NCBI GenBank assembly: GCA_963695105.1
Contig: CAVOGC010000008.1
Span: 16,030-80,029, forward strand
Direction: 5' to 3'
Source of the DNA: an uncultured Gammaproteobacteria bacterium
GTDB taxonomy: Bacteria; Pseudomonadota; Gammaproteobacteria; Competibacterales; Competibacteraceae
Length of the DNA stretch: 64,000 nucleotides
This document shows positions 1-64,000 of the stretch, one piece after another; within the stretch, counting starts at the first letter, position 1, and each line of letters opens with the position of its first letter. A program made the position numbers and the translations under genes. The notes under the pieces were generated by a model. It worked only from the letters and a program-made list of their open reading frames with translations. It had not been told where the DNA came from and ran no database searches.

Positions 1-369
1 CCGCCACGCCCACACCGAAGGGCTGACGTAATGCACGGTCGGAATACCGCGAACCCGCAACCGACGCTCCAGACCCAGATTGAAATCGGGCGCGTCGATC
101 CCGACGAACACCGCCGGCGGATCGGCGAGCAATTCCCGGTACAGCCGCCGCCGGATGCGCAGCAGCTCCGGCAGATGGCGCAAGACCTCCACCAGCCCCA
201 TCACCGCCAGCCGCTCCAACGGCGCCAGGCTACGCAATCCCTGCTCGATCATGCCGGGTCCGCCGATGCCGCTGAAGCGAGCGTGCGGGTAGCGCGCCTT
301 CAAGGCGGCGATGAGGCCGGCGCCCAGCAAATCGCCCGACAGCTCGCCGGCCACCAGGGCGATGTGCAT
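1..369 (-). CDS. lpxB: lipid-A-disaccharide synthase, N-terminal part (gene continues beyond window start)
   Basis: Manual reverse translation from ATG (revcomp of 367-369) gives [44 protein letters not shown], a typical LpxB N-terminus; sits downstream of lpxA as in E. coli; absent from ORF track because it runs off the window edge. Confidence 0.8.
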
Positions 370-381
370 GAGTGGCGCGTT

Positions 382-1155
382 CTAGCGGACGATGCCGCTG
401 CGCGAAGGCGCTGCCAGAAATTCGGCCAGAATCCCCAGCCGCGGCCATTCCATCGCCATTTCCCGAACCTTTTCGGTCGCCTCATCCAGGCGCATGTTGG
501 AACGGTAGATCACTTTATAGGCGCGGCGGATCGCCTGAATCTCTTCATCGGAAAAACCACGGCGACGCAGCCCCTCGGCGTTGATGCCATAGGGTTCGGC
601 ACGATAGCCAGCCACGGTGACGTAAGGCGGCACATCTCGATGAACCCCACAGGCAAATCCGCAAAAACTATGGATCCCCAGTCGGGTGAACTGGTACACC
701 AGCGCGAACCCACCCAGCACCACGTCGTCGTCGATATAGACATGGCCCGCCAGCGACGCGCCGTTGGCGAAAATGGTCCGGTCGCCGACCACGCAATCGT
801 GGGCGATGTGAACGTAGGCCATGATCCAGTTATCGTCGCCCAGCCGGGTCAGGCCGGCATCCTGCGCCGTGCCGCGATTGATCGTCACGAATTCGCGGAT
901 GGTGTTGCGGTCGCCGATCTCCAGGCGGGTCGGCTCGCCGCCGTATTTCTTGTCCTGCGGGATTTCACCCAGCGAGCTGAACTGATAAATCCGGTTGTCG
1001 CGACCGATCCGCGTCGGCCCCTGAATCACGACATGCGGGCCGATCCAGGTGCCGGCGTCAATCTCCACGTTCGGACCGATGATGGAAAAGGGACCGACCG
1101 TCACATCCGCCGCCAATCGAGCCGAAGGGTCCACCACGGCGCGCGCATCGATCAC
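382..1155 (-). CDS. lpxA: acyl-ACP--UDP-GlcNAc O-acyltransferase (hexapeptide repeats)
   Basis: ORF 382..1179; left-handed beta-helix hexapeptide repeats, C-terminal ..[21 protein letters not shown] like E. coli LpxA; probable GTG start at 1155 (VIDARAV aligns with E. coli MIDKSAF) overlapping fabZ stop (GTGA); upstream in-frame start at 1179 possible. Confidence 0.85.
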
Positions 1156-1601
1156 AAGTCGATGCCCCGCTTGGCGCACATCAAATCGGCGCTCGCCGCC
1201 AGTTGGCCATCCACCTTCGCTTCGCAGACAAACTTGCCGATGCCGCGCTTGATACGCTCCAGCCGCACTTCCAGGATCAACTGGTCGCCCGGTCCAACCG
1301 GCCGCTTGAAGCGGGCATTATCCACCCCGACCAGGTAATACATCGACTGGTGATCCGGTCGCCCGCCGTCGCTCTTGAACGCCAGAATCCCGGTCGCCTG
1401 CGCCAGCGCTTCCAGGATCAGTACGCCGGGCATAATCGGTCGTTGCGGGAAATGGCCGAGGAAAAACGGCTCGTTGAAACTGACGTTCTTGAGGCCGGTC
1501 AGCGACTGCCCCGGCTCGATGGCCAGAACCCGGTCGACCAGTAAAAAGGGATACCGGTGCGGCAGGTATTCCAGAATTTCCTGAATATCCATCGGTTCCA
1601 A
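1152..1601 (-). CDS. fabZ: 3-hydroxyacyl-ACP dehydratase
   Basis: 149 aa, hot-dog fold motifs [31 protein letters not shown]. Confidence 0.9.
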
Positions 1602-1613
1602 AAACTTATCCTC

Positions 1614-2645
1614 TCAAACGGAGCCGTTTCGACTGATTTTTTTTTCCAGTGCCGCCACCCGCCGGAACAGCTCGTCCAGGCGACGCAGGCGGGCGCTGAT
1701 CTTGTTCCAAAGCCGGTTCGGCTCCACCGCCAAACCCGAAGAGTAGGCGCCCGGCTCGGTGATGGATCGGGCCACCAGCGACATGCCGGTCACTTGCACG
1801 CGATCGGCGATTTCCAGATGGCCGGCGACGCCGACCCCACCGCCGAGCATGCAATGGCGCCCGATGCGGGCGCTGCCCGCGATGCCGACGCAACCGGCCA
1901 GCGCGCTGTGGGCGCCAACCCGCACGTTGTGGGCAATCTGAATCTGGTTGTCCAGCTTGACCCCTTCCTCGATCACGGTATCTTCCAGGGCGCCGCGATC
2001 AACCGTGGTGTTGGCGCCGATCTCGACATCGTCGCCGATCCGGACCCCGCCGAGCTGCGGCACCTTGATCCAGCACCCATCCGGCCCGAGCGCCAGGCCG
2101 AAGCCGTCGCTGCCGATCACCGCGCCTGGATGCACCAGCACCCGACGGCCGATATGCACGCGGTGACAAAGGGTCACCTGCGCCACCAACCGTGTTTCGG
2201 CGCCCACCACCGCCTGCTCGCCGATTACGCAGTTGGGACCGACAGATACGCCCTCGCCCACCACCGCGCCGGCCTCCACCGTGCACTGCGGGCCGATCCA
2301 GGCGCTGGCCGCAACCTGCGCGGAAGGATCGACCCAAGCCGTGGGATGAATTCCGCCACGCGACCCAGCGGCTGGCGCGAACAATGCCGCCGCCCGGGCG
2401 TAGGCGACATGCGGGTTGGCGGCCACCAAAGCCGGCACCGAGCAGTACGCGGCGTCCTCGGGCGACACGATCACGGCCGCCGCCCGAGTACAGGTCAGGA
2501 ACGGGCGATAGCGCGGGTGGGTCAGAAAGCTGATCTGGCCGGGTTCCGCGCCGTGCAGGGGCGCCACGCCGGTGATGACCGTCGCGGCGTCGCACCCTTG
2601 CAAGCGGGCGTTCGCCGCCGCCGCCACTTCGCCCAGCGTGGTCAT
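1614..2645 (-). CDS. lpxD: UDP-3-O-(3-hydroxyacyl)glucosamine N-acyltransferase
   Basis: 343 aa, N-terminal LpxD domain plus hexapeptide repeats; position between skp and fabZ. Confidence 0.9.
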
Positions 2646-2650
2646 CGGGG

Positions 2651-3154
2651 TTATCGCGTGAGGCGCTTCAGAACCTTGTCGGTGGCATCCACTTGCGGGC
2701 TGGCGTACAGCGTCGCGCTATCGTTGATGACCAGGTCGAAACCTTCTTCCTTGGCGACACTGTTGATCACATCCAGCACCTGCTTCTGGAACTTGCCCAA
2801 CTCCTCGTTGCGGCGCAGGTTGAAGTCCTCGCGGAATTCATCGCTGGTCCGCTTCAGCTCCCGGGCTTGATTGCGGATGTCGCCCTCCAGATTGCGGCGC
2901 TGGCTGTCGCTCATCACCGCCCCATCCTTGGCCAGTTTCTCCTCCAGCCGGCGCAGCGACTTCTGCGCCTCGACCAAGCCTTTTTGCCGCGGCGCGAATT
3001 CCTGTTCCAGCCGCTTACTGGCCGATTCGGCTTGCGGCGCGCTGCTCAGAATCTTGGCGATACTGACGAAGCCGATTTTCAGATCGGCCGCCTGGACCAG
3101 GGAAAGAGGCAGCGCCAGAGCGGTCGCGGCCAACAACTTGCAGATCAGCTTCAC
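2651..3154 (-). CDS. skp: periplasmic chaperone Skp/OmpH
   Basis: OmpH-like coiled-coil protein with signal peptide ([22 protein letters not shown]); probable GTG start at 3154 preceded by GGAGG; ORF track start 3220 probably too long. Confidence 0.8.
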
Positions 3155-3219
3155 TCGATAACCTCCATTAAAAATACCAATATACATCATTAAGTTAAAA
3201 ATAAGCCATCTATCCAGCA

Positions 3220-5508
3220 TCAGTTAAACGGCACGCCAAAGGAGAACTGGAAAACCTCCGTCTCATCGTCCGGCTTATCGTTGAGCGGAGCAGCGACGCT
3301 CACCGCAATGGGTCCGAGCGGGGACAACCACAACCCGGCAATACCGACCGAATAGCGCAGGTCGCTGGCGTCGAAATCACTCGGAGTTGCGAAGACATTG
3401 CCGACATCGAAGAACGCCGCCATCCGCACGTTTTCCGATTTTTCCAGGAACGGCACCGGCAGAATCATCTGTGTATTGGCGACGGTCTTGAACGCACCGC
3501 CGCTCGGTTCGTTATTGCTGTAGCGGGGACCCAGCGTATTGGACTTGTAACCCCGCACCGACCGCAGGCCGCCCGCATAAAAATTTTCGAAAAAGGGCAA
3601 CCCGTCGGAATTACCGTAACCGTCGCCATAGCCGATATCCGCCCCAAGCGTCCAAGTCAGCCACCGGGCAAAGGGGTAGTACACCACCCCCCGGTAGCTG
3701 AGCTTGTAGTATTCAGCGTCGCTGCCCGGCACGGCGAGTTCGGCCGAGATTTGATTCAGGCTGCCGCTGGTCGGAAAAATAATCCGGTTGCGGCTGTCCC
3801 GCGCCCAACTGGCATCCAGTTTGAATTCGTTGAAGGTGTCGCCGTTCTGCCTGATATATTCCAGGATTTCAACGGGCGTGCCGGTCGTCGTGTCGATCGT
3901 AATATGATCGTAGCCGGGCAGCAGCAGCAGCGTATCGAATTCGTTAAGCGGGAACCCGAAACTGACCTGGGCGCCGTAGCTGTTGAGCACATAGTCGGCG
4001 GTGTTGACCTGCGCGGCGTCGATATCCCGATAGTAAAGCCGGAACCCGCGGCTGATACCGTCCGGCGTATAGTAGGGATTGTTATAGAAAAGACTGTAGT
4101 TGGCGCCGGCATCGCTATTGTTGAGCACCAGGCTCATCTGGTTGCCGGTGCCGAGGAAATTGTTCTGGGTCACGCTCGCGTTGAGCAACAAACCCGAATC
4201 CTGGCCGTAGCCGATGCCGAACAGCAGACTCCCCGACGGGCGCTCGACCACGGTGTAATTCACATCGACCTGATCGTTGGTTCCGGGCACGGCCGGCGTC
4301 TCGACGCTGACGCTTTCCAAATACTCCAGGCGCTGCAAGCGCGTCTTGGAGCGGTCGAGATCCTTGGTCGAAACCCAGGCGCCTTCCGCCTGACGCAGTT
4401 CCCGCCGCAGCACTTCGTCCTGGGTTTTGATGTTGCCCTGAAAGTTGATGCGCCGCGCGTAAACCCGCTGGCCCGGATCCACCACGAAGCTCAAGGCGAC
4501 TTTTCGGGTTTCGTCGTTGACTTGGGGGACGGTATTGATATTGGCGAACGCATACCCCTCCTCGCCCAGACGCTCGCTCAATTTCTTGGTGGTTTCGGCC
4601 ATCTTGGCGCGGGAAAAGGTTTCGCCCGCCTTGATCGTAATCAGCTCCCGCAAATCCTGCTCCGGGACCTCGCCGAAATTTCCGACCAGTTGGATGTCTT
4701 CAATGGTGTAGGGCTCACCCTCGGTGATGTTGATGGTGATGTAGACATCTTTCTTGTCGGGCGTGATCGAAACCTGAGTGGAATCGACGTTGAACTTGAG
4801 ATAGCCTCGATCCAGATAAAAGGAGCGCAACGTCTCGATGTCGGCCGCCAGCTTCTGCTTGGAATACTGATCGTCCTTGCTGAAAAAGGACAACCAGCCG
4901 GTGGTGGAGGACTGCAACAGGCCCAGCAGTTCCTTGTCGCTGAAAGCCTGATTGCCGACGATATTGATCTGGCCAATGCTGGCCACCGCGCCTTCCGAAA
5001 TCTCGATGGTGATGGCGACTCGATTGCGCTCCAGAGGCCGCACCTGACTTTCGATCCGCACCGCGTAACGGCCACGGCTGTAATACTGTCGCAGCAGTTC
5101 CTGTTCCACCTTGTCGAGCAGGGAGCGATCGAAGACCCGGCCCTCGACCAGACCGACCTCGGCCAGCGCCTTCTTCAGGTCGTCGGTGCTGATATCCTCA
5201 TTGCCGGTGATCCGAACCTCGGAAATCGCCGGCCGCTCGGTCACGGTCACCACCAGCACATTGCCTTTGCGTTCCAGGCTGACATCGGTGAAGAATCCGG
5301 TCTTGAACAGCGCGCGGATGATTTCCGGATATTCCTGCTCGGAAACCGACGAACCGACCTGTACCGGCAGGTAGTTGAACACGGTGCCAGCGGAAATGCG
5401 CTGCAAGCCATCGACCTGGATGTCCTGAACGACGAATTCGCCGGCTCGCGCCCCGCAGGCCGCGACCATCAGACCGAAAGAGAAAATCAGGCGGCGATAC
5501 AATTTCAT
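3220..5508 (-). CDS. bamA: outer membrane protein assembly factor BamA (Omp85)
   Basis: 783-aa ORF with POTRA repeats and C-terminal Omp85 barrel ending ..GVPFN; signal peptide begins at [22 protein letters not shown], so start 5508 preferred over 5571 (5571 would overlap rseP). Confidence 0.9.
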
Positions 5509-5545
5509 AAGTACGTGGTTACCCCAAAGCCCGGGCGATTGGTTC

Positions 5546-6910
5546 TTATCCGATGATACGACTGAAGTCATTGAACAGGGCCAGCCCCATCAACAGCAGC
5601 AAAACGGCGATCCCCATCTGCTGCCCCAGGTTCTGCACCGTTTCCGACAACGGGCTGCCCTTGATCAGTTCGATCAAGTAATACAACAGGTGGCCGCCGT
5701 CCAAAACTGGCACCGGCAGCAGGTTCAACACCCCCAAACTGATGCTGACCAGGGCCAGCAGCGACAAAAACGCGATCAAACCGGCGCTGGCCGCCTGACC
5801 GGCGAACTGAGCGATGGTTAACGGACCACTGAGATTGTCCAGCGAGGCCTTGCCGATCAGCATCCGCCCCAACATGCGCAGGGTCAGCAACGACATGTCC
5901 CAGGTTTTGCCGAGCGCCGCGCCGACCGCGTCCAGCGGGCCATAACGTACCACGACCCGCAAGCTCCGGGCGAGGTCTTCCGGCACATCGGCGACGGCGC
6001 CGATGAACCCGACCTGCTGGCCTTGCTCGTTTTCCCGCATATTGGGAACCAGTTCCAGCACCTGCTCGGCCCCCTCGCGCTCGATACGCACCCTGAGAGA
6101 TTGGCCGGGATGCCGCTCGATCGCCTCGCGCCATTGCTGCCAGTCCGCAACGGATTTGCCGTCGGCCAGCACGATGCGGTCGCCCGGTCGCAACCCAGCC
6201 CGCTCGGCCGCGCCGTCACGCATCACCTGACCGATCACCGCCGGCAACGCCGGTCGCCAAGGCGCCAGCCCAACCCGCTCAAAAACCTGCGCCGTATCGG
6301 CCAATCCCTGGATCTCGCCTGTGTCCAGCGTTCGGATTCGGGTCCGGTCGTCGGCGTCCAGCACTTCGACCTTGATCACCTCTTCGGCCATGGCCCGATC
6401 CACCAGCGCCAGCACCACCGCGCTCAGCGTCGGCGCCGGTTTACCGTCGATGGCCACCACCAGGTCGTCCTTGCGAAAACCGCCCGCCTCGGCCAGCGAC
6501 CCTGGCCGCGGTTCGTCCAGCAGCGGTTTAACTCCCGGTATGCCAACCATGAACATGAAGGCATACGCGAGCACGGCGAACAGAAAATTAAAGGCGGGTC
6601 CAGCCAGCACGATGGCGATGCGCGAACCCACCGGCTGACGGTTGAAGGCCCGCTGCTGCTCGACCGGCGGCACCTCGCCTTCGCGCTCGTCCAGCATCTT
6701 CACATAGCCGCCCAGGGGTAGCACGGCGATCACATACTCCACGCCGTCCCGGCCGAGCCGGCGCCAAAGCGGCCGACCGAAACCGATGGAAAACTTCAAC
6801 ACCTTGACGCCCAGGCGACGCGCGACCCAGAAATGACCGAATTCATGGACGGTGATCAACACTCCCAGGGTGACGATCAAAGCCAGAGCCGAAATCAGTG
6901 AATTGCTCAT
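5546..6910 (-). CDS. rseP: RIP zinc metalloprotease RseP (sigma-E protease)
   Basis: HEFGHF zinc motif at N-terminus, PDZ region, C-terminal LDGGH; start at internal ATG 6910 ([13 protein letters not shown]..) preceded by GGAGG; dxr stop 1 nt upstream. Confidence 0.9.
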
Positions 6911-6911
6911 C

Positions 6912-8111
6912 TTAAACCTCCAACGCCCGGGCGGCGATCCAGCCGTCGGCGACGGCCCGCGCCTGTAAGTCACTATCGAGAATCGCCGCAAGTTCCCCGG
7001 CCGCGCTTACGGGCGCCTGCTCCAGAGTATGCTCCACCACGGCGGCGATGTCGGTGAAACGAATGCGCCGTTCGAGGAATGCCTGAACCGCTACTTCGTT
7101 GGCGGCATTCAGCACGGCCGGCGCGGTCCCGCCCGCTTCCAGCGCGGCGAAGGCCAGTCGCAAACAGGGAAAACGGGCAAAATCGGGCGCCTGAAATTCC
7201 AGTTTTCCCAGCCGGGCAAAATCCAGGAAAGTCACTCCGGAAGCCAGCCGCCGCGGCCAGGCCAAGGCGTGGGCGATGGGGGTGCGCATATCGGGATTGC
7301 CCAATTGCGCCAGCACCGAACCGTCCTGATATTCGACCATCGAGTGGATCACGCTCTGCGGATGCACCACCACTTCGATCGCCGCCGTCGGGGCTTCGAA
7401 CAGCCAGTGCGCCTCGATGACCTCCAGTCCTTTGTTCATCATGGTAGCGGAATCGACCGAAATCTTGCGGCCCATGCTCCAGTTGGGATGGGCGCAGGCC
7501 TGCTCGGGGGTGACTTCCGCCAGTTGCGCCAGCGGCGCGATTCGAAACGGCCCGCCGGAGCCGGTCAGTAGAATCCGGCGCACGCCGGCGGCGGCAAGGC
7601 CGGTGCGCGCGAAATCCGCCGGCAGGCATTGAAACACCGCGTTGTGCTCGCTATCGATCGGCAGCAGCTCCGCGCCGTGCTGGCGGATCGCCGTCATGAA
7701 CAGCGGCCCGGCCATGACCAGCGCTTCCTTGTTGGCCAGCAGCACCCGCTTGCCGGCCCGCGCCGCCGCCAGGGTCGGCAGCAAACCCGCCGCGCCGACA
7801 ATGGCCGCCATCACATAAGCGGCTTCGGGCAAGGTCGCCGCACGCTCCAGCCCGGCGACCCCGGCCAGCACCTCGACCGACCGGCCCAGCGCCCGCAACC
7901 GCTCCCGCAACCGTTCGGCGGCGGCGGCATCGGCCAGAACCGCAACATCCGGTTCGTGCGTCAGGCACTGCTGGAACAGCGCCTCGACATCCCGGTGAGC
8001 GGTCAGGGCCACAACCCGAAAACGGTCGGGATGGCGTTGCAGCACATCGAGGGTGCTAACGCCGATCGAACCGGTCGAACCCAGGATGGCGACCCCGATA
8101 CGCTCGCTCAT
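6912..8111 (-). CDS. dxr: 1-deoxy-D-xylulose-5-phosphate reductoisomerase
   Basis: 399 aa, N-terminal GSTGSIG NADPH motif, full-length Dxr architecture. Confidence 0.9.
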
Positions 8112-8917
8112 CCCCGCATTCCGTACAGCCCCAGCAGGAACACCGGCGTGGCGGCGGTCAGGCTGTCGACCCGGTCGAGCACGCCGCCGTGGCCGGGCAA
8201 CAGCGTGCCGCTATCCTTCATGCCGCGCTGTCGCTTCAGCATGCTCTCGAACAGATCTCCGGCGATGGAGAAACCGACCGTCACCATGCAGACCGCCACG
8301 AACCAGGGCCAGCGCGCACCGATATCCAGCACCGCCGCGCCGGCCAGCGCGAACATGAGCGCGGCCATTCCGGCGCCCAGCGCCCCTTCCCAAGTCTTAC
8401 CCGGGCTGATGGCGACCGCCAGCTTGCGCCGCCCCCAGCGGCGGCCGGCGAAATAGGCGCCGATATCGGCGATCCAGACCAGCAGAAACAGGAACAACAC
8501 ATAGGCCGGCCCGAATTCGTCCCGCAACGCCATGAATGCCACCCAGGGCGCGGCCAGCACGATCACGCCGGTCGCCGCGACGGTCGCCGCGCGGTCCCGG
8601 CGTTCAGGGCGCGCGGCGTAGCGCCACATCCAAAATAGAGCATAGCACCAGCCGACCACCACGCAGCCCAGCAAACCGGCGACGAAGGCGGCGTTGCCCA
8701 CCCACGGCCAGAGCGCCAGAATCAGGGTCAGCACCAGCCCACCGTACAGCAGGCGGTGACGCGGCCCGCTCAACCCCGCCAGCCCGGCCCATTCCCAGGC
8801 ACCCAGCAGGATCACCGCCAGCAGCAGCAGACCGAAACCGGCCAGCGGCAGTTTCATCACCGCCCAGACAACCAGCACGGCCAGCACGACCGCCGTCATG
8901 ACTCGCTGTTTAAGCAT
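8108..8917 (-). CDS. cdsA: phosphatidate cytidylyltransferase
   Basis: Polytopic membrane protein starting [13 protein letters not shown]; the 349-aa track ORF (8108..9157) is N-terminally over-extended into uppS; ATG at 8917; stop overlaps dxr start (ATGA). Confidence 0.85.
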
Positions 8918-9677
8918 GTTGGCTTTGCACCACCTGTTCGGCGGTCCGACCGAAGCGCCGCTGCCGGCTGGCGAACGCGGCGCAGGCGGATTCCAGGTCG
9001 CCGTCATCGTAATCGGGCCACAGCCGGTCGGTAAAATACAGTTCGGTGTACGCCATCTGCCACAGCAGAAAATTACTGATGCGCTGCTCGCCGCCGGTAC
9101 GGATGAACAGATCCGGCTCGGGCAGATCGGACAAACAGGTAAAGGAGTGCAGGACACCGGGGGTGATATCGCCTGGCTGCAATCGGCCTTCCAGCACGGC
9201 TTCGGACACCCGGCGCGCCGCCTGGGCCAAGTCCCAGCGCCCGCCGTAGTTGGCGGCGATGACCAGGGTTAAACCGGTGTTGGCGACGGTCCGCCGCTCG
9301 GCCTTGACGATGTAATCCTGCAAGTTTGCGGGAAAGGCACTGTAATCGCCGATGAAGCGCAACCGCACGTTGGCGGTGTCCAGCCGACGAATTTCGCCGC
9401 GCAGGGTGGTCAGAAACAACTTCAACAGCACCTCGACCTCCGGTCGCGGTCGCCGCCAGTTTTCGCTGCTGAAGGCAAACAGCGTCAGCACTTCGATGTC
9501 GCGCTCGCTGCACGCCTGCACGATCCGGCGCACCGCCTTGGCGCCCTCCCGGTGGCCCGCCGTTCGCGGCAGGGACCGCTGCTGCGCCCAGCGGCCGTTG
9601 CCGTCCATGACAATGGCGATGTGGCGAGGTAACGGCTGGCACGGCGCCCGTGGTGGCATCGGGACGTCAACCGACAT
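8910..9677 (-). CDS. uppS: undecaprenyl-diphosphate synthase (isoprenyl transferase)
   Basis: 255 aa, LPRHIAIVMDGNGRWA motif diagnostic of cis-prenyltransferases. Confidence 0.9.
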   Translation of the reverse strand: MSVDVPMPPRAPCQPLPRHIAIVMDGNGRWAQQRSLPRTAGHREGAKAVRRIVQACSERDIEVLTLFAFSSENWRRPRPEVEVLLKLFLTTLRGEIRRLDTANVRLRFIGDYSAFPANLQDYIVKAERRTVANTGLTLVIAANYGGRWDLAQAARRVSEAVLEGRLQPGDITPGVLHSFTCLSDLPEPDLFIRTGGEQRISNFLLWQMAYTELYFTDRLWPDYDDGDLESACAAFASRQRRFGRTAEQVVQSQHA

Positions 9678-9733
9678 TCGAGAGGGTCCTCGTCAGGTTC
9701 GCGCTCACCGCGGCTTGCCCCCGCACCGGCGCT

Positions 9734-10300
9734 TCAAATTTCCATCAATTCGGCTTCCTTGGCCGAAAGCACCTTGTCCACGTCCTGAATGTGCCGGTCG
9801 GTGAGTTTCTGAATCTCATCCTGGGTCTGTCGTTCGGCGTCCTCGGCGATCTTCTTGTCCTTGAGCAAGGCCTTGAGTTGGTTGTTGGCGTCGCGGCGAA
9901 TATTGCGAACCGCCACCTTGGCGCCTTCGCCTTCCTGCCGGACCACCTTGACCAGATCGCGGCGGCGCTCCTCGGTCAACGGTGGCAGCGGCACCCGAAT
10001 GACTGTCCCGGCCGAAGCGGGATTCAACCCCAGATCGGACTTTAAAATGGCCTTCTCAATCGGCCCCACCATGTTTTTTTCCCAGGGCGTCACCAGCAGG
10101 GTGCGCGCGTCGCTGACGCCGACCGAAGCCACTTGGCCAAGTGGCGCTTCGCTGCCGTAGTAGCTGACCGTAATGTGATCCAGCAAGCTGGCATGCGCGC
10201 GCCCGGTCCGCAACTTGGTCAATTCCTGCTTGAGGTTGTCCACGCTCTTGGCCATCCGGTCAGCCGCTTCTTTCTTGATGTCATCGATCATGGTCGTCAT
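9734..10300 (-). CDS. frr: ribosome recycling factor
   Basis: [39 protein letters not shown]; start ATG at 10300 (MTTM) overlaps pyrH stop as ATGA, alternative ATG at 10291; track ORF 9734..10405 over-extended. Confidence 0.9.
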
Positions 10301-11028
10301 TCCCGCACCACAGTGGTGCCCACGCTTTCGCCGCACACGACCCGTACCAGGTCCCCGTGGCGGTTGATGTTGAAAACCTTCAGCGGTATGTCGTTCTCCC
10401 GACACATGACAATGGCCGTGGCGTCCATCACCTGCAGTTTGCGCGCCAGGGCCTCGTCGTAGGTCAGCCGATCGTAACGCACTGCCTTGAGATCCTTGAA
10501 AGGGTCCGCTGAATAGATACCGTCCACCTTGGTCGCCTTGAGCATCACCTCGGCGCTGATCTCGATGGCTCGCAAGCTGGCGGCGGAATCGGTGGTAAAA
10601 AAGGGGTTGCCGGTGCCGGCGGCGAAAATCACCACCCGGCCCTTTTCCAGATGACGGATGGCGCGGCGGCGAATGTAGTCCTCGCAGACTTCGTTGATGC
10701 GGATCGCCGACATCACCCGGGTGAATACCCCCAGCCGTTCCAGGGTATCCTGCATCGCCAACGAGTTCATGACCGTGGCCAGCATGCCCATGTGGTCGGC
10801 CGCGACCCGATCCATCCCCTTCTTGGCCAACCCGGCTCCTCGAAACAGGTTGCCGCCGCCGATGACCATGCCCACCTCAACCCCGAACTGGCACAATTCC
10901 CGCAACTCGCCCGCGATGCGCGCCAGCACATCGGGGTCGATGCCGTAGTCACCCTCGCCCATCAGGACTTCGCCGCTGAGCTTGAGAAGAATCCGCTTGA
11001 ACGCTGGTCTGGAGTTCGGCATGGTCAT
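10297..11028 (-). CDS. pyrH: UMP kinase
   Basis: [14 protein letters not shown]..amino-acid kinase fold; start at internal ATG 11028 ([20 protein letters not shown]). Confidence 0.9.
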
Positions 11029-11105
11029 CGCGCAACCTGCAATATCGGTACTGAGAGAATTGTACTGTAATCGCAGCGTCGGCGGCAGTGGCGGCACGGC
11101 GCGCG

Positions 11106-11984
11106 TCAGTCGCCTCGCGCCTGAGCCATCACCTCGGCGGCGAAATTGTCGGATCTTCTCTCAATCCCTTCACCCAGTTCGAAGCGTTCGAACCGGACCG
11201 CCCGGGCCTGATGGGCCTTCAGCAGTTTTTCCACGCTTTGCTCGGGATCCTTGACGAACGGCTGGCCCAGCAGGGTGACTTCATCGAAGTACTTGCGCAG
11301 CCGTCCCTCCACCATCTTTTCGATAATGTTGGCCGGCTTGCCGCTGGTCGCCGCTTGCGCCGCGAAAATTTCCTTCTCCTTGGCCACATGCTCGGTCGGT
11401 ATCTGGTCGGCACTGACGCACAGCGGCCGGCTGGCGGCGACATGCATGGCGATATCCCGGGCCAAATCGCCATCGCCGCCGTCCAGTTCGACCAGCACGC
11501 CGATGCGAGTTCCATGCAGGTAGCTGCCCAGCACGCCGCCGGAGGTCGCCAGCCGGGCGAAGCGGCGGACATTGACGTTCTCGCCGATTTTGGCGATGCA
11601 CTCCCGCCGGCTCTGCTCGACGCTCTGGCCGTTCGCCACGGGCAAGGCCAGCAGCGCCTCCAGATCGGCGGGCTCATTATTCAGGACCACCTCGGCCACG
11701 GCGGCGGCGAATTCCCGGAAGTCGTCGTTCTTGGTGACGAAATCGGTTTCGCAGTTCACCTCGACCATGGCCGCCGCGCCGGCCGCCTGCCTGATGACGA
11801 TCAGGCCCTCGGCGGCTACCCGGCTGGCTTTCTTGTCAGCCTTGGCCTGTCCGGCCTTGCGCATCAATTCGACCGCCGCTTCGATATCGCCCTGGGTCTC
11901 CTGCAGGGCTTTCTTGCATTCCATCATTCCCGAACCCGTGCGTTCGCGCAGTTCTTTAACCAGCGTCGCCGTAATTTCCACCAT
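11106..11984 (-). CDS. tsf: translation elongation factor Ts
   Basis: [30 protein letters not shown]-like N-terminus typical of EF-Ts; start at 11984. Confidence 0.9.
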
Positions 11985-12125
11985 GCTCACGTACCTCATT
12001 AAATAGATTTACCGCAATCAATCTGAAACCGGACTGAACCGAACTCATTAAAAAAAGGCTCGCGAGCGTCAGGCACACGAGCCTCTTTGACAAAATCCGG
12101 TATTAAGCGGAAGAATCAGCGAAGA

Positions 12126-12884
12126 TCAAACGCCATCGCCCGCCGGCAGCGTCTCTTCCTCCGGGATTTCGATGAACTCTTCCTCGGCGCGGCCCGAGGT
12201 CAGCACCGCGCGTCCTTCCAGCACTGCTTCCGCCAGACCGCCCACGTAGAGCTGAATGGCGCGGATGGCGTCATCGTTGCCGGGGATGATATAGCTGATA
12301 CCGTCGGGCGAATTGTTGCTATCGACCACCCCAACCACCGGTATCCCCAGTTTATTGGCCTCCTGCACGGCGATGCGTTCGTGGCCGACGTCGATCACGA
12401 ACAGCGCATCCGGCAAGCTGGCCATGTCCTTGATGCCGCCCAAGCTGCGTTCCAGCTTGCCCATATCCCGCCGCAAACCGATGACTTCTTTCTTGGCCAA
12501 CTGCTCGAAAGTGCCGTCCTGAGCCATCAGCTCCAGATCCTTGAGCCGTTTGATGGACTGGCGGACGGTCTTGAAGTTGGTCAGCATACCGCCCAGCCAG
12601 CGGTGATTGACATAAGGCATGCCGCAACGGAGCGCCGCTTCGGCGGTCGCCTCGCGGGCCGAGCGCTTGGTGCCCACCAGCATGATCTTGCCACCCTTGG
12701 AAGCCAGCCGCCCGATGAAATTCAGTGCTTCCAGATACAGCGGCAGGGTTTTTTCCAGATTGATGATGTAGATCTTGCTGCGCGCCCCGAAGATATACGG
12801 GGCCATTTTGGGATTCCAGTAACGGGTCTGGTGGCCGAAATGCACGCCGGCCTCCAGCATCTGGCGCATGGAAATGGTCGCCAT
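12126..12884 (-). CDS. rpsB: 30S ribosomal protein S2
   Basis: [27 protein letters not shown].. canonical S2 N-terminus; start at 12884. Confidence 0.95.
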
Positions 12885-13176
12885 TGCCGAAATTCTCCTC
12901 AAGGATTTGGGGTTAAGCCTCCATCCGCCCCAAGCGACGACCCCCTCATGGGGGCACCCGGTCGCCCGTGCCGGCGAATGTGCGAAGTGTGTGCAACGCT
13001 AGAAGGTTTGCCTAAAAGGCGCGCGCTTTATAACATGGATTGTTCGGGAAAACCAAATGAACCGCCGCCCGCGGGCACTGTCCCAAACACCGCGGCCCGC
13101 TCCGGACGCCGTCCCCCGCCCATCGCCCATATGCCCGTAGACCGACGCCATGTTTCAGAAAAACCCCAGGAAATCG

Positions 13177-13944
13177 ATGAGCATTACTCTCAAGACGCCG
13201 GAAGAAATCGAAAAGATGCGCGTCGCCGGCCGGCTGGCCGCCGAGGTACTGAACATGATTCAGGCTCATGTGCGGGAGGGGGTCGCCACCGATGAGCTGG
13301 ACCGGATCTGTCACGAGTACATCATCGACGTTCAACAGGCGATCCCCGCTCCACTCAACTATCGCGGCTTTCCCAAATCCATCTGCACCTCGATCAACCA
13401 TGTGGTCTGCCATGGCATTCCCGGACCGAAGAAGCTGAAAAAGGGCGACGTGCTCAACATCGATATCACCGTGATCAAGGACGGCTATCACGGCGACACC
13501 AGTCGGATGTTTCACGTCGGCACCCCGCCGGTCGCCGCGCAGCGTGTCAGCCGGGTGGCCTACGAATGCCTCTGCATCGGCATCGAGATGGTGCGGCCCG
13601 GTATCCGCCTCGGCGACATCGGCCACGCCATCCAAAAACACGCCGAAGCCCAGCACTGCTCGGTGGTGCGCGAATACTGCGGTCACGGCATCGGCCGGGA
13701 ATTCCACGAAGAGCCGCAGGTGCTGCACTACGGGGACCCCGACACCGGCGTCGAACTGGTCCCCGGCATGACCTTCACCATCGAACCGATGATCAACGCC
13801 GGCAAGCGACACGTCAAGTTGCTACCCGACGGTTGGACCGTGGTCACCAAGGATCACAGCGTTTCCGCTCAATGGGAGCATACCGTGCTGGTCACCGCAA
13901 CCGGCCACGAAGTCCTCACGCCGCACCCAGGCGATCCGTTTTAA
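13177..13944 (+). CDS. map: type I methionine aminopeptidase
   Basis: Pita-bread fold motifs (HGIP, CGHGIGREFHEEPQV); divergent from rpsB as in E. coli; start at ATG 13177 (MSITLKTPEEIEKMR). Confidence 0.9.
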   Translation: MSITLKTPEEIEKMRVAGRLAAEVLNMIQAHVREGVATDELDRICHEYIIDVQQAIPAPLNYRGFPKSICTSINHVVCHGIPGPKKLKKGDVLNIDITVIKDGYHGDTSRMFHVGTPPVAAQRVSRVAYECLCIGIEMVRPGIRLGDIGHAIQKHAEAQHCSVVREYCGHGIGREFHEEPQVLHYGDPDTGVELVPGMTFTIEPMINAGKRHVKLLPDGWTVVTKDHSVSAQWEHTVLVTATGHEVLTPHPGDPF

Positions 13945-13969
13945 GCGCCCGCCCTATCTGGAAGATCCC

Positions 13970-16708
13970 ATGGCCGTCACCGACATCGCTGTTCCGCCCG
14001 CCGCCGCGCCCGCATTTGCCGTCGGCGCCGAACCGCCGCCGGACAACTTGCGGCGGGCCGAGATCGTCCTGTTCGACGCGGAGGCTTTTACCCGCGATCT
14101 GGCCGCGACCGCCAACTCGCTGGCCGTGTTCCGAACCCTGCTCAAACAGAGCGACGCCCGGTTCAAGGAACTGTTCCAGCAAGGCGTTCCCGCTCACGAG
14201 CTGGTGCCCGCCCGCGCCGGCTTGATGGACGAACTGCTGCGGTTCATCTGGCTGCGGTTTTTCGAGGCCGATACCCCGGATCTGGCGCTGGCGGCGGTCG
14301 GAGGCTACGGTCGCGGCGAGCTGCATCCGGGCTCGGATGTGGACATCACGATTCTGCTGGACGAGCAGGCGCTGGAAGCTCGCCGTTCCGGGCTGGAAGA
14401 TTTTCTAACCTTCCTGTGGGATATCGGGCTGGAAGTCGGGCACAGCGTGCGCACGCTTGAGGACTGCGTCCACGAAGGCGCCGCCGACATCACGGTCGCC
14501 ACCAGTCTGATGGAGGCGCGGTTGTTAACCGGCTCATCGGCGTTGTTCGAGCAGATGCGCGCCGCCACCGGTCCCGACCGCATCTGGCCCGATGCCGCCT
14601 TCTTTGAATCCAAGCAGCGGGAACGCAGCCAGCGCTGCCATAAATACAACGAAACCGCCTTCAACCTGGAGCCCAATATCAAGGACGGCCCCGGCGGGCT
14701 GCGCGATATGCAGATGATCGGCTGGGTGGCCAAACGGCATTTCGGCGCCAGCACCCTGCAGGAACTGGTGAGCCACGGCTTCCTCAGCCCGAGCGAATAC
14801 GACGAGCTGATCGACTGCCGCAATTTTCTTTGGCAGGTGCGCTTCGCCCTGCACGCGCTGACCGGCCGCCGCGAAGACATGCTGCTGTTCGATCACCAGC
14901 GCCGGATCGCCCAACAGTTCGGCTACCGGGATCAGGATCACAACCTGGCGGTCGAGCAGTTCATGCAGCGCTACTACCGCACCGTCAACGCGCTCAGCCG
15001 GCTGAACGAGATGCTGCTGCAACTGTTCGAGGAGGCGATCCTGCTGGCCGGCGAACCGGGCGAACCGCAGCCTATCAACCGCCGCTTCCAGGTCCGCCGC
15101 GGCTACCTGGAAGTGACCCAGCCCAACGTGTTTCTGCGTTACCCGTTCGCGCTGCTGGAGATTTTTCTGGTCTTGCAGCAACACCCGGAAATCAAGGGCC
15201 TGCGCGCCTCCACCATTCGCCTGATCCGCGATCACCGGCCGCTGATCGACGACAAGTTCCGCAACGACGTGCGCCCGCGCAGCCTGTTTATGGAAATCCT
15301 GCGCCAACCGCACGGGGTAACGCTGCAACTGCGGCTAATGAACGCCTACGGCGTGCTGCCGGCCTACCTGCCGGAATTTGGCAACATCCTCGGGCGGATG
15401 CAATACGACCTGTTCCACGCCTACACCGTTGACCAGCATATCCTGTTCGTGGTGCGCAACCTGCGGCGGTTTTTCCTCCGCCGGTTCGCCCAGCAGGATT
15501 CCGAATACGGCGCGATCATGGAGCAATTGCCCAAGCCCGAGCTGCTCTACATCGCCGGTCTGTACCACGACATCGCCAAGGGGCGTGGCGGCGACCATTC
15601 CATCCTGGGCGCTCAGGACGCCGAACGGTTCTGCCGCCAGCACGGGCTCAGCAGTTTCGATACCCGGCTGGTGGCCTGGCTGGTGCGTCACCACCTGACT
15701 CTGTCGCTGACCGCGCAGAAAAAAGATATCCACGACCCGGACGTCATCCATCAATTCGCCCTGCAAATGGGCGATCAGATGCATCTGGATTACCTTTACC
15801 TGCTCACGGTCGCCGATATCCGCGGCACCAATCCCCACCTGTGGAACACTTGGCGGGCGTCGCTGCTGTGGACATTGTACAAGGCCACCCGCCAGGCGTT
15901 GCGGCGCGGGCTGGACCACCCGATCGACAAGGAGGAACGCATCCGCGAAGCGCAGGCGCAGGCACGGCAGCGGCTGCGCGCCACCAAAATCGATGAGGAG
16001 CGTATCAATCGAGTGTGGGAAGGCTTCGGCGACGACTATTTCCTGCGTCATTCCGCCGACGAGATCGTCTGGCACACTCGCGCAATCCTCAAGAAAGGGC
16101 ATAACGAACGGTCGCTGGTCATGGCCCGCGACGATCCCGGCCGGGGTGGCACCGAGGTCTTTATTTACACCCGCGACCAGGACAACCTGTTCGCGCTGAT
16201 CACCTCCATCCTCGACCAGCTGGGACTGACCATTCTCGATGCCCGCATCATCACCGGCCACAGCGGTTACACCCTGGACAGCTTTACGGTACTGGAGGAC
16301 TCCGGCTCGCCGATCCGCGACCGACGGCGGATCAAGGAAATCACCTCCACTCTGCTGCACTATCTGGGCCGGCCGGACATAACGCCGCCGGTACCCAACC
16401 GCCATATTTCCCGAATTCAGAAAGCATTCCAGATGCCGACCTTGGTTTCGTTCCGCGAGGATCAGGCCAACGGCCGCACCTTGGTGGAACTGGTGTCCTG
16501 GGACCGGCCGGGGCTATTGTGCCAGGTTGGCCAGGTATTTATGGAATGCGGGGTGCAGGTGCATAACGCCAAGATCGCCACCATCGGCGCCCGGGCCGAG
16601 GACGTATTCTTCGTCACCGACCGGGACAACCTGCCCTTGAACAACTCGGAAAAATACACGGCGCTCAGAGCGGCGCTGGTCGAACAACTGGATTCGGGCG
16701 AAGAATGA
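13970..16708 (+). CDS. glnD: bifunctional [protein-PII] uridylyltransferase/uridylyl-removing enzyme
   Basis: 912 aa; nucleotidyltransferase N-domain (GGYGRGELHPGSDVD), HD domain, two C-terminal ACT domains; follows map as in enterics. Confidence 0.9.
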   Translation: MAVTDIAVPPAAAPAFAVGAEPPPDNLRRAEIVLFDAEAFTRDLAATANSLAVFRTLLKQSDARFKELFQQGVPAHELVPARAGLMDELLRFIWLRFFEADTPDLALAAVGGYGRGELHPGSDVDITILLDEQALEARRSGLEDFLTFLWDIGLEVGHSVRTLEDCVHEGAADITVATSLMEARLLTGSSALFEQMRAATGPDRIWPDAAFFESKQRERSQRCHKYNETAFNLEPNIKDGPGGLRDMQMIGWVAKRHFGASTLQELVSHGFLSPSEYDELIDCRNFLWQVRFALHALTGRREDMLLFDHQRRIAQQFGYRDQDHNLAVEQFMQRYYRTVNALSRLNEMLLQLFEEAILLAGEPGEPQPINRRFQVRRGYLEVTQPNVFLRYPFALLEIFLVLQQHPEIKGLRASTIRLIRDHRPLIDDKFRNDVRPRSLFMEILRQPHGVTLQLRLMNAYGVLPAYLPEFGNILGRMQYDLFHAYTVDQHILFVVRNLRRFFLRRFAQQDSEYGAIMEQLPKPELLYIAGLYHDIAKGRGGDHSILGAQDAERFCRQHGLSSFDTRLVAWLVRHHLTLSLTAQKKDIHDPDVIHQFALQMGDQMHLDYLYLLTVADIRGTNPHLWNTWRASLLWTLYKATRQALRRGLDHPIDKEERIREAQAQARQRLRATKIDEERINRVWEGFGDDYFLRHSADEIVWHTRAILKKGHNERSLVMARDDPGRGGTEVFIYTRDQDNLFALITSILDQLGLTILDARIITGHSGYTLDSFTVLEDSGSPIRDRRRIKEITSTLLHYLGRPDITPPVPNRHISRIQKAFQMPTLVSFREDQANGRTLVELVSWDRPGLLCQVGQVFMECGVQVHNAKIATIGARAEDVFFVTDRDNLPLNNSEKYTALRAALVEQLDSGEE

Positions 16709-16769
16709 GCCTCAAGATGCCCGCGCCCACCGTCCCGACCCGCTGGCCCGCGCCTGTAGGAACTTTCCC

Positions 16770-17009
16770 ATGCCCGTCCGCTCTAACTTCACCTTTTTGT
16801 TACCAGGACTGATTCCGCTCGTCATCATTCCTGTCGCCATCGCCGCCGAGATCGTTCCCAAGAACGGCCCCTGCCCCAGCGGCTATCACACCCAGGGTCA
16901 CTACTGCGTCGGCAATCGGGACCATCCGCCCGCCGCCATTCCCAAGAGCGGCCCCTGCCCCAGCGGCTATCACACCCAGGGTCACTACTGCGTCGGCAAT
17001 CGGCGCTGA
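16770..17009 (+). CDS. small secreted protein with tandem duplicated Cys/His motif (PKxGPCPSGYHTQGHYCVGNR x2)
   Basis: 79 aa, N-terminal signal-like hydrophobic segment (LLPGLIPLVIIPVAIAA); two 63-nt DNA repeats (16857-16919, 16941-17003) 62/63 identical. Confidence 0.55.
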   Translation: MPVRSNFTFLLPGLIPLVIIPVAIAAEIVPKNGPCPSGYHTQGHYCVGNRDHPPAAIPKSGPCPSGYHTQGHYCVGNRR

Positions 17010-17369
17010 GCCTGTCCTCGGCCGTCACCACGGGCGCTCCACGCTCCCGTCCATCCTCACCGTGATGAAACAACCGGCGGTGAGTGTCGATCGGCGAGCG
17101 CGGAAATCCCATACCATCCGCACCCGCTTGAGCCACAGTCGGTCACCGGACAGGCAATCCACGACTACACTCAATAGTCAAGCTGCCCGGCCTCCGCCGG
17201 CTGACCCATCGGCAGTCCTACTTTGATATTTTCATGGTTTCGGTGGCCATTCCGGTGAGCGCCCTGGTGGTGGTCAATCACCCTGGGAACGATGTTTGGC
17301 AGCTTCTGAGCCTGGCCCGCCGTCCGCGACCACGGGCGGCGGCTCCCATTAAATGACGAGGGACATCTC

Positions 17370-19373
17370 ATGCGGCATCCTCTGCTCGCCTCCCTGCACA
17401 TTCCCGAACGCGGCAAGGTGGTCAGCGCCCGCGAGGCCGTGAGCCTGATCCGCCCCGGCGATACGGTGGCCACTAGCGGCTTTGTCGGTACCGGCTTTGC
17501 CGAGAACATCGCCTGCGCCGTCGAGGAACTGTATCTGGCGCCCGACGCACCGGTGCTGGACAAACTCCGCGATCTGACCCTGGTCTACGCCGCCGGCCAG
17601 GGTGACGGCAAAACCCGCGGCCTCAATCACTTCGGCCACGAGGGGCTGGTTAAACGCATCATCGGCGGGCACTGGGGACTGGTGCCGAAGCTGCAAGCGC
17701 TGGCGGTGAGCAATCAAATCGAAGCCTGGAACCTGCCACAAGGTGTGATCACTCATCTGTACCGCGACATCGCCGCCGGCAAGCCGGGGACGCTGACCCG
17801 GGTCGGGCTGGGCACTTTCGTCGATCCGCGCCATGGCGGCGGCAAGCTCAACGCCCGCACCGAGCAGGATCTGGTCGAACTGATGGTGATCGGCGGCCAG
17901 GACTATCTGCTCTACAAAGCATTCCCGATCCATGTCGGCATCATCCGCGCCACCACCGCCGACATCGACGGCAACCTGACCATGGAAAAGGAGGCGCTGA
18001 CGCTGGAATCGCTGGCCATCGCCATGGCGGCGCGCAATTCCGGCGGCATCGTCATCGCCCAGGTCGAGCGGGTGGCCGAGCGCGGCTTCCTGCGGCCCAA
18101 GGATGTGCGGGTGCCGGGCATTTTGGTGGATTGCATCGTGGTCGCGCCGCCTGAACACCACTGGCAGACCTTCGCCACTCAATACAACCCCGCGTTTTCC
18201 GGCGAGATCAAGGTGCCGCTGACCTCGATTGCGCCCATGCCGATGAGCGAACGCAAAATCATCGCCCGCCGCTCGGCGCTGGAGCTGGCGATGAACGCCA
18301 TCGTCAATCTCGGCATCGGTATGCCGGAAGGGGTAGCCAGCATTGCCGCCGAGGAGAAGATCATCGATCTGCTGACCTTGACCGCCGAGCCGGGGGTGGT
18401 GGGCGGCATTCCCGCCGGCGGGCTGGATTTCGGCGCCGCCACCAACGTCCAGGCGATCATCGACCAGCCCAATCAGTTCGATTTCTACGACGGCGGCGGG
18501 CTGGACATCGCGGTGCTGGGGTTGGCTCAGGTCGACCGGCAGGGCAATCTCAACGTTTCGAAATTCGGCCCGCGCATAGCCGGCGCCGGCGGCTTCATCA
18601 ACATCAGCCAAAACGCCCGAAAGGTAGTGTTCGCCGGGACGTTTACCGCCGGCGGGCTGGACATCGCGGTGGAAAAAGGTCAGTTGCGCATCCGGCGCGA
18701 CGGAGGAACCGCCAAGTTCGTCGAGACGGTCGAGCAGCGCACCTTCAGCGGCGAGGTGGCCTGTCGCGGCAAGCAGCCGGTGCTGTATGTGACCGAACGG
18801 GCGGTGTTCCGCTTGACCCCGGAAGGGCTGGAACTGGTGGAGATAGCGCCAGGGATCGATCTGGAGCGCGACGTGCTGGCGAAGATGGGATTTCGGCCCG
18901 CCATCAGCCCGCACCTCAAACCAATGGATGCTTGCATTTTCAATGACGGGCCGATGGGTTTGCGCGAACTCATGGTCGTGCGGCCATTGGATCAGCGGTT
19001 TTCCTACGACTCCGCCAAGAACGTGCTCTTCCTGAATTTCGAGGGTCTGTCGGTGCGCAGCCATGAGGATATCCAGCGCATTCGCGCGGCGATAAGTGGT
19101 CGGTTGGAGCCGCTCGGCAAGCGGGTGTTCGGTATTGTCAACTACGACAATTTCTCGATTACTCCGGAATTGATGCAGGAGTATATGGATATGGTCAGCG
19201 ACTTGCTGCAGCGCTACTACCTGGGCGTAACCCGCTACACCACCAACACTTTCCTGCGGGCGCAGCTTGGCGATGCCCTGCGCCAGCGCGACCTCGCGCC
19301 CCATATTTATGAAACCGCCGCCGAGGCGGCGGCACGACTCGATCCGTCCAGAGCACCCAAGGGGAACGCTTGA
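17370..19373 (+). CDS. propionate/acyl-CoA:acetate CoA-transferase family protein (Pct-like) with about 140-aa C-terminal extension
   Basis: N-terminal 520 aa collinear with Clostridium propionicum Pct (GFVGTGF.., [53 protein letters not shown]); extra C-terminal domain of unknown function. Confidence 0.8.
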
Positions 19374-19491
19374 ACAACGATGTGGCCAACCATCCAGGGC
19401 GATGCGCTGGCCCCATCGTTGATTGTACCCGCCGAAGGACTCCGCACACCAAACGCGCGCGCACGGCTCCAACAAGATAAGGAACCACACC

Positions 19492-21183
19492 ATGAGCAGT
19501 CTCCGTCCGGCACAGTTGGGTCCCATCGTCGGCCACACCTCGGACACCACCGCAAGGCTCTGGATTCGAGGGGGTTCAAGTGACGAAGGCGCCGCTATCG
19601 ACGAGCAACGCCGCACCATCGGCGTCATCGCCATCACCCAGGAGAACGGGCGACGCCCGCGCACCCGGCGCGTGTACTACTTCCGCCTGCGTCGCGAGTA
19701 TGACCGCACCGGTACTTTTACCTTGGGTGAGGAAGTGGGCATCAAACCCAGGGACAGGAACCCGCGACCACTAACCGCCGACACGGAATATGTGGTGCGG
19801 GTCGGCACCCTGAGCGTCGACGACCCGCACCCCGACGACGACAGCATCGCCAACGACGAACTTGCGGAGCGCCTGCCGGACGCGAACATCTGGTTAGCGG
19901 AGCTGGAAAGGCTGGATCCCGAGCACTCGGAGGCGCGCTTCAGGACCTTTCCGGCGGCGGGGAGGGGTGGCGATGAGGACCTGAGCTTCATCCTCGGTTC
20001 CTGCCGCTATCCGGGCCTGCTGTGGAAGATCAAGCTTTCCGATGCCATCTTCGGACCCTTGTTGGCGGAGGCGCGAGGCCGGGACGGCCGAGTTCCTGCA
20101 CGCTTTGCCTTAATGGTGGGTGACCAGATCTACGCCGATATGCTGAACCGCCACATTCCCATCGGTCGCGCCGACACCTTCGAGGAATTCCAGGAGCGCT
20201 ACCACACGGCCTTCGGATCGCCGCGCATGCGCGCGTTGTTGCGGCGCCTGCCCACCTACATGATCCTCGACGACCACGAGATCGAAGACAACTGGACCCA
20301 GGATCGTATTCAAAGGGTCGAACACCGCCGCGTGTTCAACCTGGCTATCCAAGCCTACCGAAGCTACCAGTGGGTGCACGGCCCCACCTGCTTCGGCATG
20401 CGCCTGTACTACTATTTCGCCTGTGGCGGCTACCCCTTCTTCGTGCTGGATACCCGCACCCAGCGCTTCATGGACGACGTGGCGGACCAGCTTGAGGACA
20501 ACCATTTGCTGGGACGTCCGAGTCTGGCCTCCGAAGAGCCCAGCCAGCTCGATCTATTGCTGAATTGGATGAAGACGAGCCAGGACCAGCACGGTGATCG
20601 CCCCAAGTTCATCGTCAGCTCCAGCGTGTTCGTACCCAATCCGATGACGGCCCGCAGCGGGCGCCAGGGAACACCCCAGCAGCGGGTCAAGTGGTGTGAG
20701 TCCAGCGATTCCTGGCCTGCTTTTCCCACGACTCGCGCCGCCATCCTTCGTCACATGGTGGAGCATCGCATCCAGAACGTCATGTTCCTCTCCGGCGACA
20801 TCCACTGCTCCAACGTGGCCACCATGCGCTTCAGCGGCTCGCCCCAGGCCGAAGCGCTCAAGGCGTTTTCCATCACCTCGTCCGCCTTCTACTGGCCCTT
20901 CCCCTTCGCCGACGGTGAGCCATCCAGCTTCGTGCATGACTCCTCGGTCCAGGGGCAGGAGGACGGCTTCGAGTTCATGGCCAACGGAGCCGCGCACGAG
21001 ATGCACTATCGTGCGTGGAACTTCACCCAGGAAGATAATTTCTGTCGCGTGGACCTGAACGCCGCCGACCGGCGCATCGTGGTGACGCCGTTCGGGACCG
21101 ACGGCAGGGTGATCGAGAAGGGTGGCTGGTTCGGCGCCAAGGGCACGCCTATCGGCTCGCAGTTGGACCTGGCGAGCTGGTAA
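19492..21183 (+). CDS. PhoD-like metallophosphatase (alkaline phosphatase D family)
   Basis: DDHEIEDNW and GDIHCSN metallophosphoesterase motifs; start at ATG 19492 (AAGGAA SD) rather than track start 19423; no signal/Tat motif seen. Confidence 0.7.
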   Translation: MSSLRPAQLGPIVGHTSDTTARLWIRGGSSDEGAAIDEQRRTIGVIAITQENGRRPRTRRVYYFRLRREYDRTGTFTLGEEVGIKPRDRNPRPLTADTEYVVRVGTLSVDDPHPDDDSIANDELAERLPDANIWLAELERLDPEHSEARFRTFPAAGRGGDEDLSFILGSCRYPGLLWKIKLSDAIFGPLLAEARGRDGRVPARFALMVGDQIYADMLNRHIPIGRADTFEEFQERYHTAFGSPRMRALLRRLPTYMILDDHEIEDNWTQDRIQRVEHRRVFNLAIQAYRSYQWVHGPTCFGMRLYYYFACGGYPFFVLDTRTQRFMDDVADQLEDNHLLGRPSLASEEPSQLDLLLNWMKTSQDQHGDRPKFIVSSSVFVPNPMTARSGRQGTPQQRVKWCESSDSWPAFPTTRAAILRHMVEHRIQNVMFLSGDIHCSNVATMRFSGSPQAEALKAFSITSSAFYWPFPFADGEPSSFVHDSSVQGQEDGFEFMANGAAHEMHYRAWNFTQEDNFCRVDLNAADRRIVVTPFGTDGRVIEKGGWFGAKGTPIGSQLDLASW

Positions 21184-21523
21184 GTAAAAGTTATGGCGCC
21201 AACAGACCGGCAGCGATAGGGTGGGTCAAACGCAGCGGACCCACCACAACTGATCAACTTGGACGGAGGGCCGAATATGCCAAGTCTTTCTTCGCGCATC
21301 GATGAGATCAAGAGCCACTGCATCTTCGGCAAGAACGCAGCCCGCGACGTCTATCCGAAGATCATCGCGCGCCTGGGCCAAACCAACCGACCCATTCCCT
21401 CACGGACGCCGGGTGGCAAGGGCGCCGTGCGCCTAACCGCCCAGATCAGGAGAATGAGGTCTAATCGCCATTAGACTACTCAACACGGCAATCACCAAAG
21501 TCAATCAGTGAAGGGGAAGAGCA

Positions 21524-21895
21524 ATGGCACATAATCCCGTTGGTTGGTTCGAGATCTACGTGCAAGACATGGCACGGGCAAAGAAATTCTATGAGTCGGT
21601 ACTTCAAACCAAGCTCGATTGTCTGAACAGCCCAGAAATAGAGATGTGGGCTTTCCCGATGAACATGGAAAATACCGGGGCTTCAGGTTCGCTGGTAAAA
21701 ATGCCGGGCTTTCCTTCTGGTGGAAACAGCACCTTGGTCTACTTCAGTTGCGCTGATTGTGCAGTAGAGGCTGGCCGTGTAGTAAAAGCAGGCGGTCGTA
21801 TTCAGAAAGATAAGTTCTCCATCGGTGAGTACGGTTTCATTGCATTAGCCTTTGACACCGAAGGCAATATGTTCGGGCTGCATTCGATAAAATGA
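21524..21895 (+). CDS. VOC (glyoxalase/bleomycin-resistance fold) family protein
   Basis: 123 aa, N-terminal VGWFEIYVQDMARAKKFYE typical of VOC/PhnB-like proteins; lower-GC region. Confidence 0.6.
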   Translation: MAHNPVGWFEIYVQDMARAKKFYESVLQTKLDCLNSPEIEMWAFPMNMENTGASGSLVKMPGFPSGGNSTLVYFSCADCAVEAGRVVKAGGRIQKDKFSIGEYGFIALAFDTEGNMFGLHSIK

Positions 21896-22023
21896 ATGAG
21901 CAGTCTAACCACTCGCTATAGACGACGGCCCTGACAAGCCGCGCCTGAGATCGAATGTTCGGCGTCAAAAAAGGGCATCTCCTGAAAGGCGACGCCCTCG
22001 ATGCCAAGTAAGTGATGAAAATA

Positions 22024-22260
22024 TTATTTCAATGCCTCGATGCCAGCGCCAAAATTGATATGGAAAGCTGCTCCGTCCATGACAAGGGCGGGCACGGATT
22101 TGACTCCAGCGGCTTCCGCGTCTCCAAGGCGTGACCTGTTCTTGCCAAGATGAACGATCTCTACTTCATATTTCGCGGGATCAAGTGCATTGGCAACGTT
22201 CTGTTCAGCGGCAACACATACGGGACAGCCGGCGTGGTAAAAAATGGCTTTGGCCTTCAT
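22024..22260 (-). CDS. small thioredoxin/glutaredoxin-fold protein with CPVC motif
   Basis: MKAKAIFYHAGCPVCVAAEQ.. about 78 aa from internal ATG; divergent from HxlR-like regulator. Confidence 0.6.
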   Translation of the reverse strand: MKAKAIFYHAGCPVCVAAEQNVANALDPAKYEVEIVHLGKNRSRLGDAEAAGVKSVPALVMDGAAFHINFGAGIEALK

Positions 22261-22470
22261 GACTGATCTCCTGGGGGTTACGGTTTGTGCTACATGCACA
22301 TGAATATGGTAGGAACAACACCAGCCCCCGCATGGAAGGCACTTCACGGTGCCCCGGTAACCTTTTGGTGTAACTTTTAGAAAATAAAGAAAATAAAAAA
22401 TTCATCATCGGCAAAGTCTGCCTATACGCAACTCGAAGATGTAGTTGGTTGCAAATGGTCTGTATCGGTT

Positions 22471-22761
22471 TTGCAAGCCATCGCCGCCGGTGTTTCGCGT
22501 CCTGGCGCCCTGGAACGCCACGTACAAGGAATTTCAACCAAAGTTCTGTCCGAGCGGCTACGCAAAATGACCAACTATGGTTTGCTAGTCAAGCATGTTT
22601 TTGCAGAGACGTCACCTAGAACAGAATATTCACTAACCCAGAATGGCCAGAGGCTATTCAGCATTATCAGTCAGATAAAACTCCTGGATAATGAAATCAG
22701 AAGCGCCGAACAAGCTGCTCCAGAAGACGCCAAAATCCGCGCCACTGAGCCTAAAAATTAG
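22471..22761 (+). CDS. HxlR-family winged-helix transcriptional regulator (N-terminus lacks canonical start; possibly pseudogene)
   Basis: ..GISTKVLSERLRKMTNYGLLVKHVFAETSPRTEYSLTQNGQRLF matches HxlR wHTH; in-frame upstream sequence (from 22381) encodes the expected first helix (VVGCKWSVSVL) but has no ATG/GTG/TTG. Confidence 0.5.
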   Translation: MQAIAAGVSRPGALERHVQGISTKVLSERLRKMTNYGLLVKHVFAETSPRTEYSLTQNGQRLFSIISQIKLLDNEIRSAEQAAPEDAKIRATEPKN

Positions 22762-22769
22762 GCATCTCC

Positions 22770-23177
22770 ATGATTCATTTGATTTCGTTTAAAACGGCGA
22801 AGTTCGATACCACCAAAGAACGGCTAAATCCGTTCAATCCAATTGCGGGTGAGAGTGTGCTCATCTGGTTGCGTGAGAACGCACTCGGCTCCTCATATTC
22901 TTCGACGAAACCGGATGCCGAGGACTGGGGTTGGTATATGGATGTATCAAACGACGTGTCTTCATACCTTGTGGGTTCAATTGCGTATACTGAAAAAGAA
23001 CCGGCCCTTGGTGAGAAAATTGAGTGGCTCATCCAAATCCACAAAAATCGATCCCTGAAAGAAAAAATTTTGGGGCGAAATAAAATGACCGCTGATGATG
23101 CCCTTGTGGCAAAGATACTGGGTGCTCTTCGCGGCGACGCGGCCTTTACCGATATTGAGGTGAATGGAGACGCTTAA
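22770..23177 (+). CDS. hypothetical protein (AT-rich islet)
   Basis: 135-aa ORF, low GC, no recognisable motifs. Confidence 0.4.
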   Translation: MIHLISFKTAKFDTTKERLNPFNPIAGESVLIWLRENALGSSYSSTKPDAEDWGWYMDVSNDVSSYLVGSIAYTEKEPALGEKIEWLIQIHKNRSLKEKILGRNKMTADDALVAKILGALRGDAAFTDIEVNGDA

Positions 23178-23178
23178 T

Positions 23179-23340
23179 AACCATCGGAATCAGGTCTTGT
23201 CTTTTGCGGCACTACTCCCATGGCAATGGTTTCTCCAGTCAGGCCGACGACGTCGGAAATACCAAGCGCATCCGGCGGGTGAGCGCATCGAAACTTGCTT
23301 GAATGGGCGCCGCAACCAAGACCGTGTCATATTGCGGATG
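23179..23340. repeat. about 160-bp repeat element, copy 1 (about 80% identical to copy 2 at 25367-25528)
   Basis: Direct alignment by eye: aaccatcggaatcaggtcttgtcttttgcggcactactcccatgg..ccgacgacgtcggaaatacc..gaatggg.. versus copy 2. Confidence 0.7.
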
Positions 23341-23426
23341 GCGGGTACGCGGTACTTTGCGGTTTGCGGCAACCTGGCGGTTTATAATCCATCGCCGAAC
23401 CGTCCTTACGCCAACCGGAAACCCGC

Positions 23427-24458
23427 ATGGATACTCTCACCCTCACCCGCCCCGACGACTGGCATCTGCACCTGCGCGACGGCGCGGCCCTGCGCGCGGT
23501 CGTCCCGCACAGCGCCCGCCAGTTCGCCCGCGCCATCGTCATGCCCAACCTGCGTCCGCCGGTGACGACGACCGAACAGGCGCTGGCCTACCGGACGCGG
23601 ATTCTGGACGCGGTACCGGCCGGACTGGAATTCCAACCTCTGATGACGCTGTACCTGACCGACAACACCCCGCCGGCCGAAATCGCCCGCGCCCAAACTT
23701 CCGGCCACATCCACGCCTGCAAGCTCTATCCGGCCGGCGCGACCACGAATTCCGACTCCGGCGTGACCGCCGTTCGCAAGATCTACCCGGTACTGGAGGC
23801 GATGCAAATTCAAGGCTTGCCGTTGTTGATCCACGGCGAAGTCACCGACCCGGGCGTGGATGTTTTCGACCGCGAGGCGGTGTTCATCGACCGGGTTTTG
23901 ATTCCGGTGGTTCGCGATTTTCCCGCGTTACGGATCGTGCTGGAGCACATCACCACCCAGGATGCGGCGGACTACGTGCGGGTCGCGCCGCCCACGGTCG
24001 CGGCGACGATCACCGCCCATCACCTGCTCTACAACCGCAATGCAATCTTCCAGGGCGGCATCCGGCCACATTACTACTGCCTGCCGGTGCTCAAGCGCGA
24101 GCGCCACCGGCAGGCGCTGGTTAAAACCGCCACCAGCGGCGATCCCAAATTCTTCCTCGGCACCGACAGCGCCCCGCATCCACGCTCGGGCAAGGAAACC
24201 ACCTGCGGCTGCGCCGGCTGCCATACCGCTCATGCCGCGCTGGAGTTGTACGCCGAGGCGTTCGATTCGGTCGACGCCCTGGATAAGCTGGAAGCCTTCG
24301 CCAGCTTTCACGGCGCGGATTTTTACGGCCTGCCGCGCAACGCCGGAACGATCACCCTGCGCCGCCAGCCGACGACCGTGCCCGCTTCGTTCCCGTTTGA
24401 CGACGATGAACTGATCCCGCTACGAGCCGGAGAAATGCTGGCGTGGCGTCTGGCATAG
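23427..24458 (+). CDS. pyrC: dihydroorotase (class II, homodimeric type)
   Basis: 343 aa; [10 protein letters not shown] metal-binding motif and C-terminal region typical of E. coli-type PyrC. Confidence 0.9.
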
Positions 24459-24642
24459 GCTTGGCCCGCGATGGCTTGGCTTGACCCACGGAGATTTTCC
24501 ACAATCGCGGCGCGATGGGCTGACCACCGTAGGGTGTTCACTCTAATTTTGCTTGCTAAAGTAGCCTCAACAAAGCTTGAAACCCGCCGGCGAAATCAGA
24601 AACCGGCATCACGATCAAGACCTTGCGTCGAGGAGAGTCATC

Positions 24643-25032
24643 ATGACAAGCGTTGCGTTGCAGAATATCGTGGAAAACCCCGTGGGCGCCAACATTCGCG
24701 AATCGGCCAACCGGATTTGGCTGGCCGGGCTGGGCGCCTTCGCCAAGACCCAGGAAGAAGGCGAAAAACTGTTCCAGTTGCTGGTCAAGGAAGGGGAGCA
24801 GGTGGAGAAGCGCGCCCGGCAAACCGCCGAAGCCCGCATCGAGGAAGCCAAGGATAAAGTGGTCGAATTTCGCGGCAAGGCCAGCCAGCAAATTGACCGG
24901 CTGGAGGAGTTGTTCCAGGATCGCGTCGCCCAAGTACTGAACCGGATGGGCGTGCCGACCCAGGACGACATTCAGGAACTGACCAAGCGGGTCGAGGCGC
25001 TAAACGAGAGCATCAAGGCGCTAAAAAAGTAG
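24643..25032 (+). CDS. phasin family (PHA granule-associated) protein
   Basis: 129 aa from ATG 24643 (AGGAGAG SD); NRIWLAGLGAFAKTQEEG..coiled coil typical of PhaF/PhaI-type phasins. Confidence 0.7.
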   Translation: MTSVALQNIVENPVGANIRESANRIWLAGLGAFAKTQEEGEKLFQLLVKEGEQVEKRARQTAEARIEEAKDKVVEFRGKASQQIDRLEELFQDRVAQVLNRMGVPTQDDIQELTKRVEALNESIKALKK

Positions 25033-25060
25033 GCGCCGCCGCTCAATCGGCCTGACTCAA

Positions 25061-25097
25061 GACCTCGTGGCCCCGCGCCGCGAGGTCTTTTTGTTTT
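25061..25097 (+). terminator. rho-independent terminator after phasin gene
   Basis: gacctcg(tggccccgcgccg)cgaggtc stem-loop followed by tttttgtttt. Confidence 0.6.
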
Positions 25098-25191
25098 ACA
25101 ATCAATTCCTAGCCCCACCGATTCACCGCCAAACAGTCAGGGTCGATTCCATGCCGGATCACTTGGAACTCATGCGATCAGGAGCCATGCC

Positions 25192-25340
25192 ATGAACGCG
25201 CCCTCTTCTCCGCAATCCCCGCTCTGGCACACGCTATCCCCCGATCAGGTTCTGCGCGAACTGGACACCGCGCCCGGCGGCCTGAGCGAAGAGGAAGCCG
25301 CCCAACGACTGGACATTCACGGTCCCAACCGGCTGCGCCT
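25192..25340 (+). pseudogene. truncated duplicate of the 5' end of the P-type ATPase gene (first about 50 codons)
   Basis: about 125 bp (25213-25337) nearly identical (1-2 mismatches) to 27576-27700 of the intact ATPase gene; own start codon with AGGAG SD, different first 8 codons; homology ends at 25340. Confidence 0.75.
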
Positions 25341-25366
25341 TCCCCGGCAACCGTTGGAGTCACGGC

Positions 25367-25528
25367 AACCGTCAAAGTCAGGTCTTGCCTTTTGCGGCTC
25401 TACTCCCATGGCGGTTGCTTCCCGAGTCAAGCCGACGATGTCGGAAATACAAAGCGTATCCGGCGGGTGAACGCATCGAAACTCGCTTGAATGGGTACTG
25501 AAAGGGAAACCGCGTCATATAGCGATCC
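25367..25528. repeat. about 160-bp repeat element, copy 2
   Basis: aaccgtcaaagtcaggtcttgccttttgcggctctactcccatgg..ccgacgatgtcggaaataca..gaatggg.. aligns with 23179-23340. Confidence 0.7.
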
Positions 25529-25744
25529 TATCTGACTGTGGAGCCACCGTTTCGAACCGCCCCGACGCTGCGCGCCACATCTTCTTGGCCAAGGTAGGGG
25601 AAATTCCATAAGTGGGCATAGGAATGCCATAGCTGTTGACCCGGCAGGTTGAGTACGTGCGTTCGCATACGCCGCCACTCCCTTGGAAATCATCCGGCAA
25701 TGCAACACTTATGCACGACCTTACAGAGTCGAGGATAGCCGACA

Positions 25745-27397
25745 ATGCATGAAGTCTTCAGCGAATTCGCCCTGCTGCTGCTGATTTCCGCCGCCGCCGG
25801 CGCCCTGGCCATGCGACTGCGCCAGCCGGTGCTGATCGCCTATATCGTCGTTGGTATCGTCGCCGGGCCGGCGGTGCTGGGGCTGGTGACAGCGCAAGAC
25901 CAGATTGATTTGCTTGCCCAGGTCGGTGTGGCCGTGTTGCTGTTCATGGTGGGACTCAAACTCGATCTCCCACACGTTCGCCATATCGGCCCGGTGGCGC
26001 TGGCCACCGGCCTCGGGCAACTCGGTTTCACCATCGTCCTCGGCTTCGCTCTTATCCTGCTCATGGGCAAGAGTGTGATGGAGGCGCTTTACGTAGCGGT
26101 GGCGCTGACGTTTTCCAGCACCATCATCATCATCAAGCTACTGTCCGACAAGCACGAGATCGATTCCCTGCACGGGCGAATCGCGGTGGGCTTTCTGATC
26201 GTGCAGGACCTGGCCGTGGTGCTGGCCATGATGGCCATGAGCGCCCTGCGCGGCGGCGGTCAGGTCGGGGGCGCCGAGGTGGCCTTGTCGCTGGCCGGGC
26301 GGGTGACGGCGGCGGTTGCGCTGCTCTACGTTCTCATGCGCCACGTACTGCCTTGGGTGGTGACCCACATGGCCCGCTCCCAAGAGTTACTGCTGATTTT
26401 CGCGCTCGCCTGGGGCACGAGCCTTGCCGCGCTGGGCGAATGGACCGGCTTCAGCAAGGAGGCCGGCGCCTTTCTGGCCGGCTTCTCGCTGGCTTCGACC
26501 GCCTACCGCGACGCCATCAACGCGCGGCTCGCCGGCATCCGCGACTTCCTGCTGCTGTTCTTCTTCATCGACTTGGGAGCCAAGCTCGACTTTTCCACCC
26601 TCAGTGGCGAGCTATGGCCGGCGGCCGTGCTGTCTCTCTTCGTTCTCATCGGCAACCCACTGATCGTCATGGTCATCATGGGCTACATGGGCTACCGCAA
26701 GCGCACCGGCTTCCTCGCCGGGCTCACCGTGGCGCAGATCAGCGAGTTTTCCATCATCTTCGTGGCCATGGGCATCTCTCTCGGCCATGTCGGCGTAGAG
26801 GCGCTGGGACTCACTACCCTGGTGGGCCTGGTGACCATCGCCCTGTCTACTTACATGATTCTCTATTCCCATCCGCTGTATGAGCGGCTGGCGCCCTGGC
26901 TGAGGGTATTCGAACGGCGCCGTCCACACCGGGAATTGACGGTGGAGATGGAGCGCCGGGCGCTAGACCAACCCGACGTGATCGTCTTCGGTCTCGGCCG
27001 CTTCGGCGCGAGGTTGGCCTTCGGACTCAAGGAAGCGGACCTTCAAGTTCTCGGCGTGGATTTCGACCCCGAAGTGGCGAGCAGGATGCGCCACAAGGGA
27101 CTTGCCATACACTACGGCGACGGCACGGACACCAACTTTCTCGAGGGTTTGCCCCTGGCGGGCACGGCCTGGGTCGTGAGCACCTTTCCAGACCTCGCTT
27201 CGAACCTAAGCCTGCTACGGGCGCTGCGGGAGCGTCGTTGCGGCGCTGAAGTAGCCATCGTCGCGCGCCAGGAAGAGGAAGGCTTGGCACTCAAGCGGGC
27301 CGGCGCTCCGACCGTCATATACCCCATGCGTAACGCTGTGGATTACACCGTGGAAGCACTGACCGCAATCATCCGGCCGATCAAGAAATCCATATGA
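25745..27397 (+). CDS. CPA2-family cation:proton antiporter (Kef-type) with C-terminal RCK/TrkA-N domain
   Basis: 550 aa, about 12 TM helices then Rossmann-like GLGRFGARLAFGL RCK domain. Confidence 0.8.
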   Translation: MHEVFSEFALLLLISAAAGALAMRLRQPVLIAYIVVGIVAGPAVLGLVTAQDQIDLLAQVGVAVLLFMVGLKLDLPHVRHIGPVALATGLGQLGFTIVLGFALILLMGKSVMEALYVAVALTFSSTIIIIKLLSDKHEIDSLHGRIAVGFLIVQDLAVVLAMMAMSALRGGGQVGGAEVALSLAGRVTAAVALLYVLMRHVLPWVVTHMARSQELLLIFALAWGTSLAALGEWTGFSKEAGAFLAGFSLASTAYRDAINARLAGIRDFLLLFFFIDLGAKLDFSTLSGELWPAAVLSLFVLIGNPLIVMVIMGYMGYRKRTGFLAGLTVAQISEFSIIFVAMGISLGHVGVEALGLTTLVGLVTIALSTYMILYSHPLYERLAPWLRVFERRRPHRELTVEMERRALDQPDVIVFGLGRFGARLAFGLKEADLQVLGVDFDPEVASRMRHKGLAIHYGDGTDTNFLEGLPLAGTAWVVSTFPDLASNLSLLRALRERRCGAEVAIVARQEEEGLALKRAGAPTVIYPMRNAVDYTVEALTAIIRPIKKSI

Positions 27398-27554
27398 AAT
27401 CCCTGGCTTTTTTCCGCCCGCATGGATCGACGTTTTTCCGGAACGCTTTGGAACGCGGCTTCTCTTGCGTGTGGCCGCGAGCCCGAACAACTCGTCGGCG
27501 CACGGGTATACTGTCACAAATTAAAGATACTCTCCGCGAACCAGGAATAGCATC

Positions 27555-30278
27555 ATGATCGAACAACCCTCCCCGCAACAATCCCCGCTCTGGCACACGC
27601 TATCCCCCGATCAGGTTCTGCGCGAACTGGACACCGCGCCCGGCGGCCTGAGCGAAGAGGAAGCCGCCCGACGACTGGACATTCACGGTCCCAACCGGCT
27701 GCGCCCTCCGCAGCGACGCGGGCTGCTCGCGCGCTTCCTGCTGCAATTCCACAACGTATTGATCTACCTGCTGCTGGTTTCGGCCGCGATCACCGGCACG
27801 CTGGGCCACGGCATCGACACCGCCGTGATCCTGGGCGTGGTCCTCATCAACGCCATCGTCGGCTTCGTGCAGGAAGGCAAGGCCGAATCGGCCATGGCCG
27901 CCATCCGCAACATGCTGTCGCCGCACGCCATGGTCTTGCGCGACGAGCAGCGCCAGGAAATCCCCGCCGAGGAACTGGCGCCCGGCGACTGGGTGCTGCT
28001 GCAATCGGGCGACAAGGTGCCCGCCGACTTGCGGCTGATCGAGGCCAGGAATCTGCGGATTCAGGAAGCGGTGCTCACCGGCGAGGCCGAGGCGGTGAAT
28101 AAAACCACGGCCCCCGTCCCGGCCGCGGCGGCGCTCGGCGACCGCGCCGGCATGGCGTATTCCGGCACCCTGGTCAGCTACGGTCAGGGGCTGGGCGTGG
28201 TGGTGGCGACCGGCGAACAGACCGAGATCGGCCGAATCAGCATTCTGCTGGAGCAGGTCGAGGAAATCGCCACGCCCCTGCTGCGGCAGGTGGCGCAATT
28301 CGGCCGCTGGCTGAGCCTGGCCATCCTGGTGGTGGCCGGCGCCACCTTTGCCGCCGGCGTACTCTGGCGCGGCCAGTCCATGGACGACATGTTCATGGCG
28401 GCGGTGGCGCTGGCGGTGGCGGCGATTCCCGAGGGGCTGCCGGCGATCATGACCATCATCCTGGCCATCGGCGTCCAGCGCATGGCGGCGCGCAACGCCA
28501 TCATCCGCCGGCTGCCGGCGGTGGAAACGCTAGGCTCGGTGACCGTAATCTGTTCGGACAAGACCGGCACCCTGACCCGCAACGAAATGACCGTGCAGCG
28601 GGTCGTCACCACCGACCGACTCTTCGAAGTCAGCGGCGTCGGTTACGCGCCGACCGGCGGGTTCAGCATCGGGGGCGAACCGATCATGCCGGAAGACGCC
28701 GCCGACTTGCAGGTCATCGCCCGCGCCGTGCGCCTGTGCAACGACGCCAATCTGCGCGAGCGCGAGGGCGAATGGCGCATGGACGGCGACCCCACCGAAG
28801 GCGCGCTGCTGGCCCTGGCGCTGAAATCCGGCCTCGACCCGATGGCCGAGCAGGCCCGGTTCCGCCGTCTGGACAGCATTCCCTTCGAGTCCGAGCACCG
28901 CTTCATGGCGACCCTGCACCACGATCATCACGGCGAGCATGTGATCCACGTCAAGGGTGCGCCGGAACGGGTGCTGGCAATGTGCGCGGACGAACAGCAT
29001 CCCGATAACGCGCAACCCTTGCACCCGGAGTACTGGCACGAACACATCGAGGCGCTGGCGACGCAGGGCCAGCGGGTGCTGGCGGTTGCCCGCCGGCCGG
29101 TGCCCAAAACCCAGCACGAACTGACCTTCGCCGACGTCGAGGCCGGATTGACCCTGCTCGGCCTGCTCGGCATCAGCGACCCGCCGCGCGAGGAAGCGAT
29201 CCGGGCGGTACGACTCACCCAGCAGGCCGGCATTCGAGTCAAGATGATCACCGGCGACCACGGCGCCACGGCGCGGGCCATCGCCGCCCAGCTTGGCATC
29301 GGCGACAACCGGCGGGTACTGGCCGGACCGGAGCTGGAAACCATGGACGAGGCGGCGCTGCGGTCAGTGGTCCTGGACACCGATGTGTACGCCCGCGCCA
29401 GCCCCGAGCACAAGCTGCGGCTGGTCGCGGCCCTGCAGGACAACCACCAGGTGGTGGCGATGACCGGCGACGGCGTCAACGACGCCCCGGCGCTCAAGCG
29501 CGCCGACGTCGGGGTGGCGATGGGAATGAAGGGCACCGAAGCGGCCAAGGAAGCGGCCGAGATGGTGCTGGCCGACGACAATTTCGCGTCCATCACCCAC
29601 GCGGTGGAGGAAGGCCGCACGGTCTACGACAATCTGCGCAAGGCGCTGCTGTTCACCCTGCCGACCAACGGCGCCGAAGCGCTGATCATCATCACCGCCA
29701 TCTTGTTCGGCACGGCGCTGCCGCTGACGCCGGTGCAGGTGCTGTGGGTGAACATGGTGACGGCGGTCACGCTGTCGCTGTCGCTGGCCTTCGAACCGGC
29801 CGAGGCGAACGTGATGCGGCGGCGGCCGCGCGACCCCGGCGAACCGCTGGTGAACGGCTTCATGCTATGGCGGATCGCCCTGGTGTCGGTACTATTGGTG
29901 ATCGCCCCGCTGAACCTGTTTCTGTGGCAAACCGCGCAGGGCGTCTCTCCCGAGGCGGCGCGCACCGTGGCGGTCAACGCGCTGGTGATGGGCGAAATCT
30001 GTTATCTGTTCAACAGCCGCTTCATTTTCGATTCCTCGCTTTCGCGCCAGGGCCTGCTGGGCAGCCGTCCGGTGCTGATCACCATTGGCATCCTGCTGGT
30101 ATTGCAACTGGCTTTCACCTATTTCCCGCCGGTGCAACGGTTGCTGGGCACCGCGCCGATCAGCGCCGCCGACTGGGGCATCGTCACCTTGGCCGGCGTG
30201 GCGGTCTTCCTGCTGGTGGAGTTGGAAAAAGTGGTCTGGCGCCGGCTGCGGCCCGTGCCGTCCACCGAGGAAACTTAG
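27555..30278 (+). CDS. P2-type cation-transporting P-type ATPase (Ca2+-ATPase-like)
   Basis: 907 aa; DKTGTLT phosphorylation site, TGDGVNDAPAL hinge, PEGLP in TM4, N-terminal cation-ATPase domain. Confidence 0.9.
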   Translation: MIEQPSPQQSPLWHTLSPDQVLRELDTAPGGLSEEEAARRLDIHGPNRLRPPQRRGLLARFLLQFHNVLIYLLLVSAAITGTLGHGIDTAVILGVVLINAIVGFVQEGKAESAMAAIRNMLSPHAMVLRDEQRQEIPAEELAPGDWVLLQSGDKVPADLRLIEARNLRIQEAVLTGEAEAVNKTTAPVPAAAALGDRAGMAYSGTLVSYGQGLGVVVATGEQTEIGRISILLEQVEEIATPLLRQVAQFGRWLSLAILVVAGATFAAGVLWRGQSMDDMFMAAVALAVAAIPEGLPAIMTIILAIGVQRMAARNAIIRRLPAVETLGSVTVICSDKTGTLTRNEMTVQRVVTTDRLFEVSGVGYAPTGGFSIGGEPIMPEDAADLQVIARAVRLCNDANLREREGEWRMDGDPTEGALLALALKSGLDPMAEQARFRRLDSIPFESEHRFMATLHHDHHGEHVIHVKGAPERVLAMCADEQHPDNAQPLHPEYWHEHIEALATQGQRVLAVARRPVPKTQHELTFADVEAGLTLLGLLGISDPPREEAIRAVRLTQQAGIRVKMITGDHGATARAIAAQLGIGDNRRVLAGPELETMDEAALRSVVLDTDVYARASPEHKLRLVAALQDNHQVVAMTGDGVNDAPALKRADVGVAMGMKGTEAAKEAAEMVLADDNFASITHAVEEGRTVYDNLRKALLFTLPTNGAEALIIITAILFGTALPLTPVQVLWVNMVTAVTLSLSLAFEPAEANVMRRRPRDPGEPLVNGFMLWRIALVSVLLVIAPLNLFLWQTAQGVSPEAARTVAVNALVMGEICYLFNSRFIFDSSLSRQGLLGSRPVLITIGILLVLQLAFTYFPPVQRLLGTAPISAADWGIVTLAGVAVFLLVELEKVVWRRLRPVPSTEET

Positions 30279-30907
30279 AGACAAGCCTGCGGGTGCGATG
30301 TTTCAGATGCGGGCATGGCGCTTACCGGCGCAAACAGACAATTCGCCCGCCGCCATCGACCGGCGGAACCGGCCAACGGGCGGGTCAATGACGCGAATTG
30401 GGCGGCGCCGGCGGGAAATCCCGGAAAGTGGGAACCCGGTCCCCGTCCGGTTCCGGACGGTTCGCCGCACCCATGGTCTCCTCGGCCAAGCCGAGCGAAA
30501 TCGGCCGGCTCGTCCGACAGCAGGTTGTCGTACAGGGTCGGGTCCCAGCACTCGATTCGATGGGCGTAGGCCAACAGGATCACGGCGTCGCGGATGCCGG
30601 CGTAGTCCAGCAGCCGCCGAGGCAACAGCAGCCGGCCGCTGCCGTCCAGTTCCAGCTCGGTCGCGCCGCGATGGAAATAGCGGACGAACTCGCGGTGCTT
30701 CTTGACGTACAGGTTGAGGCGGTCGAGTTCGGCGGTTACCCGCCGCCACTCCGGCAGCGGGTATAACACCAGGTGTTGCTCGAAACCGCGGTTGACCACC
30801 AACCGTCCCTCGGTCTCGGGCGGCAACTGCTTTCTCAGCGCGACCGGCAACGCGATCCGCGCCTTGGAATCGAGTTTGCATTCGAATTCGCCGAGAAAAT
30901 TCGTCAT
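30275..30907 (-). CDS. MraZ-family protein (orphan; 60-aa low-complexity C-terminal extension)
   Basis: N-terminal 150 aa match MraZ duplicated SpoVT/AbrB-like domains (CKLDSKARIALPVALRKQL.., ELDGSGRLLLPRRLLDYAGI); not followed by rsmH/dcw genes. Confidence 0.65.
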   Translation of the reverse strand: MTNFLGEFECKLDSKARIALPVALRKQLPPETEGRLVVNRGFEQHLVLYPLPEWRRVTAELDRLNLYVKKHREFVRYFHRGATELELDGSGRLLLPRRLLDYAGIRDAVILLAYAHRIECWDPTLYDNLLSDEPADFARLGRGDHGCGEPSGTGRGPGSHFPGFPAGAAQFASLTRPLAGSAGRWRRANCLFAPVSAMPASETSHPQACL

Positions 30908-31108
30908 GACTCCAGCTTAGCCGCGTTCGGTCATCCCTGACAAATATTCAAACATTTCGAAGGGCGCGAACCACTTTGCTGCCGATCTTCATCTTATTCT
31001 CCCTCGCCCTCTTCGCATCAGCAAGCCGTCCGACCCGACCTGAAGGGAATGACGGCCATGGACAGCCCATTCAAGGACGCCGTTGCCGGTCGGGGGTGGG
31101 CGCACTGT

Positions 31109-32893
31109 TCAAGGCTCCCTGGGTTTGGGCGACGCGACGGGTTGCCCGGCGGCGGCCTGACCCAGACCTCGCGCCACCGTGCTGTTGCCGAGAAAACCGA
31201 AGATCGCCGCCGCCGCCGGTAGTGAAGCGCCGGAGTCGCTGCCCTCCACCAGCACGCTCGGCACCTTGACCGCATCGGGGTTGGCGGCGATGAACGCCAG
31301 CACTTCCTTGACCATTGCCAACTGGTAGGTCAATTCCCGGCCCAGTACGTTGGCCTGGGCCTGCTGGCCGGCGGCGATTTCCTGCAAGCGCAACTTCTCG
31401 CCCTCGCCGCGCAACTGCGCCGCCGTGCGATCCTGCTTGGCCACCTCGACCTGAATTTCCGCCCGCACCAGCTCCGGTTGCTGTTCGGCGGTGGCGCGGG
31501 CCTTTTCGGTTCTGATCCGCTCTTCCTGCGCCTGCTGCTCCTTGCGGAAGGTGGTGATCATCTGCTGGGCCAATTGCTCGCGCTTGCGGGCCAGCAGCAG
31601 TTCGGGCGGAATCACCGGGTCGCCGAAACGCACTTCGCGGATCGACACCCCGGCGTTGCGCGCCTCGGGGATCAGCGCATCCAGCACCGCCTGCTCCAAC
31701 TGCGGCCGCTTGTCCTGTAAATCCAGCACCCGGCGCACGCTTTGCAGGTTGTCGCCATCCTGACCGTCCGCGATCGGCGCCGTGGACCCGGTGACGTTGC
31801 GCACGATGCTGCGCACGGTCGGGGTGATGATCTTGTCCTCGACCGCCTGCAAATCGCCCACCGAAGCCACCACGAACGGCGCGTCCTCCGGCGCAACCTG
31901 GGCCAGCACCCGCAGATCCTGCGGGATTTCCCAGCCCTCGACCCGCAGCAATACGGCGTTATCGGCGGCGCTCTGCGGCGTCACGATCTCCTCCCGCTCG
32001 GCGGTCTGCTCGATCTGACCGTTCTGATTCAAGGTCAGGTTGATCCGCCGCCGGGCATAGCCGCCCTGGTACTGCCAGGTCTGGATGCGGGTATCAACCA
32101 GCGTGACCTCGTAGGCCCGCCGGTTGAGGTAATAGGTGCCGGGCAGCAGCGGCTCGTTCCAGACCCCGCGGCAACCCTTGGGCACCAGCGGGATCGACTG
32201 TTTGGCGGTGCGTTCGTCGCGCACTGGCCGACAGGCGTCGTCCGGCTTTTGCTGCACGTTCGACTTGATCACCGCCACGAAACCGGCTGGAATCGAGGTG
32301 GCCAGAAACTGATCCCCCTTGACGTGGACGTCGAACAGGTACTGATTCAGCCGGTAGCGGCCCGGCTTCAGCACCGTCAGTTGCGGCCCTTTCTGACCCT
32401 TCCCTTCGGTCAGAAAATAGCGGGCGTCGAGCATCTTCTGTTCATCGGACCAGGCATCGGTCAGAAACTGATCCGGCCGCAGCGGCAAGCCGTCGCGGGT
32501 GACGAGGTAGCCGTAGCGACCCTCCGGAATCGTGGTCACCGCTTGCTGCTCGACCTCGTACAGCAGGTTCAGCAGGGGCTTGAAGTGGAAGCCGGGACCG
32601 AGAATCTCCGCCTGGGGACCCGCCTCGCCATCCATGGCGATGATGTGGCCGGGCGGCAACTGCTTGAGTCCGTAGATCAGTTTCAGATGGCCGACCTTGT
32701 CCTGATCGACGATCACGAACGAGGTCGCCAGGATCATGAACACCGCCGCCAGCGCCAGGGCCAAGCGCGTGCCGGTTCTGAGCCAGCCCAGCGACAACGC
32801 CTTGCCCCCGCGGGTGGTTCGGGTTTCCGGGATCAGGCGCGGCACGAAGATCGCGCCGAGCGCGAACAGAACGATCAACAGCAACAGGGTCAT
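31109..32893 (-). CDS. flotillin-like SPFH-domain membrane protein (YqiK-like)
   Basis: 594 aa; N-terminal TM, SPFH/band-7 domain, long Glu/Ala/Gln-rich coiled coil. Confidence 0.7.
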   Translation of the reverse strand: MTLLLLIVLFALGAIFVPRLIPETRTTRGGKALSLGWLRTGTRLALALAAVFMILATSFVIVDQDKVGHLKLIYGLKQLPPGHIIAMDGEAGPQAEILGPGFHFKPLLNLLYEVEQQAVTTIPEGRYGYLVTRDGLPLRPDQFLTDAWSDEQKMLDARYFLTEGKGQKGPQLTVLKPGRYRLNQYLFDVHVKGDQFLATSIPAGFVAVIKSNVQQKPDDACRPVRDERTAKQSIPLVPKGCRGVWNEPLLPGTYYLNRRAYEVTLVDTRIQTWQYQGGYARRRINLTLNQNGQIEQTAEREEIVTPQSAADNAVLLRVEGWEIPQDLRVLAQVAPEDAPFVVASVGDLQAVEDKIITPTVRSIVRNVTGSTAPIADGQDGDNLQSVRRVLDLQDKRPQLEQAVLDALIPEARNAGVSIREVRFGDPVIPPELLLARKREQLAQQMITTFRKEQQAQEERIRTEKARATAEQQPELVRAEIQVEVAKQDRTAAQLRGEGEKLRLQEIAAGQQAQANVLGRELTYQLAMVKEVLAFIAANPDAVKVPSVLVEGSDSGASLPAAAAIFGFLGNSTVARGLGQAAAGQPVASPKPREP

Positions 32894-32941
32894 AAGCCAT
32901 CTCGTTTAAATACAAAGGAAAGTCGATTATCGCACGCTGCG

Positions 32942-33316
32942 TCAAGGGGCCAACTCTCGCTCCAAAGTCGCCCATTCCGCGTCGCTGAACAGGCGCGAGC
33001 GGGTCAGGAAACGCAATCTCTCCGGCCCTTCCAGCGAGAACATGCCGCCCCGTCCGGGCACGACATCGATAATAAGCTGGGTATGCTTCCAGTATTCGTA
33101 CTGGGCGGCGCCGATGTAAAACGGGCAACCGCCGATCTCGCCCAACCGCACGTCGCCGTCGCCCACCAGCAACTCGCCGTCGGGATAACACATCGGCGAA
33201 CTGCCGTCGCAGCAACCGCCGGATTGATGGAACATCAGCGGACCGTGCTTGGCCTTGAGCCGCGCGATCAGATCCAGGGCGGCGTCCGTCGCCAATACGC
33301 GGGAAACGCTAGTCAT
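32942..33316 (-). CDS. DUF779 family protein
   Basis: SGGCCDGSSPMCYP motif characteristic of DUF779, typically encoded next to aldehyde dehydrogenases; start at ATG 33316. Confidence 0.65.
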   Translation of the reverse strand: MTSVSRVLATDAALDLIARLKAKHGPLMFHQSGGCCDGSSPMCYPDGELLVGDGDVRLGEIGGCPFYIGAAQYEYWKHTQLIIDVVPGRGGMFSLEGPERLRFLTRSRLFSDAEWATLERELAP

Positions 33317-33339
33317 GACGAGCCTCCATCGGGTTGAAC

Positions 33340-33375
33340 CCACCCGCATCTTCAACCCCTCTCCAACGGGAGAGG
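33340..33375. repeat. REP-like palindrome cccctctcc-aac-gggagagggg (member of family also at 45255, 52128, 53403)
   Basis: 9-bp perfect inverted repeat immediately downstream of the aldehyde dehydrogenase stop; possible terminator. Confidence 0.6.
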
Positions 33376-33393
33376 GGAGAATGAACGGCGACC

Positions 33394-34914
33394 TCAGAAG
33401 AAACCCATCGCCTTGGGGTTATAGCTCACCAGCAGATTCTTGGTCTGTTGGTAATGATCCAGCATCATCCTGTGGTTTTCCCGCCCGACTCCGGACTGCT
33501 TGTAGCCACCAAACGCCGCGTGCGCCGGGTACAAGTGATAGCAGTTGGTCCACACCCGCCCCGCCTTGATGCCGCGTCCCATCCGGTAGGCGACGTTCAT
33601 GTCGCGGCTCCATACCCCGGCGCCCAGACCGTACAGGGTGTCGTTGGCGATGGCCAGGGCGTCGGCGGCGTCCTTAAAAGAGGTGACCGCCAGCACCGGG
33701 CCGAAGATTTCCTCCTGGAACAGGCGCATTTTGTTATGCCCCTGGAACACGGTGGGCTGGATGTAGAAACCGCTCTTCAGCTCGCCGCTCAGTTCGGCCC
33801 GATACCCGCCGGTCAGACATTCGGCCCCTTCCTGCCGACCGATATCCAGGTAGCTGAGAATTTTCTCCACCTGTTCGGTGGAAACCTGGGCGCCAAGCAT
33901 GGTTTCGGTGTCGAGCGGATGACCTTGCCTGACCGCTTTTACCCGTGCCACCGCCCGCTCCATGAACCGTTCATAGCCGGATTCCTGAACCAGCGCCCGT
34001 GACGGGCAAGTGCAAACTTCGCCCTGATTCAGGGCGAACATGGCGAAACCCTCCAGGGATTTATCGAAGAAATCATCGTCCTGAGCCATCACATCGGCGA
34101 AAAAGACGTTGGGCGATTTACCACCCAGTTCCAGCGTAACCGGGATCAGGTTCTGCGAGGCGTACTGCATGATCAGCCGCCCGGTGGTGGTCTCGCCGGT
34201 GAAGGCGATCTTGGCGACGCGCCGGCTGGAGGCCAGCGGCTTGCCGGCCTCCAGACCGTAGCCGTTGACCACGTTCAGCACCCCGGCGGGCAATAGATCC
34301 TGGATCAGCTCCAGCAGCACCAGAATGGAGACGGGCGTCTGTTCGGCTGGTTTCAGCACCACGCAGTTACCGGCGGCCAGCGCGGGCGCCAGCTTCCAGG
34401 TCGCCATCAGAATCGGGAAATTCCAGGGAATGATCTGGCCGACCACGCCCAGTGGTTCGTGAAAATGATAGGCGATGGTGTCGTTGTCGATTTCCGACAA
34501 CGTCCCTTCCTGCGCGCGAATGCAACCGGCGAAATAGCGGAAATGGTCAATCGCCAGCGGCAGATCCGCCGCCAGGGTTTCCCGCACCGGCTTGCCGTTG
34601 TCCCAGGTTTCCACCACGCCCAGCATTTCCAGATTGGCTTCGATGCGGTCGGCGATGCGGTTGAGCAGGTTGGCCCGTTCCGTCGTCGATGTCTGGCCCC
34701 AGGCGGGGGCGGCGGCATGGGCGGCGTCCAGCGCCTCCTCGATGTCCTCGGCGGTCGAGCGCGGCGCCTCGCAGAAAGTCTGGCCGGTAACCGGCGTGAC
34801 GTTCTCGAAATACTCGCCCTTCACCGGCGGGACCCATTGACCGTTGATGAAGTTTTGATAACGGGATTTGAAACTGGCTTTCGAACCCGGCTGTCCGGGA
34901 TTGGCGTACAACAT
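33394..34914 (-). CDS. NAD(P)+-dependent aldehyde dehydrogenase
   Basis: 506 aa from ATG 34914 (GGAGGAGA SD); ALDH catalytic motifs ([17 protein letters not shown], catalytic Cys in GEVCTCPSR). Confidence 0.9.
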
Positions 34915-35198
34915 GGTCGTTCTCCTCCAAGTCGTTCGAATCAATGTTGGTTTTGTTATTGAGAGGGGATGGTCGTGGTTCCAGGGTTGTGCCGGGAATC
35001 GCCATCCGCGGGTAGTGAACGCGCGAACGCCGGGCGAAGGCTTGCCCGGCCGACTAGCTCCGCCGTTCCGAAAATCCTTCCATCGCGGGATGAAACCCGG
35101 GGGGAAACTCTTTCGAACTTGTCATGCGCCGATTTCCCCACAATTGATTTGGGTTCTCTAAAGGCATAGCCTCAATATTCGAAAAATCAAAGCATGGA

Positions 35199-38100
35199 AT
35201 GTCTCTCATGACCGATGCCGCCACCTCCCCGCCCGCCCGCTGGCAGTTCTGGATCGACCGGGGCGGCACCTTTACCGACGTGGTCGCGCGGCGTCCCGAT
35301 GGCCGGTTGGTGGCGCACAAGCTGCTGTCCGACAACCCCGAGCACTACCCCGACGCCGCCTTGCGGGGCATCCGCGATTTACTGGGCGTTCCGCCGGATC
35401 GGCCGATCCCCGCCGAACGGATCGCGGCGGTGAAAATGGGCACCACCGTCGCCACCAACGCGCTGCTGGAACGCAAGGGCGACCGCACCCTGCTGCTGAT
35501 TACCAAGGGTTTCCGCGACGCCTTGCGCATTGCCTATCAGAACCGGCCAAAACTGTTCGCCCGCCAGATCGTGCTGCCGGAACTGCTGTACGAGCGGGCC
35601 GCCGAAGTGCGCGAGCGGGTGTCGGCCCAGGGGGAAGTGCTCGCCCCGTTCGATCCCAACAGCGCCCGCCGCCCGCTGGAGGATGCCTGGCGCGCCGGCA
35701 TCCGCGCCGTCGCCATCGTGTTCCTGCACGGCTATCGCTTCCCGGAGCACGAGCGGCTGGCGGCGGCGCTGGCTCGGCGCATCGGTTTCACCCAGATTTC
35801 GGTGTCGCACGAGGTCAGCCCGCTGATGAAGCTGATCGGACGCGGCGACACCACGGTGGTGGACGCCTATCTTTCGCCCATCCTGCGCCGCTACATCGAC
35901 CGGGTCGCCAGCGAACTGGGCGGCGTGCGCCTGCTGTTCATGCAGTCCCACGGCGGCCTGGCCGACGCCCGCCATTTTCGCGGCAAGGACAGCATCCTGT
36001 CCGGCCCGGCCGGCGGCATCGTCGGCGCGGCGCGCACCGCCGCCCGCGCCGGTTTCGAGCGGATCATCACCTTCGACATGGGCGGCACCTCCACCGACGT
36101 CGCCCACTACGCCGGCGAGTACGAGCGCGCCTTCGAAACCCTGGTGGCCGGAGTGCGGCTGCGGGCGCCGATGCTGCACATCCACACCGTGGCGGCGGGC
36201 GGCGGCTCGATCTGCCGTTTCGACGGCGGCCGCTTGCGGGTGGGGCCGGAATCGGCCGGCGCCAATCCGGGACCGGCCTGCTACCGGCGGGGCGGTCCGC
36301 TGACCGTGACCGACTGCAACCTGCTACTGGGCCGGATTCAACCGGCGTTTTTCCCCAAGGTCTTCGGCCCCGACCAGGATCAGCCGCTGGACCGGGATAC
36401 GGTCGCGCACCGGTTCGCCGCGCTGGCCGCCGAGATCGAAGCCGCCAGCGGCGCGCGCTACACCCCGGCGGAGCTGGCCGAGGGCTTTCTCAGGATCGCC
36501 GTCGAGAACATGGCCAATGCGATCAAGCAGATCTCAACCCAACGCGGCTACGACGTGACCGAATACACCTTGTGCTGCTTCGGCGGCGCTGGTGGTCAGC
36601 ACGCCTGCGCGGTAGCCGACGCGCTGGGGATGCCGACCATTTTCATTCACCCGCTCGCCGGGATGCTGTCGGCCTACGGCATGGGTCTGGCCGACGCCCG
36701 CCTGCTGAAGGAACGCGCGGTCGAAGCCCCGCTGGCGGCCGATCTGGCGCCGGTGCTGGAGCGCACGTTCAGCGAATTGGAACGGGCGGGCCGGACGGCG
36801 ATGCAGACCCAGGGCGTTCCCGCCGAGTCCATTCAAGCCATTCGCTCCACCCGCTTGCGCTACGCCGGCAGCGATACCGCCCTGCTCGTCGCCGCCGGGG
36901 TTCCGGGCCAACTGGCGGCGCGTTTCGCCGACGCCCATCGGCGGCGCTTCGGTTTCACCCTGCCGGACAAGGCGCTGATCGTGGAAGCGGCGCAGGTCGA
37001 AATCATCGGTGGCGGCTTCGGCGTGGGCGAGGCGACCGCGCCGCCCACGCCGCGCGGCGAAGCGCTGGCGCCGGCCGCGACGGTTGCCCTGCGCCTGATT
37101 GGGGCCGAGCAGGCCGCGCCGCTCTACCGGCGCGAGGACCTGCGGCCCGGTGACCGCATCGTCGGCCCGGCGATCCTCGGCGAAGCCGGCGCGACGACCC
37201 TGATCGAACCGGGCTGGCAAGCCGAGGTCGGCGGGCGCGACGATCTGGTGCTGACCCGCCACCAGCCCCGTCCCCAGCGGGTCGCGGTCGGCACGGCCGT
37301 CGATCCGATCATGCTGGAGGTGTTCAACAACCTGTTCATGGCCATCGCCGAACAGATGGGCGTCACCCTGGCCAACACCGCGCATTCGGTCAACATCAAG
37401 GAGCGGCTGGATTTTTCCTGCGCGCTGTTCGACCGGGACGGCCAGCTCATCGCCAACGCCCCGCACATTCCGGTGCATCTGGGCTCGATGGGCGAGGCGG
37501 TCCAGGCCATCATTGAGGCTCACGACGGTCGCTTCCAGCCCGGCGACGTGTACGCGACCAACGCGCCCTACCGCGGCGGCACCCACCTGCCGGACGTGAC
37601 CGTCATCACCCCCGTGTTCGACGCCGCCGGGCGAGAGGTCCTGTTCTACGTCGCCTCGCGCGGCCATCACGCCGACATCGGCGGCATCACGCCGGGCTCG
37701 ATGCCGCCGGACAGCGTCGATATCGACCAGGAAGGGGTGCTGCTGGACAACGTTCAACTGGTGAGCGGTGACCGGTTTTGCGAACGGGAACTGCTGGAAC
37801 GGCTCACCGCTGGACCCTGGCCAGTTCGCAACGTCCGCCAGAATCTGGCCGACCTGCAGGCGCAGATCGCCGCCAACGAAAAGGGGGTTCGGGAGCTGCG
37901 GCGGATGGTGGCGCACTTCGGCCTGGATACGGTCCATGCCTACATGGGACACGTCCAGGACAATGCCGCCGAGCAGGTGCGGCGGGCGCTGGACCGATTG
38001 CGGGACGGCGCGTTTGCCTACGAAATGGACAACGGCGCGGTCATCCGGGTCGCCATCCGTCTGGGCCGGACCCGGCGGACCGCCCGCATCGACTTCACCG

Positions 38101-38837
38101 GCACCTCGCCGCAACAGCCCGGCAATTTCAACGCCCCGCGCGCCGTGTGTCTGGCGGCGGTGCTGTACGTGTTCCGTACCCTGGTGGACGACGACATTCC
38201 GCTCAACGCCGGCTGCCTGCGACCGCTGGAGATTGTGATTCCGCCCGGTTGCCTGCTTGACCCCCACCCACCGGCGGCGGTGGTGGCGGGCAACGTGGAA
38301 ACCTCGCAATGCGTGGTGGATGCGCTATACGGGGCGCTGGGGGTGATGGCCGCCGCCCAGGGCACGATGAACAATTTCACCTTCGGCAACGACCGGTATC
38401 AGTATTACGAAACGATCTGCGGCGGCGCCGGCGCGGGACCGGATTTCGACGGCGCCTCGGCGGTGCATACCCACATGACCAACTCCCGGCTGACCGACCC
38501 GGAGGTCCTGGAATGGCGGTTCCCGGTACGGATGGAGGAATTCGCCATCCGTGCCGGCAGCGGCGGCGCGGGCCGCTGGCGCGGCGGCGACGGGGTCATC
38601 CGCCGCATCCGTTTTCTGGAACCCATGACCGCCGCGATTCTGTCCGGCCACCGCCGGATCGCGCCCTACGGACTGGCCGGCGGCGCGCCGGGTCGGGTCG
38701 GACGCAATGCGGTGGAACGCGCGGATGGGGAGGTCGAGGAATTAGCCGCCACGGCGCAAGTGGCGGTGCGGGCGGAGGATGTCTTCGCGATTGAAACGCC
38801 GGGCGGCGGCGGCTACGGCGCGACCGACCCGAGCTGA
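35199..38837 (+). CDS. 5-oxoprolinase / hydantoinase A-B fusion (ATP-hydrolysing)
   Basis: 1212 aa; N-terminal hydantoinase/oxoprolinase HyuA-like and C-terminal HyuB-like domains in one polypeptide. Confidence 0.85.
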
Positions 38838-38996
38838 GGGTCGGCTTACCAATATCGGCTCTCCTGATGGAAATGGGAATGAGAATGGCGACCCGCGCCC
38901 GGCTGGATTTCAAGCGGCCGGGGCGTCATATTTATGGCAAGCGCGGTTATGATACCGCACTGCAAAACCGACCGTCCCCAATGAGGATTGAGCGTC

Positions 38997-39956
38997 ATGG
39001 CGCGAAGTAGAACGGTGGCCGTGTACACCGGTGAAGAACTGGGCCGCTACGGGTTCGAGGACCACCCGTTCGGGGAGGACCGCATCCACGCCTTCTGGGA
39101 TGAGATGCTGATCCGCCACTTCGACTACCAGGTGCGCGTGTTGCCTCCCGCCATGGCCACCGAGGAGCAGATCAAGCTGTTCCACACCCTCAACTACGTC
39201 GAGAAGGTCAAAATTTATTCCGAGGTGGGCGAGGGTTTGCTGGACTACGGCGATACCCCGGCTTACAAAGGGGTGTTCGAGGACGCCGCCGTGGTGGTCG
39301 GCACCGTGGTCGACGCGGCCCGCAGGATCATGGCCGACGAGGTCCGGCGCGCCTTCGTGCCCATCGCCGGACTGCATCACAGCATGCCCGACACCGCCGC
39401 CGGTTTTTGCGTGTTCAACGACGTCGGCGTGGCCATCAAGATCCTGCAACAGGAATACGGCCTGGAGCGCATCGCCTACGTCGATATCGACGCGCACCAC
39501 GGCGACGGGGTGTTTTATCCGTTCGAATCCGATCCAACCGTCATCTTCGCCGACATTCACGAGGATGGTCGCTACAACTTCCCGCAGAGCGGCTTCTCGC
39601 ACGAAGTCGGCAAGGGCGCGGCCAAGGGGCGCAAGCTCAACATCCCGCTGTTGCCGCTGTCGGCCGACGACGATTTCATGATGATGTGGGACAAGGTCGA
39701 GGCCTTCCTGCGCCAGTGGGAACCGCAGTTTATCTTCATGAACTGCGGCGCCGACGGTCTGGACGGCGACCCGCTGGCCCACCTGCACTACACCCCCCGC
39801 GCCCACAGCCGCGCCGCCCGCGGCTTGTGCCAGATCGCCGAGGAGTTCGCCGGGGGCCGCATCCTCGGCGTCGGCGGCGGCGGCTACGACTTGCGCAACG
39901 TCGCCAAGGCCTGGGCCGCCGTGGTGGATTCCTTCCTGGAAGCCCCGATGTCCTGA
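38997..39956 (+). CDS. histone deacetylase-family amidohydrolase (AcuC/AphA-like)
   Basis: HDAC fold motifs (GLHHSMPD, DIDAHHGDGV); start at ATG 38997. Confidence 0.8.
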   Translation: MARSRTVAVYTGEELGRYGFEDHPFGEDRIHAFWDEMLIRHFDYQVRVLPPAMATEEQIKLFHTLNYVEKVKIYSEVGEGLLDYGDTPAYKGVFEDAAVVVGTVVDAARRIMADEVRRAFVPIAGLHHSMPDTAAGFCVFNDVGVAIKILQQEYGLERIAYVDIDAHHGDGVFYPFESDPTVIFADIHEDGRYNFPQSGFSHEVGKGAAKGRKLNIPLLPLSADDDFMMMWDKVEAFLRQWEPQFIFMNCGADGLDGDPLAHLHYTPRAHSRAARGLCQIAEEFAGGRILGVGGGGYDLRNVAKAWAAVVDSFLEAPMS

Positions 39957-40154
39957 CCGGTTCGGCCCGCGTCCGCCATCCCTGTCCGAATTTTCCGGCC
40001 GGAACGAATCCACCCGCGTTCCGGTCATTATGGATGTCGCCGCCGGCGAATCTCCTGCCATCCGCCGGCCACATCGGGTATTATTGGCAGCTTTCCACAA
40101 CCCGCCCGCGCTTTCGTCCGAAGCAGCGGGCGCCCGTTTTTGCAGAGGTTGCGA

Positions 40155-41408
<1,254 letters not shown>

Positions 41409-41435
41409 TCGCCCTCCCCGCGCGAGACGGCGGCG

Positions 41436-41909
41436 GTGCATTGCCCGTTCTGCGGCACGCCCGATACCCGGGTGGTTGACTCGCGGCTGTCGGCGGAAGG
41501 CGACAAGGTGCGCCGCCGCCGCGAATGCCCCCGCTGCAACTCCCGCTTCACCACCCACGAGGTCGCGGAGCTGCTGATGCCGCCGGTGGTCAAGCGCGAC
41601 GGTCGCCGCGAACCGTTTCTGGAGGAAAAACTGCGCTCCGGCTTGCTGCGAGCGCTGGAAAAGCGGCCGGTCGGCGCCGAACGCATCGAAAAAACCCTGT
41701 TGCGCATCAAGAACCGCGCCCGTGCATCGGGAGAGCGGGAGTTGAGCAGCCGGCAAATCGGCGAATGGGTGATGGAGGAATTGCGCGGCCTGGACCCGGT
41801 GGCCTATGTCCGCTTCGCCTCGGTCTATCGCAGCTTCGAGGACGTAAACGCCTTTCGCGAGGAAATCGAGCGGCTGCAGACCCCCTCAGGCGCGACGGAT
41901 TCAGAGTGA
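41436..41909 (+). CDS. nrdR: transcriptional repressor NrdR
   Basis: [20 protein letters not shown] zinc ribbon plus ATP-cone. Confidence 0.95.
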
Positions 41910-43009
41910 TGTCCGCCGACGATTATCGCCACATGGCGCATGCCCTGACGCTGGCCCGGCGCGGCCTGTACGGCACCGACCCCAACCCGCGAGTGGGCTG
42001 CGTACTGGTCGAGGACGGAGAAATCGTCGGCGAGGGCTGGCACGAACGCGCCGGCGAGGCCCACGCCGAGGTGATCGCCCTGGAAGCGGCCGGCGGCCGG
42101 GCGCGCGGCGCCACCGCCTATGTGACCCTGGAACCGTGCTGCCATCACGGCCGCACGCCGCCCTGCACCGATGCGCTGCTCCAGGCCGGCATCACCCGGA
42201 TGGTGGCGGCGATGCCCGACCCGAACCCGCAAGTCGCCGGCAAGGGTCTGAAGCAATTGCGGGATGCCGGCGTGACGGTGGATTGCGGGTTGTTGGAATC
42301 CGAGGCGCGGGCGCTGAATCCCGGCTTTATCCGACGCATGACCCAGGGCCGCCCCTTTGTCCGCGTCAAGCTGGCGATGAGCCTGGACGGACGTACCGCG
42401 CTGGCCTCCGGCGAAAGTCAATGGCTGACCGGAGAGACCGCGCGCCAGGATGTACAACGGCTGCGGGCGCGAAGTTCGGCGATCCTGACCGGCATTGGGA
42501 CCCTGCTGGCCGACGACCCCAGCCTGAACGTCCACCTGCCGGAAGCCGCGCGCCAGCCGCCGCGAGTGCTTCTCGATACCGGCTTGCGAACACCGCCGGC
42601 CGCCCGGACCTTGCGGTTGCCGGGCTCGGTGCTGATCTTCACCGCCGTCGCCGACCCGGACCGCCATGCGCTCTTGCAAGCAGCCGGCACGGAAATCGTG
42701 GTCACGCCACGCGCCGCCGAAGGCGGTCTAAACCTGCACACCGTCATGGCGGAACTCGCCCACCGCGAGTGCAACGAACTCCATGTCGAATGCGGCCCGA
42801 CCCTGGCCGGCGCGTTGCTACAGGCGAAACTGGTGGATGAACTGGTGGTGTACATGGCTCCGCTGCTGCTGGGCGACAAGGCGCGCGGGCTGTTTCAATT
42901 GCCGGAACTGGCACGGATGAGCGAGCGGACGGAATTGGAGGTTGTGGAAATGCGGGCGGTTGGAAGGGATTGGCGAGTGAGATTAAAGCTGTTGAGAGGC
43001 GATTTATGA
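41909..43009 (+). CDS. ribD: bifunctional diaminohydroxyphosphoribosylaminopyrimidine deaminase / 5-amino-6-(5-phosphoribosylamino)uracil reductase
   Basis: CMP/dCMP deaminase zinc motif (HAEV..EPCCHHGRTPPC) plus reductase domain; ATG 41909 overlaps nrdR stop (TGATG); track ORF 41525..43009 over-extended. Confidence 0.9.
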   Translation: MSADDYRHMAHALTLARRGLYGTDPNPRVGCVLVEDGEIVGEGWHERAGEAHAEVIALEAAGGRARGATAYVTLEPCCHHGRTPPCTDALLQAGITRMVAAMPDPNPQVAGKGLKQLRDAGVTVDCGLLESEARALNPGFIRRMTQGRPFVRVKLAMSLDGRTALASGESQWLTGETARQDVQRLRARSSAILTGIGTLLADDPSLNVHLPEAARQPPRVLLDTGLRTPPAARTLRLPGSVLIFTAVADPDRHALLQAAGTEIVVTPRAAEGGLNLHTVMAELAHRECNELHVECGPTLAGALLQAKLVDELVVYMAPLLLGDKARGLFQLPELARMSERTELEVVEMRAVGRDWRVRLKLLRGDL

Positions 43010-43203
43010 AATACAAAATCATTCTCGATAAATCGGAGGAAGGCTATAACGTTTCATGTCCAAACCTGCCAGGTTGCTGGTCGCAGGGAGAGACCGAGCA
43101 GGAAGCAATCGAAAATATAAAAGATGCAATTCAAGAATACTTGGCGGCTATTTCTGAATCCATTCAGGGTAAGGATGTGCGAGAAATAGAAATAGCCAGT
43201 TAA
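43006..43203 (+). CDS. hicB: HicB-family antitoxin (UPF0150)
   Basis: MKYKIILDKSEEGYNVSCPNLPGCWSQGETEQEAIENIKDAIQEYL classic HicB/UPF0150 fold; AT-rich; ATG overlaps ribD stop (ATGA). Confidence 0.8.
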   Translation: MKYKIILDKSEEGYNVSCPNLPGCWSQGETEQEAIENIKDAIQEYLAAISESIQGKDVREIEIAS

Positions 43204-43205
43204 AG

Positions 43206-43421
43206 ATGCCAAAACTTCCAGGAGTCAATCATCTGGAAGCTATCCGTGCTTTGGAAAAGGCAGGTTTCCGCATTGTTCGCCAGGGAAGAAAACATATCGT
43301 CCTTTCGAATGGTGGCAGGTTTGTGACTGTTCCCCGTAATAATCCCATCAATGCTTTCACCATGGGTGGCATAGCGCAGGATGCGGGACTCACGGTAGAA
43401 GAATTTCGGAAGTTCTTATAA
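43206..43421 (+). CDS. hicA: HicA toxin (mRNA interferase, YcfA-like)
   Basis: 71 aa, ..LEKAGFRIVRQGRKHIVLSNGGRFVTVPRNNPI.. HicA dsRBD-like motif; 2 nt after hicB stop. Confidence 0.8.
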   Translation: MPKLPGVNHLEAIRALEKAGFRIVRQGRKHIVLSNGGRFVTVPRNNPINAFTMGGIAQDAGLTVEEFRKFL

Positions 43422-43441
43422 TTTTTTTCGAGAACCCCAGC

Positions 43442-44098
43442 ATGTTCACTGGCATCATCACCGCAGTCGGGACCATCACCGCGCTCCAGCCGCGTGGCGG
43501 CGACGTCCGCCTGCGCATCGCCACCGGCAAGCTCGACCTGGGCGATGTGCGGCTCGGCGACAGCATCGCCGTCAGCGGCGTCTGCCTGACCGCCGTCGAA
43601 CTGCCCGGCGACGGCTTCTGGGCCGACGCCTCGCGCGAGACCCTGGAGCGCACCACCCTCGGCGACGCCCAACCCGGCGCCCGGGTCAACCTGGAAAAAG
43701 CCCTGACCCCCACCACCCGGCTCGGTGGCCACCTGGTCAGCGGCCATGTGGATGGCATCGGCACGGTCGACGAATGGCGTCCCGACGGCCGCTCCTGGCG
43801 GCTGCGTATCCAGGCTCCGGACGCGCTGGCCCGCTATATCGCCGAAAAAGGCTCCATCTGCATCGACGGCGTCAGCCTCACCGTCAACCGGGTGGATGGC
43901 GCGGCCTTCGAACTCAACATCGTCCCGCACACGCTGGCGGAAACCACCCTCGCCGACTTCCAGGTCGGCCGGCGGGTCAACCTGGAAGTGGACCTGATCA
44001 CCCGTTATCTGGAACGGCTGCTGCTGGGCGAGCGCGCCGCGCAACCGGGCGGCAAACTCACCGAGGCGCTGCTGCGCGAACACGGTTTCTGGATATAA
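43442..44098 (+). CDS. ribE: riboflavin synthase alpha subunit
   Basis: MFTGIITAVGTI..duplicated lumazine-binding domains. Confidence 0.9.
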   Translation: MFTGIITAVGTITALQPRGGDVRLRIATGKLDLGDVRLGDSIAVSGVCLTAVELPGDGFWADASRETLERTTLGDAQPGARVNLEKALTPTTRLGGHLVSGHVDGIGTVDEWRPDGRSWRLRIQAPDALARYIAEKGSICIDGVSLTVNRVDGAAFELNIVPHTLAETTLADFQVGRRVNLEVDLITRYLERLLLGERAAQPGGKLTEALLREHGFWI

Positions 44099-44100
44099 GC

Positions 44101-45204
44101 ATGGCACTCAACACCGTTGACGAACTCCTCGCCGACCTGCGACAGGGTAAAATGATCATCGTCATGGACGACGAAGACCGGGAAAACGAAGGCGACCTGC
44201 TGATGGCCGCCTCGCTGGTTCGGCCCGAGGACATCAACTTCATGGCCCGCTACGGGCGCGGCCTGATCTGCCTGACCCTGACCCGCGAGCGCTGCCAGCA
44301 ACTGCGCCTGCCGCTGATGGTGCAGGACAACGCCACCCCCTACTCCACCAATTTCACCGTCTCCATCGAAGCCGCCCAGGGCGTCACCACCGGCATCTCC
44401 GCCTACGACCGCGCCCACACCATCCGCACCGCCGTGCGGCCCGACGCCCGCCCCGAGGACCTGGTGCAGCCCGGCCACATCTTCCCGCTGATGGCCCAGC
44501 CCGGCGGGGTGCTGACCCGCGCCGGCCACACCGAAGCCGGCTGCGATCTGGCCCGGCTAGCCGGACTGGAGCCGACGGCGGTCATCGTCGAGATCCTCAA
44601 CGAGGACGGCGGCATGGCGCGGCGGCCCGACCTGGAAGCCTTCGCCGCCCGACACGGGATCAAGATCGGCACCATCGCCGCGCTGATCCGCTACCGGATG
44701 CAGAACGAGAAGACCGTGGAACGGGTCGCGGACGCGGTCATGGCCACCGAATTCGGCCCGTTCCGGGTGCTGACCTATCAGGACGTGGTCAGCCGGCAAG
44801 TGCATTTCGCCCTGGTCAGGGGCGATATCCACCCCGAACAGCCGGTTCTGGTCCGGGTCCATGTGCAGAATTTTCTGGGCGACCTGCTGGCGATTCGGCT
44901 GTCGGAAGGTAGCTGGCCCTTGCGCGACGCCCTGCAACGGGTGGCGGGGGAGCCGGCCGGCGTACTGGTGTTTTTAAGCCACCCCGAAGAGCCGGCGGCC
45001 CTGATCCGGCGGATGCGCGGCTACCAGTTCGGCGCCGGCGAAGCCGCGCGCGCACCCGATCAATCCGCCGAACTGCGCACCTACGGCATCGGAGCCCAGA
45101 TTCTGCTCGACATCGGCGTGCGGCGAATGCGGGTGCTCAGCGCGCCCAAACGTATCAGCGGGCTGTCGGGCTTTAATCTGGAAGTCGTGGAATACGTCGC
45201 CTGA
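44101..45204 (+). CDS. ribBA: 3,4-dihydroxy-2-butanone-4-phosphate synthase fused to a cysteine-less (probably inactive) GTP cyclohydrolase II-like domain
   Basis: N-terminal RibB motifs (DDEDRENEGDL, RAGHTEA); C-terminal RibA-like domain has no Cys residues (zinc ligands absent), as in Pseudomonas RibBA; start ATG 44101. Confidence 0.85.
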   Translation: MALNTVDELLADLRQGKMIIVMDDEDRENEGDLLMAASLVRPEDINFMARYGRGLICLTLTRERCQQLRLPLMVQDNATPYSTNFTVSIEAAQGVTTGISAYDRAHTIRTAVRPDARPEDLVQPGHIFPLMAQPGGVLTRAGHTEAGCDLARLAGLEPTAVIVEILNEDGGMARRPDLEAFAARHGIKIGTIAALIRYRMQNEKTVERVADAVMATEFGPFRVLTYQDVVSRQVHFALVRGDIHPEQPVLVRVHVQNFLGDLLAIRLSEGSWPLRDALQRVAGEPAGVLVFLSHPEEPAALIRRMRGYQFGAGEAARAPDQSAELRTYGIGAQILLDIGVRRMRVLSAPKRISGLSGFNLEVVEYVA

Positions 45205-45254
45205 ACGCCCTTTCCTTGGAGGTGTTTTCGCCCAGTCTCTGGCCCGTCAAACGC

Positions 45255-45300
45255 TTGAAAGACGCCCTCACCCCCGGCCCCTCACCCACAGGGAGAGGGG
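45255..45300 (+). terminator. REP-like palindrome with T-run between ribBA and ribH (possible terminator/attenuator)
   Basis: gccctcacccccggcccctcacccacagggagaggggagtttttg; homologous to element at 53421-53470. Confidence 0.5.
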
Positions 45301-45336
45301 AGTTTTTGTACCGCGCATCGTTACGGAATCCCCGCC

Positions 45337-45816
45337 ATGCACCACATCAACACCATTGAAGGCGACTTCACCCCGCTCCAGGACGCCCGCTTCGCGCTGG
45401 TGGCGTCGCGGTTCAACAGCTTCATCGTGCAGAGCCTGATCAATGGCGCGGTGGACACCCTATGCCGGCACGGCGTCCCGGAAACCGCCATCGACCTGAT
45501 CTGGACTCCCGGTTCCTTCGAACTGCCGCTGGCCGCGCAAAAGCTGGCCGCCGGCGAGCGCTACGACGGCATCGTCGCGCTGGGCGCGGTGATTCGCGGC
45601 GGCACCCCGCATTTCGAATACGTCGCCGGCGAGTGCGTCAAGGGGCTGGCGGGCGTTTCGCTGGAATACGGTATCCCGATCGGCTTCGGCGTACTCACCG
45701 TCGACACCATCGATCAGGCGGTGGAGCGAGCCGGCACCAAGGCCGGCAACAAGGGCGCCGAGGCGGCGATGGCGGTGCTGGAAATGGTCAGTCTGCTGCG
45801 ACGGCTGGAAGGCTGA
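45337..45816 (+). CDS. ribH: 6,7-dimethyl-8-ribityllumazine synthase
   Basis: 159 aa, lumazine synthase fold, conserved rib operon position. Confidence 0.9.
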
Positions 45817-45819
45817 ACC

Positions 45820-46272
45820 ATGGGCGCTCCGATTCGAAAAAACCAGCCCGGCAAACGCAGTTGGGCGCGGCGCTGCGCCGTGCAGGCGCTTTATCAGTGG
45901 CAGTTGACCGAACAGACTCCCGGCCAGATCGAAGCCCACTTTCTGGCCGAAGACGACTTGCAAAAGGCCGATACCGCCTATTTTCGAGAACTGGTCCATC
46001 AAATTCCGGTGCGGGTGGCGGAGATCGATACCGCTCTGGAGCCGTTGCTGGACCGGCCCCTGGCGCAAGTGGACCCAGTGGAGCGCGCCATCCTGCGGAT
46101 CGGCGGTTACGAACTGATGCAGCGCCCGGACATTCCCTACCGGATCGTTCTCAACGAGGCGGTCGAGCTGGCCAAGGTGTTCGGCGCCGAACAGGGGCAC
46201 CGCTTCATCAACGGGGTGCTCGACAAACTGGCTCGCGGCGTGCGGCCGGTCGAATTCGGCGCCCCTTTCTGA
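45820..46272 (+). CDS. nusB: transcription antitermination factor NusB
   Basis: 150 aa; ARRCAVQALYQW.. NusB motif; follows ribH. Confidence 0.9.
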   Translation: MGAPIRKNQPGKRSWARRCAVQALYQWQLTEQTPGQIEAHFLAEDDLQKADTAYFRELVHQIPVRVAEIDTALEPLLDRPLAQVDPVERAILRIGGYELMQRPDIPYRIVLNEAVELAKVFGAEQGHRFINGVLDKLARGVRPVEFGAPF

Positions 46273-46319
46273 GCGACGCCGTCATGCAATCCGGGTGGAC
46301 AGCGCTGTAGCCATGACCT

Positions 46320-47051
46320 ATGTTGGCTTCGAACTCACTCGAAACCCACCCCGCCATGCAACTTGAACCCCTCGCCATCACCGCCGAAGTCTTTCAGGTG
46401 GGCGGATACGGTTTGACCGCGCCCGAGGATGCCGCCATCTACCTGATCAACTTCGACGGTCACGCGGCGCTGGTGGACGCCGGCGGCGGTCGCCAACAGG
46501 CACGCCTGCTCGACCATCTTGCCATGGTGGGCGTGCTTCCCTCGCAAATTGAATACTTGCTGCTCACCCACTGCCATTACGACCACACCGGCGGCGCCCA
46601 TGGCTTGCGGGAATACCTGGGCTGCCCGGTGGTCGCCCACGAACTGGACGCCGTCTTTCTGGAAACCGGCGACGACGAAGTCACGGCGGCCGACTGGTAC
46701 GGCGTTCACCTGCATCCCTGCCCGGTGGACCGCCCCTTGCGTGGGCTGCGCCAGACGCTGCCTCTGGGCGGGCGCACCATTACCGCCTTGCACATCCCTG
46801 GCCACTCCCCCGGCTCGCTGGCCTATCTGATCGAATCCGAGGGCAAGCGAGTCGTGTTCGCCCAGGACGTACATGGGCCGCTGGACCCGGTCCGCCTGCG
46901 CTCCAACCGCGCCGATTACCTGGACTCGCTGGAACGGCTGCTGGCGCTGGGCGCGGACATTCTCTGCGAGGGGCATTACGGCATCTTTCGGAGTAAGCCG
47001 GTCGTGGCCCGCTTCATCCATTCATGTATGAACGCGGCCCTTGAACCATAG
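46320..47051 (+). CDS. MBL-fold metallo-hydrolase
   Basis: THCHYDHTGG (HxHxDH) and downstream His/Asp ligands; start may be ATG 46356. Confidence 0.75.
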   Translation: MLASNSLETHPAMQLEPLAITAEVFQVGGYGLTAPEDAAIYLINFDGHAALVDAGGGRQQARLLDHLAMVGVLPSQIEYLLLTHCHYDHTGGAHGLREYLGCPVVAHELDAVFLETGDDEVTAADWYGVHLHPCPVDRPLRGLRQTLPLGGRTITALHIPGHSPGSLAYLIESEGKRVVFAQDVHGPLDPVRLRSNRADYLDSLERLLALGADILCEGHYGIFRSKPVVARFIHSCMNAALEP

Positions 47052-47070
47052 CACCGCCGCGGTAAAACCG

Positions 47071-47685
47071 TCATGGCAACAGATCCAGCAGTTGCAGCGC
47101 GCGCCGCAGCGCCGTGCGGGTCGCCTCGTTGTTTTCCGGCGCCTGTGCCGCCTGCATCATGAATTCCCTGGTTTTTGGCGAATCCTGGGAATAGCGGCCG
47201 GTATTGGCGAACGCCCCGGTCGCCTTGTCCACCTCGCCCAGCGCCCCATACACCTGGCCCAGATTGAACCATGAGGATGCCCGCTCCGGCGCCAGCGAGA
47301 GCGCATACACCAATTGGTGCTCGGCGCGTTTGAACTGACCGAGCTTCAGTTGGGTATAGCCGAGGTTACCGCTGATCTCGGCGTCGGCGGGATCGGCCCG
47401 CTGAGCCTGCTGGAACGCGGTCAGGGCGGCGGAAAGATCGGTCCGCCGCAACGCCTCCAACCCTTCCCCGTTCAGGGCGCGGGCCTCCTTGACGTTTTGG
47501 CGTGCCGGCCGAGGCACGCTTTCCAACTGCCGCAGGGCCGCGTTCATCCCGGCCGTATCGTTCTTCGCCGACTGCGCCAGCATTTGCTGGACATACCCAA
47601 AAACCGCTTCGTACTGGCCGGCCCAGGCCGGCGCCATCACCGCCAACGCCACTATCAACGGCAGCATTTTCAATCGATTACACAT
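47071..47685 (-). CDS. TPR-repeat protein with signal peptide
   Basis: MCNRLKMLPLIVALAVMAPAWAGQ signal; TPR-like helical repeats (GNLGYTQLKLGQFKRAEHQLVYALSLAP..WFNLGQVYGALGE); C-terminal part of over-extended track ORF 47071..48420. Confidence 0.6.
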   Translation of the reverse strand: MCNRLKMLPLIVALAVMAPAWAGQYEAVFGYVQQMLAQSAKNDTAGMNAALRQLESVPRPARQNVKEARALNGEGLEALRRTDLSAALTAFQQAQRADPADAEISGNLGYTQLKLGQFKRAEHQLVYALSLAPERASSWFNLGQVYGALGEVDKATGAFANTGRYSQDSPKTREFMMQAAQAPENNEATRTALRRALQLLDLLP

Positions 47686-47759
47686 TGCCTTGCCCTCTCC
47701 GCTATCCATCCGCGCACCGACGGGTTCGCGTTGGCGCCACCGGTCCGCCCGGGATCGAC

Positions 47760-48500
47760 CTACTTCCGCCGTTGCAGGAACCGCGTCACTTCCAGCGCGA
47801 ACGATTCCGCGCGCCAGGTGTTGCTGGCGGTGACGTGAGTGGCGTAAGGCATCACCCACAACCCGCAGTTGGGAATCGCTCCGAACATTTCCAGGATCTG
47901 ATCCAGCGGCGCCACCGGGTCGCGGTCGCCGACCACGATCAGGGTCGGTTGAGCGATGTGGTCCAGAATCTCCAGATCGTGCGAATGATCGGTGGTGGCC
48001 GGCTCCAGTGCTTCCGACACCCGGCCGATCACCTCCTCCCAGGCATCCGGCCCGCCTTGCGGCTGGTGGACGTCGCTCAACCATTTGTGCATGCCGACCC
48101 CGCGCCAGTAGGCCGGATCGGCCATGTCGCGGGTACCGGAGTGGGTATCCTCGTCCTTGCGGTAGCCGACCCGGTACAGCACCAGCTTGCTCACCCGTTC
48201 GGGATGGTGGATGGCGAGCCACAGCGCCACCGCCCCGCCCAGCGAAGATCCAACCAGATGCGCCAGCGGCAACGCCAGTTCGTCCATCAACTCCAGCACC
48301 GCCCGACCCATGTCGCCGACGATCAGTTTCTCGGCGACCATCGGGCTGCGGCCGTGGCCGAGATGATCGGGCGCGACGACCCGGAAGTTGCGGGCGAACA
48401 ACGGGATTTGCGGCGTCCACTCCGCGCCGCTCATCCCGCCGCTGTGCAGCAGAATCAGCGGCTCGCCCTGGCCGTTTTCGATGTAGTGCAGGGTGGCCAT
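47760..48500 (-). CDS. alpha/beta hydrolase
   Basis: GSSLGG nucleophile elbow, HGxP-like LLHSGG; start ATG 48500 (MATLHYIENGQGEP). Confidence 0.75.
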   Translation of the reverse strand: MATLHYIENGQGEPLILLHSGGMSGAEWTPQIPLFARNFRVVAPDHLGHGRSPMVAEKLIVGDMGRAVLELMDELALPLAHLVGSSLGGAVALWLAIHHPERVSKLVLYRVGYRKDEDTHSGTRDMADPAYWRGVGMHKWLSDVHQPQGGPDAWEEVIGRVSEALEPATTDHSHDLEILDHIAQPTLIVVGDRDPVAPLDQILEMFGAIPNCGLWVMPYATHVTASNTWRAESFALEVTRFLQRRK

Positions 48501-48594
48501 GCCAACATCCTCCATTCGGTGGTGAACGCGGCGATTATAGCCACCCTTTGTCGCTTGCCGGATAATGACCCGGTCCTAATCAGGAGAACAATTC

Positions 48595-49446
48595 ATGGCG
48601 ATGCAATCCCGCTGCTACCGCGCACTCGGCCCTCACGGCTTCCACCGGGTTCACTACACCGAATGGGGCGATCCTCACAGCCCCAAGGTCTTGATCTGCG
48701 TTCACGGCCTGACCCGCACCGGCCGCGATTTCGACTTTCTGGCCGCCGCGCTGGAGCACGAATATCGGGTGATCTGCCCGGACGTGGTCGGGCGCGGCCA
48801 GAGCGACTGGCTGAACGACAAGAGCGATTACACCTATCCGCTCTACGTCAACGACATGGCCATGCTGCTGGCGCGGATCGACGCCGACCGGATCGACTGG
48901 ATCGGCACCTCGATGGGCGGGCTGATCGGCATTTTCCTGGCCAGTTACGCCGGTTCGCCGATCCACAAGCTGGTGATCAACGATATCGGCCCGCGCATTC
49001 CCGCCGCCGGCTTGCAGCGGATCGCGGTCTATGTCAGCCAAGTGGTGACTTTCGACAGCATCGAGAAGATGGAAAAATTCCTGCGCACCATCGCCGTCAC
49101 CTTCGGCAACCTGAGCGACGAACAATGGCGGCACATGACGATCCACAGCTCGCGACAACTGGAAGACGGCCGCTACACGCTGGCCTACGATCCCGGCATC
49201 GCCGAGAACTTCAAGAAGCTGGATTTGAAGGATATCGACCTGTGGCCGGTGTGGGACACCATTCATTGCCCGACCCTGGTGCTGCGTGGGGCACATTCCG
49301 ACGTACTGGACCACCCGGACGCCGTCGCCATGACTGAACGCGGCCCCAAGGCGAAACTGATCGAATTCCCCGGCATGGGCCACGCCCCGGCGCTGATGGC
49401 CGACGACCAGATCGCGGTGGTGCGCGACTGGCTGCTGGCGGATTGA
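48595..49446 (+). CDS. alpha/beta hydrolase
   Basis: GTSMGG nucleophile motif, ICVHGLTRTG, C-terminal GMGHAP. Confidence 0.75.
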   Translation: MAMQSRCYRALGPHGFHRVHYTEWGDPHSPKVLICVHGLTRTGRDFDFLAAALEHEYRVICPDVVGRGQSDWLNDKSDYTYPLYVNDMAMLLARIDADRIDWIGTSMGGLIGIFLASYAGSPIHKLVINDIGPRIPAAGLQRIAVYVSQVVTFDSIEKMEKFLRTIAVTFGNLSDEQWRHMTIHSSRQLEDGRYTLAYDPGIAENFKKLDLKDIDLWPVWDTIHCPTLVLRGAHSDVLDHPDAVAMTERGPKAKLIEFPGMGHAPALMADDQIAVVRDWLLAD

Positions 49447-49449
49447 GGC

Positions 49450-49614
49450 ATGCCGTGGCGCATCGCTGGGATCATTCTCCCGGTGTTCGCCGCCGCCGGC
49501 ATCGGCTGGTTGTACGCCCGCTGGAAACGGCCGGACCTTGCCCCCCTCAACCAGATCAACATGGACGTGCTGGCGCCGCTCCTGGTGTTCTGGGCGATCG
49601 AACCATCGCGTCTC
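49450..49614 (+). pseudogene. N-terminal fragment of an AEC-family (auxin efflux carrier-like) transporter
   Basis: MPWRIAGIILPVFAAAGIGWLYARWKRPDLAPLNQINMDVLAPLLVFWAI resembles AEC transporter N-termini; beyond about 49610 the ORF is just antisense of hlyIII. Confidence 0.4.
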
Positions 49615-50229
49615 ACGCGACAAAAAAAGAATCGTCACGTAATGACTGACGCTGCCGGCCAGCACGAACAAATGCCAGATGCCGTGAAAATGTCTGACCT
49701 TCTCGTCAAACACATAGAAAACCAGGCCAACGGTATAAAACAGGCCGCCCGCCAACAGCCAGATGAAGCCTTCCCATGGCAGGGCTTGCAGCAGCGGTTT
49801 GAGCGCCACCAACACCAACCAGCCCATCAGCACATAAACCACCAATGACAGGACGCGATTGCCTTTTTGGGGCAGCGATTCCAGCGCGATCCCCAACACC
49901 ACCAAACCCCAAATAATACCGAATATCGTCCAACCCCAACCGCCGCGCAGGGTGACCAGGGTAAAAGGGGTATAAGTGCCGGCGATCAGGAAATAAATCG
50001 AGTAATGATCCAGCTTGTGAAAAAACCGTTTTGCCCGACCGCGCAAGCTGTGATAAAGCGTGGAAACGGTGTAAAGCAGAAATAGAGTGGTTCCGTAAAC
50101 GCTGAAGCTCACGATCTTCCACGGATCGCCCTGCCGCGCCGCCACCACCACCACGACCACCAAACCCGCCAGCGCCGCCACCGCGCCGATCAAATGGCTA
50201 ATGCTATTAAAACGCTCACCCTTGTACAT
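49600..50229 (-). CDS. hemolysin III family (HlyIII/PAQR-like) membrane protein; as sequenced the frame stays open to 48580
   Basis: MYKGERFNSISHLIG..HYSIYFLIAGTYTPF..HGIWHLFVLAGSVSHY typical HlyIII; start ATG 50229; expected C-terminus near an A7 run (49611-49617). Confidence 0.7.
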
Positions 50230-50253
50230 ACACACCGCGCCTTGCGACCATTC

Positions 50254-50344
50254 CGAATCCCGAACCCCGAACCCCGAACCCCGAACCCCGAACCCCGAAC
50301 CCCGAACCCCGAACCCCGAACCCCGAACCCCGAACCCCGAACCC
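50254..50344. repeat. heptanucleotide microsatellite (CGAACCC)x12 perfect + 1 imperfect
   Basis: Direct read: cgaatcc cgaaccc x12; between stop of topB-recQ fusion (50345) and start of hlyIII (50229). Confidence 0.95.
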
Positions 50345-53300
50345 TCAACGCTTTCTGCCCCCGCTCCGTTTGCGCCGCGCCCCACTCTTGGCCGCCGCCT
50401 CCCGCAACCGCACCGCCCCCACCTCGCCGATACCCGCTTTCCGGCCCGCCTCGGTCAGATAAACCCGGCGGAAGGGAATCACCCTGCCGTCGCGACTGAA
50501 GGCGTCCTCGCGCAATTCGAGCAGACCGGCGCCGGTCATCGCCTCCAACAGTCGTTCGAACTCCCGCCGCTCGACCCCCTCCGTCAGCCTTTCGCACAAC
50601 TGCCGGGGCGTTTGACCCTCGCGCCAGCGTAGCGCGTCCAGCACCTGCAAGGCCCGTTCGCTCTCGACCCGATTCAGCCGGCGGGTGCGCCGGATCGTCG
50701 CCGCCTCCGGCGCGCACACGTCGCAGATCCCACAGGGCTGGTCGTCGTCCCGGTCGCCGAAATGCCGCACCAGCCGGACCATGCGGCAACCGGTCGCCTG
50801 ATCGGCAAAATCCAGAATCTGCTTCAACTCGCTCAGCTTGTGCTCACGCTGCCGCTGGTAGGGCGGACACCAGCCGTCCTCGCCGCGACTGAGGTTGCCC
50901 TCGACATCGCGCCGGGCGCCGCCATGCACCAGCAGCTTTTCCACGGCGGCATCGAACTCCTCCAGCGCCATGCCCGACCGGTCGCGCAACAGCACCCGGG
51001 GTTGAGGATCGCCGCCGAGCGCCTGAAAGATCGCCGCCAGCCGCTCCGGGTCGGGGTAGCCGCGCCGGAAGAAAAACTCGTGGGTGCGCAGATCGGCATA
51101 GGAATACAGCAGGATGGCGCGGGCCGGCTGACCGTCGCGCCCGGCGCGACCGATTTCCTGGTAATAACCCTCGACGCTGCCCGGCAGGGCGGTATGAATC
51201 ACGGTGCGGATATCCGGCTTGTCGATGCCCATGCCGAACGCGATGGTGGCGACGATCACCTGCAAGCGGCTGGCGCCGAACAACCCTTGCACCCGCTCGC
51301 GCTCCTGCGGCGTCATCCCGGCGTGATAGGCGGCAGCCGGATAATTCGCCCCCAGTTCCAGCGCCAGCAACTCGGTTTCCTTGCGAGTCGGCGCGTAGAC
51401 GATGGCGGGCCGGCGATCCGGATCGGCCAGCACCCGCCCGACCGCCGCATGCCGGTCGGCCATCGGCGTTTCCACCGTCTCGACCGCCAGATTGGCGCGA
51501 CGAAAGCCGTGGATGTAGCGCATCGCCTCCGGCATGTCGAGCTGGCGCACGATGTCGTCCTGCACCAGCACGGTGGCGGTCGCGGTCAGCGCGATCACCG
51601 GCGCCGGCCGCAACAGGGGCAAATGCCGGCCCAGCATCCGGTAGTCCGGGCGGAAATCGTGACCCCACTGCGAGATGCAGTGCGCCTCGTCGACCGCGAT
51701 CAGGGCCGGCTTGCGCTTGGCCAGCATTTCGGGAAAACCGGGCACGCTCAGCCGCTCCGGCGCAATGAACAGATAATCCAGTTGGCCCTGCAAATACTCG
51801 ACGCACACCTGACGCGACGTGGCCCGGTCGCGGCCGGAGTGGATGCGTTCGGCCCGCAGGCCCAGCTCGCACAATTTGGTGACCTGATCTTCCATCAGCG
51901 CGATCAGCGGCGAAACCACCAGCGTCGTCCCCGCCCGGGCGATGCCGGGCAACTGAAAGCACAGCGACTTGCCGGCGCCGGTCGGCATCACCAGCAACAC
52001 GTCCCGGCCCTCGGTCACGGTCCGGCACACCTGTTCCTGATACGGACGAAAGGCTGGCAAGCGAAACTCGCTGTGCAGCAACTCCAGCAGACGGTCCACC
52101 GGCACCGGTTCCCGTCGCGGCGCGGCTTCTCGACTCTCCCCTCCTCCATCGATGGCGAGGGGGTTGGAGGGTGAGATCGGCCGCGCCACCGCGAACGCCT
52201 GGACCACCGCTTCGCCGACGTAACCGGCGATGGCGGTCATGAACCCGTCCAGATCTCCCTCGCCGCGCTGGATGCGCTTCAGCCGCGCTTCCCACTCGCC
52301 GGTCATGATCGGGCTTTTAATCGGTGGCTGCACCGCCTGAATCAAGCCAATGCCGCGCTCGGTGGCGTTCAGCGCTTTGCCGTCGCGAGTCAGATACCGG
52401 CGTTTGAGCAAAGTTTCGATGATGTCGGCGCGGGTGGCCGGCGTGCCCAGCCCGCTGTCCTTCATCGCCGCCGACAGCTCCTTGTCCTCCAGAGCCCGGC
52501 CGGCGGTTTCCATCGCGGTGAGCAGGGCCGCTTCGGTCAGACGCGGCGGCGGCCGGGTCTGCTTGGCCAGCTCGCGGACGTCCAGCACCCGCAACGGCTG
52601 GCCAACGGTCAACCCCGGCGGCAGGCTTTGTTCGGCCTCGTTCTCCTCGGTTGCCGCGCCAGCCTTGGCCTTGGCCTTGCGCGTGCCGGCGGCTTTTTCC
52701 GCCGCCGGCACGGTTTGCACCTCCAATACCTTCCAACCGACCTGCTCCACCGCCGTGCCGCTGCTGTGATAGCGATCGACCACGATCACGCCATCCGCTT
52801 CGCTCGTGGCGATCGCGGTGATCAGCGTGGTCACCGCCCAGAGGTGATCGTCGTGCCAGGCCATCAACAACCGGCGGCAGATCAGGTCGTAAATTTTCCG
52901 CTCGTCGGCGCTCAAGGCGGCACGCGCCGGCAGCGGGGTGGGAATGATGGCGTGATGGTCGGTCACTTTGCCGTCGTCGACGAAGCGCTTGCCCAAGAGG
53001 CGCTGGCCGCAGCCCGGCCCCAACCGGTCCTGATAGGGTGGCTGGATCGCCGCGACCACCGCGCCCAGCGTCGCCGCGACCGCGCTGGACAGATGGCGGC
53101 TGTCGGTGCGCGGGTAGCTGATCAGCTTGTGCTGCTCGTACAGCTTCTGGGCGAGGTCCAGCGTGGTCTGGGCGCTGAAGCCGTATAGCCGGTTGGCGTG
53201 GCGCTGCAATTCGGTCAGGTCGTACAGCAGGGGCGGGGCGGCGCGGCGGGTTTCGGCGGTACGGGATTCGACGGCGGCCTTTCCCGTCTGGGCGCGGGCG

Positions 53301-54151
53301 ACGATGCGCCCGGCTTCCTCGCCGTCGGCGAGCAGGCGTTTGGCCTTGGGCTCGGGGCGTTCGCCGCGAAACCAGACGCCCTGGTAGCGCGGTTCCTTCT
53401 CTTCCGGCCACTCTCCCACAGGGAGAGCCCTCACCCCCAACCCCTCTCCCGCTGGCGGGAGAGAGGAGTTTTGGGGCGCGAAAGTCGCCACCACTTCCCG
53501 GTAATCTTCAGGCACGAAAGCGCGAATCGCCAGGTCCCGCTCCACCACCACCGCCAGGGTCGGGGTCTGCACCCGTCCAACCGACAGCGCCTCATCGCCC
53601 GGCGCGCCGCAGGCCAGGGTATAGGCCCGCGACAGATTCATGCCCACCAGCCAGTCGGCCTGACTGCGGCCGCGGGCGGCGGCGGCCAGCGGATCGAACT
53701 CGCAACTGTCGCGCAAATGCTGGAAGCCCTGGCGGATGGCGTCGGGGGTCAGCGAGGAAATCCACAGCCGGCTGAACGGCTTGCGGCAACCGGCGGCTTC
53801 GTAGAGATAACGGAAAATCAATTCGCCCTCGCGGCCGGCGTCGGTGGCGCAGATCACCCGCTCGATAGCCTCGTCGTTGAGGATGCGGCGGACCGCCTCA
53901 AACTGATCGCGGGTTTGCTCGCCGACCACCAGCGGCCAGCGTTCGGGCAGCAGTGGCAACAGTTCGCGCCGCCAGCGCTTCCAGGCCGGATCGATCTCGT
54001 GCGGCTCGGCCAACCGCACCAAATGACCGACCGCCCAGGTGACGACGTAGCCGTTACCGTGCAGGAAACCTTCGCCGCGCTGGCGGGCGCCCAGCACCTT
54101 GGCGATATCTCGGGCGACGGAAGGCTTTTCGGCAACGACCGCAATACTCAT
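50345..54151 (-). CDS. DNA topoisomerase III (TopB, type IA) fused in-frame to a full-length RecQ-family helicase
   Basis: Single uninterrupted 1271-codon ORF. N-terminal 640 aa collinear with E. coli TopB (AEKPSVARDIA, GHLVRLAEP, VGRVQTPTLAVVVERD, LISYPRTDSRHL, DHHAIIPT); C-terminal 590 aa is RecQ (FRPYQEQ, MPTGAGKSLCFQLP, DEAHCISQWGHDFRPDY, helicase C, RQC zinc motif CGICDVC). Start ATG 54151 (MSIAVV) overlaps stop of upstream receiver gene as ATGA; upstream ATG 54160 also possible. Confidence 0.8.
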   Translation of the reverse strand: MSIAVVAEKPSVARDIAKVLGARQRGEGFLHGNGYVVTWAVGHLVRLAEPHEIDPAWKRWRRELLPLLPERWPLVVGEQTRDQFEAVRRILNDEAIERVICATDAGREGELIFRYLYEAAGCRKPFSRLWISSLTPDAIRQGFQHLRDSCEFDPLAAAARGRSQADWLVGMNLSRAYTLACGAPGDEALSVGRVQTPTLAVVVERDLAIRAFVPEDYREVVATFAPQNSSLPPAGEGLGVRALPVGEWPEEKEPRYQGVWFRGERPEPKAKRLLADGEEAGRIVARAQTGKAAVESRTAETRRAAPPLLYDLTELQRHANRLYGFSAQTTLDLAQKLYEQHKLISYPRTDSRHLSSAVAATLGAVVAAIQPPYQDRLGPGCGQRLLGKRFVDDGKVTDHHAIIPTPLPARAALSADERKIYDLICRRLLMAWHDDHLWAVTTLITAIATSEADGVIVVDRYHSSGTAVEQVGWKVLEVQTVPAAEKAAGTRKAKAKAGAATEENEAEQSLPPGLTVGQPLRVLDVRELAKQTRPPPRLTEAALLTAMETAGRALEDKELSAAMKDSGLGTPATRADIIETLLKRRYLTRDGKALNATERGIGLIQAVQPPIKSPIMTGEWEARLKRIQRGEGDLDGFMTAIAGYVGEAVVQAFAVARPISPSNPLAIDGGGESREAAPRREPVPVDRLLELLHSEFRLPAFRPYQEQVCRTVTEGRDVLLVMPTGAGKSLCFQLPGIARAGTTLVVSPLIALMEDQVTKLCELGLRAERIHSGRDRATSRQVCVEYLQGQLDYLFIAPERLSVPGFPEMLAKRKPALIAVDEAHCISQWGHDFRPDYRMLGRHLPLLRPAPVIALTATATVLVQDDIVRQLDMPEAMRYIHGFRRANLAVETVETPMADRHAAVGRVLADPDRRPAIVYAPTRKETELLALELGANYPAAAYHAGMTPQERERVQGLFGASRLQVIVATIAFGMGIDKPDIRTVIHTALPGSVEGYYQEIGRAGRDGQPARAILLYSYADLRTHEFFFRRGYPDPERLAAIFQALGGDPQPRVLLRDRSGMALEEFDAAVEKLLVHGGARRDVEGNLSRGEDGWCPPYQRQREHKLSELKQILDFADQATGCRMVRLVRHFGDRDDDQPCGICDVCAPEAATIRRTRRLNRVESERALQVLDALRWREGQTPRQLCERLTEGVERREFERLLEAMTGAGLLELREDAFSRDGRVIPFRRVYLTEAGRKAGIGEVGAVRLREAAAKSGARRKRSGGRKR

Positions 54152-54462
54152 AACCGGCATGGGGCCGAAGCCGGCCGGCGGTCGTTCCCTCCGGTCCCGC
54201 TATCCGGTTCATGGAGAGCGCCCCGCGCCATGGCGATCTTGACAAACTCCTCGTCCGGGACCGCGCGGGAGAAATAGACACCCTGCCCGTACTTGCAGCC
54301 CAGGATCAGGTCACAGCCGGTCGTGGCAACCATCTGGAGCGCCTCCTCGCCGTTGTCCGCCGCCATCACGGCGAACCCGTCCCACTCCAGAGCCTTTCTG
54401 GCGAGCAGGCGCATCATGGGATCGTCGTCCGCCACCAGGACACTCGCCCTTCCGTTGTCCAT
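54148..54462 (-). CDS. degenerate single-domain response-regulator receiver (internally shortened, phosphoacceptor Asp absent)
   Basis: [54 protein letters not shown] then G instead of acceptor D and only about 8 residues before a beta5/alpha5-like GVYFSRAVPDEEFVKIA; ATG overlaps HK stop (ATGA). Confidence 0.55.
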   Translation of the reverse strand: MDNGRASVLVADDDPMMRLLARKALEWDGFAVMAADNGEEALQMVATTGCDLILGCKYGQGVYFSRAVPDEEFVKIAMARGALHEPDSGTGGNDRRPASAPCRL

Positions 54463-57284
54463 CAGCTTTTCTCCAGCACGGCTCGCAGAGCGGCTTCCAC
54501 TCGGTTGAATTGTTGACACAAGGTCTGAATGGGCTCAGTGGCCCGCTCGGACTGGCCGGCGCGGACGGCGGTCTCGATCTCGTGGCAGCGGGCCGCGAAA
54601 TCCAGGGCGCCGATGTTGGTGCTGCTCGCTTTCAGGGTGTGGGCGGCGCGAATCAGCGTTTCCCGGTCCGCCGTGGCGTGGGCGGTCTCGGCGGCTCCCA
54701 CCAGCGTCCGGCCGTTGTCCAGGTACAGCCCGATCACCTTGGCCAGCAGGTCGGGTTCACCCGGCGCTTGCAGGGCGCGGATCGCCGCCAGCGCGGCCGG
54801 GTCGAGCGCGGCCGGGTCGAGCGCGGCCTGGGCGTCCGGCGCGGCCGTGGCCGGCGGAACCTCGGCGGGCGGCGATGGGGACGCGGTCTCGGGCGCGGCG
54901 GTTGCGAGCGCGCCGGGCGCCCAGCGTCGCAGTATCGCCACCAGTTCGGTTTGGTTATACGGTTTGGCGAGGAAGTCGTCCATGCCGCAGGCCAGACAGT
55001 CCTCCCGGTCGCCCTGCAGCGCATTGGCGGTCAGGGCGACGATGGGAAGGCGCCGCGCCGCCGGTTCCCGCGCGCGGAGGCGGCGAGTGGCTTCGTAGCC
55101 GTCCATGACCGGCATCTGACAATCCATCAACACCAGGTCGAAATCGGCGTCCGCCACGGCGTCCAGGGCTTCCCCGCCATCGTTGGCCAACACCACCCGA
55201 CAGCCCAGTTGCTCCAACTGCTCCAGGGTCAGGACCTGGTTCACCGGGTTGTCTTCGACCAGCAGTACGCGGGTACCGGGGAAAACCGCGGTGGGGGTGG
55301 CGTCCGGGTTGGAAGCGCCGGCTTCGACGGACTGGGACAGTCCGGCGGCGACCATCAGGGCTTCGAGCAGCTCGCGCGGTTCCACGGGCTTGTGGAGCAC
55401 CGCCTCAAAACCGGCCTGCTGGAGCTGGCGCGCGCCCTGTCGATCCGGACGGACGCACACGAGGATGACGTGAGCCTGGACCAGGCTGGGGTGATCGCGC
55501 AGAGCGCACGCCTGGGCCAAGCTTTCCGGGCTGGCCATGTCCATGGCGAGCAGCACGAAGCGGTAGGGCGCGCCGGCGGCCGCGACCGCCCGCGCCATGG
55601 ACAGGACCGCACCGCTATCGCGCGTTCGATCGGCCCGCAGGCCCAGCGCGCCCAGTTGTCCGACCAGGACCGCGCCCGCGGTCGGGTTGTCATCGACGAC
55701 CAGGGTGTTCGACTCGCGCAGGGAATCCGGCGCGACGAGCGGGGTGGCCGCCTCCAGTTCGGGCACGCTGGCCGTGAACCAGAAGGTCGAACCGTGTCCC
55801 GGCTGGCTTTCCACCCCCACCTGGCCGCCCATGAGGCGAGCGAGATCCTGACTGACCGCAAGCCCCAGACCGGTGCCGCCGAACCGGCGGGCATGGGAGC
55901 TGTCCGCCTGGGAAAAGGGCTGGAACAACTTGGGCAGCACCTCGGCGGCGATGCCCATCCCGGTGTCGCGCACGCTGAACTTGAGCACGATCCGCCGATC
56001 CTCCCCCTCTGGCGCGGCAACCCGTTCCAACCGCAGAACCACCTCGCCGCGCTGAGTAAACTTGATGGCATTGCTCACCAGGTTGGTGAGGATCTGACGC
56101 AGGCGATTGGGATCGGCGCACACCTGCCGAGGCGTCGCCGGCGTGACCTCGCAGATCAGCTCGATGTCCTTCTCCCGCGCGCGTGGGAGCAGCAAGCCCG
56201 CCACATCGAACAATAGGCTGCTGGGGTCGCACGGAATGGTCTCCAATTCCATGCGACCCGCCTCGATCTTGGAAAAATCCAGGATGTCGTTGATGACGCG
56301 CAACAGGCTGTTGGCGGAACCCCGGATGTGCTCCAGGAAACGGCGCTGGCGCTCGTTCAGGGGCGTGTCGGCGAGCAGTTCCGCCATGCCCATCACCCCG
56401 TTCATGGGCGTGCGAATCTCGTGGCTCATGGTGGCCAGGAAGCGGGATTTCGCCCGGCTGCCTTCTTCGGCGGCTTCCTTGGCCACCAACAGCTCGGCAT
56501 CCCGGGCCTGGATCTGGTTCAGCATGGTGTTGAAGCCGTCGATCAAGGTGCCGATCTCGTCGTTGGCGGTACGGGCGACGCGCAGGGAATAATCCTTGGT
56601 CTCCGACACGGCGCGCATCCGCTCGGCCAGATCGGTGATGGGCGTCGAGATCAGCCGTTGCAGGCGGGCGGCGAGCAGGGTGGCGATGGCGAAGGCCAGC
56701 ACCAGCACGGCCAGGGCGAGCAGGATGCGGTTCTTTACCGTATGCGCCAGGCGGGACAGGTCCAGATAGATTTCAAGGCTACCCACCACCTTGTCGTTGA
56801 CCCGGATGGGCTGGCCTACTTCAAGGTAATGCAGGCCGCTGGTGTACAGAAACGGGCTTGTGAAATCGGCGTCGCGATGCCGCTCTTTCGCCCCATTCGG
56901 AGATGGACCATGATCGTCGTGGCTGTCGTGGCCGCGGATTTCCAGCAGCCGGTCGGCGTGACTGGGGTTCGCGCTTTCGTAGCGGGCGAACACATGCCCA
57001 TCGGGGGTGATCAGGATGGCGGCGATCACCTCCGGCTCGCTGCCCAGGGCCGCGAGGATTTCACCGGCCGCATCGGGGTCGCGAAAGGACAGGGCCGCCG
57101 CGCTGTTGACGCCCACCACCCGGGTCAGGGAGGCGGCGTATTCCTGCTTGGCACGCCAAGTGGCGGACAGCTCGCTGATCAGCAGGGCCAGCAGGGCGAC
57201 CGCCAGTCCGATGCTGGTGGTGATCAGCGCGATGGCGATGATTTTGCGCCGGATGGACAGATTGCGCAGGAAGTTCGAATTCAT
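54462..57284 (-). CDS. hybrid sensor histidine kinase/response regulator (TM-periplasmic sensor-HAMP-HisKA-HATPase-REC-REC-Hpt)
   Basis: 940 aa; HisKA H-box [18 protein letters not shown], HATPase N/G boxes, two receiver domains (LVVDDNP.., [25 protein letters not shown]), C-terminal Hpt. Confidence 0.9.
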
Positions 57285-57904
57285 GGCGCCTCGCCGCCCT
57301 TGCCGTCATGGATCCGGGTAGCCAGATTCAGCAGCTTGGAGCTGATCCGCAGTTGCGCTCGCGCCGCCGCGTCCAGATTGATGAGGGGATGCACCCGGCC
57401 TTGCTTGCGGATCAGGGCGATGGCGCCGCCCTCGACCGCGAAATTTTCCAGATCGCTGACGGTGAGCACGCCCACCGCCGCCGCCCGGCTCACCAGCGCC
57501 TGGTTGGCGGCCGAGGCCAGGTCAGCCCGGTCCAGGTAGAGCACATGGCATTCCGCCAGGTTGCCGGGATTCACTTGGCGGACCACCGTCAGCGGACGGC
57601 CGTCCAGGGTCTCGCCCCGAATCACCTTGTCGAGCACCGTGGCCAGCTCGTCGTCCAACACGCAATAGCGAAACGGCTGGGACGACCGGCGCGCGGGGGT
57701 GTCCGGCCAGCGCACGAAGTGGGCGAAGTTGTAGACGAACACGGCCTTGACCTCGATTTCGGCAAAGCGATCCGACGCCAGGCCGGCGGCGCCCACCGGA
57801 CCCGGCGCAAATAAGACCAGCGCCAGCACCCACGGCGATACCCACGAACGCCACGGGGCAAGGCGTCCTGGCGGCGGGGCGCGTTTCTGGATTTCGGCTT
57901 GCAT
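57281..57904 (-). CDS. YfiR-like periplasmic protein (DUF4154)
   Basis: 207 aa from ATG 57904 with signal peptide; [16 protein letters not shown] motif typical of DUF4154; stop overlaps HK start (ATGA). Track ORF 57281..59017 is over-extended. Confidence 0.65.
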
Positions 57905-57924
57905 GGATGGGTTTCGCCGTCGGG

Positions 57925-59925
57925 TCAAAAGCGCCAGTTCACCATCAAATAAAATTCCCGGGAGATGAGATAGGCATCGCTGGCGGCGATCGCGGGGGTC
58001 CCGTATTCCAAGTGGCTGGGTCCCAGCAGATTGCGGCCAACCAGCGCCAGCTCCAGATCCTGGTCGGCCCGCCAGCCCAGGCGCGCGTCGGCGGTGAAGT
58101 AGGCTTTGACGGCGTAGGCGGGCAGCTCGCCGACATAGCGCGCTTGCACGTCCAGTGCCAGATCGCGACCGAGGTCCAGATTCGAGATGAGGCTGAATTG
58201 GTGACGTGGGGATTCGCCCTCGGCCCGCTTCGGGGACAGTTCGGTATTGTCCGGCTTCGGGTCGAGGTCGATGCTCAAATAGGAATAGGCCGCCCGCAGA
58301 CGCCACGCATCCCACGGGCGGTAGTCGGCGGCCAGCTCGAAGCCGTGGGTCCAGCCTTGCAGGTTGTTGCCCACCTTGCTCGGCCAAAGCAGGTAGGGGG
58401 ACGGCAGGGGCACGAGCGTCGGCGAACCGATCATGTCGATGGAAACCAGCCGGTCGTAGTCGCTCAGGAAAGCGGTGACGTCCAGACCCAGTTGGGGCGT
58501 CACTGGCAAGCGGTAACCAAGCTCGTAGCTGGTGAGGAGCTCGGCATCCAAATTGGCGTTGCCTCTGGACAGAATCACCAGCGGCAGATCCGAAGTCGCC
58601 GGGCTGGGCGGGATCAGCGAAATCAAAGTCCCGCTGTCCTCGATCAGGGAGGGCGTGCGCACGGCGCGGGAGATCGCGGCCCACAGGGTGCCGCGACCCG
58701 GCGGCGACCAGCGCAACCGGGCCGATGGCTGCCATTCCAGGCCGGTGAAATCGTTGTGTTCCGCTTTCACGCCCAAGGTCAGATAGAGCTGGTCCGGCAT
58801 CAGGGTGATGTCGTCCTGAACGAAGGCGCTGAACAACTAGTCGGTCCGGCGCGGATCGGCGATGGCGGTGGGGGCGATTGCATCGACATCCAGCCTGACT
58901 GCTCGATAACTCAGTCCGGCGACCAGATTGTGCGCCCCCATAGTGGGAAACTGGTGGCAATAAGCCAGATCCAGCGTATCCACGACCGCCTCGGCGGCGT
59001 TGCCGACAACCTGCCATTTGTCCAGGCTGAAACGGTGGATGTAGCTCTGAAACACATCCTTGGCGCCGTCCGCCGAAACCGTTTCCCAGTAGCCCAGCAG
59101 ATGACCGCCGCTGTACTGGCGTTCGCTACCCACGCGCTCGCGATAAAGCTCGCCCTGGACCATCAGGGCGGCGTCGCCCAAATCCCAATCGCCGCGAAAA
59201 CCGCTGCGCCCGCCGCTCCAGTCCAAATCGGGGGCTTGACTCGGAAAGGCTTGTTCCAGGCCATCCTGCTGGTGGACCTTGGCATAGAGGCGAGCATGAC
59301 CGCTCTCCCCGAGCTTGAAGCCGGTGCGCGCCACCAGTTCGGACTGCTGGTCGCCCCCCACCGCGCTCACCAGCGTGCCTTGGGTATCCTCGGCGGGCTT
59401 GGTAATGATGTTGATGACGCCGTTGACCGCGTTCGCGCCCCAGGTGGCGCCACCGGGACCGCGCACCACTTCGATGCGCTCCACATCCCGCAGGACGATA
59501 TTCTGCTCGTCCCAGATCACGCCGGAGAACAGGGGCGTGTAGAGGCTGCGGCCGTCCACCATCACCAGGAGTTTGTTGGCGAACTGGTTGTTGAAGCCGC
59601 GCGAGCTCACCGCCCATTCCGAGGCGCTGAGGCGCGCCACGTCGAGACCCGGCACCGTGCACAGCAGCTCTGGCAGGGTGGTGGCGCCGGAACGGCGGAT
59701 ATCCTCGGCGGTGATCACATACACCGCCGCCGCCGTGTCTTCCAGACGTTCCAGGCGGTTCGAGGCAATGGAGACGCGCAAATCGGCCAGTTCGTCCAGA
59801 CTCATCTGTTTGAGGGCGCTCAAACTGTCCGCGCCGGCGTTGGCGCTGGCCAAGACAAGGGCGAACCGCAGGGCCAGCGCCGGTCCGCCACCGGAGCGCG
59901 GGATCGAGCGGTCGTTTCTGTTCAT
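57925..59925 (-). pseudogene. TonB-dependent receptor interrupted by a single in-frame TAG (58837-58839)
   Basis: ORF 58837..59925 = signal peptide + plug domain; ORF 57925..58836 = rest of beta-barrel ending in aromatic F; both in the same frame, separated only by TAG within ACTAGT (..ADPRRTD * LFSAFVQDD..); combined length 666 aa. Confidence 0.75.
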
Positions 59926-60036
59926 GAGGTTTTTTTCGGGGAATTATCAATTGTCATTGGTGATCCGTGGTCGAGACAGGCGATCACCGTTTCGCCAAGT
60001 GGCGCTTGCCCGTGATCCATCGGCGCCTTCCTCCAA

Positions 60037-60313
60037 CACCGCTCGCCGCGCGACCTCAACCCGATCGAGTTTAGCGCGCACGCTTTCGATGGGCTCGGCG
60101 GCCCGCTCGGGCTGGCCGGACGCGGGCGGCCAGCGGATTGAGCTTACAACTGTCGCGTAAATGTTGGAAGCCCTGGCGGATGGCGTCGGGGATCAGCGCG
60201 GAAATCCATCGCCGGCTGAACGGCTTGCGGCAACCGGCGGCTTGGTGGAACCAGCGGAAGATCGACTCGCCCTCGCGGACGGAAGGCTTTTCGGCAACGA
60301 CCGCAATGCTCAC
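60037..60313 (-). pseudogene. scrambled gene remnants: Hpt/HK C-terminus-like fragment (60037-60125) joined to internally deleted topB N-terminal fragment (60126-60313)
   Basis: 60278-60313 encodes MSIAVVAEKPSV (= TopB N-terminus at 54125-54160); 60126-60270 about 85% identical to 53690-53830 of topB; 60037-60125 encodes ..GQPERAAEPIESVRAKLDRVEVARRAVLE, paralogous to HK C-terminus ..[29 protein letters not shown]. Confidence 0.6.
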
Positions 60314-60322
60314 GGCCCGCGC

Positions 60323-60700
60323 TCAGTCCGCCAGCGCCGGTTTCCAGGTCCACTGTTCGCCCGGCTCCGCACCGGTCGCGGCCCGCCAGCTCGACTCCAA
60401 ATCTTCTTCGACCCGCTCCACCACCGCGCCGTCCAACCGCTTCTGCCGGACAAAAGCCCGCAACATCTCCAGAATCCGGGCCGGGGACAGCGGCTGCCGG
60501 TAAGGCCGCTGTTGCGCCAGTGCCTGAAACACGTCGGCCACGGCGATGATCCGTATTTCCAGGGTCAGCTCCGCGCCGCCGCGATGGAACGGATAGCCCT
60601 GGCCATCGAGCGTCTCGTGATGGTAGGCGACCCAGACCGCGATGTCCTCCAGACCGTCGATGCCGCGCAGGATCTGGGATGTGATAAGGCGCCTGATTGC
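60323..60700 (-). pseudogene. C-terminal fragment of an HD-GYP phosphodiesterase (no HD motif/N-terminal half)
   Basis: ..VAYHHETLDGQGYPFHRGGAELTLEIRIIAVADVFQALAQQRPYRQ.. = HD-GYP C-terminal signature; upstream part of track ORF 60323..61309 is frame-overlap with mtnA. Confidence 0.5.
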
Positions 60701-60729
60701 GGCATGACCGTTATCATCCAAACACCGGT

Positions 60730-61845
60730 TCAAGCGGTCTCCACCATCATTTGCGCCATCTTCGCGGTATCCGGCGCTCGCACCACCCCGCGCTCGGTCA
60801 CCAGCGCATCCACCAGTTCCGCCGGCGTCACATCGAACGATGGATTCCAGGCTTCGGCCCCGGCGGCGGCGACCGGCTGGCCACCCAAGGTCAGCAACTC
60901 CTCGGCGGCGCGCTGTTCGATCGGAATATCGGCGCCGCTGACAAGGCTCATATCCACCGTCGAGGCCGGCGCCACCACCATGAACCGCACCCCGTGATAC
61001 CGCGCGGCCACCGCCAGATGATAGGTGCCGATCTTGTTGGCGACATCGCCGTTGGCGGCGATCCGGTCCGCCCCGACGATGGCCCAGCGCACCCTGCCCT
61101 CCCGCATCAGCGCCGCCGCCGCTCCATCCGCCAGCAGCGTCACCGGAATGCCGTCCCGCACCAGTTCCCAGGCGGTCAGCCGCGCCCCCTGCAACCACGG
61201 CCGGGTTTCGTCGGCGTAGACTCGCTCGACCAAACCCGCCGCGTAGCCCTCGCGGATCACGCCCAGCGCCGTGCCGTAGCCGCCGGTGGCCAGCGAGCCG
61301 GTATTGCAATGGGTCAGCACCGCCCCGCGCTCGCCCAGCAACGCCGCGCCCAACTGCCCCATGCGCCGGTTGGCGGCGATATCCTCTTCATGGATCGCCC
61401 GCGCCTCGGCCAGCAGCTCCGCCGCCGGATCGCCACCCACTCGGGCGATCGCGCGCTCCATCCGCCGCAGTGCCCAAAACAGGTTGACGGCGGTCGGCCG
61501 GGCCGCCGCCAGCGCGGCGAGATCGCTCCCGACCGTTCTCCGCCACCGTTCAGGATCTTCGGCATATCGAGCGCGGGCGGCCAACACCGTACCGTAGGCG
61601 GCGGCGATGCCGATCGCCGGCGCGCCGCGCACCACCATATCGTGGATCGCCTGAGCCACCTCCGTCGCGCCCGTCAGCCGCTGGTAGCGCTCCACGGCCG
61701 GCAGCAGGCGCTGGTCCAGCAGGTCCAGGGCGTCCTCGCGCCAGACAACGGCGCGCACGGCATCATGGGCATACGGCACGGCGGGTTTCGATCCAAGATG
61801 ACTGAGATAAGACCTGCAAAGGCAAGGAGTGCTCAAGCCACGCAC
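60730..61845 (-). CDS. mtnA: S-methyl-5-thioribose-1-phosphate isomerase
   Basis: eIF2B-related MtnA fold ([17 protein letters not shown].., [20 protein letters not shown]); start uncertain (ATG 61845 or GTG 61758). Confidence 0.8.
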
Positions 61846-62147
61846 AGGGGCCGTTGTTATTTTACGACAAGCCCGATTTTTCCCGGCTCATCGCAAAAAT
61901 CTCTTGCCTAGATGCCAAGATGGCGCGCAAAATTAGGGCATTTATTGTTGGCACAACATTTTTTGCAATTCTGACACAACGTTGTATCATTACACACCAT
62001 GGCCGGCCGGTTTGCCGCGCGCAGCGGTTGCCGCTCGGGTATACTGGTCAGCGGAAGATTGCGGTTCGAATGAATTCGGTCCCCGCGACCTGAAGGCCAA
62101 ACGTACCGTGCACAGAATTTTTCATGCCTGCTTGGGAGAGTATATCG

Positions 62148-62768
62148 ATGAAAGTGAAACTGCATAAGCTTAGCTTGGGCTTGGCTGCCTCGATGGTGTT
62201 ATTCGCCGCGCTGCCCGCACACGCCCAAATCAACAAATACGGCTGCATCTATGCCGTCGACCCTTACGGCAAGATCGTCAAGGACCCCTACGGCAACTGC
62301 ATCCGCACCCCGTACTGGACCGCCGAAAAGAACGTTCCGGAATGTGGCGCCGTGGCGGTGGTCGAGCCGGCCGCCCCGGTCGTCGAAACTCTTACCCTGG
62401 GCGCCGATGCCTACTTCGATTTCGACCGTGCCAACCTGAAGCCCGCTGGCCGCGCCAAGCTGGATAAGCTGGTCACCGACCTGCGCCGGGTCTCCTCGGT
62501 CTCCTCGATTGAAATCGTCGGCCACACCGACAGCAAGGGCACCGAAGCCTACAACTTCCGGCTGGGCCAGCGCCGCGCCGACTCCGTGGCCAGCTACCTG
62601 ACCGCCCAGGGCGTACCCGGTTCCATCATCTCGACCCGCAGCCGCGGCGAACTCGACCCGGTCGCCCCCAACACCCTGCCGAACGGCCGGGACAATCCGG
62701 CCGGCCGCGCGCTGAACCGCCGAGTGGTGATCACCGTGACCGCCATGGAGAAGGTGATCAGCCAGTAA
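62148..62768 (+). CDS. OmpA-family peptidoglycan-binding protein
   Basis: Signal peptide MKVKLHKLSLGLAASMVLFAALPAHA; C-terminal OmpA domain (NLKPAGRAKLDKLV.., VGHTDSKGTEAYNFRLGQRRADSV..NRRVVI). Confidence 0.8.
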   Translation: MKVKLHKLSLGLAASMVLFAALPAHAQINKYGCIYAVDPYGKIVKDPYGNCIRTPYWTAEKNVPECGAVAVVEPAAPVVETLTLGADAYFDFDRANLKPAGRAKLDKLVTDLRRVSSVSSIEIVGHTDSKGTEAYNFRLGQRRADSVASYLTAQGVPGSIISTRSRGELDPVAPNTLPNGRDNPAGRALNRRVVITVTAMEKVISQ

Positions 62769-62793
62769 GCCGCCCGCGTTTTCCGGCTTCCAG

Positions 62794-62821
62794 CGCCCCG
62801 GTTCACCGGGGCGTTTTTTTT
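62794..62821 (+). terminator. rho-independent terminator after OmpA-family gene
   Basis: cgccccggt-tca-accggggcg followed by T8. Confidence 0.7.
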
Positions 62822-62873
62822 GCGCCGCCCCGGTGAACCGCTATAATCCGCCGCCATCGCCCGGAGACCCCCC

Positions 62874-64000
62874 ATGCCGCAAACCATCGCCGCCCTGCTC
62901 AACGCGCGCTGGATCGTTCCGGTCGAACCGGAAGGCCGGGTTCTCGAACATCACGCCCTCGCCGTTCAGGACGGCCGCATTCTCGCCATCCTGCCACGGG
63001 ACGAAGCAATGGCCCGCTTCACCGCCGAGACCTGTCTGGACTTCGACCGGCACGTTCTTATCCCCGGCCTGGTCAACGCCCACACCCACGCCAGCATGAC
63101 CCTGCTGCGCGGGCTGGCCGACGACCTGCCGCTGATGACCTGGCTGCAAGATCACATCTGGCCCGCCGAAACCCGCTGGGTCGATCCCGAATTCGTCCGC
63201 GCCGGAACCCGGCTGGCCATCGCCGAAATGCTGCGCGGCGGCACCACCTGCTTCAACGACATGTACTTTTTCCCGGAAGCGACCGCCGCCGTCGCCCGCG
63301 AATGCGGCATCCGCGCCTGCGTCGGGCTGATCGCCCTGGACTTCCCCACGGCCTACGCCCGCAATCTGGACGAGTACCTGGATAAAGGGCTGGCCCTGCA
63401 CGAGGCGCTGCAAGGCGATGCGCGGGTCCGCGTCGCGTTCGCGCCGCACGCCCCCTATACCGTCTCGGCCTCGGCGTTGGAGCGCATCGGCCAGATGGCG
63501 GCCGAGCTGGACATCCCGATCCACATCCACGTCCATGAAACCGCCGCCGAGGTCGCCCGGTTCCAGGCCGAACACGGCTGCCGACCGCTGGAGCGGCTGG
63601 AGCGGCTCGGCCTGCTGTCGCCGCGACTGCTGGCCGTGCACATGACCCAGCTCGAACCGGCCGAAATCGAGCGACTGGCGGAGACCGGCGCCCATGTCGT
63701 CCACTGTCCGGAATCCAACCTCAAACTGGCCAGCGGTTTTTGTCCGGTCGCCCGACTCGACGCCGCCGGCGCCCATGTCGCGCTCGGCACCGACGGCGCG
63801 GCCAGCAACAACGATCTCGATCTGTTCGGCGAACTGCGCACCGCCGCTCTGCTGGGCAAGGGCGTGGCCGGCGACGCCGCCGCGCTGCCAGCCGCGCGGG
63901 TGCTGCGCATGGCCACCCTCCACGGCGCCCGGGCGCTGGGGCTGGAGCGGGAAACCGGCTCGCTCGAACCGGGCAAGGCCGCCGACATCGTCGCCGTCGA
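62874..64000 (+). CDS. mtaD: 5-methylthioadenosine/S-adenosylhomocysteine deaminase (amidohydrolase, TRZ/ATZ family), partial at window end
   Basis: [45 protein letters not shown]..; no stop before window end so absent from ORF track; divergent from mtnA; TATAAT at 62843. Confidence 0.75.

Follow-up and report, generated by a model that had tools for sequence, protein, structure and literature searches.

The repeat described here, R, lies in a Competibacteraceae genome, in a stretch of 64 kb that was analysed as a whole (the window). As the original prediction had placed it, the first copy, R1, separates an AT-rich islet (49% GC) from pyrC: it starts 1 nt after the stop of a 135-aa gene that ends the islet, and its own end lies 87 nt upstream of the pyrC ATG. 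Behind pyrC and a phasin gene comes a truncated 5' fragment of a P-type ATPase gene, at the end of which the second copy, R2, is found. It is followed by a 217-nt spacer, a gene for a Kef-type cation:proton antiporter and an intact ATPase gene. The coordinates of these features are given in Table 1.

Table 1. Features of the R locus (window positions)
Feature	Position	Strand	Basis or remark
135-aa gene, function unassigned, last of AT-rich islet	22770..23177	+	no Pfam match; 130 homologues; 97% identical in L088
R1, native non-coding spacer	23179..23336	+	82.3% identity to R2; orthologues in place in L088-L091
Central part of R1, candidate 24-pair fold	23217..23307	+	R2 equivalent 25405-25495
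TATAAT box, likely pyrC promoter, downstream of R1	23383..23388	+	position conserved in L002-L004
Truncated 5' P-type ATPase fragment, native start codon	25192..25348	+	90.6% identity to L088 15323-15481; Cation_ATPase_N match
H1, left copy of ATPase duplication	25216..25343	+	126/128 identical to 27582-27709
Two imperfect 18-nt tandem units CGGCAACCGTTGGAGTCA / CGGCAACCGTCAAAGTCA across fragment/R2 junction	25345..25380	+	15/18 identical
2221-bp insertion relative to CP065007.1	25349..27569	+	unmatched in blastn of window against L088
R2, diverged paralogue or xenologue of R1 (putative); leftmost part of insertion	25367..25524	+	absent from L088 locus; outgroup to R1 orthologues
Kef-type cation:proton antiporter gene, insertion cargo	25745..27397	+	Na_H_Exchanger and TrkA_N
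New upstream region and replacement start (first 5 codons) of ATPase	27398..27569	+	unlike native upstream
Intact P-type ATPase gene, 907 aa	27555..30278	+	all P-type ATPase domains; 95.3% identical to L088 from codon 6
H2, right copy of ATPase duplication, within intact gene	27582..27709	+	126/128 identical to H1

Two collinear copies of about 80% identity without indels, a substitution pattern that is not codon-like and a 13-nt perfect palindrome had been predicted for R, and these properties were all borne out. R1 and R2 agreed on the same strand at 130 of 158 positions (82.3% identity; BLASTN within the window, E = 6e-42) with zero indels, over an extent of 158 bp. The similarity ended abruptly on either side, and its left end coincided with the motif AACC in both copies. 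The differences consisted of 20 transitions and 8 transversions, were distributed over the codon phases as 12/9/7 and showed no significant clustering (p = 0.62 and 0.054); this bias towards transitions and the lack of clustering are in keeping with neutral evolution. The palindrome of R1, CCGACGACGTCGG at 23244-23256, is built of 6-bp arms and one central base, and its counterpart in R2 is CCGACGATGTCGG. A third copy was not found in the 64 kb by blastn with a word size of 7, by nhmmer with the --max option or by an unfiltered covariance-model scan. R was likewise not detected at non-orthologous sites in approximately 100 kb of related Competibacteraceae-type loci and 1.4 Mb of other loci, and blastn against plasmid and phage collections gave no match. 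Exact-word scans with two conserved blocks of R resulted in zero matches in genome contigs, zero in viral contigs (scanned twice) and a single match in metagenome contigs, a chance match inside an unrelated ORF.

The locus was compared with that of a syntenic complete genome (CP065007.1, hereafter L088) and of three metagenome contigs (L089, L090 and L091). The islet and R1 are common to these relatives, which differ through deletions within the islet. The R1 orthologue of L090 is intact, 96% identical and at the equivalent position; in the other three of the four relatives it is split by an insertion sequence (IS), and two independent contigs derived from SRA data share with CP065007.1 the identical IS insertion at a TA within R. 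Because the IS interrupts the orthologue in three of four relatives, R1 is considered dispensable. The identity of R1 to its orthologues was 96%, compared with 95.6% at third codon positions of the adjacent gene and 95.3% in the adjacent spacer, and R1 evolves no more slowly than the neighbouring synonymous sites. The comparison shows R1 to be the spacer that ancestrally separated the 135-aa islet gene from the pyrC promoter in this Competibacteraceae lineage. The likely promoter of pyrC carries its TATAAT box downstream of R1, and a TATAAT located 37-41 nt before the pyrC ATG is also present in three relatives without R (L002-L004). In the case of pyrC, this position and this spacing give no support to the regulatory 5' leader that had been suggested. 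No R-like sequence was found at the other edge of the islet, a search for repeats at the outer ends of the islet and of the insertion described below gave none, and the loci of distant homologues of the 135-aa gene (L082-L084) contained no R.

Several observations indicate that R is non-coding. L090 and L088 carry a 1-nt indel that puts all ORFs spanning R out of frame, the ATG of a 20-aa plus-strand ORF over R is lost in the same two relatives, and a 46-aa minus-strand ORF shows 63% amino acid identity versus 82% nucleotide identity between the copies (hand count). The ORFs overlapping R had no Pfam match and were absent from the protein collection; six-frame translations of both copies, used as a concatenated query, gave no match at E <= 10, but this search also missed a known positive (P0246) and is given no weight. 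R does not resemble a MITE or IS-derived element: the ends of R, AACCATCGG... and ...TATTGCGG, lack terminal inverted repeats, and a target-site duplication is absent (flanks TAAT/ATGG and CGGC/TCCT). A long hairpin of R1 has 9 pairs broken in R2. Nor do the copies look like att sites, given that what lies between them is pyrC, phasin and the ATPase fragment, core genes that are syntenic in relatives, and that no integrase, transposase or recombinase was found between 13 and 39 kb of the window. Integron attC sites were dismissed; R1 does stand directly after an ORF stop, but the RYYYAAC ... GTTRRRY core sites are missing in both copies. A sigma-54 promoter, a sigma-70 promoter, a dif-like site and a tRNA-like element were rejected by sequence inspection, ARAGORN and a promoter scan.

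R2 belongs to a 2221-bp insertion relative to L088, which possesses one intact ATPase gene, no Kef gene and no R2. The insertion comprises an 18-nt unit, R2, the 217-nt spacer, the Kef gene, a new upstream region and the first 5 ATPase codons, and its sole blastn match in L088 was a weak one between R2 and the 3' half of L088's own R. L088 positions 15323-15481 correspond to 25190-25348 of the window and 15340-18041 to 27570-30274, and the 142 nt of L088 15340-15481 are present twice in the window (25207-25348 and 27570-27711). The insertion is thus located between two 142-nt copies of the ATPase gene, within its first 160 nt, and both flanks show good synteny with CP065007.1 beyond the insert. 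The ORF of the ATPase fragment continues into R2 up to a stop at 25470. R2 had been described as starting 27 bp after this fragment; it does adjoin the fragment, but the gap is 15-27 nt depending on the fragment end chosen, and it is not random, since positions 25345-25362 are an imperfect (15/18) tandem copy of 25363-25380, which holds the first bases of R2. The first 18-nt unit overlaps the last ATPase-like bases and so creates microhomology at the joint, where the fragment end reads CGGCAAC and the native sequence CAGCGAC. At the other end of the insertion native ATPase sequence resumes at 27570. The new upstream region of the ATPase gene showed no similarity to the ATPase upstream region of L088 or to 25033-25191, and when the 217-nt spacer, the two ATPase upstream regions, the L088 upstream region and the R1-pyrC spacer were compared mutually, nothing above shuffles was observed. 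The nearest Kef homologues (88-89% amino acid identity) are located between dgt and uvrA, and no R was found near the closest ones (L085-L087 and L092) where upstream DNA was present. The 'representative' of the ATPase cluster, P0243, was rejected as an unrelated 43-aa inovirus protein.

The two pairs of copies differ in their divergence. H1 and H2 were identical at 126 of 128 positions and R1 and R2 at 130 of 158 (Fisher p = 3e-6), and H1 and H2 share about 10 states against L088. At the 7 sites that vary among the R1 orthologues, R2 agreed with L090/L088 at 4 and with the window at 3. Because of this 4:3 split R2 is placed as the outgroup to all R1 orthologues, and it is therefore either much older than the ATPase duplication or foreign. 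The split between R1 and R2 thus predates the split of this genome from L088, whereas the ATPase copies are near-identical.

We favour, with a probability a little below one half, the reading that R is lineage-specific non-coding DNA without a sequence-specific function of its own and that R2 was a passenger in a homology-anchored recombination. Most likely, R is a relic left by recombination and neither an RNA gene nor a mobile element. The Kef segment may have come from a diverged relative or from another locus. Its integration would have occurred by recombination anchored in the ATPase homology, either as a Campbell-type single crossover with a circular intermediate or through homology-facilitated illegitimate recombination, and the other end would have been joined at the microhomology with an 18-nt slippage duplication. 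R2 would then have been passenger DNA in this event, and its resemblance to R1 would go back to common descent and subsequent neutral decay. The search did not reveal a donor in which R, Kef and the ATPase are arranged in this way, the nearest Kef loci having other neighbours and no R, and no circular intermediate of the insertion was seen. As a counterpoint, the sharp ends and the shared AACC left end are more in keeping with a discrete unit than with an arbitrary fragment carried along as a passenger. The earlier suggestion that the copies are remnants of recombination sites holds in so far as R2 coincides exactly with the novel junction formed by the ATPase duplication and the insertion. 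It does not hold for R1, which shows no connection with the islet insertion: the other islet edge has no match, the islet and R1 are common to relatives, and the copies bracket core genes.

Among the other explanations, it is rather unlikely that R encodes or contains a structured plus-strand RNA, whether as an element in the 3' UTR of the HxlR/135-aa operon or as a small RNA whose second, diverged gene copy stands before Kef; that R is a new lineage-restricted structured RNA with a core of ~91 nt, whose two diverged copies, one in the 3' region of that operon and one ahead of the Kef-ATPase pair, have been kept by compensatory substitutions, we judge unlikely. The observations behind both come from a candidate multi-branched fold of ~91 nt with a closing stem (columns 39-48/117-129) and three hairpins. 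None of the 12 substitutions between R1 and R2 in columns 39-129 is disruptive; they include three compensatory pairs (47:118, 50:58 and 91:105), one G-U/A-U change and five at unpaired sites. In this fold 95.8% of cells are paired, compared with 28-45% in slid controls, and the two small hairpins vary in their loops but not in their stems. The probability of at least 3 compensatory pairs, estimated by alifold on column-shuffled alignments, was 0.007 for a region (91-97 nt) chosen post hoc, both region and strand having been picked after the fold was seen; the tool's own shuffle control attained the observed value in 31 of 500 cases. Folding energies equalled those of shuffled sequences, for full-length R (alifold z = -0.44 and +0.42; MFE z between -0.6 and +1.2) as for the central region (single-sequence MFE z approximately +0.3). 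Moreover, L090 and L088 break the pairs 44:121 and 50:58, conservation of R1 is no higher than that of synonymous sites, the IS-disrupted allele is widespread, and the two independent lineages available give the comparison minimal power. Neither copy contains a promoter or terminator consensus, and R had no Rfam match even at E <= 10; the E-value mode, applied to both copies with their flanks, returned a single chance-level match to DUF3577 (13 bits, E = 9.7), and at the gathering score the single match in the whole window was t44 (12912-13002). The small RNA family named in the original prediction is therefore weakly supported at best, by the three compensatory pairs in a region selected post hoc, and the covariation and structure check that it had called for yielded those pairs but energies no better than shuffles. 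It is very unlikely that R serves as a terminal module in a non-autonomous mobile or recombination element, with short subterminal direct repeats at its left end bound by a recombinase encoded elsewhere, a system that would have delivered the Kef cargo. Sharp ends on both sides, a start with AACC in both copies, the tandem 18-nt unit at the left end of R2 and the positions of R2 exactly at the insertion boundary and of R1 at the islet edge would suit such a module. The missing terminal inverted repeats and target-site duplications at either copy, the lack of R-like sequence at the other end of insertion or islet and of a transposase or integrase within 13-39 kb, the restriction to two copies in the window among all the loci and the plasmid and phage collections searched, and the 142-nt flanking target duplication, which fits homologous recombination and not transposition, all speak against it.

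R would also be functionless if the locus had arisen by an in-situ head-to-tail duplication of R-pyrC-phasin-ATPase' (to ATPase nucleotide 157), in which Kef and the new ATPase upstream region later took the place of the second pyrC-phasin, and gene conversion kept the ATPase repeats identical while the R copies drifted. Such a duplication would explain the same order and similar spacing of the elements (R1-H1 2037 nt, R2-H2 2215 nt), and it predicts the novel junction, at which one unit ends and R begins with its first bases; the extra copy of an essential gene would have been free to be lost, and the state of L088 could be obtained by a precise H1/H2 deletion. We nevertheless find it quite unlikely, since special pleading would be needed to assign one age to R1/R2 (82% identity) and H1/H2 (98-99%), neither pyrC nor phasin nor their spacers have left a trace between R2 and H2, and an unexplained exact swap of 1.9 kb for 2.0 kb of unrelated DNA would be required. 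Very little credence is given to an assembly artefact in which two strains were chimerically joined through the shared 128-nt ATPase segment. The source is indeed a metagenome-assembled contig (MAG-type record) and a near-identical repeat of 128 nt is a typical node for an assembler mis-join, but the unique 18-nt unit linking the ATPase fragment to R2 must exist in reads, both insertion flanks are syntenic with CP065007.1, and the repeat is independent of the join, R1 being confirmed in four other records.

The favoured reading, with R2 as a passenger in a homology-anchored recombination, has a counterpart in homology-facilitated illegitimate recombination, documented in transformable bacteria according to a passage of PMC6382021 that cites de Vries and Wackernagel 2002. 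The locus resembles such events and Campbell-type integration in that homology to the 5' end of the resident ATPase gene anchors the insert on one side, a few bases of microhomology form the joint on the opposite side, and a heterologous cargo, the Kef gene, comes in with it. The duplicated target that flanks the insert at either end is what a single crossover would leave; homology-anchored integration does not, however, require the diverged copy of a resident spacer from nearby that the insert also bears. Homology-facilitated illegitimate recombination usually deletes recipient DNA and does not duplicate it, whereas a duplication is present here.

R was also compared with other classes of short non-coding DNA. 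Low-copy repeated intergenic sequences upstream of unrelated genes were reportedly described by Matus-Garcia et al. in 2012 as 'putative mobile promoters'. The copies of R are similar to these in being non-coding blocks of ~150 nt in the same orientation upstream of the non-homologous pyrC and Kef, but R has no sigma-70 consensus and only two copies of 82% identity, and the -10 box of pyrC, located downstream of R1, is also conserved in relatives that lack R. With REP/BIME, ERIC, Correia and RUP/MITEs R shares a length of 100-200 nt, an intergenic position, internal palindromes and an identity between copies of the order of 80-90%; unlike them it has neither terminal inverted repeats nor target duplication, is present in two copies in 64 kb and has lost the long R1 hairpin in R2. 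The likeness to 3'-UTR-derived or intergenic small RNAs consists in the start of R1 on the coding strand 1 nt after a stop and in the candidate fold with its three compensatory pairs. The differences are that R lacks a terminator, an Rfam family and an energy signal, is not conserved above the neutral level and is interrupted by an IS in relatives.

The significance of R beyond this locus is small. Common descent and recombination can account for a conspicuous repeat of 160 bp with no need for an RNA gene; if the weak covariation signal held with more homologues, one additional narrow-range RNA motif would be gained. The locus itself records the gain of a Kef-type antiporter gene directly ahead of a P-type cation ATPase in a Competibacteraceae genome, and it shows how a disrupted ATPase gene was given a new promoter and start codon.

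The two copies of the repeat, R1 and R2, lie on the same strand and are identical at 130 of 158 positions (82.3%) without indels (BLASTN within the window, E = 6e-42), in agreement with the original prediction of collinear, approximately 80% identical copies, and the similarity stops sharply at both ends. The mismatches (20 transitions and 8 transversions, clustering not significant) were distributed 12/9/7 by codon phase, so that the substitution pattern is indeed not codon-like. The predicted 13-nt perfect palindrome was found in R1 (23244-23256, 6-bp arms around one central base), but its centre is altered in R2. The GC content of R1 and R2 is 56% and 54%, respectively, versus 49% for the AT-rich islet and 64% for the window. 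Low-stringency blastn, nhmmer --max and an unfiltered covariance-model scan detected no third copy in the 64-kb window. The gene order, established from Pfam matches, confirmed that R1 separates the islet from pyrC.

Features around the two repeat copies (window coordinates)
Feature	Position	Strand	Basis
CoA-transferase gene	17370-19373	+	Pfam
PhoD gene	19423-21183	+	Pfam
Glyoxalase-fold gene, AT-rich islet	21524-21895	+	Pfam
Thioredoxin-like gene, AT-rich islet	22024-22347	-	Pfam
HxlR regulator, AT-rich islet	22471-22761	+	Pfam
135-aa gene, AT-rich islet	22770-23177	+	no Pfam family
R1	23179-23336	+	
pyrC	23427-24458	+	
Phasin gene	24643-25032	+	
P-type ATPase gene, 5' fragment	25192-25348	+	
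R2	25367-25524	+	
217-nt spacer	25529-25744		
Kef-type antiporter gene	25745-27397	+	
P-type ATPase gene, intact	27555-30278	+	
mraZ	30275-30907	-	

A pyrC-based scan placed the window in Candidatus Competibacteraceae. In three family members that lack the repeat, argG is the divergent gene upstream of pyrC. These genomes and the window share a TATAAT box that precedes the pyrC ATG by 37-41 nt. Since this box (23383-23388 in the window) is downstream of R1 and common to relatives without the repeat, R1 lies outside the pyrC leader, and the proposed regulatory 5' leader was not borne out for this gene. The cluster to which the 135-aa protein belongs supplied the decisive comparators. These were the 3.6-Mb complete Competibacteraceae MAG CP065007.1, whose synteny with the window spans 9837-30954 (91-95% identity), and L089-L091, three short contigs from metagenomes. 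L090 has an intact repeat after the 135-aa gene, closer to R1 (96% identity) than to R2 (83%). In CP065007.1, L089 and L091 an insert of 2.6 kb, comprising an IS630-family element (HTH_23/DDE_3) and a second IS-like gene (10493-13062 in CP065007.1; at the contig ends in L089 and L091), interrupts the repeat at a TA (column 82-83). The junction sequence is the same in all three, including two contigs of other sequencing runs, which indicates that the sampled populations commonly carry the split allele. With the repeat intact in one relative and split in the others, R1 thus represents the ancestral state of the spacer that separates the 135-aa gene from pyrC in this lineage, and it is dispensable. 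Two stretches of the window (19675-21008 and 21189-22586) are missing from the relatives, which removes most of PhoD, the glyoxalase and thioredoxin-like genes and the 5' part of HxlR. The relatives retain both PhoD ends and the 3' part of HxlR, and therefore these are deletions in the relatives; the islet is older than the split, and the window keeps its intact, older state. The 135-aa protein belongs to a widespread uncharacterised small protein family, with 130 homologues of about 132 aa from many metagenomes (45-64% identity, no Pfam family, varied neighbourhoods including Band_7 and glyoxalase genes).

Between the window and CP065007.1 the repeat is 96% identical, close to the third codon positions of the neighbouring 135-aa gene (95.6%) and to the spacer that follows the repeat (95.3%), and is therefore no more conserved than neutral sites nearby. 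Every ORF spanning the repeat is frameshifted in L090 and CP065007.1 by a 1-nt indel, and the one ORF whose stop is conserved has lost its ATG in both. By these comparisons the repeat is non-coding, without sign of purifying selection. Over window 13970-30278 the divergence from CP065007.1 is strongly mosaic (third-position identity 82.6% in pyrC, 84% in glnD, 88.5% in the CoA-transferase gene and 91.5% in the ATPase gene, against the 95.6% of the 135-aa gene), a pattern suggestive of recombination between lineages. Where the window has the phasin gene, between pyrC and the ATPase gene, CP065007.1 has ahpC on the other strand.

CP065007.1 has a single intact ATPase gene and nothing like R2 or Kef. 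Window 25190-25348, including the native start codon, matches its positions 15323-15481 (90.6% identity), and window 27570-30274 matches 15340-18041 (95.3%). Because these matches overlap, 142 nt of the ATPase gene are present twice, flanking a 2221-bp insertion (25349-27569). With upstream DNA of unrelated sequence and five new codons, both supplied by the insertion, the ATPase gene stays intact. A 54-aa ORF (27394-27558, +) extends from the Kef stop codon, which it overlaps, to the start codon of the ATPase gene; it had no Pfam match and was absent from the protein collection. On the left side of the insertion the ATPase fragment has CGGCAAC as its last bases (native CAGCGAC) and runs into two imperfect tandem units of 18 nt (identical at 15 of 18 positions), the second being the start of R2; we read this joint as probable microhomology together with a slippage duplication.

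R2 is an outgroup to the R1 orthologues: at seven sites where these differ, R2 agrees four times with L090/CP065007.1 and three times with the window. The R1/R2 split is therefore older than that of this genome from CP065007.1. The ATPase copies are sister sequences (126/128 identical in the core, with about 10 states in common against CP065007.1), and the two divergences differ significantly (Fisher p = 3e-6). R2 was thus not copied from R1 when the ATPase start was duplicated; it is an old paralogue or derives from a diverged relative. The 82% identity of R1 and R2 equals that of pyrC third positions between the window and CP065007.1. A donor with the repeat-Kef-ATPase arrangement was not found: the nearest Kef proteins (88-89% aa) are encoded between dgt and uvrA, an 83% group has yet another context, and upstream of these genes there is no repeat, homology to the window being limited to the ORF.

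The best-supported reading is that the repeat is neutral lineage-specific spacer DNA, presumably without function, with R1 in its ancestral place and R2 having arrived with the Kef segment. R2 would have been the left end of this segment during its travel, and homology-anchored recombination, either of the Campbell type or homology-facilitated illegitimate recombination (PMC6382021 and work cited there), would have placed the segment in the ATPase 5' end. The suggested recombination remnant holds in part: R2 lies at the junction of the ATPase duplication and insertion, but R1 shows no link to the islet insertion and no related sequence was found at the islet's other edge. Overall, the repeat pair is genuine but unremarkable.

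The strongest of four rivals is that the repeat is an RNA element, originally proposed as a small RNA family. The repeat had no Rfam match and no internal promoter or terminator consensus, its single-sequence folding energies, full length or central, were no better than those of shuffles, and the consensus energy of the full-length pair was z = -0.44 (plus strand) and +0.42 (minus strand). Nine pairs of a long R1 hairpin are broken in R2. A 24-pair fold of plus-strand columns 39-129, a region picked after the fold was seen, nevertheless fits all 12 R1/R2 substitutions (three compensatory pairs, one wobble change, five unpaired sites, none disruptive). At least three compensatory pairs occurred in 0.7% of column-shuffled alignments refolded by alifold for this post hoc region; a second shuffle control reached the observed value in 31/500, and slid controls fell to 28-45% paired. 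L090 and CP065007.1 break two of the pairs, and only two lineages are independent, so the covariation is only suggestive of RNA structure. Rfam matched the window once, at a full-length t44 RNA (RF00127) upstream of rpsB (12912-13002, -; 69 bits, E = 2e-13).

Ranked next is an in-situ tandem duplication in which the second, redundant copy of pyrC-phasin was later replaced; the unequal divergence of the repeat and ATPase copies speaks against it. In the third rival, the repeat would be a terminus of a non-autonomous mobile element; no integrase or transposase was found by Pfam between 13 and 39 kb of the window. Chimeric assembly ranks last.

Other repeats were also observed in the window. A 65-nt repeat (16855-16919 and 16939-17003, 98% identical, 84 nt apart) lies between glnD and the CoA-transferase gene, in a region with 69% identity to CP065007.1 versus 92-94% in the flanking genes; a 76-aa gene is called within the matching interval there. 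A perfect tandem array of about 14 CCCGAAC units (50239-50356) marks the place where two long ORFs on the minus strand (48580-50385 and 50345-54160) meet. A 166-nt direct repeat (53673-53838 and 60117-60282, 86% identical, 6.4 kb apart), unrelated to R1 and R2, is probably within paralogous coding sequence.

Follow-up and report, generated by a model that had tools for sequence, protein, structure and literature searches.

A stop-anchored (GGGTTCG)n array between a TopoIII-RecQ fusion gene and hlyIII in a Competibacteraceae genome: probably a young slippage expansion

Organization of the locus

The window, i.e. the whole 64 kb stretch of DNA analysed here, originates from a Competibacteraceae genome and carries on its minus strand a TopoIII-RecQ fusion gene followed by hlyIII (Table 1). 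The two genes are separated by 13 tandem heptamers, 12 of which are perfect, and by a short non-repetitive spacer. On the minus strand the layout is TGA-(GGGTTCG)12-GGATTCG-GAATGGTCGCAAGGCGCGGTGTGT-ATG, and on the plus strand the array reads as one CGAATCC followed by 12 copies of CGAACCC. It begins 0 nt past the TopoIII-RecQ stop codon and ends 24 nt short of the hlyIII start codon. The original prediction, which had placed 13 heptamers between the topB::recQ stop at 50345 and the hlyIII ATG at 50229, was thus correct in its coordinates and distances. It had also listed an in-frame ATG at 50385 upstream of the array; the position is indeed in frame and upstream, but the codon found there is GTG.

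Tandem Repeats Finder reports the array at 50253-50344 with a period of 7, 13.1 copies, 98% matches and a score of 177; the runner-up in the 64 kb window reaches a score of 78. A search of the whole window with a two-unit pattern, allowing up to two mismatches, returned 12 overlapping matches against 1.46 expected. All of them lie inside the array, and none of 100 shuffled sequences reached 12. The 64 kb window therefore holds a single array and no further two-unit seed. Likewise, no inverted partner of the array was found. The original prediction had further described long perfect microsatellites as a rarity in high-GC chromosomes, which is contradicted by literature summarised in Rehm et al. 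2015 (PMC4692102). As relayed there, longer repeat runs are commoner in non-pathogens with large genomes of >60% G+C.

Table 1 Features at the TopoIII-RecQ/hlyIII junction (positions of the window)
Feature	Position	Strand	Basis and remarks
TopoIII-RecQ fusion gene, 1271 aa	50345..54160	-	ORF and Pfam; TGA 50347-50345 abuts the array
Heptanucleotide array	50254..50344	-	Direct reading; (GGGTTCG)x12 then GGATTCG on the coding strand
Non-repeat spacer GAATGGTCGCAAGGCGCGGTGTGT	50230..50253	-	24 nt; direct reading
Shine-Dalgarno-like AAGG	50243-50240	-	In the spacer, 10 nt ahead of the hlyIII ATG
hlyIII (PAQR/HlyIII family)	49613..50229	-	Pfam HlyIII 1.2e-43; homologues; alignment
Upstream in-frame GTG (50385) with 'GSGFGVR' extension stretch	50345..50385	-	Overlaps the TopoIII-RecQ 3' end in another frame; judged non-coding in the hlyIII frame from homologue starts and alignment
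T-run in hlyIII	49622-49628	-	A7 on the plus strand; 1-nt deletion by alignment
Remnant of Mem_trans gene (auxin-efflux-carrier type)	49450-~49600	+	First ~50 codons remain

The Pfam domains Toprim, Topoisom_bac, DEAD, Helicase_C and RecQ_Zn_bind were recognised in the TopoIII-RecQ product. A type IA topoisomerase (Toprim and Topoisom_bac) and a RecQ-type helicase are thereby fused in one polypeptide of 1271 aa. That a quadruplex-prone array lies right behind a RecQ helicase gene is probably a coincidence, because the relatives lack the array.

The hlyIII product matches 205-aa homologues as far as residue 202, and these homologues begin at the same methionine (MYKGE/MYEGE). Nine bases ahead of the stop codon a T-run, which is TTCTGTTTTTTG or T8 in relatives, is reduced to T7 (TTCTTTTTTTG) in the window. 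This 1-nt deletion puts the ancestral TGA (49615-49613) out of frame and replaces the last three residues (FVA*), and the ORF extends 344 codons to 48580, antisense through an alpha/beta-hydrolase gene. It reflects either an error in sequencing the homopolymer or genuine decay of the gene. A large deletion of the hlyIII 3' end was rejected, as the alignment shows only the single missing nucleotide in the T-run. Beyond hlyIII, most relatives carry a 291-aa Mem_trans gene in convergent orientation, of which a fragment is left in the window. The Mem_trans loss is common to the window and its closest relative and is therefore a real, shared deletion; it is a separate event from the 1-nt deletion in hlyIII.

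The spacer in related genomes

For comparison 28 loci with HlyIII homologues were retrieved (labelled with L-numbers). The HlyIII protein of the window is 93-96% identical to 205-aa proteins of Candidatus Competibacter, of Competibacteraceae genomes and of wastewater metagenomes, and the closest homologues among the matches listed share 193 of 205 residues. In the loci that include the upstream region, hlyIII is preceded on the same strand by a TopoIII-RecQ orthologue (1248-1262 aa). The genes downstream of hlyIII vary among lineages. The spacer between both genes is hypervariable in the alignment and ranges from 69 to 154 nt. Its conservation is limited to the last ~45 nt before the ATG, GGTTTCGAGTCTTTCGGAATGGTCACAAGGCGTGGTGTGTATG, with conserved alignment columns from TTCGGAATGG through the start codon. 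The 24-nt spacer of the window represents the 3' part of this sole conserved block.

Directly after the TopoIII-RecQ stop codon, and always there, the relatives carry zero to three copies of an (A/G)GGTTCG proto-repeat. In the closest relative (L016) the sequence past the stop is TGA GGGTTCC GGGTTCG GGG..., in five further loci (L017-L021) TGA AGGTTCG GGGTTGG, and in a complete genome of 3.6 Mb (CP065007, L011) TGA (AGGTTCG)3. The C. phosphatis-type loci are without the proto-repeat; here TGAAGGT is followed by a GC-rich hairpin, GGGCATG-ATATG-CATGCCC. Altogether 164 kb of the relatives' loci contain one 3-copy seed of the heptamer. The 13-unit array is absent from all compared relatives, whose copies are degenerate and whose spacers are otherwise unrelated.

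Two assemblies of another Competibacteraceae lineage show a scaffold gap filled with N in place of the spacer (L023 and L024, about 2900-3000). Where it is resolved upstream of hlyIII, in L025-L028, it holds a REP-like palindrome, GTCATTCCCGCGAAAGCGGGAATCCAG, which is duplicated in L026 together with about 100 nt of flank. The TopoIII-RecQ/hlyIII spacer is a hot spot for differing repeat insertions.

Exact look-up of the TopoIII-RecQ protein, of the 283-aa hydrolase and of RibH returned no sequence of the same species in which copy numbers could be compared, and the protein search listed no HlyIII homologue of more than 94% identity. A locus-specific flank pattern gave no match in JGI metagenomes. 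The pattern 'TGA + 2 units' gave 11 matches, all in unrelated organisms, and none of the genome matches listed for the heptamer resembles the window outside the repeat.

Expression signals and predicted structure

A sigma70-like promoter was not detected on either strand of 49300-50800, a region that covers ~570 nt of upstream sequence, and at the array a consensus scan of the same region revealed no terminator. Scans of the corresponding stretches in three relatives were likewise negative for promoter-like and terminator-like sites. The sequence past the array, GAATGGTCGC, has no T-run, so that the array does not qualify as an intrinsic (Rho-independent) terminator. Rfam 15 yielded no match at E <= 1 on both strands of 49900-50700. 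The conserved same-strand gene pair and the missing promoter and terminator signals would fit a joint transcript of both genes; alternatively, hlyIII may be served by a promoter within the TopoIII-RecQ gene.

These results bear on the proposal of a phase switch with the repeat located between a promoter and the start codon, which they do not support. The scans gave no promoter-like site, it is the stop codon of the upstream gene and not hlyIII to which the array is anchored, the relatives are without it, and the published class of comparable repeats is not linked to phase variation. The accompanying idea that each unit shifts the promoter spacing by 7 bp is without support, since promoter elements could be placed on neither side of the array. 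Furthermore, a repeat of a phase-variable locus would be expected to persist across related strains or species, and this array does not. Phase-variable control of hlyIII is possible but unsupported.

The G-rich strand contains 13 G-tracts (GGG/GGGG) with TTC between them and is predicted to offer room for up to three tandem quadruplexes. With quadruplexes allowed, the quadruplex-aware ViennaRNA fold of the G-strand RNA reaches -76.6 kcal/mol. Without quadruplexes a long hairpin of -37.6 kcal/mol (z = -6.2) is predicted. It consists of 6-bp blocks in which UUCGGG pairs with itself by two G-C and four G·U pairs. Between the 3' end of this predicted structure and the AAGG there would be 10 nt. 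The RNA of the C-rich strand is unstructured (0 kcal/mol). As single-stranded DNA, both strands form canonical hairpins no better than shuffled sequences, and on the basis of these folds only a quadruplex or an i-motif is a candidate for a non-B structure at the DNA level. Pairing of the TopoIII-RecQ 3' end with the ribosome-binding region across the array was also considered and rejected, as it appeared in one fold only and, judged by eye, is absent in the relatives.

The minus strand of the whole window contains 10 canonical G-quadruplex motifs, defined by four G3+ tracts with loops of 1-7 nt, and three of these lie inside the array; the plus strand contains none. The GC skew of the plus strand is negative throughout 47-53 kb.

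The same heptamer in other genomes

When prokaryotic genomes, one per species, were searched for exact (GGGTTCG)4, at least 119 stretches were obtained (L029-L147). These are at least 119 non-orthologous loci with arrays of four or more copies, 4-56 units long by unit extension. The hosts include Planctomycetota, Acidobacteriota, Bacteroidota, Chromatiaceae (Thiocapsa, Lamprocystis) and Wenzhouxiangella, furthermore Lysobacter/Xanthomonas, Rubrivirga, Paenibacillus, actinomycetes, cyanobacteria and others. Shared flanks were not found between any two of the listed loci, even within a genus; (GGGTTCG)n arrays therefore arise independently and turn over quickly. Many of those listed are situated at contig ends. 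An association with RecQ, TopoIII or HlyIII genes was rejected, as each of them occurs in one of the 119 listed loci and in none of these cases adjacent to the array.

The position of the arrays relative to stop codons was evaluated by means of open frames of at least 450 nt ending just before the array, for which no gene caller is needed. On the 5' side of the G strand such a frame ends within 25 nt in 19 of 90 listed arrays (11 within 5 nt), compared with four of 98 (two within 5 nt) at the equivalent position of the C strand. The difference between the strands is significant at both distances (Fisher p = 5.5e-4 for 25 nt and 0.008 for 5 nt). Eight of ten ORFs ending within 5 nt of an array possess Pfam domains, and these are of unrelated function: VanZ, heptosyltransferase, epimerase, peptidase M16, Ser/Thr kinase, Pol IV, DNA alkylation repair and HTH. 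Downstream of the listed arrays crude gene calls indicate a co-directional gene in some cases and a convergent one in others. An arrangement flush to the stop codon with the G strand as sense strand is thus typical for GGGTTCG arrays. The same arrangement in the window ties its array to the TopoIII-RecQ 3' end rather than to the hlyIII start. In the literature searched no report on a GGGTTCG unit in bacteria was found.

At the junctions TAG and overlapping TA|G stops are frequent. Some unrelated metagenome contigs carry short heptamer arrays after a stop-like TGA, followed by an inverse array (L148, L155 and L158, about 4850-4990; L156, about 2560-2760). One of these pairs is (AGGTTCG)3...(CTTGAAC)n, another (GAGACGT)n...(CTTGAGA)n; they are capable of forming hairpins and resemble the 'inverted repeat pairs' described for Xanthomonas.

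Origin of the array

Two to three degenerate heptamer copies occur in the closest relatives at exactly the position where the window has an almost pure array. This bears out the earlier assignment to the slippage-type microsatellites. Since the relatives carry zero to three proto-repeat copies at the same stop codon, the array has to be seen as a lineage-specific expansion and not as a conserved regulatory device. That it is a real microsatellite which expanded recently is well supported, and its copy number is likely to be unstable.

The history of the locus may be pictured as follows. An (A/G)GGTTCG proto-repeat at the stop codon of the TopoIII-RecQ gene would have served as seed and presumably grew in this lineage by slipped-strand expansion from two or three to 13 copies. 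The growing array would have replaced an otherwise unconstrained intergenic spacer, most of whose ancestral sequence is lost. The last two units of the array (GGGTTCG GGATTCG) can be aligned to the conserved block at its 5' part (GGYTTCG RGTCTTTCG), so that a plausible first step is the loss of the sequence between heptamer-like direct repeats that bordered the spacer on either end. The array is most likely transcribed with its G-rich strand as RNA. This RNA would fold into quadruplexes or else into a long hairpin rich in G·U pairs, and the structure would stop 10 nt short of the ribosome-binding site of hlyIII. Its consequence would be at most a graded and presumably small effect, for example as a transcript boundary, by attenuation, or by dampened translation of hlyIII. 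We regard the array as a hypermutable, largely neutral by-product and not as an evolved ON/OFF switch.

We therefore consider it rather probable that the array is a young slippage expansion of a stop-anchored G-rich heptamer, hypermutable and either without function or with a graded effect only. Several observations do not sit easily with this reading. The array deviates from the published class of G-rich heptamers, as described below, in its unit, in the number of its units and in being solitary within 64 kb. By analogy with the transcribed heptamer array in the hmw 5'-UTR of Haemophilus influenzae, for which a copy-number-dependent effect on expression is described (PMC12721329), 13 pure copies at a distance of 10 nt from the ribosome-binding site could exert a substantial copy-number-dependent effect on hlyIII. 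Furthermore, the preference of the arrays for stop codons and for one strand, seen across phyla, points to a possible function or directed mechanism which a neutral by-product leaves unexplained.

If the array is a young and probably unstable microsatellite in a freely evolving spacer, it matters little for the locus itself, and annotators should consequently read neither a conserved regulator nor a coding sequence into it. There are also practical aspects: such arrays break short-read assemblies, and in wastewater plants they can serve to tell Competibacter strains apart.

Alternative explanations

A contingency locus or rheostat, in which the array belongs to the 5'-UTR of hlyIII or to an intercistronic leader and its slippage tunes or switches hlyIII via RNA structure or processing, appears unlikely to us. 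It is consistent with a pure array of 13 copies, which is hence probably unstable, with the short distances to the start codon (24 nt) and to the AAGG (10 nt), and with the long hairpin or quadruplexes predicted for the transcript. Moreover, it has a precedent in the hmw heptamer, whose hairpin is processed by RNase III and whose copy number is inversely related to expression (PMC12721329; PMC2651432). However, the scan of 49300-50800 gave no promoter-like site, the array is missing from all compared relatives, and it is anchored to the upstream stop codon like GGGTTCG arrays beside unrelated genes elsewhere. The target also seems ill suited: HlyIII/PAQR would rank as a conserved membrane protein of housekeeping type in a free-living bacterium of activated sludge, and not as a typical phase-variable surface antigen, and this hlyIII copy carries a frameshift at its 3' end. 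Finally, a comparable class of G-rich heptamers is without a signature of phase variation (PMC4692102).

Quite improbable, in our estimate, is a role as 3'-end element of the TopoIII-RecQ transcript, where a quadruplex or hairpin would act as boundary, as attenuator of read-through or as protector of the mRNA 3' end. Such an element would amount to a terminator or insulator that depends on no factor and has no U-tract. The contact of the array with the stop codon at 0 nt, its G-rich sense strand and the enrichment of the same arrangement for GGGTTCG across phyla argue for such an element, as does the GC-rich hairpin at the equivalent place in C. phosphatis-type relatives. In Xanthomonas, starts and ends of transcripts coincide with repeats capable of forming quadruplexes more frequently than with control repeats (PMC4692102). 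But there is no U-tract and no intrinsic terminator by consensus scan, and the relatives manage with zero to three copies. Four units suffice for one quadruplex, so that 13 units rather resemble a runaway expansion, and for the repeats studied by Rehm et al. no regulatory role could be demonstrated (PMC4692102).

Comparably improbable is the broader proposition that (GGGTTCG)n is a recurrent stop-flush sense-strand element with independent origins across at least 10 phyla, either as an RNA module or as the footprint of directed mutation. As a module it would act through RNA folded into a quadruplex or G·U hairpin, at the 3' ends of transcripts or at junctions between cistrons, as a boundary or stabiliser independent of a U-tract. 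As a footprint it might reflect, for example, an expansion of G-rich non-template DNA, driven by R-loops and quadruplexes, at the point where ribosomes leave the mRNA. In either case the Competibacter array would be an extreme example with 13 units, placed at an operon junction beside the gene of a RecQ-type, i.e. quadruplex-unwinding, helicase.

An artefact, in which wrongly assembled repetitive reads gave rise to the array or to its number of copies, is very improbable. Many GGGTTCG arrays at contig ends of public assemblies do show that assembly is disturbed by them, and the frameshift in the adjacent hlyIII is a change in homopolymer length, as is typical of errors in long reads. However, both flanks are collinear with the orthologous loci, sister lineages carry the proto-repeat at the same junction, an array of 91 bp is short enough to be spanned by ordinary reads, and the neighbouring genes are intact, including the ORF of 1271 aa.

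A coding repeat, i.e. translation from the GTG at 50385 into an HlyIII with a (GSGFGVR)n N-terminal extension that copy number would turn ON or OFF, as the original prediction had envisaged, is hardly conceivable: the frame is indeed open to the hlyIII ATG, but it is open trivially and uninformatively, since none of the frames of the unit contains a stop codon; moreover, the start codon is a GTG within the TopoIII-RecQ coding sequence, all 120 homologues listed have ~205 aa and those compared start at the MYKGE/MYEGE methionine, and the sequence upstream of hlyIII is unrelated in the relatives.

Comparison with known repeat systems

The best-studied functional heptamer array, and the closest model for the original prediction, is located upstream of hmw1A and hmw2A in H. 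influenzae, where (ATCTTTC/TGAAAGA)n mediates phase variation and is transcribed as part of the 5'-UTR (PMC12721329; PMC2651432). In both systems a heptanucleotide repeat, whose unit is not a multiple of three, is situated upstream of a start codon in 11 to about 38 copies, and the long hairpin of the hmw leader RNA has its counterpart in the one predicted for the window array. The hmw repeat, however, lies in a mapped 5'-UTR downstream of known promoters, at a distance of about 70-100 bp to the start. It is AT-rich, present and variable in all hmw-positive strains, and belongs to a surface adhesin of a host-adapted pathogen, whereas the window array is absent from relatives.

Less similar are the STRR heptanucleotide repeats of the cyanobacterium Calothrix PCC 7601, as cited in PMC4692102, and the intergenic TAACTGA direct repeats of Beggiatoaceae (PMC4679880). 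As far as these sources describe them, they are likewise intergenic tandem heptamers of free-living bacteria for which at most a post-transcriptional role has been proposed, but they consist of other units without G-tracts and occur in hundreds of sets per genome.

A third system is the class of G-rich heptameric simple sequence repeats (SSRs) described by Rehm et al. 2015, with GGGAATC in Xanthomonas and GGGGA(C/T)T in Nostoc/Anabaena (PMC4692102). About 90% of these SSRs are intergenic; they are found preferentially on the sense strand, 0-50 nt past a stop codon or overlapping it, fold into quadruplexes in vitro and differ in length among close species (PMC4692102). Most of them are transcribed, with the preference for transcript ends mentioned above. 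They are not associated with surface or pathogenicity genes, for which reason the authors held phase variation to be unlikely (PMC4692102). The number of units ranges from 2 to 26 with a mode of 4, and about 180 arrays exist per 5 Mb in Xanthomonas (PMC4692102). According to literature relayed in the same paper, heptameric SSRs are over-represented in bacteria, and their unit length was proposed to favour polymerase slippage.

The window array shares with this class a 7-nt unit with a run of at least three G, at least four G-tracts and a predicted capacity for quadruplexes, the intergenic position on the sense strand at 0 nt from the upstream stop, a length that varies among close relatives, and neighbouring genes of ordinary function. 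It differs in its unit, as GGGTTCG (= GGGGTTC) corresponds to neither GGGNATC nor GGGGAYT and thus lies outside the published consensus, in its 13 units compared with a mode of 4, in being the single array in 64 kb where the class is dense and dispersed, and in its host, a Competibacteraceae MAG-type genome instead of Xanthomonas or Nostoc. Judged from the sequence, the array would therefore belong to the Rehm class by structure and position while deviating in unit, length and solitariness. The independent recurrence of stop-flush arrays with G-rich sense strand extends a pattern so far described only for Xanthomonas and cyanobacteria, and GGGTTCG arrays offer a simple, testable case for deciding whether quadruplex repeats act at transcript ends or mark a strand-specific expansion mechanism.

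Follow-up and report, generated by a model that had tools for sequence, protein, structure and literature searches.

In E. coli, RecQ and topoisomerase III (Topo III) act together at Holliday junctions and on converging forks (PMC2647321), and the interaction between them is reported to be functional, not physical (PMC3905885). Only one single-chain helicase-topoisomerase IA enzyme other than the one analysed here turned up in the literature searches, namely reverse gyrase, a fusion described as unique to hyperthermophiles (PMC7245102). Here we report a topB-recQ fusion gene in a 64,000-nucleotide stretch of DNA (the window). Full-text literature searches returned no paper describing a Topo III-RecQ fusion, and no biochemical or genetic work on any fused member was found in the searchable literature.

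A preliminary description of the window had read the gene as one unbroken TopB-RecQ polypeptide of 1271 aa. The ORF list indeed gives a single minus-strand frame with no internal stop across 1271 codons, but the product is probably 1268 aa long, starting at M4: the ATG at codon 4 forms an ATGA overlap with the upstream ORF (...ccATGccggttATGAgt...), a start there fits the consensus N-terminus of fused relatives, 'MxIAVVAEKP', and the database twin P0001, 100% identical, has 1268 aa. GC3 is 0.72-0.94 in each 50-codon block and stays coding-type through the linker, and the single ORF recurs in 56 species genomes, both of which bear out the continuity of the frame at the junction. With domain matches on both halves and recurrence in many species, the fusion is confirmed as real. 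The features of the gene and its product are collected in Table 1.

Table 1. Features of the topB-recQ fusion gene (nucleotide positions in the window; aa, residues of the 1271-codon frame)
Feature	Position	Strand	Basis
topB-recQ fusion ORF	50345..54160	-	ORF list; 1271 codons, stop at 50345-50347, ATG start
Probable start codon M4	54149..54151	-	ATG at codon 4; ATGA overlap with TGA of upstream ORF
TOPRIM domain, aa 8-136	53753..54139	-	Pfam PF01751, 39.5 bits; E11 and D107-A-G109-R-E111
Topoisomerase IA core domains, aa 156-641	52238..53695	-	Pfam Topoisom_bac PF01131, E = 1.5e-100
Catalytic tyrosine Y349 (SYPRTDS)	53114..53116	-	Aligned to E. coli Topo III LITYPRSD active-site segment
Disordered Pro/Ala/Gly-rich linker, aa 659-687	52100..52186	-	AlphaFold: without secondary structure between flanking helices
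RecQ helicase lobe 1, aa 705-863	51572..52048	-	Pfam DEAD PF00270; alignment to E. coli RecQ 15-345
RecQ helicase lobe 2, aa 915-1010	51131..51418	-	Pfam Helicase_C PF00271; motif VI QEIGRAGRDG 1001-1010
Family-specific insertion of ~55 aa, aa 1038-1092	50885..51049	-	Between helicase lobe 2 and zinc motif
RecQ zinc-binding module, aa 1102-1149	50714..50857	-	Pfam RecQ_Zn_bind PF16124, 38.7 bits
Predicted winged-helix domain, aa 1164-1235	50456..50671	-	HHH-beta-beta topology, pLDDT ~90; RecQ RQC/WH position
Basic disordered C-terminal tail, aa 1250-1271, ...AAKSGARRKRSGGRKR	50348..50413	-	pLDDT <50 for last 15 residues

Searched with profile models, the translation matches Toprim, Topoisom_bac, DEAD and Helicase_C, and curated NCBIfam cut-offs are passed for both halves. 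The topoisomerase half scores above threshold with DNA topoisomerase 3 (NF005829, 640.1 bits vs 597) and topB (TIGR01056, 549.9 bits vs 515.75) and aligns to residues 4-636 of the 653 of E. coli Topo III (E = 1e-93), so that the collinearity previously placed up to about residue 600 in fact reaches further. It had also been called a complete TopB, which holds for the intact catalytic core but not for the TopB C-terminal tail, replaced here by RecQ. The decatenation loop of E. coli Topo III (502-519) aligns to aa 551-567; E11, D107, G109 and E111 are invariant or nearly so in fused homologues, and Y349 is kept in 55 of the 57 fused ORFs, with a gap or X in the remaining two. The TOPRIM motif reads DxGxE, invariant across the fused family, vs DxDxE in E. 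coli Topo III; DxGxE is also the form of Bacillus-type TopB. The closest unfused relatives of this half are TopB proteins of Clostridia (41-44% identity).

The alignment of the RecQ half with E. coli RecQ covers residues 15-345 and 366-404 of the latter (E = 6e-86). This half passes the cut-off of recQ_fam (TIGR00614, 371.1 bits vs 219.8), while its 424.8 bits with the recQ equivalog lie below the cut-off of 640.2; judged by its sequence, it is a divergent RecQ subfamily. The helicase core that had been recognised by MPTGAGKS and DEAH is found at 725-732 (Walker A K731) and 824-827, followed by an aromatic-rich loop, SQWGHDFR, at 830-837, and R1005 and R1008 of motif VI are invariant in 57/57 fused ORFs. 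At the insertion the alignment to E. coli RecQ breaks from 345 to 366 while the fusion runs from 1024 to 1107; the insertion itself is predicted to form three helices (359-368, 376-383 and 387-399) and a beta-hairpin (strands 403-405 and 411-413; model numbering, +679 for the protein). The zinc module aligns to E. coli RecQ 366-404, PCGNCDIC segment included, and all four cysteines, C1125, C1143, C1146 and C1149, are kept in fused homologues. Thus, of the RQC region with a CxxC zinc motif described earlier, the motif stands (CGICDVC, 1143-1149, plus C1125), but Pfam detects neither RQC nor HRDC in the fusion protein and the winged helix is a structure prediction. Likewise, the half is a complete RecQ as regards a catalytic core with all motifs but not as regards HRDC, which is truly absent from this copy: the C-terminal tail stands where more distant fused relatives bear HRDC (PF00570), a domain confined to fused relatives ≤65% identical. 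For double-Holliday-junction dissolution by BLM-TopoIIIalpha, HRDC is reported to be a critical determinant (PMC2995041), and its absence here counts against a dissolution role. In Foldseek, a model of the RecQ half (pLDDT 86.9, pTM 0.81) superposes on catalytic cores of bacterial RecQ proteins (4TMU, 1OYW and 4Q47; E = 8.8e-37 to 1e-34), with alignments of ~592-601 columns that cover the entire 511-516-residue cores of 4TMU and 1OYW.

Between the last helix of the topoisomerase half (637-658) and the first of the RecQ half (688-698), AlphaFold leaves a gap, with pLDDT <50 at 662-679, that fits the ~35-aa linker proposed earlier. The junction position is identical in all homologues; the linker itself ranges from 32 to 290 aa, is not conserved in sequence and has a dN/dS of 0.15, with dS saturated. 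The full-length model has a pTM of 0.45, and the mutual orientation of the halves is not readable from it. A long, variable and disordered linker argues for tethering and not for rigid allosteric coupling of the reverse gyrase kind.

The catalytic set, placed by comparison with the structures of E. coli Topo III and RecQ (E11, D107, E111, Y349 and R351; K731, DEAH 824-827, R1005 and R1008; and the four zinc cysteines), shows no variation among 73 fused homologues and is kept in nearly all of the 57 species ORFs; both halves look catalytically intact and active. Compared with L001, dN/dS is 0.12 for the topoisomerase half and 0.12 for the RecQ half, and over 1596 pairs the identity in one half correlates with that in the other (r = 0.85); these values indicate that the halves evolve together, both under purifying selection.

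All 120 database relatives among the matches listed have the fused architecture, and a single uninterrupted fusion ORF is present in 56 GTDB species genomes, in some cases on contigs of at least 3 Mb. Most carriers belong to Acidobacteriota or Myxococcota, with Competibacteraceae and Oligoflexia also represented, and roughly 50 fused clusters, counted from lengths and matched ranges, occur among the top 50%-identity representatives. The search for other full-length two-part homologues was thus productive, and the fusion is an established family in sequence databases, neither rare nor confined to this genome. The databases name it after one half only. RefSeq and UniRef file homologues under generic names, and PADLOC already has a profile that covers the fusion (PDLC02865, 1499 positions, labelled 'DpdF'). 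The preliminary description did not recognise the architecture as a described family, and that assessment stands; homologues are numerous, but we found none that has been characterised. Two proteins read by eye lack the helicase motor: P0178 is a TopB with a C-terminal segment resembling the winged-helix region of the fusion, and P0176 a TopB with a long linker and an HRDC-like end.

No neighbour gene is conserved within ±7 kb in 57 loci, and no fused copy was found on 72,556 plasmids or 50,697 phages (no record covering ≥80% of the query); the fusion is a stand-alone chromosomal gene. The genes around it, both here and in close relatives, are of ordinary chromosomal kinds (HlyIII, hydrolases, the rib operon, nusB and nrdR), and in the closest relative it lies among riboflavin synthesis genes, nusB, nrdR and SHMT. 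In an unbootstrapped NJ tree the Competibacteraceae clade nests beside Thermoanaerobaculia, which suggests horizontal transfer. Several broken genes occur in the flanking region of the window, and in a few long-read MAG loci (L049, L053, L060 and L076) the fusion gene is split over different frames.

We consider it likely that the product is a genuine, selectively maintained bifunctional enzyme, in which a flexible linker of ~30 aa connects a Topo III core to a 3'-5' helicase core of the RecQ family for ATP-driven unlinking or dissolution. Its most likely role would be to unwind DNA at the expense of ATP and pass the single strands to a tethered strand-passage enzyme, for decatenation or to dissolve recombination or replication intermediates. 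The RecQ part would open duplex DNA or branch-migrate joint molecules, driven by ATP, and would yield the single strands on which a type IA topoisomerase depends; Topo III, on its tether, would cut one strand via Y349 and pass another through the gate, so that hemicatenanes, late replication intermediates or double Holliday junctions would be unlinked without crossover. Fusion would hold both activities at a 1:1 ratio and keep their local concentration high, and the covalent tether may stand in for the protein-protein contacts of eukaryotic BLM/Sgs1-TOP3-RMI1. The substrates, coupling and cellular role are those we infer, the 'dissolvasome' role because of the known RecQ-Topo III partnership.

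An SF2 ATPase and a topoisomerase IA in one chain are also the ingredients of reverse gyrase, and the fusion might instead be a reverse-gyrase-like enzyme of mesophiles, its helicase an ATP-driven duplex-opening switch and its topoisomerase changing linking number directionally (positive supercoiling or active relaxation) without dissolving joint molecules. A helicase paired with a topoisomerase IA that removes negative supercoils only can leave closed DNA with net positive supercoiling, which would suit such an enzyme. We nevertheless regard it as unlikely: the match to the reverse gyrase model TIGR01054 is weak (81.8 bits, far under the cut-off of 471.7) and covers topoisomerase residues 82-211 only, the domain order is opposite, the helicase half keeps the whole RecQ core, aromatic loop, zinc module and winged helix included, and is not a stripped helicase-like module, and a disordered linker of 32-290 aa is hard to square with tight inter-domain coupling. 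Somewhat less probable again is a component of a mobile element or of anti-phage defence, such as the DpdF-type helicase of a 7-deazaguanine DNA-modification island or a plasmid-type TopB, and not of housekeeping genome maintenance. PDLC02865 does match the entire fusion with 1588 bits, and the RecQ half is also hit by further 'DpdF' profiles; but PDLC02864 and PDLC02861, of ~610 positions, align to the helicase core of that half only (E = 1e-139 and 1e-116), so that the label may be broad, and the curated NCBIfam DpdF equivalog gives 196.4 bits vs a cut-off of 550. TopB homologues abound on conjugative plasmids (at least 5000 plasmid records, at least 3503 conjugative), and the placement beside Thermoanaerobaculia points to transfer, but the absence of a kept neighbour in 57 loci, the ordinary chromosomal surroundings and the lack of any plasmid or phage record covering ≥80% of the query speak against this role.

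That one half is degenerate and non-catalytic, the RecQ part merely targeting or loading Topo III or the topoisomerase part merely acting as a DNA clamp, seems improbable, since all catalytic residues of both halves are kept across phyla and dN/dS is equally low in both; P0178 and P0176, TopB proteins with RecQ-type C-terminal DNA-binding modules but no motor, suggest that DNA targeting is among the contributions of the C-terminal half. As to a chimeric assembly, or two adjacent genes joined through an overlooked stop or frameshift, the metagenome-type origin of the window, the broken flanking genes and the split-frame loci might raise the suspicion, but the same ORF in 56 independent species genomes and in 120/120 listed protein clusters, coding-type GC3 throughout the linker and a constant junction make an artefact exceedingly improbable.

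The tethered bifunctional enzyme that we favour belongs to the same two families as E. coli RecQ and Topo III, which are two separate proteins. Its topoisomerase half, with DxGxE, stands closer to the NF005829/PRK07726 TopB type, and its RecQ half differs from E. coli RecQ by the ~55-aa insertion and, in this copy, the missing HRDC. In Listeria (Bacillota), recQ and a 'DNA topoisomerase III' gene lie 23 nt apart on the same strand, an independent link between the two functions; the products are separate, ~39% identical to the fusion, and the gene order, recQ then topB, is the opposite. Stand-alone RecQ proteins of the same subfamily (such as P0368 and P0375; 650-710 aa; helicase, Zn, WH and HRDC) have no topoisomerase domain but are 51-61% identical to the RecQ half over ~690-1190, including the family-specific insertion and the start of the winged helix, and no topB adjoins them in the two long contigs examined. 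JGI labels many such stand-alone proteins 'DNA topoisomerase-3'.

The hosts of the fusion, Competibacteraceae of activated sludge and Acidobacteriota and Myxococcota from soil and peat, are generally regarded as mesophiles. Reverse gyrase has a helicase-like module where the fusion has a true RecQ core on a flexible, variable linker, and the earlier observation that the domain order is reversed is borne out, Pfam placing topoisomerase IA first and helicase second (reverse gyrase order per PMC2504306). The presumed functional analogue in the dissolution of joint molecules is BLM/Sgs1-TOP3(A)-RMI1, where a RecQ-family helicase likewise has a physical link to a Topo III-type enzyme; no conserved partner gene, RMI1-like or other, lies near the fusion (57 loci, ±7 kb). 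The eukaryotic dissolvasome is held together non-covalently through the disordered helicase N-terminus and depends on RMI1, an OB-fold protein, whereas in the fusion the helicase N-terminus is joined covalently to the topoisomerase C-terminus, which would make it a ready-made single-chain form of a DNA-untangling machine normally built of separate proteins.

The 1271-codon open reading frame of the preliminary description was found at the same position, on the minus strand, and has no internal stop codons. Its third-position GC is 0.72-0.94 in all 50-codon blocks, the linker included, and the fusion frame is therefore continuous and coding along its whole length. The second ATG, at codon 4, fits the consensus N-terminus of the relatives and overlaps, as ATGA, the TGA of a 123-aa ORF directly upstream. 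Given this fit, and given that a 1268-aa database protein (P0001) is 100% identical to the fusion, the true product is probably of 1268 aa; residue numbers here follow the 1271-aa frame. The upstream ORF is what a deletion has left of a 795-aa REC-PAS-GGDEF-EAL protein: in the numbering of the relative's protein, residues 1-54 run directly into 764-793.

The N-terminal half passes two curated NCBIfam models, that for DNA topoisomerase 3 (NF005829, 640.1 bits, cut-off 597) and that for topB (TIGR01056, 549.9 bits against 515.75), and aligns to residues 4-636 of the 653 of E. coli Topo III (E = 1e-93). The TOPRIM acidic residues E11, D107 and E111 are present and conserved family-wide in the fused homologs, as is the catalytic tyrosine, Y349, which lies in the SYPRTDS of domain III and aligns with the LITYPRSD segment of E. 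coli Topo III. The TOPRIM motif is DxGxE and not DxDxE, a form that we take to be that of Bacillus-type TopB, and the residue at the middle acidic position, Gly109, is invariant in the fused family. A decatenation loop appears to be present by alignment to E. coli residues 502-519, presumably the loop of that enzyme, and D559, L562 and S563 within the predicted loop are invariant in the fused family. Judged from Pfam, NCBIfam and the E. coli alignment, topoisomerase homology ends near residue 655; the linker and RecQ come next, and the C-terminal DNA-binding tail or zinc ribbons of a TopB are absent. The topoisomerase half, earlier called a complete TopB, is thus complete in its catalytic core and lacks the C-terminal tail.

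The C-terminal half passes the RecQ family model TIGR00614 (371.1 bits against 219.8) and fails the canonical recQ equivalog models TIGR01389 (424.8 bits against 640.2) and NF008279 (341.7 against 1015). It aligns to E. coli RecQ residues 15-345 and 366-404 and carries the SF2 motor motifs, Walker A (K731), DEAH and motif VI, together with the aromatic-rich loop of RecQ. The zinc cysteines C1125, C1143, C1146 and C1149 align to the zinc-motif segments of E. coli RecQ and are invariant in the family. AlphaFold models residues 680-1271 with confidence (pLDDT 86.9, pTM 0.81), and the structures that Foldseek ranks closest to this model are catalytic cores of bacterial RecQ, 4TMU, 1OYW and 4Q47 (E = 1e-36 to 1e-34), with ~592-601 aligned columns against whole cores of 511-516 residues, so that it is the whole core that is compared and not the winged helix alone. 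A winged-helix-type unit of HHH-beta-beta topology is predicted in this model, as is a family-specific insertion of ~55 aa within the zinc module; the fusion protein has no match to the Pfam RQC domain. Pfam also gives no HRDC match (PF00570) in the window's protein, which ends in a short basic tail, and HRDC does occur in fused relatives whose identity is 65% or lower. What had been described as a complete RecQ is accordingly a complete catalytic core that lacks HRDC.

The linker, which runs from the final helix of the topoisomerase half to the first helix of the RecQ half, has no structure predicted by AlphaFold, and across 57 orthologs it is anywhere between 32 and 290 aa long, with no conservation of sequence. 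Because it is variable and disordered, it argues for tethering over rigid coupling of the reverse-gyrase kind. For the full-length protein, AlphaFold (residues 1-1200, with an alignment of 73 sequences) reaches a pTM of 0.45, with low confidence in topoisomerase residues 214-309 and 437-555, and this model was set aside for docking and inter-domain geometry.

Features of the fusion protein and of its surroundings in the window
Feature	Window position	Strand	Residues	Source or detail
t44 RNA (RF00127)	12912-13002	minus		Rfam, 69.2 bits against 44
(GGGGTTC) x 13	50253-50345	coding strand		perfect microsatellite
topB-recQ fusion ORF	50345-54160	minus
Toprim			8-136	Pfam
Topoisom_bac			156-641	Pfam, E = 1.5e-100
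Predicted decatenation loop			551-567	alignment to E. coli Topo III, gap of one residue
Final helix, topoisomerase half			637-658	AlphaFold
First helix, RecQ half			688-698	AlphaFold
DEAH			824-827
Aromatic-rich loop SQWGHDFR			830-837
Motif VI QEIGRAGRDG			1001-1010
Family-specific insertion			1038-1092	AlphaFold model
Zinc-binding module			1102-1149	PF16124 (Pfam)
Predicted winged-helix-type unit			1164-1235	AlphaFold model
REC-PAS-GGDEF-EAL remnant	54148-54519	minus
TonB-dependent receptor gene	57925-59925	minus
In-frame TAG in receptor gene	58837-58839
Relic of topB-recQ 5' end	60117-60312	minus
HDOD/HD-GYP gene	60326-60682	minus		residues 302-420 of a 420-aa protein left

The in-frame joining of TopB to RecQ announced in the preliminary description is genuine: among the matches listed from a collection of 5.8 billion proteins, all 120 relatives contain both halves, and several of these sit on contigs longer than 3 Mb. 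By our own count, ~65 of the best 80 loci in one-genome-per-species assemblies are fused, 56 of these having both halves in a single uninterrupted ORF, and ~50 fused clusters are found among the top representatives at 50% identity (counted from lengths and matched ranges). We regard an artefact of assembly as highly improbable, and a pseudo-enzyme in which one half has degenerated as very unlikely. The catalytic residues of both halves are kept in essentially all fused homologs, and in a comparison with the nearest species representative each half has a dN/dS of 0.12. Moreover, the two halves have correlated pairwise identities (r = 0.85), whose means, 0.62 and 0.63, are equal. The recurrence of the fusion, its conserved catalytic residues, this correlation and the low dN/dS of each half together point to one old fusion in which both activities have been held by selection.

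Supercoiling in the manner of reverse gyrase is an unlikely role. Reverse gyrase has a helicase-like module at its N-terminus and a topo IA at its C-terminus, the order opposite to that of the fusion (PMC2504306), in which the topoisomerase domains are followed in Pfam by DEAD, Helicase_C and RecQ_Zn_bind, confirming the topo IA-first order claimed earlier; the variable, disordered linker also speaks against such a role, and the reverse gyrase model TIGR01054 is not passed (81.8 bits against a cut-off of 471.7). A defence role would be favored by the PADLOC profile PDLC02865, labelled DpdF, whose 1499 positions cover the whole fusion at 1588 bits. However, the curated DpdF equivalog NF041063 reaches only 196.4 bits against a cut-off of 550, and there is no dpdA-K cluster, no gene being conserved within +/-7 kb over 57 loci and the neighbors in the window and in close relatives being unrelated genes. 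Because the curated model fails and the Dpd cluster is absent, we set the PADLOC label aside as over-broad and see very little prospect of a function in defence.

The reading that we favor, and consider likely, is that the fusion couples unwinding to strand passage in one enzyme that serves decatenation or dissolution. Type IA topoisomerases require single-stranded DNA and RecQ generates it; the RecQ part would thus supply single-stranded DNA for the topoisomerase part, and the flexible tether would ensure that helicase and topoisomerase are co-localised. Double-Holliday-junction dissolution and ATP-dependent decatenation are activities that we infer solely from the presence of both enzyme families in intact form.

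The fusion is carried mostly by Acidobacteriota (Thermoanaerobaculia, Bryobacterales, Terriglobia) and Myxococcota, and further by Oligoflexia and the gammaproteobacterial Competibacteraceae, the window's own family. The Competibacteraceae fusions adjoin those of Thermoanaerobaculia in an unbootstrapped neighbor-joining tree without support values, and this placement suggests that Competibacteraceae gained the fusion horizontally. Two metagenome-assembled contigs labelled 'Acetobacteraceae' (L022) and 'Solirubrobacteraceae' (L004) carry fusions that nest inside Acidobacteriota clades, and L022 has flanking genes in common with Acidobacteriaceae loci; these labels are probably binning errors, which are likelier than wide transfer.

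Among unfused TopB proteins the nearest are those of Clostridia type, at 41-44% identity, and stand-alone helicases of the same RecQ subfamily exist, of 650-710 aa and with HRDC. In a search for a split precursor, no topB was found beside a stand-alone RecQ of this subfamily in the two contigs examined; another candidate, P0174, lies 42 nt from its contig end and is hence uninformative. The adjacent recQ and 'DNA topoisomerase III' genes of Listeria monocytogenes (NZ_LR134400.1, 2980-6929, same strand, 23-nt gap) were rejected as a split precursor, their order being opposite to that of the fusion. This locus is filed in PLSDB as a 594-kb 'plasmid' and a second Listeria match as a 2.9-Mb 'plasmid', both of them probably chromosomal sequence. 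Two TopB proteins, read by eye, have a RecQ-type C-terminal module attached and no helicase motor: P0178 (713 aa) adds a segment like the fusion's winged-helix region, and in P0176 (919 aa) TopB is extended by a linker, long and basic, that leads to an HRDC-like end. Such proteins suggest that fused ancestors lost the motor.

All-against-all ORF clustering across 57 fused loci gave no conserved neighbor within +/-7 kb. The families shared near the fusion, as read from their sequences, are generic and limited to close relatives (ABC ATPase, large outer-membrane-type protein, aminotransferase, threonine-dehydratase-like protein), and no fused copy was found on plasmids or phages, where tblastn matched single halves only. 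The closest relative, at 90% identity, has MtnA, HD-GYP protein, fusion, HlyIII and a membrane transporter (Mem_trans) in this order, continuing with two alpha/beta hydrolases, TPR, a metallo-beta-lactamase-fold protein, nusB, riboflavin genes and nrdR. In a 77% relative a cassette of TonB receptor, DUF4154, CHASE8 kinase and REC-PAS-GGDEF-EAL genes sits between the HD-GYP gene and the fusion. The window has this second layout, but several genes are broken. The TonB-dependent receptor, a single 678-aa protein in relatives, is interrupted by one in-frame TAG, which may be an assembly or sequencing error, and the HDOD/HD-GYP gene is truncated. Among these broken genes the fusion gene itself is intact.

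Some 6 kb upstream of the intact gene is a decayed relic of the topB-recQ 5' end. It translates as SIAVVAEKPSV followed by REGESIFRWFHQAAGCRKPFSRRWISALIPDAIRQGFQHLRDSCKLNPL, which corresponds to residues 5-15 joined to 110-166, an internal deletion of ~94 aa, and its DNA is 86% identical to 53673-53838 and 97% identical to 54116-54150. The relic directly follows the HD-GYP gene, the site at which the intact fusion gene of the closest relative starts, and four related loci lack it; the receptor/kinase cassette was probably inserted at the fusion gene's 5' end, an event that the relic would mark.

No LexA-type box (CTGT-N8-ACAG) was found in the whole 64-kb window and no sigma-70-like promoter in 50000-54800, where the one terminator-like site falls within the fusion ORF but on the other strand. 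The window has no tRNA genes, and t44 RNA is its only Rfam match above the gathering score. The GGGGTTC repeat begins at the fusion gene's stop codon and occupies most of the gap to HlyIII; it has no second copy in the window and none in the related loci compared. Its four-G runs split by TTC give it a G-quadruplex-type form. G-quadruplexes are unwound by RecQ helicases (for example, PDB ID: 6CRM), and a tie between the repeat and the RecQ half is speculation.

The fusion is widespread in databases and, as far as we searched, uncharacterised. It is undescribed in the full-text literature searched, a body that omits most subscription-journal papers, and a topoisomerase phylogenomics review makes no mention of it. 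The surprise is moderate, because public databases already contain the family from many species and the fusing of functional partners is well known in evolution. For annotation, the fused proteins are filed in RefSeq and UniRef under the names of one half, and many stand-alone RecQ-type proteins with no Pfam topoisomerase domain (P0277-P0394) are mislabelled 'DNA topoisomerase-3' or 'DNA topoisomerase III' by JGI, names presumably carried over from fused relatives.

A stronger form of the favored reading, about which we are rather doubtful, is that the fusion is a self-sufficient single-chain 'dissolvasome' that needs no RMI1-like or other partner, drives dissolution or decatenation with ATP better than the separate enzymes and, in its carrier lineages, may replace stand-alone RecQ and TopB. 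If so, it would be the first natural covalent RecQ-Topo III machine, of an enzyme class that we have not found described. From bacteria to humans (BLM-TOP3A), RecQ and Topo III form a conserved partnership, and studies of the hand-over of DNA from helicase to topoisomerase still use multi-protein complexes; a natural single chain that fixes the stoichiometry at 1:1 would lend itself to structural and single-molecule studies.

The link between helicase and TOP3 in eukaryotes is a non-covalent one, formed with RMI1. In E. coli RecQ and Topo III are separate proteins, whereas the fusion places them in one chain with a flexible tether; the E. coli enzymes act together at Holliday junctions and at converging forks (PMC2647321), and their binding to each other is not reported (PMC3905885). 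One passage on reverse gyrase states that hyperthermophiles 'uniquely' fused helicase and topo IA units (PMC7245102), a claim of uniqueness, as worded there, that is qualified by bacteria that repeatedly keep both activities physically coupled.

Follow-up and report, generated by a model that had tools for sequence, protein, structure and literature searches.

Why should the gene for a DNA topoisomerase-helicase stand directly behind a periplasm-sensing two-component module? The question is raised by a 64,000-nucleotide stretch (hereafter the window) of a Competibacteraceae genome, in which a gene encoding a fusion of topoisomerase III with RecQ (Topo III-RecQ, here FUS) follows genes for a receptor, a periplasmic protein, a hybrid kinase and a receiver-like protein. 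An earlier, sequence-only reading of this DNA had proposed that FUS is the distal gene of a translationally coupled signalling operon; the genes it listed were all found on the minus strand where it had placed them, in the order given, and its calls of domains, overlaps and the premature stop proved correct. The features used below are the following.

59925-57925, minus strand: TonB-dependent receptor gene, with Pfam Plug and beta-barrel matches, one on each half, and an in-frame TAG
57904-57281, minus strand: gene for a DUF4154 (YfiR/HmsC-like) periplasmic protein of 207 aa (Pfam, 129 bits)
57284-54462, minus strand: hybrid histidine kinase gene, 940 aa, CHASE8 (54.9 bits)-HAMP-HisKA-HATPase-pseudo-receiver-REC-Hpt (Pfam)
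54462-54148, minus strand: 104-aa open reading frame (ORF), remnant of a REC-PAS-GGDEF-EAL response regulator (RR), from the REC profile and BLASTP to P0246
54151-50345, minus strand: FUS, intact, 1268 aa, with Toprim, Topoisom_bac, DEAD, Helicase_C and RecQ_Zn_bind matches
50253-50344, minus strand: (GGGGTTC)x13 heptamer array (TRF), immediately following the FUS stop codon and preceding hlyIII
60025-60119, minus strand: kinase-3'-end relic of 95 nt (direct repeat D2, 72% identity to the last part of the kinase gene)
60117-60282, minus strand: second, decayed copy of nucleotides ~314-479 of FUS (143/166 positions shared with the intact gene)
60278-60313, minus strand: second copy of FUS nucleotides 1-36, starting GTG AGC (direct repeat D7)
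60323-60677, minus strand: 3' remnant (355 nt) of an HD-GYP gene, 91% identical to L081 9637-9991

The fusion protein and the upstream module

FUS aligns end to end with Escherichia coli Topo III over residues 5-681 (PDB 1D6M, E 5e-92) and with the core of E. coli RecQ over residues 690-1021 (PDB 1OYW, E 1e-84). The Pfam matches to Topoisom_bac and Toprim reach 337 and 39.5 bits. The protein passes TIGR01056 topB (550 bits, cut-off 516), NF005829 (640 bits, cut-off 597) and TIGR00614 recQ_fam (371 bits, cut-off 220), and lies below the equivalog model TIGR01389 (425 bits, cut-off 640). Invariant in 13 homologues are the catalytic Tyr (SYPRTDS), the Toprim Glu (AEKPS), Walker A (PTGAGKS), DEAH and four Cys; equally invariant is Gly106, which aligns with D105 of E. 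coli, the second Asp in the DxD motif of Toprim. No HRDC domain (PF00570) was found in the window FUS or in homologues of at least 68% identity; more distant fusions do have it. Selection on FUS is purifying: its dN/dS against relatives of 90% identity (0.13-0.14) equals the value between those relatives.

FUS most likely does on one chain what RecQ and Topo III do as partners: the helicase half would unwind or branch-migrate DNA and the type IA topoisomerase half would pass single strands, unlinking recombination or replication intermediates. The family is widespread, with members in Competibacteraceae, Acidobacteriota and Myxococcota from assorted environmental metagenomes, and our literature search found no description of a Topo III-RecQ fusion family. 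Identity with reverse gyrase was considered and rejected: the domain order is reversed, and TIGR01054 rgy gives 82 bits against a cut-off of 472.

Upstream, the kinase is apparently intact. Its closest homologue, P0122 (71% identity, dN/dS 0.38), does not adjoin a fusion. With NCBIfam NF053592 'HK, YfiR-like protein-associated' the kinase of the window scores 168 bits, just under the cut-off of 194. The DUF4154 gene lies directly upstream of this CHASE8 kinase gene, a pairing repeated in L086, L087, L088 and L091. The premature stop of the receptor gene is an amber codon (58839-58837) that differs by one change, CAG to TAG, from the codon for a conserved Gln (DQLFSAF in two paralogues). On the far side of FUS, hlyIII carries a frameshift in a T-run. 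Both lesions could be assembly or consensus errors instead of true ones, since the window is seemingly part of a metagenome assembly and its fusion protein is recorded from one 121-kb contig only.

The regulator remnant and the gene junctions

The 104-aa ORF had been described as a degenerate REC. It has lost the phospho-acceptor Asp, its match to the REC profile (111 positions) is confined to positions 1-47, and its two-ended match to intact RRs shows it to be a gutted regulator of ~800 aa. In BLASTP, residues 1-54 match residues 4-57 (57%), and residues 54-77 match residues 775-798 (58%), of P0246, an 812-aa REC-PAS-GGDEF-EAL protein; the match at both ends was repeated with the regulators upstream of FUS in L091, L093 and L095. 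At a deletion joint at 54312-54292 (GACCTGATCCTG followed by GGCTGCAAG), REC residues 1-54 are joined to the last ~25 EAL residues, so that the ORF switches from ...CDLIL straight to the EAL end without the phospho-acceptor Asp. PAS, GGDEF and EAL domain matches in this ORF numbered zero. The deletion is in frame and spans about 720 codons (~2.1 kb) of a regulator of ~800 aa. By these alignments the ORF is the two ends of a REC-PAS-GGDEF-EAL regulator and not a small receiver. Because this remnant has neither a phospho-acceptor Asp nor output domains, the phosphorelay of the window is without output.

An ATGA overlap had been proposed for every junction. It was observed between the DUF4154 and kinase genes (57284-57281) and between the RR remnant and FUS (54151-54148), but the kinase/remnant junction is TGATG (54464-54460), an overlap of one base; the receptor and DUF4154 genes are separated by a 20-nt gap, with no overlap. 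Where bacterial genes follow each other in the same direction, overlaps of four bases and of one base are the most frequent junctions, and the overlaps of the window alone are therefore not beyond expectation.

The junction before FUS can be accounted for by the FUS start itself. An alternative ATG is present at 54160, and the N-termini of homologues (MSIAVVAEKP) favour the start at 54151. In relatives FUS starts with ATGAGC, GTGAGC or ATGACC; a TGA being built into the start of the gene, any upstream ORF arriving in the right frame ends at FUS. The ORF of the RR remnant reads on for about 20 codons beyond the point at which intact regulators stop and so reaches this TGA, which produces the ATGA. 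We conclude from this comparison that the overlap is an incidental by-product of ORF overrun and no selected coupling device.

A pattern scan detected no terminator-like site on the minus strand from the receptor gene to the FUS stop (59.9-50.3 kb). The corresponding scan for sigma-70-like promoters returned zero hits across the whole 11.5 kb, and it is thus silent on the origin of FUS transcription. We infer that FUS is transcribed by read-through from the kinase module.

Neighbourhood of FUS in Competibacteraceae and probable history of the locus

The neighbourhood of FUS was compared in 12 Competibacteraceae lineages. The gene directly upstream encodes a c-di-GMP enzyme (HD-GYP, REC-PAS-GGDEF-EAL RR, or both) in 11/12; the lineages are mutually related, and these are therefore not 11 independent events. 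The arrangement is HD-GYP-FUS in six lineages, RR-FUS in two, HD-GYP-RR-FUS in one, and kinase module-RR-FUS in one plus the window; in the remaining one, neither HD-GYP nor RR lies beside FUS. The outer flanks vary from lineage to lineage; the HD-GYP proteins (62-84% identity; tandem-HD, without a REC domain) and the RRs (59-70%) stay orthologous. A neighbour-joining tree places the lineages with an RR at the base and the window inside the HD-GYP-only clade. The presence of both HD-GYP and RR upstream of FUS is probably the ancestral arrangement.

It had been envisaged that the adjacency of the kinase module and FUS might be unique to this strain. It is not: the full string, receptor-DUF4154-CHASE8 kinase-RR-FUS, also occurs in the Competibacteraceae lineage P0049 (L091/L092, at least 24 contigs), with an intact RR and gaps of 4-38 nt. 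A DNA enzyme behind a sensing module is thus real here and recurs in P0049, but the kinase module is found in only 2/12 lineages. The DUF4154 protein of the window is 31% identical to that of the P0049 module and 46-51% identical to those of modules without a link to a fusion, and the two kinase modules are different paralogues. Linkage of the fusion to kinase genes, found in these two lineages, does not extend beyond the family: in 55 fusion-bearing genomes outside Competibacteraceae, almost all from other phyla, no kinase, REC, DUF4154, TonB-receptor or c-di-GMP gene lay beside the fusion (0/55 loci). Gene content in the 12 lineages indicates that the conserved partner of FUS in Competibacteraceae is a c-di-GMP enzyme gene and not the kinase.

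The window is collinear with L081 and L084 on both sides, with the exception of a 6-kb block and of the remnants at 60677-60117. At this locus the nearest relatives (90% identity) carry HD-GYP-FUS-HlyIII with gaps of 9-27 nt, the HD-GYP gene directly preceding FUS; the window has lost the 5' 908 nt of this gene together with 84 nt of the spacer before it, and synteny with L081/L084 resumes at 60677. At the other end of the locus, the site of the heptamer array holds two copies in L084 and zero in L081.

Duplicates of the 5' end of FUS bracket the block, with 34/35 and 143/166 positions identical to the intact gene of the window. The shorter has the GTG AGC start of the nearest relatives and is joined to the longer by a 277-nt deletion. 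The longer one is 136/166 identical to L081 and L084, has derived states in common with the window FUS, and its translation shows replacements at family-invariant residues. At the FUS 5' end itself no donor-type stretch was found apart from ATGAGT, compared with GTGAGC, at the start. The 95-nt kinase relic runs into sequence resembling the start of a regulator gene; this fragment, at the left border of the inserted block, is what is left of a second junction between a kinase and a regulator gene. The GC content of the block (0.663) matches that of the flanks, which fits an origin within Competibacteraceae.

We consider it likely that the window combines the c-di-GMP/FUS neighbourhood of the family with an inserted, partly decayed kinase block, produced by recombination, from which FUS is read through. 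In the Competibacteraceae sampled, FUS belongs to a small conserved neighbourhood with a closely spaced, co-directional c-di-GMP turnover gene upstream. In two lineages the receptor-DUF4154-CHASE8 kinase module upstream of the RR would act as its sensor, a periplasmic signal passing through a His-Asp-His(Hpt) relay to the REC domain of the RR and on to c-di-GMP. The window lineage presumably belongs to the clade that had lost the RR and carried mtnA-HD-GYP-FUS-HlyIII. A segment with a kinase module and an RR, from an RR-type locus, would then have entered between HD-GYP and FUS. Most likely the 5' end of FUS served as homology arm and was duplicated in the process. Later decay would have removed most of the HD-GYP gene, cut the FUS duplicate, gutted the RR by the in-frame deletion and put the amber codon in the receptor gene. 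DUF4154, the kinase and FUS would still be functional; FUS, having lost its ancestral upstream region, would now depend on read-through from the kinase module.

Other explanations of the locus

The operon first proposed, selected and translationally coupled so that a periplasm-sensing two-component system controls the production or activity of a DNA enzyme, can draw on genes that overlap or nearly abut without a terminator-like site between them, on the same order with an intact RR in P0049, and on a signalling gene before FUS in 11/12 lineages, with the EAL-type partner swapped for an HD-GYP type in some of them as if a functional pairing had been kept. We nevertheless judge it unlikely: the RR of the window is devoid of its phospho-acceptor Asp and of all output domains, the receptor carries a stop, and the ATGA before FUS is attributable to overrun into the FUS-start TGA. 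Moreover, the kinase modules of the two lineages are different paralogues, the module is absent from the nearest relatives, and none of the 55 loci outside the family has such a neighbour. An adjacency that is merely fortuitous, or an assembly chimera in which unrelated regions were joined and the neighbourhood is not conserved, seems more doubtful still. Absence of the block from the three closest relatives examined first, a block-FUS join exactly at the start codon, a contig known from a single assembly and several lesions that are possibly errors would all be expected of it. However, L081/L084 synteny on both sides of the block means that two joins back to one locus would be needed, and the FUS 5' duplicate, only 86% identical and with unique substitutions, is too diverged to mislead an assembler. 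A chance juxtaposition, for its part, is at odds with the homology of the tail of the RR remnant to the tails of the RRs preceding FUS in L091, L093 and L095, and with the recurrence of the full string in P0049.

The PADLOC model PDLC02865 'DpdF' matches FUS with 1587 bits, as if FUS were the DpdF helicase of the Dpd (7-deazaguanine DNA modification) defence system or another anti-phage part. We give this hardly any credence, as the curated NCBIfam model NF041063 yields 196 bits (cut-off 550), the topB and recQ_fam models are passed, and no Dpd or other defence genes were seen beside FUS in the window or in the annotated neighbourhoods of relatives, where signalling genes and hlyIII adjoin it; PDLC02865 (1499 positions) looks like a cluster of fusions drawn in by RecQ homology. 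In a last proposal, FUS and the upstream c-di-GMP enzymes of Competibacteraceae, sometimes fed by a YfiR-like/CHASE8 module, would form a functional unit in which second-messenger signalling about the envelope or the floc/biofilm state sets the amount or activity of a single-chain 'dissolvasome'. If true, c-di-GMP signalling would be tied directly to recombination or to the unlinking of chromosomes. The retention of the c-di-GMP gene-FUS pair while all outer flanks change, and the EAL to HD-GYP swap, are compatible with such a unit and also with simple inherited synteny, and we hold the proposal to be a long shot.

Comparison with known systems

In the RpfC-RpfG system, a hybrid kinase relays to a c-di-GMP phosphodiesterase, RpfG, of REC-HD-GYP structure, and the Rpf cluster contains no DNA enzyme. 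The likeness is that the signal of a hybrid kinase containing REC and Hpt would pass to an RR with a c-di-GMP turnover output; the difference is that the RR at FUS loci is a REC-PAS-GGDEF-EAL protein and that the HD-GYP protein of the neighbourhood is without REC.

In Pseudomonas aeruginosa, the diguanylate cyclase YfiN is repressed from the periplasm by YfiR (PMC3375315, PMC4655355). The window resembles YfiBNR/HmsCDE and the NF053592 family in that a DUF4154/YfiR-like gene lies immediately upstream of, and overlaps, the gene of a membrane sensor, with a c-di-GMP enzyme as output downstream. It differs in that a CHASE8 hybrid kinase would act through Hpt on a separate REC-PAS-GGDEF-EAL protein, instead of a cyclase being directly controlled; a TonB-dependent receptor replaces the YfiB lipoprotein, and the output protein of the window is destroyed.

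Reverse gyrase is described as the instance of fusion between RecQ-like and type IA units (PMC7245102). Both it and FUS are naturally fused proteins that unite an SF2 helicase-like module and a type IA topoisomerase. The helicase is N-terminal in reverse gyrase, whereas FUS has the opposite order and its helicase half is a true RecQ that passes recQ_fam. The hosts of FUS (Competibacteraceae, whose sources include a wastewater metagenome, Acidobacteriota and Myxococcota) are not known hyperthermophiles.

RecQ-Topo III partnerships are known from E. coli (RecQ, Topo III and SSB), from yeast (Sgs1-Top3-Rmi1) and from humans (the BLM-TopoIIIalpha-RMI 'dissolvasome'), and the chemistry expected of the two families is helicase-driven unlinking by single-strand passage. 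FUS departs from E. coli RecQ by the absence of HRDC from its clade, and from E. coli Topo III by the invariant Gly in place of D105 of DxD. It combines the same two enzyme families, with the catalytic Tyr, Toprim Glu, Walker A, DEAH and Zn-Cys cluster kept, but it does so in one polypeptide, with Topo III at the N-terminus.

Reading frames and junctions upstream of the Topo III-RecQ fusion

Pfam assigned five co-directional reading frames to the minus strand at 50345-59925, the same genes and domains as had been described by the sequence-only reading, and the premature stop reported in the TonB receptor was confirmed as an in-frame TAG. FUS denotes the Topo III-RecQ fusion.

59925-58837, minus strand: TonB-dependent receptor, Plug piece
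58839-58837, minus strand: in-frame stop TAG of the receptor
58836-57925, minus strand: TonB-dependent receptor, barrel piece
57904-57281, minus strand: DUF4154/YfiR-like gene
57284-57281, minus strand: DUF4154/kinase junction, ATGA
57284-54462, minus strand: hybrid kinase, 940 aa, CHASE8-HAMP-HisKA-HATPase-pseudo-receiver-REC-Hpt
54464-54460, minus strand: kinase/104-aa ORF junction, TGATG, one-base overlap
54462-54148, minus strand: 104-aa ORF, matching positions 1-47 only of the 111 of the receiver profile
54151-54148, minus strand: 104-aa ORF/FUS junction, ATGA
54151-50345, minus strand: FUS, 1268 aa, Toprim-Topoisom_bac-DEAD-Helicase_C-RecQ_Zn_bind

These genes had been read as a translationally coupled operon with ATGA at every junction. 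ATGA is present at the DUF4154/kinase and ORF/FUS junctions, but the kinase and the 104-aa ORF are joined by TGATG; the receptor and DUF4154 genes are separated by 20 nt. Stop/start overlaps are the commonest type of junction between co-directional bacterial genes and are therefore unremarkable in themselves.

The 104-aa ORF was compared by phmmer with the full library of 1.8 billion representative proteins, then by BLASTP with intact regulators of the REC-PAS-GGDEF-EAL type, and matched both ends of such proteins. Its residues 1-54 correspond to residues 4-57 of P0246, an intact 812-aa protein (57%), and its residues 54-77 to residues 775-798 of the same protein, at the end of the EAL domain (58%); the regulators upstream of FUS in three loci of relatives (L091, L093 and L095) give the two-ended match as well. 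Pfam gave no match to the tail of the ORF even at E = 10. The joint, ...CDLIL/GCKYGQG..., lies at nt 54312-54292 (GACCTGATCCTG/GGCTGCAAG). Together, the two-ended match and the joint indicate that the ORF is a regulator gene that has lost about 720 codons in frame. The phospho-acceptor Asp, which in intact proteins comes next after DLIL, is gone.

Intact regulators terminate two or three residues past ...GAL/GAI. The ORF of the window overruns this point by about 20 codons, to the first stop, which is the TGA within the FUS start ATGAGT. A TGA is also embedded in the FUS starts of relatives (GTGAGC, ATGAGC, ATGACC), and in L089 the HD-GYP gene too terminates on it. Because the overrunning ORF ends on the TGA of the FUS start, the ATGA at this last junction is a by-product of decay, and the coupling proposed there is incidental.

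Scans for RNA features detected no tRNA and no riboswitch, c-di-GMP classes included, near the cluster; the sole Rfam match of the window is a t44 RNA at 12912-13002 on the minus strand (69 bits versus a gathering score of 44). A promoter scan returned no sigma-70-like site anywhere in 11.5 kb, and hence has no bearing on a FUS promoter. The sole AT-rich spot of the region, CAATGACAATTGATAATTCC (about 59930-59965, minus strand), lies upstream of the TonB receptor start and contains GACAAT-T-GATAAT, a candidate by its resemblance to two Fur-box hexamers.

Neighbours of the fusion gene in relatives

The closest relatives (P0002 and P0004, 90% identity; P0008, 82%) lack the kinase block, that is, the receptor, the DUF4154 gene and the CHASE8 kinase. 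They encode instead a tandem-HD protein of 414-420 aa carrying the canonical HHExxDGxGYP motif (HD-GYP), whose gene lies 9-27 nt upstream of FUS, and hlyIII usually comes next after FUS. HD-GYP-FUS was also found in P0017, L094 and Ca. Contendobacter odensis (P0040), regulator-FUS in Ca. Competibacter denitrificans (P0075) and L095, and HD-GYP-regulator-FUS in P0057. The full string, receptor-DUF4154-CHASE8 kinase-regulator-FUS, recurs in P0049 (77%) with gaps of 38, 12, 4 and 9 nt; it was seen on at least 24 contigs, one of 3.9 Mb. Half of the 12 lineages have HD-GYP only, two the regulator only, one both, two the kinase module with the regulator (the window being counted here), and a single one, L001, has neither HD-GYP nor regulator. 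Upstream neighbours were cross-checked by tblastn, because greedy ORF picking in these high-GC loci occasionally took a shadow ORF (L083).

The outer flanks vary by lineage, both upstream (mtnA, DUF805, exosortase genes, DsbD, alcohol dehydrogenase) and downstream (hlyIII, UbiD, hemerythrin, PMSR, DUF350). Orthology is kept despite these differing flanks, with identities of 62-84% for the HD-GYP proteins and 59-70% for the regulators. In a neighbour-joining tree of FUS, the regulator-bearing lineages are basal and the window falls within the HD-GYP-only clade, beside its nearest relatives L081 and L084. The same MoCF_biosynth-purU-DsbD_2 genes stand upstream in L175 (4109-11792) and L095 (5100-13801), the former with HD-GYP-regulator-FUS and the latter with regulator-FUS alone: one partner was lost at an otherwise identical locus. 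Candidate defence genes, without connection to the cluster considered here, were observed in the flanks of two relatives' loci: Trypco2, TIR_2 and AAA downstream of FUS in L083 (20931-23807), and a gene for a 1464-aa TIR-CHAT-TPR protein adjoining a kinase module in L088 (6495-10889).

None of 55 fusion loci of other species had a kinase, DUF4154, TonB receptor, HD-GYP or GGDEF-EAL gene adjoining FUS, and no family was common to more than two of their upstream neighbours; this set includes L001, a Competibacteraceae locus that is counted again among the 12 lineages. Linkage of homologues to a histidine kinase thus extends to P0049 but to none of these 55 loci. A fortuitous, strain-specific insertion of the kinase block was the reading based on the first three relatives and on the synteny breaks; it was rejected in view of regulator-FUS and the full string in more distant relatives, the adjacency therefore not being unique to this strain. 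In conclusion, the operon reading is supported in part: FUS belongs to a signalling neighbourhood in the Competibacteraceae and the full string recurs once, but the neighbour that is conserved is an enzyme of c-di-GMP turnover and not the kinase.

The kinase of the window shares 71% identity with P0122, behind which lies a convergent gene, and about 47% with P0128 and P0132, the last genes of receptor-DUF4154-kinase cassettes with no fusion near. It scores 692 summed bits against the P0049 kinase, versus 735 and 726 against P0128 and P0132, and 168 against the NCBIfam model for YfiR-like-associated kinases, just under the cut-off of 194. Its DUF4154 neighbour is 46-51% identical to the P0128 and P0132 versions and 31% identical to that of P0049. 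These identities indicate that the two modules upstream of regulator-FUS are different paralogues. A single ancestral five-gene operon, to which the same gene order in the window and P0049 might be ascribed, fits them less well, and we read the sequences as pointing to a common type of cassette having been recruited twice to the same regulator.

Recombination scars and decay at the window's locus

On either side of the block, the DNA of the window is collinear with that of L081/L084, at 64000-60677 (the mtnA side) and at 54150-49608 (FUS and hlyIII). Between the mtnA side and the receptor gene, which comes next, four remnants were found.

60677-60323: last 355 nt of an HD-GYP gene
60313-60278: first 36 nt of a duplicated FUS, starting GTG AGC as in the relatives
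60282-60117: piece matching FUS nt ~314-479, 143/166 identical to the window's FUS
60119-60025: 95-nt relic resembling a kinase 3' end, running into a regulator start

The 60282-60117 piece shares derived bases with the FUS of the window and has lost family-invariant residues; the nearest match of the duplicate remnant is the window's own FUS. Apart from its first six bases, the 5' 600 nt of FUS is nearest to L081/L084, and the donor-derived stretch expected there from a single-crossover insertion was not seen beyond these six bases. The block has a GC content of 0.663, matching its flanks. An assembly chimera, which would also place a foreign block beside FUS, is unlikely, because synteny persists on both sides and the FUS duplicate, at 86% identity, is too diverged to mislead an assembler.

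The simplest account of the locus has four steps. The family ancestor would have had HD-GYP-regulator-FUS, and the regulator would have been lost in the clade of the window. In the lineage of the window, a kinase module with its regulator, from a regulator-type locus, would then have integrated between HD-GYP and FUS; the block is bracketed by direct repeats of the FUS 5' end, the expected leftovers of a single homologous crossover or of a duplicative insertion. Afterwards, deletions and a CAG-to-TAG change would have disabled HD-GYP, the FUS duplicate, the regulator and the receptor. The ancestral upstream region of FUS has been either deleted or moved 6 kb away, and no terminator-like site was detected from the receptor gene to the FUS stop; from these two observations we infer that FUS may be transcribed by read-through from the kinase module. 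The neighbourhood and the full string underlying the operon interpretation are real, but the copy in the window is a decayed recombinant.

Directly after the FUS stop, about 25 nt ahead of hlyIII, lies a perfect-looking (GGGGTTC)x13 array (50253-50344, minus strand). At this position two copies are present in L084 and none in L081, so the array is a recent expansion. Its G4 runs spaced by TTC could form G-quadruplexes, a curious feature beside a RecQ gene. A T-run near the 3' end of hlyIII (49613-49631) is one base shorter than in L081, which puts the stop out of frame and extends the ORF for about 350 codons; just beyond hlyIII (about 49595-49608), the window lacks about 760 nt that L081 has (14533-15292) and that make up most of a Mem_trans permease gene. 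These differences are either several lesions in the genome or homopolymer and other assembly errors.

The fusion protein and its possible link to signalling

RecQ helicases and type IA topoisomerases cooperate in organisms from bacteria to humans. Residues 5-681 of FUS align with E. coli Topo III (1D6M) and residues 690-1021 with the E. coli RecQ core (1OYW); the two halves do not occur together in any solved chain. All 13 sequences of an alignment keep the catalytic Tyr, the Toprim Glu, Walker A, DEAH and the four Zn-binding Cys. The Toprim DxD is D103-P-D105 in E. coli Topo III versus D104-A-G106 in FUS, and Gly106, at the position of the second Asp, is invariant in the 13 homologues, down to 64% identity. 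The dN/dS of FUS against its 90% relatives is 0.13-0.14, equal to the value between those relatives; FUS is therefore maintained.

The database entry identical to FUS derives from a single 121-kb contig; a separate exact look-up of the window's protein gave no match. Nearly all homologues at 69-90% identity are named Candidatus Competibacteraceae, Competibacter or Contendobacter, and many more distant full-length fusions exist, at about 50-66% identity. In a scan with one genome per species, at least about 60 loci matched across both halves, in Acidobacteriota, Myxococcota and other groups; hosts among the matches listed include Bryobacterales, Terriglobia, Thermoanaerobaculia, Myxococcota, Oligoflexia, Acetobacteraceae and Solirubrobacteraceae. 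A metagenome scan added two Competibacteraceae loci among the matches listed, beside generic RecQ peptide patterns. Public names for the fusion are only 'DNA topoisomerase 3' or RecQ, and literature searches retrieved no paper describing a natural Topo III-RecQ fusion; the fusion is widespread and apparently undescribed. An identity with DpdF was rejected, as FUS scored far under the cut-off of the curated NCBIfam model and dpd genes are absent nearby. The PADLOC DpdF sub-model PDLC02865 (1499 positions) matches FUS with 1587 bits, so defence-system annotators would probably label such fusions DpdF.

In intact clusters, we infer that the CHASE8 domain would sense a periplasmic signal, with the YfiR-like protein and perhaps the TonB receptor as modulators, and that a His-Asp-His relay to the REC domain of the regulator would alter the synthesis or breakdown of c-di-GMP. 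The window's version of this chain stops at the kinase. Literature searches returned nothing relevant on c-di-GMP with RecQ or topoisomerase, or on the combination of DUF4154, a kinase and a TonB receptor. The family-wide pairing of FUS with c-di-GMP enzymes hints at a connection, open to testing, of second-messenger signalling with DNA processing. The operon claim for the window is of modest interest; the fusion and this pairing are the parts worth following. The copy in the window is a worked example of a tidy-looking 'translationally coupled operon' arising from a decayed recombination product, overlapping stops and starts by themselves being no evidence of function.

Reverse gyrase of hyperthermophiles has been described as a unique fusion of RecQ-like and type IA units (PMC7245102); FUS differs from it in consisting of a true Topo III and a true RecQ, in the opposite domain order. 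Judged from its domains, FUS most likely unites RecQ and Topo III as one machine in a single chain, in which the RecQ motor would unwind or branch-migrate DNA and the type IA domain would pass single strands, resulting in decatenation or in dissolution of linked recombination and replication intermediates. It would offer a ready-made model, on one polypeptide, of how helicase and topoisomerase are coupled. The systems for comparison are RecQ/Topo III/SSB of E. coli and the eukaryotic BLM-TopoIIIalpha complex; like both of them FUS, by its domains, would combine a helicase with type IA strand passage.
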